Source: an uncultured virus (IMG/VR IMGVR_UViG_3300009499_000096)
Lineage: Duplodnaviria > Heunggongvirae > Uroviricota > Caudoviricetes
Direction: 5' to 3' (one strand)
Virus record (IMG/VR): IMGVR_UViG_3300009499_000096
Length of the DNA: 20,000 nt
Shown: piece after piece, positions 1-20,000 of the stretch
Numbering within the stretch: the stretch's first letter is position 1
How the letters are laid out: each line of letters opens with the position of its first letter
Program-made: the position numbers and the translations under genes
Notes under the pieces: generated by a model
Told to the model about the DNA's origin: nothing
The model's input: only the letters and a program-made list of their open reading frames with translations
The model's database searches: none

Positions 1-1
1 C

Positions 2-427
2 ATCTTAACTACTCCTAATAAGAATTTGATCTCCAGCAAAGTTTTAGCTGCTCTTCCCTCAATGTATGTCTGCAAAGTAGTTCGGAACAGGGCTTATGGG
101 AGAGACAGCTACAAGTTCAGACCTAGAATAGCTAAGGTTTATGAGAAATGGGATTACCCAGATGGTAAGAAAGGTGGAGTTAAAACCAGATGGAAAGACA
201 ACTTCAACTGTATTCTTGACGATAGTTTCTATGAATGGTATAAGCCTAAGTCTGAGCACTACATGGATATTGGCTTGGAGATTCTGAGAAGAGAAGTGAA
301 CAAGATTACTAAGAAGATGGATCGTAAAGATGAAGAGGAGAAAATGGAGAAAGTGTTTCAAGTCACTGGGAATCCAGAGAAACTTAATGAGCTGGATGAA
401 GTTATTAAAAACTTGGAAACTGTGTGA
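2..427 (+). CDS. C-terminal part of a gene truncated by the window edge; possibly a P-loop (A32/Zot/FtsK-HerA-like) genome-extrusion ATPase
   Basis: The frame is open from base 2 (ILTTPNKNLISSKVLAALPSMYVCKV...). The segment 'ILTTP...IS.KV..L' resembles the strand-4/post-sensor region of viral packaging ATPases, but Walker A/B are not in the window and the Arg finger is not evident. Confidence 0.35.
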   Translation: MLTTPNKNLISSKVLAALPSMYVCKVVRNRAYGRDSYKFRPRIAKVYEKWDYPDGKKGGVKTRWKDNFNCILDDSFYEWYKPKSEHYMDIGLEILRREVNKITKKMDRKDEEEKMEKVFQVTGNPEKLNELDEVIKNLETV

Positions 428-535
428 TTGCCTAAGAGAATCTTGATCAAGGAATACAAGAGAAAGAAGAAAGGTGGAAAACGTAAAACCAGAATAGTTC
501 GGGAGCATAGAAGAAGGAGACCAAGATCAAGATAA
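428..535 (+). CDS. 35-aa Arg/Lys-rich peptide (MPKRILIKEYKRKKKGGKRKTRIVREHRRRRPRSR), putative nucleic-acid-binding protein
   Basis: Translated by hand. The TTG start abuts the upstream TGA. It has an IxxYxR...G...VxxHxR hairpin pattern typical of small viral DNA-binding peptides. Confidence 0.6.
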   Translation: MPKRILIKEYKRKKKGGKRKTRIVREHRRRRPRSR

Positions 536-611
536 TGGTTCATACGGTTTGATTTCACAGTAATCCTTCATGAAAACATCACTTTCTACCAGATTTACCC
601 TACCCTAACCT

Positions 612-635
612 GTAACTTTTTCAAGTTTTTCCTAT
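612..635 (+). terminator. Possible oligo-T archaeal terminator between convergent genes
   Basis: Two T5 runs (aactttttcaagtttttcc) lie in the gap between + ORF 428-535 and - ORF 655-1101. Confidence 0.3.
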
Positions 636-654
636 AAGGCTCTGCTCTGACCAA

Positions 655-1101
655 CTACGTTTTTCCTTGAAGCTTATCTCTAGCTTTCATGTGTTCTTGC
701 CAGCCAGCAGCGAACCCTTCATCAGCAAAATCTACAGCTTCCATGTAGCCTCTTTCCTGAAGAGTAGTGCTGAGATCAGTTATGAGCTTGTGTAATTTCA
801 GTTCTGAATAAGCCCTCAAGATTTTCTGTTTATAACGTCTCCTTTGAAAAGCATCTGGAATATCTGCAATCTGCTTCATTCCACCTGAAGTAATCATGTT
901 AAGGCTGTGCAATATCTCATCTGCTGTCTTTGTGAAATCCTCTTTGATGCCTTTAGGTAAATATGCGATCAATGTGGCTGCAAGCTTCAAAGCTATTTCA
1001 CTATTGCCGTCTGTCTGAGCTTTCCTGATTAAGCCTATGTTAGACCATAGAAACGCAAGGTAGTTGAAACTAACTCCCTTTACTTTCCTGACTTCAGACA
1101 A
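655..1101 (-). CDS. Hypothetical alpha-helical protein, 148 aa
   Basis: Clean ORF overlapping the upstream ORF 1094-1468 by 8 nt; no competing + strand ORF. Confidence 0.75.
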   Translation of the reverse strand: MSEVRKVKGVSFNYLAFLWSNIGLIRKAQTDGNSEIALKLAATLIAYLPKGIKEDFTKTADEILHSLNMITSGGMKQIADIPDAFQRRRYKQKILRAYSELKLHKLITDLSTTLQERGYMEAVDFADEGFAAGWQEHMKARDKLQGKT

Positions 1102-1468
1102 CTATGATTCCATCTTCCAAACCCTTAAGTTCATTTAACATAGCTGTTTTACTCTGGTCTGGCTCTAACAGGAGACCTTTATGCCAGTCAGCACTTAGAT
1201 TAAAAAACTCTTGATCCACCTGTTTCTCAGGGTTCACCAGTTTAGCTACAATGGTGTGGTCTTGGTGTTCAATCCAGTGTCGTGCTGTTGCAATATACCA
1301 TTTCTGGGTTCTTGGGTTCCAACTGGATTTTTTTGATCCAAATAGTAGCTGGTTCATGACTTCTAATGGCTGGTTGAAAAACTCCAGATTACAGGTTTCG
1401 CATTGAACTATGTAGTCTGTTTTCTGATGCCACTTTGCAAGTTCCTGTTTAGTTGGAAGGAAACTCAC
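1094..1468 (-). CDS. Hypothetical protein with possible Zn finger, 124 aa
   Basis: CxxC (CETC) plus downstream HWIEHQDH. GTG start with a TATA-like element about 40 nt upstream. Confidence 0.7.
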   Translation of the reverse strand: MSFLPTKQELAKWHQKTDYIVQCETCNLEFFNQPLEVMNQLLFGSKKSSWNPRTQKWYIATARHWIEHQDHTIVAKLVNPEKQVDQEFFNLSADWHKGLLLEPDQSKTAMLNELKGLEDGIIVV

Positions 1469-1490
1469 GTAACCAAGACCACACTTTAGT

Positions 1491-1520
1491 AAATTCCATG
1501 GAAAGTGTTATAAAGTTTGT
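1491..1520. promoter_or_regulatory. Divergent archaeal promoter with palindromic operator-like motif
   Basis: Perfect palindrome TTCCATGGAA (1494-1503) next to a TATA-like TTATAAAG (1508-1515; reads CTTTATAA on the - strand), with BRE-like A-rich flanks. It lies between divergent genes. Confidence 0.6.
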
Positions 1521-1562
1521 TGCTGTTAGAATTTTCTAACAAGTTATTTTGGTTGAATTGGT

Positions 1563-1754
1563 ATGGGCAAAACAACTCATTATGGGAAACCAAAAACATA
1601 TCCATTCTTCTTTAGAGCTGAGAGAGGCAAAGGAGACACATTCATCAGTGGAACCTTCAAGACAAAGAAAGCTTGTAGGGCTGCTTCTAAAACCTATCCA
1701 AGTGCAAAATCCAACTCAAACTATCGAATCAGAATCATAGATAGGAGAAAATAA
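1563..1754 (+). CDS. Small basic protein 1 (63 aa)
   Basis: MGK start; motif FKTKKAC; first gene of a tightly packed array. Confidence 0.8.
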   Translation: MGKTTHYGKPKTYPFFFRAERGKGDTFISGTFKTKKACRAASKTYPSAKSNSNYRIRIIDRRK

Positions 1755-1756
1755 CC

Positions 1757-1930
1757 ATGGGTAAGCAACCAAAACCAAGAAGCAAAAAATCATGGACTTT
1801 TGTGCATACAAACCAAGAAACCAGAGAGACCTACCGTTTTAGGAAGATGGCTAATGGAACTATCAAGACAGAGAAATTTCTAGGCTGGAGAACTCCAAAG
1901 GGGAAAATCATTCCACCAAGGGGAAAATGA
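1757..1930 (+). CDS. Small basic protein 2 (57 aa, MGKQPKPRSKKSWTFVH...PPRGK), absent from ORF track
   Basis: Translated by hand; fills the gap exactly, with TAA-CC-ATG and TGA-CC-ATG junctions. Confidence 0.8.
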   Translation: MGKQPKPRSKKSWTFVHTNQETRETYRFRKMANGTIKTEKFLGWRTPKGKIIPPRGK

Positions 1931-1932
1931 CC

Positions 1933-2169
1933 ATGGGGAAAAAAACATCAATAGGTAAAAGAACAATCCATGCTCTTATCTATGGAACAAACAAAACTAA
2001 GACATTCAAAAGTAAGGTCATTCGTGAACAAACTTTGGCAAAAGGGTATCCTGTCTACCACTTCACTACCCCTAGTGGTGAGCATAGAAATACCTCAAGA
2101 AAGGGCATCTATGGTGGTGTAGTTCTTACCAAATCAGAAGCAAGAACGAAAAGAAAGAGGAGAAAATAA
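1933..2169 (+). CDS. Small basic protein 3 (78 aa)
   Basis: Start moved to MGKK at 1933 to match the junction pattern; contains LTKSEA. Confidence 0.8.
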   Translation: MGKKTSIGKRTIHALIYGTNKTKTFKSKVIREQTLAKGYPVYHFTTPSGEHRNTSRKGIYGGVVLTKSEARTKRKRRK

Positions 2170-2171
2170 CA

Positions 2172-2381
2172 ATGGTTCAAAGAAGTTATAAACCAACAAA
2201 GGTGGATGGTAGAAAAGTAGTATTTGTTGTTCGTGATGGAAGAATATGGGCAAGAGTTCCTTCACTTTCAAAAAAGCAGTTCTTAGGAATGGGCTCTACC
2301 AAGACTGAAACGATTGCAGATGTCAGAAAAGCCATGAAACACATCAAAGTTACTGCAAAGGGAAAAAGAAGGAGACGATAG
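2172..2381 (+). CDS. Small basic protein 4 (69 aa), HicB N-terminal-like fold
   Basis: RDGRIWARVPSL...GMGSTKTETIADVRKAM matches the HicB pattern (DG.Y.A.VP.L...G.T..EA...R.A). Confidence 0.65.
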   Translation: MVQRSYKPTKVDGRKVVFVVRDGRIWARVPSLSKKQFLGMGSTKTETIADVRKAMKHIKVTAKGKRRRR

Positions 2382-2383
2382 AA

Positions 2384-2566
2384 ATGGGTAAGTTTAGACC
2401 TTCTGGAGCAACTTTACATAAAACCAAAATTAGAGCCCAGAAAGAAGCTAAGGCTCTAAGGAAGATAGGCTGGAGAGCAGAAGTTCAGCCTTCCACTAAG
2501 ACAACACAGAAAAGAAGTCCAACTCTAAAATGGGTTTGCCACATAGGGCAAAAAAAGAAAAGGTGA
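2384..2566 (+). CDS. Small basic protein 5 (60 aa), beta-alpha-beta-beta (SPOR-like) pattern
   Basis: HKTKIRAQKEAKALRKIGWRAEV...KWVCHIG. Confidence 0.75.
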   Translation: MGKFRPSGATLHKTKIRAQKEAKALRKIGWRAEVQPSTKTTQKRSPTLKWVCHIGQKKKR

Positions 2567-2571
2567 TTTTC

Positions 2572-2721
2572 TTGAGTAAACAATCTCCAGTTTATGATAA
2601 GAAACCATCTAGGAAACTTTTGGAGTCGGCTGCATCCACTCACAAAACATTGTTCCATGCTGTTGTGGAAGGCATGATTGAGAGGGAAGAGAAGAAGAGG
2701 AAGAAAAGGAGATTCTGGTAA
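2572..2721 (+). CDS. Small basic protein 6 (49 aa)
   Basis: TTG start at 2572, preceded by SD AGGTGA (2561-2566) overlapping the upstream stop. Confidence 0.65.
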   Translation: MSKQSPVYDKKPSRKLLESAASTHKTLFHAVVEGMIEREEKKRKKRRFW

Positions 2722-2723
2722 AA

Positions 2724-2924
2724 ATGCCTTGTAGAACTAAGAGAAAAAAGAAGAATCTACTCCAAAAACATCTCTCAGAGAAAGTAATGTTTGGTGGAAT
2801 TTTGGTTACTAGAGGAAAAATGGTTGCTGAGTTGCAGAGGATAGCTAAGATACAATTTCCCAAGGATACACTTAGACAAACTAGGGTAGTTAATATTTAC
2901 CTTGCTGGGAAAGGGAGACGATAA
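2724..2924 (+). CDS. Small basic protein 7 (66 aa)
   Basis: TAA-AA-ATG junction; K/R-rich termini. Confidence 0.75.
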   Translation: MPCRTKRKKKNLLQKHLSEKVMFGGILVTRGKMVAELQRIAKIQFPKDTLRQTRVVNIYLAGKGRR

Positions 2925-2926
2925 TC

Positions 2927-3214
2927 ATGGGCAAGAAAATGAAATTAAGTCCAATTCAGCGAAAAGTGCTCACTAAAATCAAGAAGAGACAAATCAAGAA
3001 CATAGAGAGACCAATAAGGATTGGTGGAAAACAAGCTCTCTCTCCCAAAGGCAAACCATTGAAGGCATCATTCCTGAATATCCCTAACAAGGAAGCTACT
3101 ACATTCAGAACCTTGGAGAAGAAAGGGTTGATCTCAGCCTTTGGAAAAACTGAATACTACACAAATTTCAGACTCACTCAGAAAGGGAAAGCACAATTCA
3201 ACATGAGGAAATAA
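2927..3214 (+). CDS. Small basic protein 8 (95 aa), winged helix-turn-helix
   Basis: LSPIQRKVL...TFRTLEKKGLI...FRLTQKGK is the typical wHTH (MarR-like) signature. Confidence 0.75.
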   Translation: MGKKMKLSPIQRKVLTKIKKRQIKNIERPIRIGGKQALSPKGKPLKASFLNIPNKEATTFRTLEKKGLISAFGKTEYYTNFRLTQKGKAQFNMRK

Positions 3215-3216
3215 CC

Positions 3217-3375
3217 TTGCCTAAAAAACTCACTATATTTGAAAAACATCAATTGGCGATAGCTAAGAGGACATTGAAGATGCCTAATGTAATGGCTGCT
3301 GTGATGGGTGGCATGACTAAGGCTGAAGCCAAGCGTATTGTTAATAGGCTTGGTTCTAAAAGGAGAGGAAAATAA
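3217..3375 (+). CDS. Small basic protein 9 (52 aa, MPKKLTIFEKHQLAIAKRTL...KRRGK), absent from ORF track
   Basis: Translated by hand; TAA-CC-TTG start; ends in GK-TAA-CC-ATG; contains MTKAEA. Confidence 0.75.
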   Translation: MPKKLTIFEKHQLAIAKRTLKMPNVMAAVMGGMTKAEAKRIVNRLGSKRRGK

Positions 3376-3377
3376 CC

Positions 3378-3818
3378 ATGGGTAAGAAAATGAAGTTTGT
3401 CTTGATCAGGAGAACCAAGATAGGACAAACGACTCAGCGATTTACCACTAAGAAGAGAGCCAGTGACATAGCTCTGAAGTGGATTCGATACAGAGAAGGT
3501 ATTGAAGGTGGAGTTCTCAGCATGACTTCCACAGCTCAGGTGTTGCCTATCGGGGAGTTTAACCGACAGCAAAAAGCTCTCCTTGAGAGAGATAGACGCA
3601 TTGATGAGAGTAGAAGGCTGAGAATGAAGGCTGCAAGAACTGGCAAAGTGCAAGTTGGCAAAGGACTTGGTAATCTCCTCAAAGAGAAGAAGATGGCTTG
3701 TGGTTGCCCATCAGGAAAACACAAACCTTGGTGTCCATTCCACAAACCAAGCAAAGCTGAAAGAGAGAGAGTTCGTAAAGCAGAACAACATTGGGAAAGG
3801 AGTTTGGGAATACGATGA
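3378..3818 (+). CDS. Basic protein 10 (146 aa) with CxC-x4-H-x3-C Zn-binding motif
   Basis: MGKK start; FTTKKRA motif; CGCPSGKHKPWCPFH. Confidence 0.8.
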   Translation: MGKKMKFVLIRRTKIGQTTQRFTTKKRASDIALKWIRYREGIEGGVLSMTSTAQVLPIGEFNRQQKALLERDRRIDESRRLRMKAARTGKVQVGKGLGNLLKEKKMACGCPSGKHKPWCPFHKPSKAERERVRKAEQHWERSLGIR

Positions 3819-4075
3819 AGAAAAAGAGAGCTCCTAGAAAGAAGTGGCTTTCTCCCTCTATGAACCCAAGAAAACTGTTTGATGTAGAACTCTTGGATAC
3901 TAGACCATCACCAAGTAGAACAATCTTGAAAGTTACCAGAAGTGGAACACATCAGATGCAAGCAGTTAGAAAAGCTGCTAAAATTCTTCCACCTTCTATC
4001 AACTTACAGGAATGGAGAGATCCAAGGGAGAAGAAGTATTCAAGATATGTCTTTTTGACAGGAGAATTGAAGTAA
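3815..4075 (+). CDS. Small basic protein 11 (86 aa)
   Basis: Start placed at the ATGA overlap at 3815. Confidence 0.75.
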   Translation: MKKKRAPRKKWLSPSMNPRKLFDVELLDTRPSPSRTILKVTRSGTHQMQAVRKAAKILPPSINLQEWRDPREKKYSRYVFLTGELK

Positions 4076-4076
4076 G

Positions 4077-4277
4077 ATGCCAAGGGCTGTTAGTAGAAAA
4101 ACGAAAAAACCTCTTCTAGCTAAACGGAAGTCTCATGCACATGATTTGCTGCTTGAAATGAAAGAAGCTAATGAAAGAAGTGTCAAAAAAGGTGTTGCTA
4201 CGAAACTCTCATACAGAGTAGTTAAGCTCCAAAAAGGTTATGGAATTTACTACAAGAAAACTGGAAGATGGAGATAA
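4077..4277 (+). CDS. Small basic protein 12 (66 aa)
   Basis: KRKSHA helix plus YRVVKLQKGYGIY hairpin, resembling 6826-7059. Confidence 0.75.
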   Translation: MPRAVSRKTKKPLLAKRKSHAHDLLLEMKEANERSVKKGVATKLSYRVVKLQKGYGIYYKKTGRWR

Positions 4278-4282
4278 TCAAA

Positions 4283-4591
4283 ATGAAATTGAAAAACCAC
4301 AAGAGGGCTCAGAAACTTGTTGGAACAACCATTGAGTTTGTTCCATGGTATCAGACGTTCAGAAAAGACACTACAATGACTGGAAAATTAATGAGAATCA
4401 GAGGAGCTATGGGTAGTAAAAGAGGGAGACCAGCAAAATCAGCAGACAAGATGATGGTCATTAAACCTACTGGGAAAACTAAGAAATGGCTCAAGGATAT
4501 TGGGCTCATGAAACCAAAGCAGAAAACTATTGTTCGGCTTCTTACTGGGCATAAAGTCAGAAGCCAAACCAAACTGAAGAGGGGAAAATAA
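4283..4591 (+). CDS. Basic protein 13 (102 aa), possible small beta-barrel
   Basis: ATG at 4283 after a GGAG SD; AQKLVGTTIEF...MTGKLMRIRG. Confidence 0.75.
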   Translation: MKLKNHKRAQKLVGTTIEFVPWYQTFRKDTTMTGKLMRIRGAMGSKRGRPAKSADKMMVIKPTGKTKKWLKDIGLMKPKQKTIVRLLTGHKVRSQTKLKRGK

Positions 4592-4593
4592 CC

Positions 4594-4884
4594 ATGAAGG
4601 GAAATCATAAGAAAATAGCCAGTGAACGTGAAACTATCCGAAAAGGTATAAGCCAACTGCTCAAGGAGATTGGGATGTCTAGTGCCAGCAAAACAGTGTT
4701 ACAGGTCAAGAAACCAGAGGATTTGAGCACGTTCATCCGAACTGCTCAGGGAAGATTCAAGCAGATGGGAGCTGGAGCTCCACCTAAGATTCAGAAATCT
4801 GTATCAACTGCTGTTCAGATGCTGGCTCAGTTGGAGAAGAAATACAAAAAACCCTTGAAGTATGAGCTTACAAAAATCTGGTGA
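4594..4884 (+). CDS. Small basic helical protein 14 (96 aa)
   Basis: GGGGAAAA-TAA-CC-ATG junction. Confidence 0.8.
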   Translation: MKGNHKKIASERETIRKGISQLLKEIGMSSASKTVLQVKKPEDLSTFIRTAQGRFKQMGAGAPPKIQKSVSTAVQMLAQLEKKYKKPLKYELTKIW

Positions 4885-4889
4885 TTGAC

Positions 4890-5138
4890 ATGGCTAAGAA
4901 GAAAGACAAGAAGAAAGAGAAGAAGAAGAAAAAGGACAAGGGGAAAGATAAGAAGAAATCCTTGGTCTCAGTAGAAAAAACTACTGATTCTGGAAAATTG
5001 AAAAAGAGCAAGAAGAAAGGAAAGAAAAAAGGCAAGAAAAAAGGCAAGAAGAAATCTGGGCTCTCAGTAGCTGAAGCTATTGGTTTGGGAGAATTTAAAC
5101 TGAAACCTCCAAGTGAAGTATTGTTTGAAGAGGTATGA
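4890..5138 (+). CDS. Poly-lysine, histone H1/protamine-like low-complexity protein 15 (82 aa)
   Basis: SD GGTGA (4880-4884); MAKKKDKKKEKKKKK...(KKKG)3KKK. Confidence 0.8.
   Translation: MAKKKDKKKEKKKKKDKGKDKKKSLVSVEKTTDSGKLKKSKKKGKKKGKKKGKKKSGLSVAEAIGLGEFKLKPPSEVLFEEV
5010..5054 (+). repeat. 12-bp tandem repeat encoding KKKG x3.75
   Basis: aagaagaaagga aagaaaaaaggc aagaaaaaaggc aagaagaaa. Confidence 0.8.
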
Positions 5139-5141
5139 CAG

Positions 5142-5315
5142 ATGGCTAAGAAGAAACTGAGTGAAATGAGTTACAGTGAGATACTTCAGAGAAACATAGA
5201 TCGTCATAATCGGAAGAGAGCTAAAAGCTTGGCTATGTTCCAAGCTGAACAGAAGAGGCAAGGAAAGAAAGCTAATGAGCCCATAGACTTGATGAAAATG
5301 GTAATGGGTAGGTGA
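5142..5315 (+). CDS. Small basic protein 16 (57 aa, MAKKKLSEMSYSEILQRN...MVMGR), absent from ORF track
   Basis: Translated by hand; SD GAGG upstream; same first 15 nt as the 4890 ORF. Confidence 0.75.
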   Translation: MAKKKLSEMSYSEILQRNIDRHNRKRAKSLAMFQAEQKRQGKKANEPIDLMKMVMGR

Positions 5316-5321
5316 TTGTGA

Positions 5322-5477
5322 ATGGGAACACGTATTAGAAAGCATGGAGAAAAATCTTGGGAAGTTTATGGAACTGGATTTCCAGTGTTTATAGCACAAT
5401 CAAAGAAAAAAGCTGATTCTGTCGCTAAAAGACGAAGGACAATTCTCAAAAATCGTAGAAAGAAGAGGAGACGATAG
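5322..5477 (+). CDS. Small basic protein 17 (51 aa, MGTRIRKHGEKSWEVYG...KKRRR), absent from ORF track
   Basis: Translated by hand; SD AGGTGA; contains W-x-V...SKKKA motif. Confidence 0.75.
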   Translation: MGTRIRKHGEKSWEVYGTGFPVFIAQSKKKADSVAKRRRTILKNRRKKRRR

Positions 5478-5480
5478 AAG

Positions 5481-5888
5481 ATGAGTGCTGAACAGATTGG
5501 TGGAGTTGCTATGATGGGGATGGCTTTAGCTTCTCAAGCATTTGTGGTGGATATGGCAAGTAGTCTCATCACAGGGCAAACTAGGCTTACAACATTCAGC
5601 AGAAGGAGACCTAAAAGCAAGATTGCCAGAACTAAAGCTGGAAAACCATACTTCAGAATCATAGCTTATGAGAGTAGCCGACATGGATTAATAATTCCTA
5701 AAAGAAGAATTGCAAGGCTCCCAAAAACAGCTATCTCAGCTATGGGAACCTTCTTTGATCCCGACACACATCATACAATCGTGGAAAGGGCTGCTAGACT
5801 TCAAAAGGGTAAGAAGAGAAAGAGCCAAATCAAATCAGCCAGAGTTACCCTACCAGCAAGCACAGTTAGTAAAATGATATTTGGATAG
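5481..5888 (+). CDS. Basic protein 18 (135 aa) with hydrophobic G/A/M-rich N-terminus
   Basis: N-terminal IGGVAMMGMALASQAFVV followed by an R/K-rich domain. Confidence 0.8.
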   Translation: MSAEQIGGVAMMGMALASQAFVVDMASSLITGQTRLTTFSRRRPKSKIARTKAGKPYFRIIAYESSRHGLIIPKRRIARLPKTAISAMGTFFDPDTHHTIVERAARLQKGKKRKSQIKSARVTLPASTVSKMIFG

Positions 5889-5896
5889 GATGAAAA

Positions 5897-6124
5897 ATGA
5901 CAAGATACTACACAATCAGAGACAGATACACTAGCAAGGACTTGGTTCTCACCAAAGCTGAGGCTATGAGAGCTCATGAGAGAGCTAAAGCAATGAAGAA
6001 GAAAGTGGTTAAGAACTTGGAGAAAATAACATTCTCTAAAGTGAAGGGAGTCAGTGAAAGGTCTCTGTTTGAGCTGCAAGGAGTGTTACGTTATCAAAAA
6101 GGACTCAAGAAGGGGAGAAGCTGA
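5897..6124 (+). CDS. Small basic protein 19 (75 aa)
   Basis: YYTIRD...VLTKAEA. Confidence 0.8.
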   Translation: MTRYYTIRDRYTSKDLVLTKAEAMRAHERAKAMKKKVVKNLEKITFSKVKGVSERSLFELQGVLRYQKGLKKGRS

Positions 6125-6126
6125 CC

Positions 6127-6366
6127 ATGGGCTACGTGCTATATGTTCATAACAAGTTTGGCTCAGGTAAACGCAAAGGAAAACCGAAAGGATATGGACA
6201 ATGGCATCCATCAAAAGCCTCTGCTGAACGACATAGAAAGAATCAGAGAGATACCTACAAAGATAATCCCAAGGATTTGATGGGAACCAGAATCGTGAAA
6301 GTTAAAGCTAATCATTCAAGGTTATCCTCAAAACAAATCAGAAAAAAATCTTTGGAAAGTGAATGA
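6127..6366 (+). CDS. Small basic protein 20 (79 aa)
   Basis: TGA-CC-ATG junction; HPSKASAERH. Confidence 0.8.
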   Translation: MGYVLYVHNKFGSGKRKGKPKGYGQWHPSKASAERHRKNQRDTYKDNPKDLMGTRIVKVKANHSRLSSKQIRKKSLESE

Positions 6367-6368
6367 AA

Positions 6369-6620
6369 ATGGGTAAGAAACTTAAAGCTTTGAAACGTAA
6401 AATCAAAACTCTCAAGAAAGACGTGGAGAAGGACTATCGGAAAACGAAAAAGGAGCTCCAGAAGCAGAAGAAGAAGGCTGAGAAGAGATATGCTGGTGTC
6501 GGGAAGAAAGTTGCAAAGGTTCAGAAAACTGCTCAAGCATGGTCTCTTAAGGTTCCTACTACTGCTGAACTTATTGGATTGGATGAACTCACGAAAAAGA
6601 AGAAGAGGAGACGACACTAG
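6369..6620 (+). CDS. Small basic coiled-coil protein 21 (83 aa)
   Basis: MGKK start at 6369 (6363 also possible); Lys-rich heptads. Confidence 0.8.
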   Translation: MGKKLKALKRKIKTLKKDVEKDYRKTKKELQKQKKKAEKRYAGVGKKVAKVQKTAQAWSLKVPTTAELIGLDELTKKKKRRRH

Positions 6621-6622
6621 AA

Positions 6623-6823
6623 ATGTCTAAGAAATATGGCTACTTAGTAAGAGGAAAGAAGGTGAAACAGGGAAAATTCTGCAAGACTTTAGGTGAGGCT
6701 GGTAGAGAATTAGTTAGACAGTTACGTGCTGGTGTGGAAAATGTTAAGGTTTCACCAATTAAAAATAAGAAAATGGCTGACCAGTATTCAAAGAAAATCA
6801 TTAGAAAGAGGAAGGGGAAATAA
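6623..6823 (+). CDS. Small basic protein 22 (66 aa)
   Basis: FCKTLGEA...LRAGVENVKV. Confidence 0.8.
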   Translation: MSKKYGYLVRGKKVKQGKFCKTLGEAGRELVRQLRAGVENVKVSPIKNKKMADQYSKKIIRKRKGK

Positions 6824-6825
6824 CC

Positions 6826-7059
6826 ATGGTTAGAACTTTGAAGGAAACAAAATCAAGTTATGAAAGACCAAAAGGCTGGGGAATGTTCCATACACATTAC
6901 GGAAAGAAAACTCTTGCTGAACGTCATGCTAAAAGACTTGAGAGAACTGACCTCTTGACCACAGCTATAGTTAAAACTCCTAAAGGCTGGAATGTTCTTC
7001 ATAAATCCAATAAGAGAAGTCTGGAATTGGTCAGAAAACAAGTCGCAAAGAGGGGATAA
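6826..7059 (+). CDS. Small basic protein 23 (77 aa)
   Basis: GGGGAAA-TAA-CC-ATG junction; YGKKTLAERHAKRL...IVKTPKGWNVL. Confidence 0.8.
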   Translation: MVRTLKETKSSYERPKGWGMFHTHYGKKTLAERHAKRLERTDLLTTAIVKTPKGWNVLHKSNKRSLELVRKQVAKRG

Positions 7060-7062
7060 ATC

Positions 7063-7728
7063 ATGCCAAAGAGACATTCAGGTTTTCTTTCAGTAGGTGT
7101 AGAGATAGATAAGAGTATCAAAAATCTTAGAAAGACTCTCAGGAAAGAAGGCATCCCTATTGTAGCCATTAAAAGAGCATCGCCACATCCACTTTTTGAC
7201 TTGGATTTACCAAAGGGTTCTCATAGATACCTTGTCTCTGTTCCAGCAGCATATCTATATGGTCAAAGAGCTGAGTCTCTATCTGGTCTGAGGAAAAAAA
7301 AAGGGGAAATAATCATGCCTAAGAAAAGAAAGAAGAAAGTAGAGGAAGAGGAAAAACAATCAAGAGTTAGCCGATTACTAGGCTTGCCTCTGAAAGCCAT
7401 GATGAAGCTTGGAGACTGGGAGAGAAAACAGATTGACAAAATCAAAGCTAACAGGATACAAGATGATGCTTTGAAAGCTGAGTTGAAGGTGATTGAGGAT
7501 GCAGCTTACAAGGAAGAATCCAAGAAACTGGCAAAGCAGAGGGGAAAGAAGAAAGCCCATCAAAAGGGGAAGGGAACTGGGTTCTTTGGCGGTGTTAATC
7601 TGAAGATGCCAAACCTCATGGAAGGTATTGATGATCCTTTCAAAACTGATGGAGTGGACAATATGCTGGACACCACAGATAGAAATGCTGACGAATGGCA
7701 AGGTAAAAGGAGACGTGAGAAGAATTGA
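7063..7728 (+). CDS. Basic protein 24/25 (221 aa), probably two genes (7063-7312 and 7315-7728) fused by one extra A in an A9 run
   Basis: Internal AAGGGGAAA-TAA-TC-ATG (7301-7317) nearly duplicates the junction at 6812-6828. Confidence 0.7.
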   Translation: MPKRHSGFLSVGVEIDKSIKNLRKTLRKEGIPIVAIKRASPHPLFDLDLPKGSHRYLVSVPAAYLYGQRAESLSGLRKKKGEIIMPKKRKKKVEEEEKQSRVSRLLGLPLKAMMKLGDWERKQIDKIKANRIQDDALKAELKVIEDAAYKEESKKLAKQRGKKKAHQKGKGTGFFGGVNLKMPNLMEGIDDPFKTDGVDNMLDTTDRNADEWQGKRRREKN

Positions 7729-8021
7729 CACCAAAGAAGCCGACAACAAAACGTAAACCCTACAGGACAACTAGACGAATCAAAACTAAGAAGAAAACCA
7801 CTACTGAAGATGGTAAGAGGGAGTATCAGAGGAAATTGATGAGGGAAAGACGCAAGGAGCAGAAAGCCCTAATCAACTTTAGACCACCATCTCAAACAGT
7901 GTTCGGTCACTCTTTTGCCACTGAAGTTACAGGATTTCACCATCCTAGAGACAGCATCATCGCTGATATGATGGGCTTACAGGGCTTCAATGAGAAGAAG
8001 AAGAGGGTTAGCAAGAAATGA
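7725..8021 (+). CDS. Basic protein 26 (98 aa)
   Basis: TTGA overlap start; K/R/T-rich N-terminus; REYQRKLMRERR helix. Confidence 0.75.
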   Translation: MTPKKPTTKRKPYRTTRRIKTKKKTTTEDGKREYQRKLMRERRKEQKALINFRPPSQTVFGHSFATEVTGFHHPRDSIIADMMGLQGFNEKKKRVSKK

Positions 8022-8167
8022 GCAAGGAAATGAACCTAGGTAACAAGAGGGAACAAGCTTCCATCCACAAGATAGACCTATCTCATGATCTTTTGGCTCA
8101 GATTAGATGGACTGTGAGAGCCCAGAAGGAAGCTTTGAAGAGCAAGGAAGTGTTGAAGGAAAAATGA
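8018..8167 (+). CDS. Small protein 27 (49 aa, MSKEMNLGNKREQASIHKIDL...), absent from ORF track
   Basis: ATGA overlaps at both ends (8018-8021 and 8164-8167). Confidence 0.65.
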   Translation: MSKEMNLGNKREQASIHKIDLSHDLLAQIRWTVRAQKEALKSKEVLKEK

Positions 8168-9117
8168 GCAAACTTCACGTAAAGAAACTGAGAATTAGAA
8201 TCAAGAAGTTCGATGCAAGTAAGAAAGTTAAAGCTATGTCACGACAGCAAAGAGCTGTAGCTAGGAAAAAAATGATCACTGAATCCATGGCTTTTCAGAT
8301 GTGGTGGAACGCACGATCAACCCTTAGACCAATCCCATCCGATCCCTACAGAGCCTTCATGATAGACATAGCTCTGTATGCTAAACCTCATCACCAAGAA
8401 GTGTGGAAGCATAGAACAAACCGATTGGATTATCCACCTGTTGATTTCCCGAAAGGATTTCCCCGAAAAAGAAGGAGACTTCCACCAAGGAAAGATATTA
8501 AGAGATTCAAGAAGATCCCGAAAGCAGCCCAGAAAAGAAAACTCACTCCAGCAGAAAAATCTGTTGTGCAAGAAGTGGAGCAGTTCAACCTCAAATACCA
8601 TCTTCCTGAAACAAGAGTAGTGTTCCAAGAAAAAGTGAGTGGTGGAGCCCAATATGTTCATAGTGTTTTTGGTGGTATTCCAGCTATGATTCTTTTGCCA
8701 TCTCCTCTGATAGCTGGTATGGAAAAAGGCAAAGGATGGAAACAGCAAGCTGAAGGAACAATATTCCATGAACTAGGACACCATGCTCACGTAGCCTATG
8801 GATACAGTATTCCAACAACAAGTCCTTTGAGTAAAGCCATTCCGAAAGCATACTACTCTGTCAGCCGAAAGGAGAAAGAGAAAATAGCTTGGGGAGTTGC
8901 AAGGAGACACATTGAACGTGAGAAAGAAACTGGCTGGACACCTGTAATGGGCTGGTCAAAGAAAACTTTTCTAGGAACTTATCTTGGAACCACACCATTT
9001 ATGCAAGTTGTTCCTGAAGATTACCAAGTTCCTAAAATGCCTCAGATTCCTAAGAGATACAGGGTTCCTAGTCAGAAGAAGAAAACTGGAAAGAAAGGTT
9101 CCTTGTTATGGACATAG
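8164..9117 (+). CDS. Putative zincin metallopeptidase with long basic N-terminal extension (317 aa)
   Basis: TIFHELGHH (HExxH, 8767-8781) and downstream EKEKIAW (ExxA third ligand, gluzincin/ImmA-IrrE-like). Start reassigned to the ATGA overlap at 8164. Confidence 0.75.
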   Translation: MSKLHVKKLRIRIKKFDASKKVKAMSRQQRAVARKKMITESMAFQMWWNARSTLRPIPSDPYRAFMIDIALYAKPHHQEVWKHRTNRLDYPPVDFPKGFPRKRRRLPPRKDIKRFKKIPKAAQKRKLTPAEKSVVQEVEQFNLKYHLPETRVVFQEKVSGGAQYVHSVFGGIPAMILLPSPLIAGMEKGKGWKQQAEGTIFHELGHHAHVAYGYSIPTTSPLSKAIPKAYYSVSRKEKEKIAWGVARRHIEREKETGWTPVMGWSKKTFLGTYLGTTPFMQVVPEDYQVPKMPQIPKRYRVPSQKKKTGKKGSLLWT

Positions 9118-9152
9118 GCTTAAGGGAGCATCAGTATTAGATTAAATATGAG

Positions 9153-11711
9153 TTGAATCCAATGCCAATGAAAGTAATTGCAGCAAAGAAAGAGATTACT
9201 ACATCTGGCTTGACTCCCGAACAACAGGAAGCTTTCAATCCAGTAGCTGAAGAGTTCTGGACTCAAGTTGATGTGGAAGCTGCAAAGTCTCAAGAAGAGT
9301 TTGAAGCTCAGTTAGCTGGAGCTAAGAAAGAGGCATTGGCAACTTGGCAAGCAGAACTTCAAGGACAAGTTAGTAAGTCAGAGTTTGAAGCTGAAATCGC
9401 CAAGATGGAGCAAGAGCAGAGAGCTAAGTTTACAGGTGAAGTAGGAACCAAGGAATCTGAAGCTAGAGCAAAGTTTGAAGCTGAACTGGCTGAGAAACGA
9501 TCAGAGTTTCTGAGTGGACTTGAAACAGCTAAGAGAGCTGGTAAAAGACAGTGGCTTGCAACTTATAGACGACATTGGACACCAAGAGAAATGCGTTCTT
9601 GGGTAGTGGAGCAGAAAACTGGTTTTGAATCTGCTGTAGCTGGAGAACGTGAAGCCTTTGAATCACATCTAGGTGAATGGAAAGGTCTTGAATCACAAGC
9701 CTTTGAAAAGGGCTTAACTTCATGGAAGGAAGAACAGCTTGGAACATGGACTACACAAGCAGAACTATTGGCTGAAGGGCAAGAGCAGAGAATGAAGCTG
9801 GAAATGGCTTCATGGGAGTTTGCTGAAAGAGAGAAATGGACTAGCAAAATGCTTTCTTATCGTGAACAGCAAGCTAAGGTTCTTGAAGGATACAAGCTAG
9901 GTGAGTTCAAGGAAACAGCAAAGCCTCAGCCGACTAGCCTCAGCCAGCAAATCCTAGCATGGACACCACCTGACCTACCAGAGTGGAAAATAGAATTTCC
10001 CTTCTCAATCCCAGTGAAAGGTGGAGCTGTCCAGATAGGGTTTGATGTTGGAAAGTTCTTTGAAGGCTTGGCTAAAGGTGGAGCTGAAGCTGGAGCTGGA
10101 GTGATTGCTAGTGGAGAATCATTAGTGTATGGTGTAGGTGGATTGCTTGGTTTGCAAACACCAGCTCCACCACCTACTCTAACTGCTTCCCTACTACGAT
10201 CAGGTGTGAAAGGGTTAGGTGAAGCAACTGGACAGTGGAAAACAAGTTGGGAGTATGATGTTGGAGACATATTCATGGAACAGGGAGCTCCTTATGCTCT
10301 TGGAACATTGCTTGGAGACGTGTTGATGTTCTGGGCTGGAACCAAAGTGGAGAAAGCTGTAACAACAAGAGTAATCCCCAAGGTGAAGCAAGTTGTGTCA
10401 CCTGTAACTCAGAAAGTCAGCCAAGCTTGGAGACTGTCAAAAACTGGTATAGCCTTGGAGAAGTCAAAGATCGCATTAAGAACAGCTATGCCACATTGGA
10501 AAGGAAGCAGACTGGAAAGCTGGATTATTCAAAGGGGAATTAAACCATCCACTGAAACATTGGCTATTCACCAGCAACTAGGTAAATATTCAGCAAGGAC
10601 ATCTATTGGAGTTCCCAAATACACTGGTTACGCTGCTAAAGCAACCAGACAGATGGCTCCATCAGTCATAGATATTCCTGAACTGGCTAGAGCTCATGCA
10701 CTTGCTCAGAGAGGAGTTGTTACAGGAGCACAACTTCAAGCAGAAGCTGGAGCATGGGAAATGACCTTGTTCCCAAGAGCCACTGGTCAATTAATAACTA
10801 AAGGTGTAGCTCCAAGTGTGCTTGGAACAGCAGCCGAAATTGGACTAACAGAGTTTGCTAAGGGAGCTGTTGTTGGTGGATTGAAAATGACAGATCTCTC
10901 AAAGAGGATAACTTCTTGGAAGGTAAGAGCCTTAGCTAAACCACCAAAAGGATTCCTTGAGCCAGTGGTAGGTGGAAAACAAGCCTATACTCTTGGTGGA
11001 GCTGCTATGAGAAAACAGCTTGGTTTAGGAGCTGGAGTTCAATGGGAAATCGGCAAGCAATTAGGTGGAGCCTTCACCAAGCAGAAATGGGTAATGCCTA
11101 GTGCTGGACAATTCCACTTCCAAAAAGGCAAGCTTCCATCACTCAGCCGATTACTGAAAGAGCAGAAAGGAGTCACTTCAATACCTAGATTAATTGAGGT
11201 TCCAGCTAAAGCCATAGAATACTTACCAACTGTTGCTGGAGTAACTAAAATATCTTTACAGATTGGGCTCAAAGCTATTCCTCAAGTGCTTCCAATTATG
11301 GGAGCTGGAGCTTTATTAGGTGTCAAAACTGCTCCAAGAACTCCTGTGAGAATGAAGGAGAGAGTGATTCCATCCTTAAGCCAAGCTATAGGATTAGACA
11401 TAGGACTAGGAGTTCTCCCAGAAGTAGATCTGGGTTTGGGAGTAGCACAGGAATCAAAACTAGCTCCCCAACTGGCTCCAGTTCAGGAACTTGCTCAAGT
11501 AACAAAAGAAGTAGTTACTACTGTTCCTTGGTATGAACAACCAACAAAACAACCACCTTTGAGACCACGTAAGAAAGGAGAAGAAGAGCCTTTGAGAAAG
11601 TTCAAGCTGAGAAAATTTGTTGGTGAAGCAACAGTTTATCAGCGATACATAGCAAAACATCCGATAAGAGGAGTTAAAAGTGCAAGTAAATACATCTTTG
11701 GAAAATCCTAA
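9153..11711 (+). CDS. Large putative virion protein (852 aa): coiled coil, G/A-rich hydrophobic region, basic C-terminus
   Basis: 11/15-residue F/W-anchored repeats in the N-terminal ~250 aa; hydrophobic segments (LVYGVGGLLG; YALGTLLGDVLMFWAG). Confidence 0.75.
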   Translation: MNPMPMKVIAAKKEITTSGLTPEQQEAFNPVAEEFWTQVDVEAAKSQEEFEAQLAGAKKEALATWQAELQGQVSKSEFEAEIAKMEQEQRAKFTGEVGTKESEARAKFEAELAEKRSEFLSGLETAKRAGKRQWLATYRRHWTPREMRSWVVEQKTGFESAVAGEREAFESHLGEWKGLESQAFEKGLTSWKEEQLGTWTTQAELLAEGQEQRMKLEMASWEFAEREKWTSKMLSYREQQAKVLEGYKLGEFKETAKPQPTSLSQQILAWTPPDLPEWKIEFPFSIPVKGGAVQIGFDVGKFFEGLAKGGAEAGAGVIASGESLVYGVGGLLGLQTPAPPPTLTASLLRSGVKGLGEATGQWKTSWEYDVGDIFMEQGAPYALGTLLGDVLMFWAGTKVEKAVTTRVIPKVKQVVSPVTQKVSQAWRLSKTGIALEKSKIALRTAMPHWKGSRLESWIIQRGIKPSTETLAIHQQLGKYSARTSIGVPKYTGYAAKATRQMAPSVIDIPELARAHALAQRGVVTGAQLQAEAGAWEMTLFPRATGQLITKGVAPSVLGTAAEIGLTEFAKGAVVGGLKMTDLSKRITSWKVRALAKPPKGFLEPVVGGKQAYTLGGAAMRKQLGLGAGVQWEIGKQLGGAFTKQKWVMPSAGQFHFQKGKLPSLSRLLKEQKGVTSIPRLIEVPAKAIEYLPTVAGVTKISLQIGLKAIPQVLPIMGAGALLGVKTAPRTPVRMKERVIPSLSQAIGLDIGLGVLPEVDLGLGVAQESKLAPQLAPVQELAQVTKEVVTTVPWYEQPTKQPPLRPRKKGEEEPLRKFKLRKFVGEATVYQRYIAKHPIRGVKSASKYIFGKS

Positions 11712-11982
11712 ATCTCTATTCCCTACACGAATAGCTTTCGTATGGTCAATGGTGTTTCTAGGAATGATTATCTATGCCTTAGTCTGGTTCATGCTGGGTT
11801 CAGTAACTATGACAATTATAGAGGCTATGGAATCAGCCTTTACTTTTAGTGGAAACTGGGATTACGTGGTGGATCTAATCAAAAACATCATCTTGTGGCA
11901 TCCGATAATTTCAATATTCGGCTGGATACTCTGGGGATTCCTAAACAGTATGAGAAGGGATGTGAGATATGATATTGGCTAA
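11680..11982 (+). CDS. Small two-TM membrane/virion protein (100 aa)
   Basis: GAGGAG SD before GTG; two hydrophobic helices; basic C-terminus (MRRD). Confidence 0.75.
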   Translation: MQVNTSLENPKSLFPTRIAFVWSMVFLGMIIYALVWFMLGSVTMTIIEAMESAFTFSGNWDYVVDLIKNIILWHPIISIFGWILWGFLNSMRRDVRYDIG

Positions 11983-13717
11983 AAGACTTTGTATTGTCGT
12001 CTTTATAGCGTGTCTCATATCTGTGATTCTGTTCGGGAGTAAAATGGAGCCAGCACAAGCCTACTCAGTATCAACCTATCTGCTGGGAGACACCTATGAT
12101 GGTTACATCAAACAGGAAAACGCTGTGTATGGAACAGCTAGAAACGCATCAACTGGCTCTACTCCTCAAACCATAGTGAACAGATTCTATGTTGGGCAAG
12201 GAGATGATGGAGATGGAACCTTTGACGTTTGGAGAGCCTTTCTATTCTTTGACACATCAAGCATACCAGATGATGCAACAATCAACAATGCAACATTAAG
12301 CCTCTACCTTTATGGAGATCAATCTGATACTGACTTCAACCTTACTATTCAAACTGGAACCTCAATCAGACCTCATCATCCACTGGAGCAAGGAGACTAC
12401 GATTATCTATACTACTCTGGTGATGGTGGACAAACAAACAGTTCAACCCTATCTGCTGGCTTCAACAATATCACCTTCACATCAACTGGATTAACATGGA
12501 TTGATGTTGATGGAAGAACCGACTTAGTTCTCAGAGGAAGTAATGACATCAACAACATAGAACCAACAGCTCCTAATGATGAATACGTGCTTTTCTATGC
12601 TAGAGAAGGTGGTTCCAGTTATGCTCCAAGGCTTTACATTGACTATATTGTTGGTGGTGGAACATATGATTTTCATGGAGCTTTTGATGAAGATGGTATC
12701 AGAGATGGAGCCATCAATTGCACAGTATTCAGACAAAGTGAATCATCAGTAACCTTTGAACTGGATGGAGACTACCAGCTTACAACAGCAGATATTCCAA
12801 TAGCAGCCTACTTTGATATTGGAAACAATGAAAGCAGAGTTTATTACTTCTACCAGAGCTATGAAGAAGTTTATGTTATCAACCCAACAGATCCATACGA
12901 CACCTATCTCTTCACTGTAGTTGATATGGTAGGAACTGAATGGGCATACCTAGAAACTTTACTGGTTATCAACGGAACAGATACGATTGTGGAAAGATGG
13001 GATATTAAAGCAGTTCAAGAAATGCCCTTCACCTTATCTTGGGGAGTCACCTACAAGCTGAGGATTGTCTGTAATCTGGGAACTTACTACTATTCTAGTT
13101 TCGTAGCTGGAGCAAGCTATGGAACCTTACTTAGTATAACATCAGATATGTTTCCAGTAACTTTCGTGACTACTGAACCTCTTACTGTTACAGGTCAAAG
13201 AATGAATGGAACATGGCTTAGAGCATACTACTATGATTCAGAACAGGAAACTAACTGGATATATGTAGCCTTCTATGCTTATGGAGATTCAACACCAACA
13301 CTCTACACAAACCAGAGCACTTACACAATCACATATAATTGGTATGCAGCCGATAACGCAACTGACTTCTGGATCCTCATAACATCTAATCATAATAATC
13401 TGGGAACAATATCATGGACTTTTTCAGCTCCAGCTCCCTATGATTCCACAAACCCATGGTCAGGAATGGACATTGTTTTAGGTTCAGGGTTCCCTATCTC
13501 AGCCAGCCAGTTTCTTGGAGTTGGATTAGTGTTGTTGGTTTTCAGCGTATTCAGCCAAGCTAATGTAGGGATTGGAGTAATTGTTGGAATAATCTTGGCT
13601 GCTGTTCTCACTCTCATAGGATTTCTAAGTATAGGATGGGCTTGGCTGGCAACTTCAATGGCTGTAGGTGTGATCGTAGCATTAAGCATCCATAAGGATC
13701 GGGAGAGGAATATATAA
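11969..13717 (+). CDS. Secreted membrane-anchored glycoprotein with DNRLRE/disaggregatase-like N-terminal domain (582 aa)
   Basis: Signal peptide (AQA|Y); DGYI...RAFLFFDTSSIP...INNATLSLY...FYAREG...PRLYIDY; many NxS/T sequons; about three C-terminal TM helices. Confidence 0.8.
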   Translation: MILAKRLCIVVFIACLISVILFGSKMEPAQAYSVSTYLLGDTYDGYIKQENAVYGTARNASTGSTPQTIVNRFYVGQGDDGDGTFDVWRAFLFFDTSSIPDDATINNATLSLYLYGDQSDTDFNLTIQTGTSIRPHHPLEQGDYDYLYYSGDGGQTNSSTLSAGFNNITFTSTGLTWIDVDGRTDLVLRGSNDINNIEPTAPNDEYVLFYAREGGSSYAPRLYIDYIVGGGTYDFHGAFDEDGIRDGAINCTVFRQSESSVTFELDGDYQLTTADIPIAAYFDIGNNESRVYYFYQSYEEVYVINPTDPYDTYLFTVVDMVGTEWAYLETLLVINGTDTIVERWDIKAVQEMPFTLSWGVTYKLRIVCNLGTYYYSSFVAGASYGTLLSITSDMFPVTFVTTEPLTVTGQRMNGTWLRAYYYDSEQETNWIYVAFYAYGDSTPTLYTNQSTYTITYNWYAADNATDFWILITSNHNNLGTISWTFSAPAPYDSTNPWSGMDIVLGSGFPISASQFLGVGLVLLVFSVFSQANVGIGVIVGIILAAVLTLIGFLSIGWAWLATSMAVGVIVALSIHKDRERNI

Positions 13718-14154
13718 TGAGAATGACACCATTCACCATGGTTATGTTCTTCATCGCATTAAATGTAAGCCTATACATCATTAACGAAACTGGTGTTATC
13801 ACTCCATCTGGAACTGAAGCTCATCAGCCAATAGTTAGCCCAACAGAAGTATCTGGAACCCTTGTTGATATAAGTGGAACCAGCTTGCTAATGGCTGGAG
13901 TTCCACTTGTTATAGGAACCATAATCGGCTGGATAACTAGAAACATCTGGGCTGGTGGAACCCTTGCCATCATCTTGTTTGCATTAGACTTGCTTTTCCC
14001 AGTAGTCAGATGGGTATTGTTCGGTATCCCTGAGTTTCTCACTCAGATAGGAGTCCATTATTCTATAGTTCTAGGAATCACAGCTTTAATGAGTGTCGTC
14101 TGGTTCTGGTTCATCCTTGGCTTCATAGGGCAAAGACAACTGGAGACAACCTAA
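13717..14154 (+). CDS. Multi-pass membrane protein (145 aa)
   Basis: About four hydrophobic segments; TAATG overlap. Confidence 0.8.
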   Translation: MRMTPFTMVMFFIALNVSLYIINETGVITPSGTEAHQPIVSPTEVSGTLVDISGTSLLMAGVPLVIGTIIGWITRNIWAGGTLAIILFALDLLFPVVRWVLFGIPEFLTQIGVHYSIVLGITALMSVVWFWFILGFIGQRQLETT

Positions 14155-15987
14155 ATGTCCAAGCATAAGATAATGTTACTCTTTCTCATCTCTTCTTTAA
14201 TTATCAGTCTAACCACTGTGTTCATCCGACCTGTCTTTGCTGTCTATGATGGCTATGATGGCTTTGAATCTATGGACTTCAGCCTTTGGGAAACTGAAAA
14301 TGGGAGTCCAGAGATCGCTATATTTGAAGAAGTATTTGAGGGAGACTACAGCTTCAACAGAACCACAGCAGATCCAGAGACAGTTATGAATGTGCTTAAT
14401 GACACAGCTATTTCCGAAAGTTCGCCAGCAAGTCTCTGGATGGGAGCATGGGTTTATGTGGATGAATATTCCCCAGATCAAAGTGGAACTAATGGTCATG
14501 TGGCAATGCTTACGATAGAAACTGGTGGAGCACACAATGTAGAAATGGGCATCACAAAGGATGGAAGTGGCAACTTGATAATTTGGAGTGGAAACAGAGA
14601 AGGAACCAACTGGGGTTATGGAAGCATCCTTCAAACTGACGCTTGGTATTACTGGAGACTCCATGCTTACTATACTGGTAGTGGTTATCCCTACACTTGG
14701 AGTTGGGAGACCTACCTTAATGATACCCAGCAAGATGCTAATAGTGTAGGAGATGGCTACAGTGACACCATTGATAGAGTGTATGTTGGAAACCAGTATG
14801 GAGCTTGGGGAGCATCTGTTACTGGAAGGCTCTCTGTATTCATAGATAACGTGAATGTTTCTACTTCAGAGATCTCCTACTCTCCAACTTCAATATTCAT
14901 TCAAGCCTCTTCAGCTATTGAAATAGGAGCAAGTTTCTGGCTGAACGGAACTGAATACACAACTCCTCAAGTAGATCTTACTCTTACTGGAGCCACTGGT
15001 CTTTACCAGCTTATTATAGAAACCAGCAAAACCTTTGGTGGAAGCAACTATGAGTTCTCCTATGCCACAATCAACTCTACTGATTACTGGTCAAGTAACT
15101 TCTGGCTAACTATCACAGGGAACACCACTTTTCTATTCACGTATGCTGGAGACATCGGGGAGAATCCTTGGGTTCCACCTATCTACTCAAGTGATGGACT
15201 TAATGCTACATGGTATCTTAGAAGTGACACTCACACAGTTCACTCTCAGCTAGGTTATATCTTGAGTCCTGTTCAAACCAGCTCTGAATTATCTGATATG
15301 AGAACTCATGCAACCACAAGCATGACCACAAGTTATGGTGTGAGAATCTGGGTATTTGACGCTGATGGGGATTCAAGTGAATTAACCAGTGGCATACCTG
15401 TTGCAGTAGTCACAAGGTCTAGTGATGGAGATGGCATCCAGTCAGCTACGTGGACTTGCCCAGATTATCTTAATGTTGTAGATGCTGTAATGGTCAGGAT
15501 CTATCAGAGATGGGGAACTGACGCTTGGACAGCTAGATTAATCTACATAACGAAAAGTGGTCTCCTAGTGAAGTTTCCAACAGCATCATGGACATTCAAC
15601 TATTACACGAACAGAACCAGTGGAAGCACTAATTCAACCATGTGGTATGGCTCCTATGTTTACAACAGCAGATTGCAACTCTATTACACTAATTTGAATC
15701 CTTTTGAAACAATGCACTATCATCTTATCCGAACCGATTTTCTAGCTTTCCTTGTGACACCATGGACATATTTCCTTGGAGATATATTCTATGGGTTAAT
15801 CCTGTTGTTCATGTCAGTAACCACCTATCTGAGATACCACAGCCTCAGAGCAATCCTAGCATTAGTGTGGTTGTTTGGTGGAGTAGGTGGAATCTTGACA
15901 GCTATGATCCCAGCAGTAGCCTTCAACATAGCATGGTTATTCTTGGCTATAGCTTTGGCTATAACCTTGGTGAAGCTTGTCAGATAG
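14155..15987 (+). CDS. Secreted membrane-anchored glycoprotein with concanavalin A/LamG-like domain (610 aa)
   Basis: Signal peptide; YDGFES...WYYWRLH...TYLND...VFIDNVNVS; PEGA/InlB-B-like middle module; sequons; about three C-terminal TM helices. Confidence 0.8.
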   Translation: MSKHKIMLLFLISSLIISLTTVFIRPVFAVYDGYDGFESMDFSLWETENGSPEIAIFEEVFEGDYSFNRTTADPETVMNVLNDTAISESSPASLWMGAWVYVDEYSPDQSGTNGHVAMLTIETGGAHNVEMGITKDGSGNLIIWSGNREGTNWGYGSILQTDAWYYWRLHAYYTGSGYPYTWSWETYLNDTQQDANSVGDGYSDTIDRVYVGNQYGAWGASVTGRLSVFIDNVNVSTSEISYSPTSIFIQASSAIEIGASFWLNGTEYTTPQVDLTLTGATGLYQLIIETSKTFGGSNYEFSYATINSTDYWSSNFWLTITGNTTFLFTYAGDIGENPWVPPIYSSDGLNATWYLRSDTHTVHSQLGYILSPVQTSSELSDMRTHATTSMTTSYGVRIWVFDADGDSSELTSGIPVAVVTRSSDGDGIQSATWTCPDYLNVVDAVMVRIYQRWGTDAWTARLIYITKSGLLVKFPTASWTFNYYTNRTSGSTNSTMWYGSYVYNSRLQLYYTNLNPFETMHYHLIRTDFLAFLVTPWTYFLGDIFYGLILLFMSVTTYLRYHSLRAILALVWLFGGVGGILTAMIPAVAFNIAWLFLAIALAITLVKLVR

Positions 15988-15993
15988 GATGTT

Positions 15994-16008
15994 GAAAACA
16001 TTTAAAAG
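15994..16008 (+). promoter_or_regulatory. Archaeal BRE-TATA promoter for the three-paralog surface-protein cluster
   Basis: GAAAACA-TTTAAAAG about 30 nt upstream of GTG 16038. Confidence 0.55.
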
Positions 16009-16037
16009 TGAATTGAACTTAATGGAGAGAATGGAGA

Positions 16038-17468
16038 GTGAGGTTGAAAAATGGGAAGATTGCTGCTTTTATCGTAAAAGGCTTTCTTCTCCTTTCTCTA
16101 TTCAGTAGCCTCATTCTCCTTCCCCCCCTAGCTTATTCTCCTTGGATGAGCACTCCTTCTGTTTTCATTAGCAGATGGGATGGGAGCTCATGGGCTACAC
16201 CAATTGCAGCAGATGGTGTAACTTATCCTAATGCCACTGGAGACACTTACCAGAGAAAAGCCTTCAAGGATACAGATGGATACTACTATATTACCCTTAG
16301 AACCTATGGGGAAACACCAAAATATGTGAGTAGTTCTGATGGAGAAAACTGGGGAGAAACAAGAGAACTCACTGATGTAGCTAGAGAAGTAGATGATTTT
16401 GAATATTCACATCTGAAAAACACTGTTAATGGAACAAGTGCATGGTCAAGGCAAGTTAGTGGTTTATTTTCGTATATTTGGGATTGGACTTGTGAAGCTG
16501 GAACTATCACCATGGGCAATGTTGGTGGTTACTCTGTTTATGCTAATTACACTGGTGGAACAGCTACATCCAACATCTACAATGACCAAAACTTCTATCT
16601 TGTTCATAAAAATGGAACCTCTGGAAACATTGCCTATATACGATTTCCCTCAAATCTTGAGGATTTGGATGCCACAATGGAATATGGCAATGGAACAAGT
16701 GTAGGCTGTAAAATCTTAGGCTACAACACCACTGATGATGATACTGCTGATATGATGAGTGTTGTCAAATCTAATGATGGAAAACTCTACTGGTGTGCTT
16801 TAGATAGGGATCCAAGAGACTTCATTGGTTCCTATGCTGGTAATGGAGCTATCACACAACTGGAGCAAGGCTATAATGATTGGTGTGCAACTACAGAAGC
16901 CATGAGTGTAGGAGCTCCAGAGGAAATACATCTCACATTCATTAATGCTTCTGGGTTCTACTATAGCAATTTTTCTGATGGAGCATGGGCAACTCACACA
17001 GACCTTGGAATCTCAGGAGCCTCTTACCCTGTTATATCAGTTGATACAGATAGAAACCTCATTATCATGTATGTTCGTGGTGGAGACATCAGATACATCA
17101 CTAAGCCCTTTGGCTCTGGCTGGGGAAGTGAACAATCCATGACAGGACTAAACACAATTTACAGGAGTCCAGCTTATCTCAGTTCTAATCTCTATGAGCA
17201 AAGTGGAGAGATCCTGTTAGTGTGGACTGGCTACGCTTTTGATTCAACTCCACCACCACCAAACGTGAATGTCTGGGTTACTGGTGTGCTTGCTCCCTAT
17301 GTGTATGTAGCCATCTCAGTGTGGAGTCTTGCGTTAATTATTGGAGTTGGAGCTGTTTTGATGAGCCAACAAACTGATGCTATGCCTTACGCTGTCATTT
17401 ACGGAATCAGTGTAACTATCGTGTTACTCATAGCCTTGGCAATACTGGCTCCATTCCTAGGAGTGTGA
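16038..17468 (+). CDS. Surface protein with BNR/sialidase-like beta-propeller and C-terminal two-helix anchor (476 aa)
   Basis: Asp-box-like YVSSSDGENW, YSNFSDGAW, YPVISVD; signal peptide; C-terminus shared with the next two genes. Confidence 0.75.
   Translation: MRLKNGKIAAFIVKGFLLLSLFSSLILLPPLAYSPWMSTPSVFISRWDGSSWATPIAADGVTYPNATGDTYQRKAFKDTDGYYYITLRTYGETPKYVSSSDGENWGETRELTDVAREVDDFEYSHLKNTVNGTSAWSRQVSGLFSYIWDWTCEAGTITMGNVGGYSVYANYTGGTATSNIYNDQNFYLVHKNGTSGNIAYIRFPSNLEDLDATMEYGNGTSVGCKILGYNTTDDDTADMMSVVKSNDGKLYWCALDRDPRDFIGSYAGNGAITQLEQGYNDWCATTEAMSVGAPEEIHLTFINASGFYYSNFSDGAWATHTDLGISGASYPVISVDTDRNLIIMYVRGGDIRYITKPFGSGWGSEQSMTGLNTIYRSPAYLSSNLYEQSGEILLVWTGYAFDSTPPPPNVNVWVTGVLAPYVYVAISVWSLALIIGVGAVLMSQQTDAMPYAVIYGISVTIVLLIALAILAPFLGV
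17268..17468 (+). repeat. Diverged 201-bp direct repeat, copy 1 (anchor-encoding)
   Basis: Colinear and ungapped with 18182-18382; differences are mostly synonymous or conservative. Confidence 0.85.
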
Positions 17469-18382
17469 AGAAGATGAAACTATTATCCTTGATTACTCTC
17501 TGTTTCTTCCTTCTCCTTCCAGCAATTATTATGCCCTTATCCTATTCTCCTTGGGTTCCACCATCTGAATCTCCAACTGAGGTTTTGATTGACAGCTTTA
17601 AGGATACTCCTAATATTTGGCTTGGTTTTTGGACTGAATATTTTGCTCCTCTTTCTGGATCTGCCAATTATGCTATGCAAGGTCAGAGCTTTGCTGTTTC
17701 AAATAATTACTATATCAGCAGAGTAAATTTCACACTTACAGATAATATAGGAAGTCCAGAAGCTACTTTGAAAGTAGCTCTGTTCAGTTGGAATGTAACT
17801 GATGGTCGTGTCTTTGGCTACAATTCCATCCCGAATAAACCCTTTGGAAAAGGAGAGGAATTGGCTAATAGTGATGGAATCTCTGTCTTGTTAGCTGCTC
17901 AAACTGTGGAACTTAGCTTTGAGTTCACAGGAGAGAACCGTTATGAGTTGATTGCTGGAACTGCTTATGGAATAGGTGTTTATGTTGATGTCAATGTCAC
18001 CTTTGGTGGAAGTAATTACTTTGGTGTTTCAGGAAATTCAGGACTCAAAGCTGTTCATGAGGGAAATAGGTTTACTCAATATAATGCTACTTATGGAGCA
18101 AGTCCTACTAGCGATGCTCATTTTGCTGTTTACGGATTTACTGAAGAAAGCTATGAAGGGTATTGGGCTCCTACCAACACTAATGTTTGGGTTACTGGAG
18201 TATTTGCTCCCTACGTTTACATGGCAATATCAATTTGGAGCCTAGCGTTAATTGTAGGAGTTGGAGCTGTTCTTTATACACAACAAACAGATGCAATGCC
18301 AATAGCAATCATCTATGGAATTGCTATAACAATCGTGTTACTTATCGCATTAATGATCCTAGCTCCATTCCTAGGAGTTTAA
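17465..18382 (+). CDS. Surface protein with beta-sandwich (GQSF-type) domain and C-terminal two-helix anchor (305 aa)
   Basis: QGQSF...ISRVNFTL...LKVALF...FEF...LIAGTAYGIGV...DAHFAVYG; termini paralogous to 16038-17468. Confidence 0.75.
   Translation: MKKMKLLSLITLCFFLLLPAIIMPLSYSPWVPPSESPTEVLIDSFKDTPNIWLGFWTEYFAPLSGSANYAMQGQSFAVSNNYYISRVNFTLTDNIGSPEATLKVALFSWNVTDGRVFGYNSIPNKPFGKGEELANSDGISVLLAAQTVELSFEFTGENRYELIAGTAYGIGVYVDVNVTFGGSNYFGVSGNSGLKAVHEGNRFTQYNATYGASPTSDAHFAVYGFTEESYEGYWAPTNTNVWVTGVFAPYVYMAISIWSLALIVGVGAVLYTQQTDAMPIAIIYGIAITIVLLIALMILAPFLGV
18182..18382 (+). repeat. Diverged 201-bp direct repeat, copy 2
   Basis: Shares tgggttactgg, ttgctcccta, gcgttaatt, ggagttggagctgtt and gctccattcctaggagt with copy 1. 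Confidence 0.85.
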
Positions 18383-18412
18383 CAAAATGTCACAGTTAAG
18401 GAGCAGCCGACA

Positions 18413-19435
18413 ATGAAACTGAGATCAAAGTATCATATGAGAATGATGTTCCTAGCCTTTGCTGTGATCCTTGTCTCTTTGTCTCTGCTCCCTAACTCTG
18501 TTATGGCTATCACTGAAGTATTTGATGATGGTGGAGTTGCTTTCTGGGCTACTGGTGGAGCTGTAGAATCCAATGATTCAGTGGAGAAAGTTTCTGGAGA
18601 TGATAGCTACAAGCTGGTTCTCAGTAATGGTGTGAGCTTCAATGCTAGGCATAATTTTGGTTCACAACAAGACTTTTCAACAGAAACCTATTTTTCTGTG
18701 TGGATTTATGGAGCAGACACAGCCGACAGTGATTATATCTGGATTAGATTCATGAGTGCTGTTCAAGCAGATCAGCAATACTATACTGTAATTTACATGA
18801 ACTTCTCTGGATGGCAATTCTTTAAGATTGCAAGAGGAGATTTCCTTATAAATGAAGGAGCTCCTTCATGGAACAGCATTAGAGAAATGGAAATTCTCTC
18901 CTTCTATGCTGGTGGCTCAGAAACCATCAGGTTTGATTTCATGAATTTTGAAAGTGATGTATTCTCTCTCAGTGTGCGTTCTTCTCCTCAAACAACTTTT
19001 ACTATTGATGCCAGTCCTTACAGCACTCCCCAAAACAACATAGAGCTCAATGCTGGGCAAACCTACAGTGTAGTGGCTCCAGCAGAGTTCATTCAAGGAA
19101 ACAGAATGTATTACTTTGATTACTGGCTCATCAATGGAACCACATCTTCCACCAGCCGAATCTACAGTTTAACAGCTACAGGAGACACCACACTGGGAAT
19201 ATATTGGGAAAGTAACCAGCAGAGAGCTGTGGATGTAGCTATTCCCTATGCTTATGCTGCAATCACGATATGGAGTATGTCATTAATAGTAGCCATAGGA
19301 GCTGGCATGGCTGTCACAATTCAAACACAAGAATTTACTCTGGGCATGACAACAACAGTGGTTATTGCTATTGGAGTCACGATTGTTTTGTTTATTGCTT
19401 TGCCTCTACTTAGTGCTTTCACTGGGCTTGGTTAA
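18413..19435 (+). CDS. Surface protein with galactose-binding-like CBM (CBM11/CIA30-like), PEGA/InlB-B-like module and two-helix anchor (340 aa)
   Basis: DFSTETYFSVWIYG...NFSGWQFFKIARGDF...PSWNSIREMEI; YYFDYW; C-terminal PYAYAAITIWS...VTIVLFIAL. Confidence 0.75.
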   Translation: MKLRSKYHMRMMFLAFAVILVSLSLLPNSVMAITEVFDDGGVAFWATGGAVESNDSVEKVSGDDSYKLVLSNGVSFNARHNFGSQQDFSTETYFSVWIYGADTADSDYIWIRFMSAVQADQQYYTVIYMNFSGWQFFKIARGDFLINEGAPSWNSIREMEILSFYAGGSETIRFDFMNFESDVFSLSVRSSPQTTFTIDASPYSTPQNNIELNAGQTYSVVAPAEFIQGNRMYYFDYWLINGTTSSTSRIYSLTATGDTTLGIYWESNQQRAVDVAIPYAYAAITIWSMSLIVAIGAGMAVTIQTQEFTLGMTTTVVIAIGVTIVLFIALPLLSAFTGLG

Positions 19436-19702
19436 TTCTGGAACTTTCTCTAAAAGAGTAGGGTTCTGACGTATGAACCTCAGCTTGATTTCTGACCTTA
19501 ACGGATTTGCTTCACAAAACTCTACCACAAACTCCAGCTCTTGATTCAAGATAATACCCATGGACTGTAACATTTTTTTAGGCAAGCCAACAATAGGTTG
19601 CTTATGCTCTACTCTAACCTTTCTTGTTACTGGCTTTTCACTTTTATTGGTTATGCGTAGCTTTAAGGGCTCTACAATTATGCCCTTATCTTTTTGAGAC
19701 AT
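19406..19702 (-). CDS. AbrB/MazE/SpoVT-like swapped-hairpin transcription regulator (98 aa)
   Basis: RKVRV....IVGLPKKMLQSMGI..NQELEFVV matches the AbrB-family pattern; SD GAGGGAG upstream. Confidence 0.7.
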   Translation of the reverse strand: MSQKDKGIIVEPLKLRITNKSEKPVTRKVRVEHKQPIVGLPKKMLQSMGIILNQELEFVVEFCEANPLRSEIKLRFIRQNPTLLEKVPELTKPSESTK

Positions 19703-19715
19703 GGGCTCCCTCTAC

Positions 19716-19753
19716 AAAATCCATGGAAAGTATTATACAATACAACTTATAAG
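19716..19753. promoter_or_regulatory. Divergent promoter: second copy of the CCATGG operator-like motif plus palindromic TATA CTTATAAG
   Basis: aaaatccatggaaagtattata (19716-19737) is 20/22 identical to 1491-1512; CTTATAAG at 19746-19753. Confidence 0.6.
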
Positions 19754-19787
19754 CCTATAGCCGACAACACAAAATTGAGGTATTAAG

Positions 19788-20000
19788 ATGAGAATTGGTG
19801 ACGTAATTGCCATGACAGCACTAATTATAGTAGTGCTTATTGCCTTGATTATCGCTGCACAACTTCAAACTGTTGCACTTGGTATGGACTTGGGAGCCAG
19901 TGGAAATGCCACTAGGACAACCTTGTTCACTAACACTTGGACTGGGCTCACCTTAGCATCAGTAGGGATCATTATCTCTGCTGCTGTTGGTATCCTAGCA
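19788..20000 (+). CDS. Putative major capsid protein of spindle-shaped virus type (two hydrophobic helices), truncated by window end
   Basis: Translated by hand: MRIGDVIAMTALIIVVLIALIIAAQLQTVALGMDLGASGNATRTTLFTNTWTGLTLASVGIIISAAVGILA. Helix-loop(NAT sequon)-helix architecture as in fusellovirus VP1-type MCPs; own promoter and GAGGT SD. Confidence 0.65.
   Translation, partial: MRIGDVIAMTALIIVVLIALIIAAQLQTVALGMDLGASGNATRTTLFTNTWTGLTLASVGIIISAAVGILA

What the first reader, a model, noticed from the sequence alone, without database searches (positions are those of the whole stretch)
1563..8167. Array of 26-27 consecutive tiny, highly basic proteins feeding into the virion structural operon
Seen: 6.6 kb of back-to-back ORFs (mostly 49-146 aa), nearly all extremely K/R-rich, typically starting M[GPAS]K[KR] and ending in K/R runs. 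They have little pairwise identity and continue co-directionally into a protease and membrane structural genes. Known: spindle-shaped viruses such as SSV1 typically carry about one basic DNA-binding virion protein (VP2); adenovirus VII and baculovirus P6.9 are other condensing proteins. Inference: this may be an undescribed multi-component viral 'nucleoid' or cargo system, in which dozens of cationic microproteins are co-packaged with the genome to condense or shield it, or delivered as effectors.
Basis: partly seen in the sequence, partly recalled or inferred. Interest (0 to 1): 0.9.

Follow-up and report, generated by a model that had tools for sequence, protein, structure and literature searches.

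The report
Shuffling array of small basic genes
An uncharacterised, probably archaeal virus-like element starts its long surface-and-membrane-protein operon with 26 real, tightly coupled genes for tiny positively charged proteins, and these genes are swapped in and out as whole units even between nearly identical strains.

Summary
Positions 1563-8167 carry 26 back-to-back + strand ORFs of 49-221 aa, with pI 9.8-12 and 99.3% coding density.

- **Real genes.** In two related metagenome loci the orthologues give pooled dN/dS 0.18. Positive charge is kept across GC 0.40-0.55.
- **Conserved module.** The array belongs to an undescribed element family. The order is an archaeal-type promoter with a palindrome, then 0-28 small basic genes, a zincin-like HExxH protein, a 700-1055 aa basic protein, acidic membrane-anchored proteins, and a two-helix hydrophobic ~88 aa protein.
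- **No known family.** None of the small proteins matches Pfam, PHROGs or NCBIfam, so they are not ribosomal proteins. They are not SSV1 VP2.
- **Few conserved members.** Only two or three families recur across loci. One carries a motif that is also fused to HNH nucleases, so DNA binding is inferred.
- **Cassette turnover.** The other ORFs are lineage-specific. Variants about 99% identical in the structural genes differ by whole-ORF deletions, replacements and reordering. The breakpoints lie in the repeated Shine-Dalgarno/stop/start junctions, which also encode many of the K/R tails.

Best reading: a hyperplastic cassette array of nucleic-acid-binding accessory proteins made together with the structural genes and probably packaged with the DNA. 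Virion location is untested, and a fixed multi-component nucleoid is unlikely.

The parts
1497..1515 (+). Archaeal-type promoter: purine-rich BRE-like stretch and TATA box (TTATAAA at 1508-1514)
   Evidence: Sequence read. The same CATGnAAAGnnTTATAAA block aligns upstream of the first gene of the module in W, L004, L007, L009 and L016 (alignment A5).
1525..1540 (+). Palindrome GTTAGAATTTTCTAAC over the expected transcription start. Probable operator. It is followed by the conserved TTCTAACAAG.
   Evidence: One exact match in the window. Conserved in W, L004, L007, L009 and L016, and partly in L013. Its function is inferred.
1563..1754 (+). o1, 63 aa, pI 10.7, net +14
1757..1930 (+). o2, 57 aa, pI 11.5. 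Absent together with o3 from variants in runs X3 and X4.
   Evidence: joint 1756->2172
1927..2169 (+). o3, 80 aa, pI 11.2
2172..2381 (+). o4, 69 aa, pI 11.9
2384..2566 (+). o5, 60 aa, pI 11.8
2530..2721 (+). o6, 63 aa, pI 10.5 (37-nt overlap with o5; start uncertain)
2724..2924 (+). o7, 66 aa, pI 11.6. In variants it is preceded by the o11 tail.
   Evidence: joint 4066->2724
2927..3214 (+). o8, 95 aa, pI 11.3. In variants its body is joined in frame to the o13 tail.
   Evidence: joint 3201->4580
3217..3375 (+). o9, 52 aa, pI 11.9 (TTG start)
3378..3818 (+). o10, 146 aa, pI 11.1. Contains a C-x-C...C-x2-H stretch.
   Evidence: The zinc-binding reading is from the sequence only and was not tested.
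3791..4075 (+). o11, 94 aa, pI 10.9. Homologue in L006.
4077..4277 (+). o12, 66 aa, pI 10.8
4268..4591 (+). o13, 107 aa, pI 11.6. Homologue in L004.
4594..4884 (+). o14, 96 aa, pI 10.3
4881..5138 (+). o15, 85 aa, 40% K+R, with K-rich 12-nt tandem repeats and a C-terminal AEAIGL motif (family-B-like)
5142..5315 (+). o16, 57 aa, pI 10.5. Homologue in L004.
5322..5477 (+). o17, 51 aa, pI 12.0. Skipped in contigs of X3 and X4.
   Evidence: joint 5308->5478
5481..5888 (+). o18, 135 aa, pI 11.8, hydrophobic N-terminus. Homologue in L006.
5897..6124 (+). o19, 75 aa, pI 10.5
6127..6366 (+). o20, 79 aa. Paralogue of o23 (family C).
6363..6620 (+). o21, 85 aa, 39% K+R, with a C-terminal AELIGL motif (family-B-like)
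6623..6823 (+). o22, 66 aa. In X2, X3 and X4 its body is replaced by 171 unlike bases between the ATG and the tail.
   Evidence: joint 6625->6806
6826..7059 (+). o23, 77 aa, family C. Orthologue in L013 (E 3e-29). SPOR-like alpha/beta predicted structure as a lead.
7063..7728 (+). o24, 221 aa. An N-terminal cassette fused to core family B (K-rich helix). The junction relic is at 7295-7332, after the A9 run at 7294-7302.
7725..8021 (+). o25, 98 aa, core family A. Motif KTTTxEGKRxYxRxxMRxRR followed by ADMMGL. Present in 12 loci.
8018..8167 (+). o26, 49 aa, pI 9.8, the least basic ORF. No homologue found.
8164..9117 (+). Basic (pI 10.3) HExGH protein. N-terminal helical basic region plus a zincin-like metallopeptidase domain (residues about 124-280 of the 317-aa form). 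The longest ORF starts at 8107.
9153..11711 (+). 852-aa basic protein: coiled-coil N-terminal half and Gly/Ala-rich hydrophobic C-terminal half. Conserved in 7 loci.
11680..11982 (+). 100-aa conserved membrane protein
11969..13717 (+). 582-aa acidic protein with a DNRLRE domain and C-terminal membrane segments
13717..14154 (+). 145-aa conserved membrane protein
14155..15987 (+). 610-aa acidic protein with a signal-like N-terminus and C-terminal membrane segments. The relative in L016 carries DUF2341.
16038..19435 (+). Three acidic proteins (476, 305 and 340 aa). The first two end in a near-identical membrane-anchor module and the third ends in a similar one. The region 16215-17007 is hypervariable among near-identical variants.
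19788..20000 (+). Start of the highly conserved two-helix hydrophobic ~88-aa protein (capsid-protein-like), cut by the window end
1743..1759 (+). Junction repeat AGGRGAAAATRACCATG (Shine-Dalgarno, K/R tail codons, stop, start). Further copies at 1919, 2158, 3364, 4580 and 6812.
   Evidence: The breakpoints fall in or beside these copies.

Best explanation
**Overall reading.** The array is a hyperplastic set of independent gene cassettes for small, folded, nucleic-acid-binding basic proteins. It sits at the head of the long operon that also encodes the probable particle proteins of an undescribed archaeal virus-like element.

**Shown here**
- Each cassette ends in K/R codons (AAG AGG AGA ...) that contain the Shine-Dalgarno sequence of the next cassette. 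A stop codon follows, and the next start comes 2 nt later or overlaps it. Translation is therefore probably coupled.
- The same repeated about 17-nt junction is where cassettes are lost, replaced and reordered.
- Two families (A and B) are conserved across the family of elements, and a third (C) recurs in five of the loci compared.
- An HExxH zincin-like protein and a 700-1055 aa basic protein are conserved beside them.
- The remaining cassettes are strain- or lineage-specific.

**Inferred**
- The proteins are made together with the structural proteins. They bind the genome through their charge.
- Family A binds DNA through a motif that is also appended to HNH nucleases.
- The proteins are enclosed with the DNA.
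- The conserved members and the protease-like protein form the core nucleoprotein and maturation set.
- The variable cassettes are accessory passengers that act when the genome enters a new cell, for example in counter-defence or host chromatin takeover. This would resemble the basic internal proteins of phage T4.
For: **Real genes**
- Coding density is 99.3%, against a shuffle maximum of 32%.
- Pooled dN/dS is 0.18 over the 14 L007/L009 orthologue pairs found for the 16 L007 array ORFs. The adjacent structural genes give 0.25.

**Charge is selected**
- Net charge is +0.13 to +0.24 per residue in 10 loci.
- Over the same loci GC rises from 0.40 to 0.55 and K/(K+R) falls from 0.66 to 0.40.

**Shared operon**
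- Gaps are tiny from 1563 to 19435.
- A conserved TATA-plus-palindrome promoter lies only in front of the first gene of the module in 5 loci.
- In L010, L016 and L018 the 3-5 small basic genes lie between the HExxH gene and the large basic protein gene.

**Coupling**
- An SD-like 4-mer lies at -16 to -6 of 17 of 25 starts in the window, 14 of 17 in L007 and 19 of 26 in L013. It sits inside the tail codons.

**Turnover**
- There are 94 clusters from 137 array ORFs, and 70 are singletons.
- L007 and L009 (dS 0.11) differ by 2 and 3 whole ORFs.
- Contigs of a second study match 9122-16209 with 73 differences. They nevertheless show joints 1756->2172, 3201->4580, 4066->2724, 5308->5478 and 6625->6806 with 171 other bases.
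- Three of these five joints (1756->2172, 3201->4580 and 6625->6806) have at least one end in or beside a junction repeat.

**Nucleic-acid binding**
- The family A motif occurs C-terminal to HNH_3/HNH domains in 4 of 72 related representatives. It is duplicated in two of them.

**Protease**
- H202, E203, G205, H206 and E239 are invariant in 29 sequences.
- The top structural matches are almost all zincin peptidases: ERAP1 Z 8.8, SPRTN Z 8.7 (rmsd 3.0 over 108 aa) and BepA Z 8.5.

**Analogue**
- T4 internal proteins are basic, number about 300 copies each, are ejected with the DNA, are targeted by a short peptide and are cut by the prohead protease. IPI blocks restriction (passages read in PMC9026906).
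Against: - No evidence places any of these proteins in a particle. No virion, proteome or RNA data exist for this family.
- That the element is a virus rests on gene architecture. The two-helix protein has no significant match to the His1 or SSV1 capsid proteins (hhalign probability 2-20%) or to BFVD models (best E 0.7).
- The family is absent from IMG/VR, from the phage record collection and from GTDB genomes.
- One relative (L014) has the module without any small basic gene upstream, so the array is dispensable for the module.
- Structural Z scores of 8-9 lie within the range that unrelated models reach (note).
- The HNH association of the family A motif implies DNA binding only by analogy.
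- Purifying selection of 0.18 is also what intracellular regulators or anti-defence proteins would show.
- 'Late' timing of the operon is assumed.
Confidence: 0.4

Rival explanations
1. Intracellular accessory proteins that are not packaged. The cassettes would be host-takeover, anti-defence or regulatory proteins that act in the infected cell. They would be basic because they bind host or viral nucleic acids, and they would merely share a promoter with the structural genes.
For: - Cassette-level turnover between near-identical genomes resembles hyperplastic accessory regions of phages. Compare T4-type phages (PMC2839356 and PMC4122927; search listing and abstract starts only).
- dN/dS is 0.18.
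- Most cassettes have no conserved targeting motif.
Against: - Uniform strong positive charge across more than 100 unrelated proteins is not typical of anti-defence sets, and it is kept under selection.
- The cassettes sit at the head of, or inside, the conserved structural module and not in a separate early region.
Confidence: 0.28
2. One reading: a fixed multi-component nucleoid, in which all 26 proteins together condense and shield the genome as obligate structural parts.
For: - High charge, co-expression and translational coupling suggest near-equal production.
- Larger contigs tend to carry more cassettes: 106 kb with about 26-28, 73 kb with 26, and 59-62 kb with 16-17. The contigs are incomplete, so this is weak.
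Against: - 70 of 94 clusters are singletons.
- Variants about 99% identical lose 2, 5 or 1 cassettes or swap one.
- L014 has none, and L010, L016 and L018 have 3-5.
- One copy of each protein carries about +430 charges (my sum of the net charges). A 73-kb duplex carries about 147,000 phosphates (my arithmetic from the contig length).
- The proteins are not low-complexity condensers.
Confidence: 0.12
3. The element is not a virus. The window would be part of a plasmid-like or integrated element, or a chromosomal island, that encodes cell-surface proteins. The small basic proteins would serve the element's own chromatin, partition or transfer.
For: - No hallmark virus gene was recognised in about 200 kb of related loci.
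- The family is absent from IMG/VR.
- One homologue of the two-helix protein is filed in a Bathyarchaeia MAG.
Against: - Contigs of 59-106 kb carry homing endonucleases inserted between the conserved genes.
- There is a hypervariable receptor-like region.
- An extremely conserved small two-helix hydrophobic protein occurs in one or two copies, as described for spindle-shaped virus capsid proteins (passages in PMC9894754 and PMC10541130; model).
- The family is absent from 185,579 species-representative genomes.
Confidence: 0.12
4. The ORFs are non-functional by-products. Purine-rich DNA with few stop codons and many SD-like strings would throw up ORFs that are translated but do nothing.
For: - Strong A and G excess on the + strand (AT skew about 0.3).
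- Most ORFs have no homologue.
Against: - dN/dS is 0.18.
- Shuffles give 13% coverage against 99.3% observed.
- Charge is kept when GC changes.
- Deletions keep frames and junctions intact.
- Some cassettes are conserved at E 1e-8 to 1e-29 across distant loci.
Confidence: 0.04

Closest known systems
Internal proteins (IPI, IPII, IPIII) of phage T4 and their locus
   Same: Small basic proteins made with the head proteins, enclosed with the DNA in hundreds of copies and ejected into the host. At least one acts against host restriction. A short targeting peptide and a maturation protease are involved (passages read in PMC9026906). Here there are small basic proteins in the structural operon next to a protease-like gene, and a short conserved motif ([AS][DE]x[ILVM]G[LFMI]) in a subset.
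   Different: T4 has three such proteins and this window has 26. There is no sequence relation. The T4 protease is a serine protease, while the one here is zincin-like. The T4 targeting peptide is N-terminal and shared by all IPs, whereas the motif here is C-terminal and found in only 11 of 127 array proteins. Packaging is unproven here. The known variability of IP loci among T-even phages is recalled, not read.
Hyperplastic regions of T4-type phages with PeSL junction motifs
   Same: Blocks of small, mostly novel ORFs differ between close relatives by insertion, deletion and replacement. The events are mediated by a short repeated motif between the genes (PMC2839356 and PMC4122927: search listing and abstract starts). 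Here a repeated about 17-nt junction lies at cassette borders and at the observed breakpoints.
   Different: By the title of PMC4122927, a PeSL is a composite promoter-terminator motif, so those cassettes carry their own transcription signals. Here the junction is a translational unit (SD, stop and start) that overlaps the coding tail. The products are uniformly basic, and the array heads the structural operon.
Ribosomal protein operons (S10-spc-alpha type)
   Same: Twenty or more small, very basic, mutually unrelated proteins are encoded back to back with translational coupling. They are folded proteins with basic extensions (established knowledge, recalled).
   Different: No ribosomal-protein family match in Pfam or NCBIfam for the 26 window proteins, nor in Pfam for 90 proteins of related loci. 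Ribosomal proteins are universally conserved, whereas these turn over between strains.
Viral DNA-condensing proteins: SSV1 VP2, adenovirus VII/mu with the adenoviral protease, baculovirus P6.9
   Same: Basic, virus-encoded and genome-associated. In adenovirus the core precursors are cut by a DNA-bound protease (recalled). SSV1 VP2 is 74 aa with pI 11.4.
   Different: Those systems have one to a few conserved proteins per virus. The best phmmer E-value of VP2 against all proteins here is 0.12. Most cassettes here are of normal sequence complexity with 33% hydrophobic residues.
Spindle-shaped archaeal viruses (Fuselloviridae, Halspiviridae, Thaspiviridae, Itzamnaviridae and others)
   Same: A small, very hydrophobic capsid-type protein of two helices joined by a short turn, sometimes in two copies. 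Large signal-peptide/C-terminal-anchor proteins. Genomes can reach the 70-kb range (72.6 kb for tepeuvirus PBV144; passages in PMC9894754 and PMC10541130). The model here has helices 3-37 and 40-81.
   Different: No significant sequence or structure match to His1 VP21, SSV1 VP3 or BFVD models. Five peptide motifs of this family were not found in the ANME-1 virome supplements. No array of basic genes is mentioned in the passages read.

Membership tests
Ribosomal proteins | Match to a ribosomal-protein family model | tested here: not met
   None of the 26 window ORFs reaches any Pfam or NCBIfam cut-off, and none of the 90 related array ORFs reaches a Pfam cut-off. The few sub-threshold rows are unrelated families.
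SSV1 VP2-type virion DNA-binding protein | Sequence similarity to VP2 | tested here: not met
   phmmer of SSV1 VP2 against all window and locus proteins gave a best E of 0.12.
SSV1 VP2-type virion DNA-binding protein | Presence in virions and DNA binding | not testable with these tools
   No particles or proteomes exist for this family.
Protamine-like or low-complexity condensing proteins (P6.9, adenovirus mu/VII) | Arg/Lys-dominated low-complexity sequence | tested here: not met
   Window array: 27.6% K+R, 33% hydrophobic residues, mean entropy 3.78 bits. Only o15 has K-rich tandem repeats.
Zincin (gluzincin-like) metallopeptidase, for the HExxH protein at 8164-9117 | HExxH motif plus a downstream Glu, all conserved | tested here: met
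   H202, E203, G205, H206 and E239 are invariant in 29 sequences.
Zincin (gluzincin-like) metallopeptidase, for the HExxH protein at 8164-9117 | Catalytic-domain fold | tested here: inconclusive
   AF2 model with pLDDT 79. In VIA-align the top rows are nearly all zincins at Z 7-8.8 over residues 124-280, but such Z values also occur by chance. Foldseek found nothing at E<=0.001. The profile against PDB sequences hit Ste24p at E 0.016. There is no Pfam hit.
Spindle-shaped virus major capsid protein | About 70-100 aa, with two hydrophobic helices joined by a short turn | tested here: met
   AF2 model pLDDT 82.5 with helices 3-37 and 40-81. Alignments A2 and A7.
Spindle-shaped virus major capsid protein | Detectable homology to a known capsid protein | tested here: inconclusive
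   hhalign against His1 VP21 gave probability 7.8% (8 sequences) and 20.5% (49 sequences). Against SSV1 VP3 it gave 2.4%. The best BFVD hit had E 0.72.
T4-type hyperplastic region with PeSL | Repeated motif at cassette borders that coincides with indel and replacement breakpoints | tested here: met
   Junction repeat families D3-D5, D7 and D10. Three of the five array joints (1756->2172, 3201->4580 and 6625->6806) have at least one end in or beside a repeat copy.
T4-type hyperplastic region with PeSL | The motif is a promoter plus a terminator stem-loop | tested here: not met
   The junction is SD, stop and start. The operator palindrome occurs once in the window, in front of the first ORF. 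Terminator-like sites number 13 against 16.2 expected. No search for further archaeal promoters inside the array was made.
T4 internal proteins | Shared capsid-targeting peptide removed by the maturation protease; packaged and ejected | not testable with these tools
   Only a C-terminal motif in 11 of 127 array proteins. Cleavage and packaging are unknown.
SPOR-like alpha/beta small domain (for o23) | Fold similarity | tested here: inconclusive
   The ESM Atlas's own model has pLDDT 0.69. SPOR-domain parts align at TM 0.47-0.54. There is no Pfam hit.

The most novel reading that the evidence does not exclude
The array is a charge-addressed cargo system. Any small protein that is basic enough rides into the particle on the DNA and is delivered with it. 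The element therefore keeps a rapidly reshuffled library of up to about 28 pre-made effectors, such as counter-defence or host-chromatin factors. These are exchanged as cassettes by recombination at the SD/stop/start junctions. The conserved families A and B and the DNA-associated zincin-like protease would form the fixed core that organises or releases them. This would be a new way for a virus to deliver a variable protein payload, found in a widespread and so far unrecognised group of large archaeal viruses.
Probability: 0.25. Interest if true: 0.85.

Novelty: new variant of a known kind. Interest (0 to 1): 0.7.

Why it matters
The array marks a widespread but unrecognised family of large archaeal elements.
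- The two-helix protein has at least 201 homologues (E <= 0.001), on contigs of up to 106 kb.
- The family is missing from IMG/VR, from the phage records and from species-representative genomes.

It also gives a clean natural example of gene-cassette shuffling in which the recombination site is the translational junction itself. In that arrangement part of the protein's basic tail is dictated by the next gene's ribosome-binding site.

If the proteins are packaged, this would be the largest known set of virus-delivered small proteins. It would also be a direct route to new archaeal counter-defence or chromatin-acting factors.

Family A defines a short motif shared with HNH nucleases that can be tested as a DNA-binding module.

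Tried and rejected

- Whole-genome search of the window's own assembly: no genome is held.
- The records behind L007, L009 and L013 could not be searched as whole records.
- Accession OP413839 is not in the phage collection.

**Searches without relatives or matches**
- The 852-aa protein has no relative in IMG/VR. The word-indexed protein search returned only itself.
- tblastn of the 582-aa protein, the HExxH protein, the 792-aa protein of L018 and the two-helix protein against 50,697 phage records: no match.
- The HExxH profile found nothing in IMG/VR or in the GTDB genomes.
- PHROGs gave no hit for any array ORF.
- ANME-1 virome supplements: five peptide motifs of this family were not found. 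Sequences wrapped over lines could hide a match.
- No tRNA genes in the window.

**The idea that the cassettes are diverged paralogues**
- All-against-all phmmer and blastp found only o20/o23.
- A profile of family C pulled in 3 further ORFs above the best shuffled decoy. The rest scored at decoy level.
- Rejected as a general explanation.

**Other rejected readings**
- Stop-codon reassignment or one long gene. Most junctions change frame (2-nt gaps) and each ORF has its own SD and start.
- Sigma-70 promoters and intrinsic terminators are not enriched: 29 against 37.6 expected, and 13 against 16.2.

**Expression, literature and unused tools**
- No RNA holder is listed among the sequencing runs.
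- The high contig depth at 4670-5336 I attribute to the K-rich repeat (AAGAAG-type) drawing in contigs of other organisms, so it was ignored.
- Literature searches turned up no paper that mentions such an array, in the listings of all three searches or in the passages read from two papers.

Full report
**1. The observation**

The six-frame ORF list and per-ORF statistics confirm 26 consecutive + strand ORFs between 1563 and 8167.
- Lengths are 49-221 aa, pI 9.8-12.0, K+R 19-40% and net charge +4 to +26.
- Of the 25 junctions, 11 are 2-nt gaps, 5 are 4-nt overlaps, 6 are gaps of 1-8 nt and 3 are longer overlaps.
- The ORFs cover 99.3% of the region. In 200 shuffles the mean was 13% and the maximum 32%.
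- 'M[GPAS][KR]' begins 12 of 26 ORFs, or 15 if alternative starts within 5 residues are counted. 15 of 26 end with at least 3 K/R in the last 6 residues.
- Only o20 and o23 are detectably similar to each other.
- o24 holds an internal copy of the inter-gene junction (7295-7332) just after an A9 run, so it looks like two cassettes read as one.

**2. These are real genes with a selected charge**

None of the 26 proteins reaches a Pfam, PHROGs or NCBIfam threshold. Nor do 90 array proteins from related loci in Pfam. They are therefore not ribosomal proteins, and they are not relatives of SSV1 VP2 (best E 0.12).

In two related metagenome loci that differ by dS 0.11, orthologue pairs were found for 14 of the 16 L007 array ORFs. 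They give a pooled dN/dS of 0.18. Four adjacent large genes give 0.25.

Across ten loci the array DNA ranges from GC 0.40 to 0.55 and K/(K+R) falls from 0.66 to 0.40. Net charge stays at +0.13 to +0.24 per residue. The charge is therefore selected and is not a by-product of A-rich DNA.

Hydrophobic residues make up 33-38%, and the mean per-protein sequence entropy is 3.7-3.9 bits. These are not protamine-like strings, apart from o15, which has K-rich tandem repeats.

For o23 the ESM Atlas holds a model (pLDDT 0.69). Its nearest structures include SPOR-domain parts at TM 0.47-0.54. This is a lead only.

**3. The context is a conserved module of an undescribed element family**

The HExxH protein downstream (8164-9117 in the gene-caller's form, P0002) has 32 metagenomic homologues. 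A scan of metagenome contigs with their alignment returned 18 loci.

ORF tiling of these loci and cross-comparison show a shared order:
- a promoter;
- 0 to about 28 small basic genes;
- the HExxH protein;
- a 700-1055 aa basic protein;
- a protein of about 100 aa;
- an acidic protein of about 385-580 aa (DNRLRE domain in the window);
- a 145-aa membrane protein;
- an acidic protein of about 600-900 aa (DUF2341 in L016);
- one or two copies of a very conserved hydrophobic protein of about 88 aa.

L013 (contig 106 kb) has about 26-28 small basic genes. L007 and L009 have 16-17, and L004 at least 16. L010, L016 and L018 have 3-5, placed after the HExxH gene. L014 has none. This tiling was automatic and approximate. 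It dropped o26 and took an alternative frame for o1, and a few non-array ORFs of short loci entered the 137-protein set.

The window's own contig is 73,423 bp.

The family is not in IMG/VR, not in the phage record collection and not in 185,579 species-representative genomes.

The 88-aa protein has at least 201 homologues. One is filed in a Bathyarchaeia MAG, which is a weak host hint. Its AF2 model is a hairpin of two long helices. That fits what two papers describe for spindle-virus capsid proteins (passages in PMC9894754 and PMC10541130). Homology to His1 VP21 or SSV1 VP3 is not significant, and the BFVD search is uninformative. Homing endonuclease genes sit between the conserved genes in L013, and an HNH gene lies in L005. 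I treat 'virus' as probable and 'spindle-shaped' as open.

**4. Promoter and coupling**

Upstream of the first gene of the module, five loci share CATGnAAAGnnTTATAAA. About 10-16 nt downstream comes a palindrome GTTAGAAnnTTCTAAC, followed by AAG. In the window the TATA box is at 1508-1514 and the palindrome at 1525-1540. The palindrome occurs only once in the window. This is an archaeal-type promoter with a probable operator over the start site; the function is inferred. No bacterial-type promoters or terminators are enriched.

Inside the arrays, SD-like 4-mers lie 6-16 nt before 17 of 25 starts in the window, 14 of 17 in L007 and 19 of 26 in L013. They lie within the last codons of the preceding ORF (AAG AGG AGA ... 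stop).

**5. Core and variable cassettes**

Clustering of the 137 array ORFs gave 94 clusters, of which 70 are singletons.
- **Family A** (o25) is present in 12 loci. It has the invariant pattern KTT..G...Y....M...R. An exhaustive profile search found 73 representatives at E <= 0.001 among 1.84 billion proteins. In 4 of the 72 scanned, the motif lies C-terminal to an HNH_3/HNH nuclease domain. In P0164 and P0166 it is duplicated. By analogy with other nuclease-associated modules (recalled), I infer DNA binding.
- **Family B** (o24) is in 8 loci. It is a K-rich helix followed by a short motif.
- **Family C** (o20, o23) extends to L013 and L004, and weakly to L007 and L009.
- The motif [AS][DE]x[ILVM]G[LFMI] near the C-terminus occurs in 11 of 127 array proteins (families A and B, o15, o21). 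Shuffles gave 0.3. Orthologues are not independent. It could be a cleavage or docking site; this was not tested.

**6. The HExxH protein**

Its alignment has H202, E203, G205, H206 and E239 invariant. The AF2 model has pLDDT 79. Over residues 124-280 it matches zincin peptidase domains almost exclusively:
- ERAP1, Z 8.8;
- SPRTN, Z 8.7, rmsd 3.0 over 108 aa;
- BepA, Z 8.5;
- abylysin, Z 7.7;
- BlaR1, Z 7.2;
- ArdC, Z 6.9 (all).

Foldseek gave nothing at E <= 0.001. The profile against PDB sequences hit Ste24p at E 0.016. The Atlas structural neighbours are M48/M56 families at TM 0.35-0.42. Such Z values can arise by chance. Together with the invariant catalytic pattern I accept 'zincin-like, probably a peptidase'. 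Its N-terminal third is a basic helical region, which is compatible with DNA association (inference).

**7. Cassette turnover**

L007 and L009 differ by two and three whole ORFs.

Stronger evidence comes from contigs of four runs of a second study, laid on the window. One contig matches 9122-16209 with 73 differences. Yet in the array the contigs show:
- a join 1756->2172, which removes o2 and o3 exactly from start codon to start codon;
- a join 3201->4580 with one extra base, which removes o9-o13 and joins the o8 body in frame to the o13 tail (my reading of the sequence around both ends);
- a join from 4066 back to 2724, so that the o11 tail comes before o7, in all four runs;
- a join 5308->5478, so that o17 is missing or replaced;
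- replacement of the o22 body by 171 unlike bases between its ATG and its tail.

Three of these five joins (1756->2172, 3201->4580 and 6625->6806) have at least one end in or beside the repeated junction AGGRGAAAATRACCATG and its relatives. The repeat has 6 copies of 17 nt, and longer families reach 38 nt. Contigs cannot prove absence, but the bridging joins are positive evidence.

The region 16215-17007, at the start of the first of three acidic membrane-anchored proteins, is also hypervariable. That is what would be expected of a host-recognition protein.

**8. Interpretation**

**Shown:** a conserved operon head made of translationally coupled cassettes for basic proteins. It has a small conserved core, and the other cassettes turn over quickly at junction repeats.

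**Inferred:**
- the proteins bind nucleic acid;
- they are made with the particle proteins;
- they are therefore probably enclosed with the genome.

Families A and B, the large basic protein and the zincin-like protein would form the fixed nucleoprotein and maturation set. The variable cassettes would be accessory passengers.

The nearest functional analogue is the set of basic internal proteins of phage T4 (PMC9026906, passages read). The nearest evolutionary analogue is the PeSL-mediated shuffling in T4-type phages (PMC2839356 and PMC4122927, listing and abstract starts only).

A fixed 26-part nucleoid is unlikely given the turnover. Purely intracellular roles remain a serious rival. My confidence in the packaged-accessory reading is about 0.4.

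**9. Novelty**

Three literature searches and the passages read from two papers turned up no description of such an array. No homologue of the module lies in the virus collections searched.

I rate it a new variant of known kinds (hyperplastic accessory regions, internal virion proteins). It has unusual features:
- uniform extreme basicity;
- a position at the head of the structural operon;
- a recombination junction that is at once a coding tail, an SD, a stop and a start.

Noticed in passing
window 7294-7332: An A9 homopolymer is followed by a complete junction-like sequence (GGGGAAATAATCATGCCTAAG) inside o24. One A fewer would end an 82-residue cassette in RKKKGK* and start family B at the ATG at 7315. 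This may be a genuine fusion, an assembly error in the homopolymer, or a slippage site. Contigs of X2 and X5 that cover it carry one gap each somewhere in that stretch (table 8); the position is not shown.
   Followed up: partly
window 16038-19435: Three acidic proteins (476, 305 and 340 aa); the first two end in a near-identical two-segment membrane-anchor module (...PYVYxAISxWSLALIxGVGAVL...ILAPFLGV) and the third in a similar one. They have no homologue in the 18 related loci. The region 16215-17007 is hypervariable among near-identical variants.
   Followed up: partly
L013 14275-15054 and 16955-17767: Two genes with NUMOD3 plus restriction-endonuclease-like domains (homing endonuclease type) are inserted between conserved module genes. 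L005 10488-11027 has an HNH_3 plus HTH protein.
   Followed up: no
window 2-427 (+), cut at the window start: The C-terminal part of a protein conserved in 7 related loci as a protein of about 273-308 aa encoded upstream of the module (E 1e-31 to 3e-43). No Pfam family.
   Followed up: partly
proteins P0020 and P0021 (alignment A1, columns about 410-480): Two HExxH homologues carry a C-terminal extension of about 65 aa that looks like a small basic cassette fused to the protease-like protein (strand, strand, 'SK.EA...AKRL' helix, strand).
   Followed up: no
window 4896-5054: 12-nt and 30-nt tandem repeats (AAGAAGAAAGAC type) encode the K-rich stretch of o15. They attract contigs of unrelated organisms when reads are laid.
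   Followed up: no
window 19406-19702 (-): A 98-aa ORF on the opposite strand lies between the last anchored protein and the two-helix protein gene. No family hit. It might be a regulator, but this was not examined.
   Followed up: no
L010 18172-18718 and L018 12648-13197: The two-helix hydrophobic protein gene is present as two tandem divergent copies in these loci and as one copy in others. Two capsid-protein copies are also reported for the ANME-1 Itzamnaviridae (passage in PMC9894754).
   Followed up: partly

Follow-up and report, generated by a model that had tools for sequence, protein, structure and literature searches.

Lectin-like proteins of an uncultured virus end in a hairpin that resembles, in swapped helix order, its candidate capsid protein

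The window, that is, the whole 20,000-nucleotide stretch of uncultured virus DNA analysed here, is best explained as the structural arm of an archaeal virus, so far undescribed, that probably is spindle-shaped (lemon-shaped) and has a large genome (Table 1). Together with the loci L001-L036 it makes up a set of 37 sequences, in which the gene order of the structural module is the same in L005, L010, L019, L027, L030, L032, L033 and L034. Within that module, p582 has a weak match to Disaggr_repeat (E 0.001, under the Pfam cut-off). By analogy with the three-helix bundles of VP4 and B210 in the virus SSV19, p610 is a candidate tail-spike or adaptor analogue. Eleven homologues of p98 in related loci adjoin the gene of the major capsid protein (MCP)-like protein; the p98 family comprises 17 ORFs, and p98 has no match in Pfam or PHROG. 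NxS/T sequons are about twice as frequent as expected in p476, p582 and p610, an excess that may be counted as support for outside exposure, and neither p852 nor p336 contains any.

Table 1. Features of the structural arm in the window
Feature	Position	Strand	Description
p852	9153-11711	+	conserved structural module (9153..14154)
p100	11680-11982	+	conserved structural module (9153..14154)
p582	11969..13717	+	secreted, conserved; three hydrophobic helices at the C-terminus; between p100 and p145; context
p145	13717-14154	+	conserved structural module (9153..14154)
p610	14155..15987	+	large, secreted, conserved; three hydrophobic helices at the C-terminus; context
p476	16038..17468	+	476 aa ORF; signal peptide, ~7-bladed beta-propeller passenger, C-terminal hairpin anchor
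p476 anchor module	17226..17465	+	pre-anchor segment; helix A, like MCP helix 2; short turn; helix B, like MCP helix 1; used in anchor alignment and profile tests
p305	17465..18382	+	305 aa ORF; signal peptide, beta-sandwich passenger and a hairpin anchor at the C-terminus
p305 anchor module	18140..18379	+	first row of anchor alignment
p340	18413..19435	+	340 aa ORF; signal peptide, putative CBM_11-like domain and a further beta domain, divergent hairpin anchor at the C-terminus
p340 anchor module	19181..19432	+	row of anchor alignment
p98	19406..19702	-	small conserved protein; adhesin genes on one side, MCP gene on the other
MCP-like two-helix protein	19788..20000	+	71-aa open-ended ORF, cut at window end; next + strand gene after the adhesins

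The three adhesin-like proteins p476, p305 and p340 are real paralogues, each combining a cleavable-looking signal peptide, a passenger that differs from one protein to the next and a common C-terminal hairpin of two hydrophobic helices. They are read as exported surface proteins, probably N-glycosylated. The N-terminal segment is a short hydrophobic leader that does not resemble the first MCP helix (hhalign 10.3, under the shuffle mean). As predicted originally, the passengers have three distinct folds. In p476, the AF2 model (pLDDT 64.8) is all-beta with helices at 410-442 and 446-475, the Photorhabdus PLL/PHL propeller lectins lead the PDB matches (E 1e-8), and the eight NxS/T sequons, against 4.2 expected, all fall inside the passenger. 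The beta-sandwich of p305 (pLDDT 74.5; C-terminal helices 245-269 and 272-300) finds its best PDB matches in a baseplate protein of phage phi812, a capsid protein of cyanophage A4, PHR domains and the lectin-like domain of Cwp84. Both models thus contain a terminal helical hairpin of about 30 + 30 residues. For p340, structure rows of the ESM Atlas match CBM_11 (TM 0.55-0.63, residues 30-182 and 31-265), and the CBM_11-like assignment of this predicted domain is a lead only. The database form of p305 has 302 aa and starts at the ATG at 17474.

The anchors of p305 and p476 are 81% identical across 81% of an 86-aa query region, and the underlying DNA is a repeat (17268-17464 and 18182-18378, 76% identical); the anchor of p340 shares 40% identity with that of p305. 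The anchor is a real family beyond the window, as a profile of six anchors retrieved 34 representatives at E <= 1e-3 from 1.84 billion proteins. In 33 of these the match ends no more than two residues from the C-terminus, at protein lengths between 155 and 1112 aa, and the passengers include ConA-like Laminin_G_3, DUF2341, a PQQ propeller with Ig and PKD domains, and a GH59 lectin domain. All six anchor ORFs of the locus set (three in the window and one each in L003, L006 and L017) lie upstream of a same-strand MCP gene. The hairpin-anchored module is nonetheless accessory, because 9 of the 11 related loci with both a p610-like and an MCP gene lack one in between.

The MCP-like protein belongs to a family of about 85 aa (97 clusters in the family search), with helix 1 (H1) at residues ~3-27, a GNAT sequon in the loop and helix 2 (H2) from residue ~48. 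No sequence match was found in Pfam, PHROG or PDB. The family aligns with ORF21 of the virus His1 over 41 columns (39% identity, hhalign probability 15%), and ORF21 tops an MCP HMM search of 121 His1 and SSV1 ORFs, at just 8.2 bits. The MCP-like protein is the best candidate for the coat protein of this virus group. Tandem MCP paralogues are present in L002, L004, L019, L027 and L030.

According to the original prediction, the anchor is apparently an MCP hairpin whose two helices have changed places, helix A corresponding to H2 and helix B to H1. The four helix strings on which it rested, and their ORFs, are all located where it had put them. As single pairs, the alignment of A with H2 does not rise above chance (3/21 identities, z 0.8, the score being reached by 20% of 2000 shuffles), while that of B with H1 fares better (10/22 identities, z 2.1, p 0.04) but is weak as a lone pair. 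Likewise, a profile of six anchors against one of 37 MCP sequences yields an hhalign probability of 2%, and 17% of 150 column shuffles reach its score. The swapped order therefore holds for the families and not for the two window sequences, since the likeness exceeds chance only with the deeper families (33 anchors, 94 MCPs).

With these families, several test designs were tried with the hypothesis already in view. A permuted anchor HMM (in the order B, pre-anchor, A) was searched by HMMER against 1,398 ORFs. Directly after the six anchors it retrieves 22 of the 40 MCP ORFs, with E-values from 2.9e-5 to 8.1e-3 and each as a single domain spanning both helices, the first ORF that is neither anchor nor MCP appearing at E 0.01. 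The top MCP score is 20.0 bits versus 11.8 for the best other ORF, a value that is significant solely in this small, hypothesis-driven search space and would not be so against billions of proteins. Among 1,136 non-anchor ORFs, 36 of the 40 MCP ORFs fall within the top 43; the window's own cut MCP reaches just 9.2 bits (E 0.071). In hhalign, the MCP profile against the tandem anchor scores 23.9 over 65-66 columns, H1 pairing with B and H2 with A (P 0.0014); none of 120 column shuffles reaches this score (12.8 +/- 2.15, maximum 20.7). The hhalign probability of the MCP profile against the anchor profile is just 17.6%, and the aligned helices have a low identity of 19-22%. When single sequences are set against the tandem anchor profile, MCP ORFs fill the first 34 of 174 ranks, with up to 31.5 and 71% probability, whereas the best non-MCP hairpin scores 18.3, the decoys being about 140 hairpins of related viruses rather than a broad sample of membrane hairpins. 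Along the same line, a helix-level score of my own design, with a transmembrane (TM) background and 157 inter-family helix pairs, places A-H2 at rank 2 (8.8, reciprocal best) and B-H1 at rank 4 (7.9, B being the best partner of H1).

Chance, helped by a common Ile/Val/Leu/Ala/Gly-rich composition, could in principle have produced such scores, the hairpin then being an ordinary double membrane anchor. Comparisons of few sequences give no significant signal, and neither do searches from the MCP side: with a permuted MCP HMM, the six anchors come at ranks 26, 476, 554, 654, 732 and 1053 of 1,057 ORFs, and separate H1 and H2 HMMs do not enrich for anchors. Against the tandem MCP, p305 is the only one of the single anchors to score high (21.1, rank 2 of 141), followed by p476 (15.5), L006 (14.3) and L003 (14.1), and unrelated TM proteins reach 19-21 as single sequences. 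Yet when profiles were compared in permuted order with shuffle controls, as the original prediction had proposed, the signal was lost in every control that keeps composition, in HMMER and hhalign alike (in HMMER, wrong pairing 9.1 bits, reversed helices 6.3, and 60 column shuffles 4.9 +/- 2.1, maximum 12.9). Moreover, seven further TM families of these loci score lower in hhalign (8.9-15.1), and the swapped order recurs in a second anchor of a different kind. Chance is hence an improbable explanation, and the sequence comparisons support a specific, swapped-order similarity between the anchor hairpin and the MCP-like protein.

This second case concerns L005_7632_9101 of a related virus, a polysaccharide deacetylase with a CBM whose gene lies between the p610-like and MCP genes. 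Its terminal hairpin is a different one, yet it too matches the tandem MCP in the order H2, H1 (score 28.9 at 50% probability, with 33% identity over 51 columns), ranking first of 141 natural hairpins, with 0 of 150 shuffles reaching the score. It finds no match in the anchor family (rank 46 of 174). Where the MCP has its N-terminus, the second helix of this hairpin keeps an M-x-D-x-I-A start, more suggestive of a fusion scar than of convergence.

Whether the likeness reflects descent or mimicry is a separate matter. The hairpin might be a specialised membrane or tail anchor of other origin, placed at the tail ring or in virion lipid, and its resemblance convergent, because helix pairs that pack on MCP helices in the same orientation would be selected for similar surfaces. 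The low identity, the failure of the reverse MCP search and the three-helix anchors of p582 and p610, which are not MCP-like (13.2-13.7, although L025_881, the reference for p610, may misrepresent its C-terminus), would all fit such an origin, as would the non-MCP helical bundles of SSV19, which do pack against VP1 according to the excerpted description (PMC9351363). On the other hand, one colinear alignment, dependent on residue order, spans both helices and the intervening segment, the apparent fusion scar of L005 speaks against convergence, and the tandem MCP genes are an obvious source. Mimicry, although the most serious competitor, is thus regarded as rather unlikely, and I tentatively infer common descent instead.

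The preferred reading, to which I assign a probability of roughly 0.55, is that secreted lectin-like passengers are carried on a swapped-order MCP-like hairpin that packs with the MCP in the shell. Of the capsid display proposed originally, the swapped-order likeness, the passenger folds and the topology stand, for the signal peptide places the passenger on the outside, the side of the sequon-bearing MCP loop; what follows goes beyond these. Helix A would run from outside to inside as the equivalent of H2, the short inner turn would occupy the place of the two MCP termini, and helix B would return outwards as the equivalent of H1, so that the chain ends at the outer face, the site of the glycosylated MCP loop. 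In its lateral helix surfaces the hairpin may match an MCP subunit and therefore could pack among MCP strands or at strand ends, entering the shell during assembly at the host membrane. The virion would thereby bear several alternative, putatively glycan-binding heads for attachment. The likeliest origin would be a fusion within tandem MCP genes, in which a secreted passenger came to precede H2 of one copy and H1 of the following one.

Alternatively, the adhesins may be displayed on the membrane of the infected cell and not be virion parts at all, serving for instance in superinfection exclusion or in the remodelling or binding of cell-surface glycans. A signal peptide with a membrane hairpin does deliver a protein to the host membrane first, the module is accessory, and the L005 counterpart is an enzyme. 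Cell display is nevertheless about as doubtful as chance, if not slightly more so, given that the genes sit within a conserved structural module directly before a same-strand MCP gene, that an MCP-like anchor is hard to explain at a purely cellular site, and that variable lectin-like proteins are described as typical virion-recognition proteins of spindle-shaped viruses (PMC12934983). Should packing in the shell prove true, the shell could bear exchangeable sugar-binding domains.

Parallels exist in known systems. In His1, ORF21 is presumably the major capsid protein VP21, and I take VP26 and VP27 to be virion proteins. As in the window, the small two-helix ORF21 of this virus (Halspiviridae; AF191796) adjoins ORF26 and ORF27, each with a signal sequence and, at the C-terminus, a membrane anchor. 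The likeness of ORF21 to the window MCP is weak (15% probability, 8.2 bits), and the C-terminus of ORF27 has about three hydrophobic segments, unlike the two-helix anchors. A swapped-order MCP likeness is not known for that C-terminus.

In Thermococcales spindle-shaped viruses, sugar-binding-type domains are always present, highly variable among close relatives and read as receptor recognition, much as the variable passengers seen here; in the part of the preprint drawn upon, the description of these lectin-like proteins includes no capsid-protein-derived anchor (PMC12934983).

The closest solved precedent for shell-packed C-terminal helices is provided by VP4 and B210 of SSV19 (Fuselloviridae). 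In the excerpted description, the C-terminal Z-shaped three-helical bundles of the tailspike VP4 and the adaptor B210 form the ring where the VP1 strands start, the VP1 termini point inward, and VP1 subunits stack straight onto the VP4 bundle (PMC9351363). In SSV19, as proposed for the window, large glycosylated outer proteins are tied to the shell by C-terminal hydrophobic helices on a hairpin MCP. SSV19 differs in having three helices per bundle, not two, and in confining them to a 14-bundle ring at the tail, and no VP1 likeness of the bundles figures in the same excerpt (PMC9351363). In this respect, p582 and p610 of the window resemble VP4 and B210, whereas the three adhesins instead use a two-helix, MCP-like module.

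The three adhesin-like proteins of the window, p476, p305 and p340, share a single layout: a short hydrophobic, signal-peptide-like leader stands at the N-terminus, a variable outer domain (the passenger) follows, and the chain closes with a C-terminal hairpin of two helices (the anchor, helix A first and helix B second). The original prediction held that this anchor is apparently a circularly permuted copy of the hairpin of the major capsid protein (MCP), with helix A corresponding to the second MCP helix (H2) and helix B to the first (H1); the helix strings quoted for anchors and MCP were all found in ORFs of the window. It further named the passengers as a propeller, a beta-sandwich and a carbohydrate-binding module, of which the first two are borne out by AF2 models of moderate confidence. 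The p476 model (pLDDT 64.8) is a multi-bladed beta-propeller with a terminal hairpin (helices 410-442 and 446-475), and the PDB entries that it matches best are the seven-bladed Photorhabdus lectins PLL/PHL (E ~1e-8, TM 0.64-0.66 by target); that of p305 (pLDDT 74.5) is a beta-sandwich with a hairpin, and its best structure matches are a baseplate protein of phage phi812, a cyanophage capsid protein, PHR domains and the lectin-like domain of Cwp84. For p340, the CBM_11-type domains found by ESM Atlas structure search (TM 0.55-0.63) are a lead only. The passengers of p476 and p305 are unrelated to each other; their anchors share 81% protein identity (over 81% of an 86-aa query region) and 76% DNA identity (over 197 nt).

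NxS/T sequons of the adhesins are confined to the passengers; they occur at about twice expectation in p476 and in p582 and p610, two secreted proteins of the same module, and p852 and p336 have none. Archaeosortase signals of the PGF-CTERM type combine a signature motif, one TM helix and a basic cluster at the very end; such a signal was rejected for the adhesins, which have two helices, no PGF-like motif and no basic tail (the chains end in ...FLGV, ...FLRL or ...FSGL). The turn between helices A and B measures 8-14 aa and the chain stops 2-4 residues past helix B, a topology, as read from the sequence, that would fit superposition on the MCP, with the passenger and the chain end outside and the turn inside. 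An alternative placement, in which the N-terminal hydrophobic segment serves as MCP helix 1 and the passenger lies in the loop, was likewise rejected: the segment is a short signal-peptide-like leader, at 10.3 against the MCP profile.

Genes of the structural and adhesin-like modules in the window
Feature	Coordinates	Remarks
p852	9153-11711	structural module
p100	11680-11982	
p582	11969-13717	secreted; three C-terminal hydrophobic helices
p145	13717-14154	
p610	14155-15987	secreted; three C-terminal hydrophobic helices
p476	16038-17468	adhesin-like, propeller passenger
p305	17465-18382	adhesin-like, beta-sandwich passenger
p340	18413-19435	adhesin-like, CBM_11-like passenger
p98	19406-19702	small conserved protein, - strand
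MCP-like ORF	19788-20000	two helices; cut by window end

The window has a GC content of ~0.40 and carries nearly all its long ORFs on the + strand (see table); database records of its proteins give a contig of 73,423 bases. The virus is uncultured, and only metagenome contigs attest it. The order p852-like, p100-like, p582-like, p145-like, p610-like, MCP-like is kept in the longer related loci, the related loci comprising 34 from a metagenome scan and one (L002, in the MAG of an uncultured archaeon) from a genome scan. The sequon-free p852, with an E/K/A-rich, coiled-coil-looking N-terminal part and Gly/Ala-rich stretches, is kept at 21-26% identity across seven loci and has no family match. 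Proteins p582 and p610 consist of variable N-terminal parts followed by conserved C-terminal parts that hold the three hydrophobic helices, p582 with a sub-threshold match to Disaggr_repeat (E 0.001). The family of p98 (76-98 aa, n=17 ORFs in the loci) always adjoins the MCP gene, on a strand that varies by locus, and is also without a family match. Further upstream, 1549-7060 holds a head-to-tail series of about 25 short + strand ORFs in which stop and start codons overlap, as is typical of archaeal virus early regions; none of those scanned had a PHROG match.

The MCP-like family comprises 97 clusters at 90% identity, on contigs of up to 106 kb. Its members are about 85 aa long (range 75-107 aa), with H1 and H2 conserved and, in the loop between them, an N-x-T sequon whose N40 and T42 are nearly invariant; this is the anatomy of the hairpin MCPs of spindle-shaped viruses (~70-95 aa, two long hydrophobic helices, a loop, a frequent sequon). 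His1 ORF21, which we take to be the His1 capsid protein, came top of 121 His1 and SSV1 ORFs for the family HMM (8.2 bits), with 39% identity over 41 columns at an hhalign probability of only 15%; for SSV1 VP3 the probability was 1.3%. Pfam and PHROGs scans (12 and 19 window proteins) found no match for the MCP or the three adhesins, and PDB sequence searches with MCP and anchor profiles returned chance-level rows only (SecG, E 1.5; PAR1, E 0.19). On anatomy and gene context, the protein at the window end is best read as the MCP. A tblastn search of a GenBank phage set gave no match to the MCP, p610 or p582, and IMG/VR gave one marginal stretch for the MCP protein and none for the MCP or anchor alignments; the window belongs to a widespread virus group that appears to be undescribed. 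For ANME-1 archaea, large spindle-shaped viruses (45-73 kb) have been described that carry a 'structural arm' and, in some cases, two MCPs (PMC9894754); no link was found between them and the window contig.

MCP-like genes stand in tandem in five loci (L002:1977-2638, L004:604-1265, L019:10001-10544, L027:9724-10270 and L030:9220-9765), as copies of 84-95 aa with the longer loop in either the first or the second copy. One source labels seven MCP-like representatives (P0021, P0040, P0044, P0057, P0080, P0089 and P0100) as ABC-type Fe3+/nitrate transport permease subunits, which looks like mis-annotation of an 85-aa hydrophobic hairpin. The sampled genomes of the phylum to which the MAG with L002 belongs are mostly of 0.3-1 Mb, as is usual in ultra-small archaea; L002 is a viral contig of 6.4 kb that may be mis-binned, so that no host can be named.

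An anchor profile seeded with six sequences (the three window anchors and those of L003, L006 and L017) retrieved 34 proteins at E <= 1e-3 from 1.84 billion representatives, three being the window's own. In 33/34 the match ends at most two residues from the C-terminus, in proteins of 155-1112 aa; P0135 alone departs from this, matching helix A only and then diverging. Signal-peptide-like N-termini are present in 28/34, the leader alignment leaving out P0135 for its divergence past helix A and P0124, P0126, P0132, P0133 and P0134 as lacking a clear leader and being possibly fragments. Pfam assigned passengers in 7 of the 31 non-window members (ConA-like, DUF2341, PQQ-propeller with Ig and PKD, GH59-lectin) and none in the remainder. 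With the p305 anchor as query, a word-indexed protein search returned the window's own proteins only, and the anchor is absent from 371/371 genomes of one archaeal phylum. Where the context is known, the anchor ORF lies upstream of an MCP gene (6/6), and the two genes occur together in four loci. Among 11 related loci with both p610-like and MCP genes, an anchor-family gene stands between them only in L006 and a different hairpin protein in L005, with no hairpin-anchored gene there in 9/11; the anchor-bearing module is accessory.

Taken as a single pair, the window sequences do not rise above chance: the gapless alignment of helix A with H2 cited in the original prediction is at chance level (3/21 identities, z 0.8), and that of helix B with H1 is weak (10/22 identities, p 0.04). 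Six anchors against 37 MCPs gave an hhalign probability of 2%, at a score reached by 17% of 150 column shuffles; a permuted MCP HMM ranked the anchors only 26 to 1053 of 1,057, and HMMs of H1 and of H2 showed no enrichment of anchors. When single anchors were set against a tandem MCP (the profile joined to itself, so that a swapped helix order can align), p305 alone scored high (21.1, rank 2 of 141), p476 and the anchors of L006 and L003 reaching 14-15.5 against 19-21 for unrelated small membrane proteins. The window's own truncated MCP scored only 9.2 bits with the permuted anchor HMM. A complex prediction of two MCP copies and one anchor, run without controls, scored 0.00 and is counted neither for nor against binding.

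Profiles of the deep families (33 anchors, 94 MCPs) place the swapped order above both composition-preserving and natural controls, colinearly over the two helices, in hhalign, in HMMER and in a helix-level score. On the tandem MCP, the hhalign alignment runs from H2 across the junction into H1 with a score of 17.3, which 2/120 shuffles reach. With the MCP profile against a tandem anchor the score is 23.9 (P 0.0014, probability 17.6%, 65-66 columns), pairing H1 with helix B, the loop with the segment before helix A (pre-anchor) and H2 with helix A; it was reached by 0/120 column shuffles (null 12.8 +/- 2.15, maximum 20.7) and fell to 16.8, 15.2 and 13.5 upon reversal of helix A, helix B and both. 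Seven other transmembrane families of the same loci scored 9.1-13.7 against the anchor and 8.9-15.1 against the MCP. Run over 134 natural hairpin segments and 40 MCP ORFs, the tandem anchor profile put MCPs at ranks 1-34 of 174, in constant register and with up to 31.5 and 71% probability, the best other hairpin standing at 18.3. At the level of single helices, scored over a transmembrane background, A and H2 are reciprocal best partners (8.8, second of 157 inter-family pairs) and B is the best partner of H1 (7.9, fourth of 157), B's own best being a decoy helix (8.7).

HMMER searches with a permuted anchor profile (B, pre-anchor, A) against 1,398 ORFs recovered, after the anchors themselves, 22/40 MCP ORFs at E 2.9e-5 to 8.1e-3, with one domain spanning both helices in every case; the first unrelated ORF stands at E 0.01. 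The top MCP score of 20.0 bits, meaningful only because the search space is the virus's own proteins, compares with 9.1 for the wrong pairing (A, pre-anchor, B), 6.3 for reversed helices and 4.9 +/- 2.1 (maximum 12.9) for 60 column shuffles. The original prediction had allowed that hydrophobic helices may align by chance; both here and with the tandem anchor the deep profiles beat every shuffle. The tests were designed with the hypothesis already known, and several designs were tried; judged from the sequence profiles, the likeness between anchor and MCP, be it by descent or by mimicry, is very probably real and order-specific, at a probability of about 0.85.

Five small membrane proteins of the structural module (93-121 aa; L030:6037-6342, L027:6481-6843, L032:6713-7024, L033:2051-2362 and L010:13446-13724) score 8-12 bits with the permuted MCP HMM and, in hhalign, 19-21 singly and 9.7 as a family profile. 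Their MCP likeness is probably due to chance, and they could be further hairpin shell proteins.

A second hairpin protein occupies the same position before the MCP gene in L005 (7632-9101). It is a secreted protein of 490 aa with a polysaccharide deacetylase (PF01522) and a CBM_4_9-like domain, and its hairpin is not recognised by the anchor profile (rank 46 of 174). Against the tandem MCP, this hairpin aligns in the order H2 then H1 with a score of 28.9 (50% probability, 33% identity over 51 columns; 46% identity to MCP helix 2 alone), the best of 141 natural hairpins and reached by 0/150 residue shuffles (null 13.9 +/- 2.8). Its second helix starts M-L-D-L-I-A-L, and MCPs start M-R-I-x-D-V-I-A-M at that place, as would be expected had tandem MCP genes been fused by read-through. 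The hairpin resembles the MCP of its own locus no more than it does other MCPs, and a word-indexed protein search with it found itself only, without relatives; the L005 anchor is possibly an independent fusion.

In the likeliest mechanism, the leader would export the passenger through the host membrane, and the passenger would be glycosylated there; helix A would cross inward, the 8-14-residue turn would stay inside, and helix B would return, leaving the chain end at the outer face. With helix A mimicking H2 and helix B mimicking H1, the anchor could occupy an MCP-like position, its large domain taking the place of the MCP loop. We infer that the anchors co-assemble with MCP strands and that the three different heads provide multivalent glycan attachment. 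A wider and doubtful proposal is that circular permutation has more than once made the coat protein of spindle-type archaeal viruses into a scaffold for display, the window family and the unrelated-looking L005 anchor being two independent inventions. A secreted domain would have been followed by helix 2 of one tandem MCP copy fused to helix 1 of the next copy; the fused subunit would slot into the capsid lattice from outside, and interchangeable lectins and enzymes would be borne by the shell as a whole and not by the tail alone.

How minor proteins are taken up into the fluid, strand-built shells of lemon-shaped viruses, and how these viruses vary host recognition, is to our knowledge still unexplained. 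An atomic example is SSV19, whose tail proteins are held by helical bundles (PMC9351363); if the permuted reading is true, a swapped-helix coat-protein anchor would be a second, simple solution beside these bundles. A single step would then explain how an exported, glycosylated domain is grafted on a shell whose subunits have both termini inside. On this reading adhesins could be spread over the particle body and swapped as cassettes, the anchor DNA being 76% identical between two neighbouring genes and their passengers unrelated. Such anchors would also add a rare case of a viral capsid protein circularly permuted in nature, and a template for protein display on archaeal virus shells, which are very stable.

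The SSV19 MCP points both termini inward and its loop outward; minor proteins of that virus enter the shell via hydrophobic bundles at their C-termini, and VP1 strands stack on these bundles (PMC9351363). On that description, the VP4/B210 bundle is the closest solved system and the principle is the same, namely a minor protein held by C-terminal helices; yet that bundle has three helices and is confined to the tail, and the passages of that paper bearing on it report no likeness to the MCP, whereas the adhesin anchors have two helices and are MCP-like. A Z-shaped bundle with three helices, of the VP4/B210 type, was rejected for the adhesins, both sequence and AF2 models giving two helices; p582 and p610, with three hydrophobic segments each, are better candidates for it. 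His1 ORF26 and ORF27 likewise have signal sequences and C-terminal anchors, and lie beside the two-helix ORF21. Variable lectin-like proteins are described as typical of the spindle viruses of Thermococcales (PMC12934983). Searches of the CC-licensed PMC and bioRxiv literature found no account of a spindle-virus MCP that is permuted or fused. The holding of minor virion proteins by C-terminal helices is known, whereas what would be new here is an anchor on such a protein that is coat-protein-like and, as its sequence suggests, circularly permuted.
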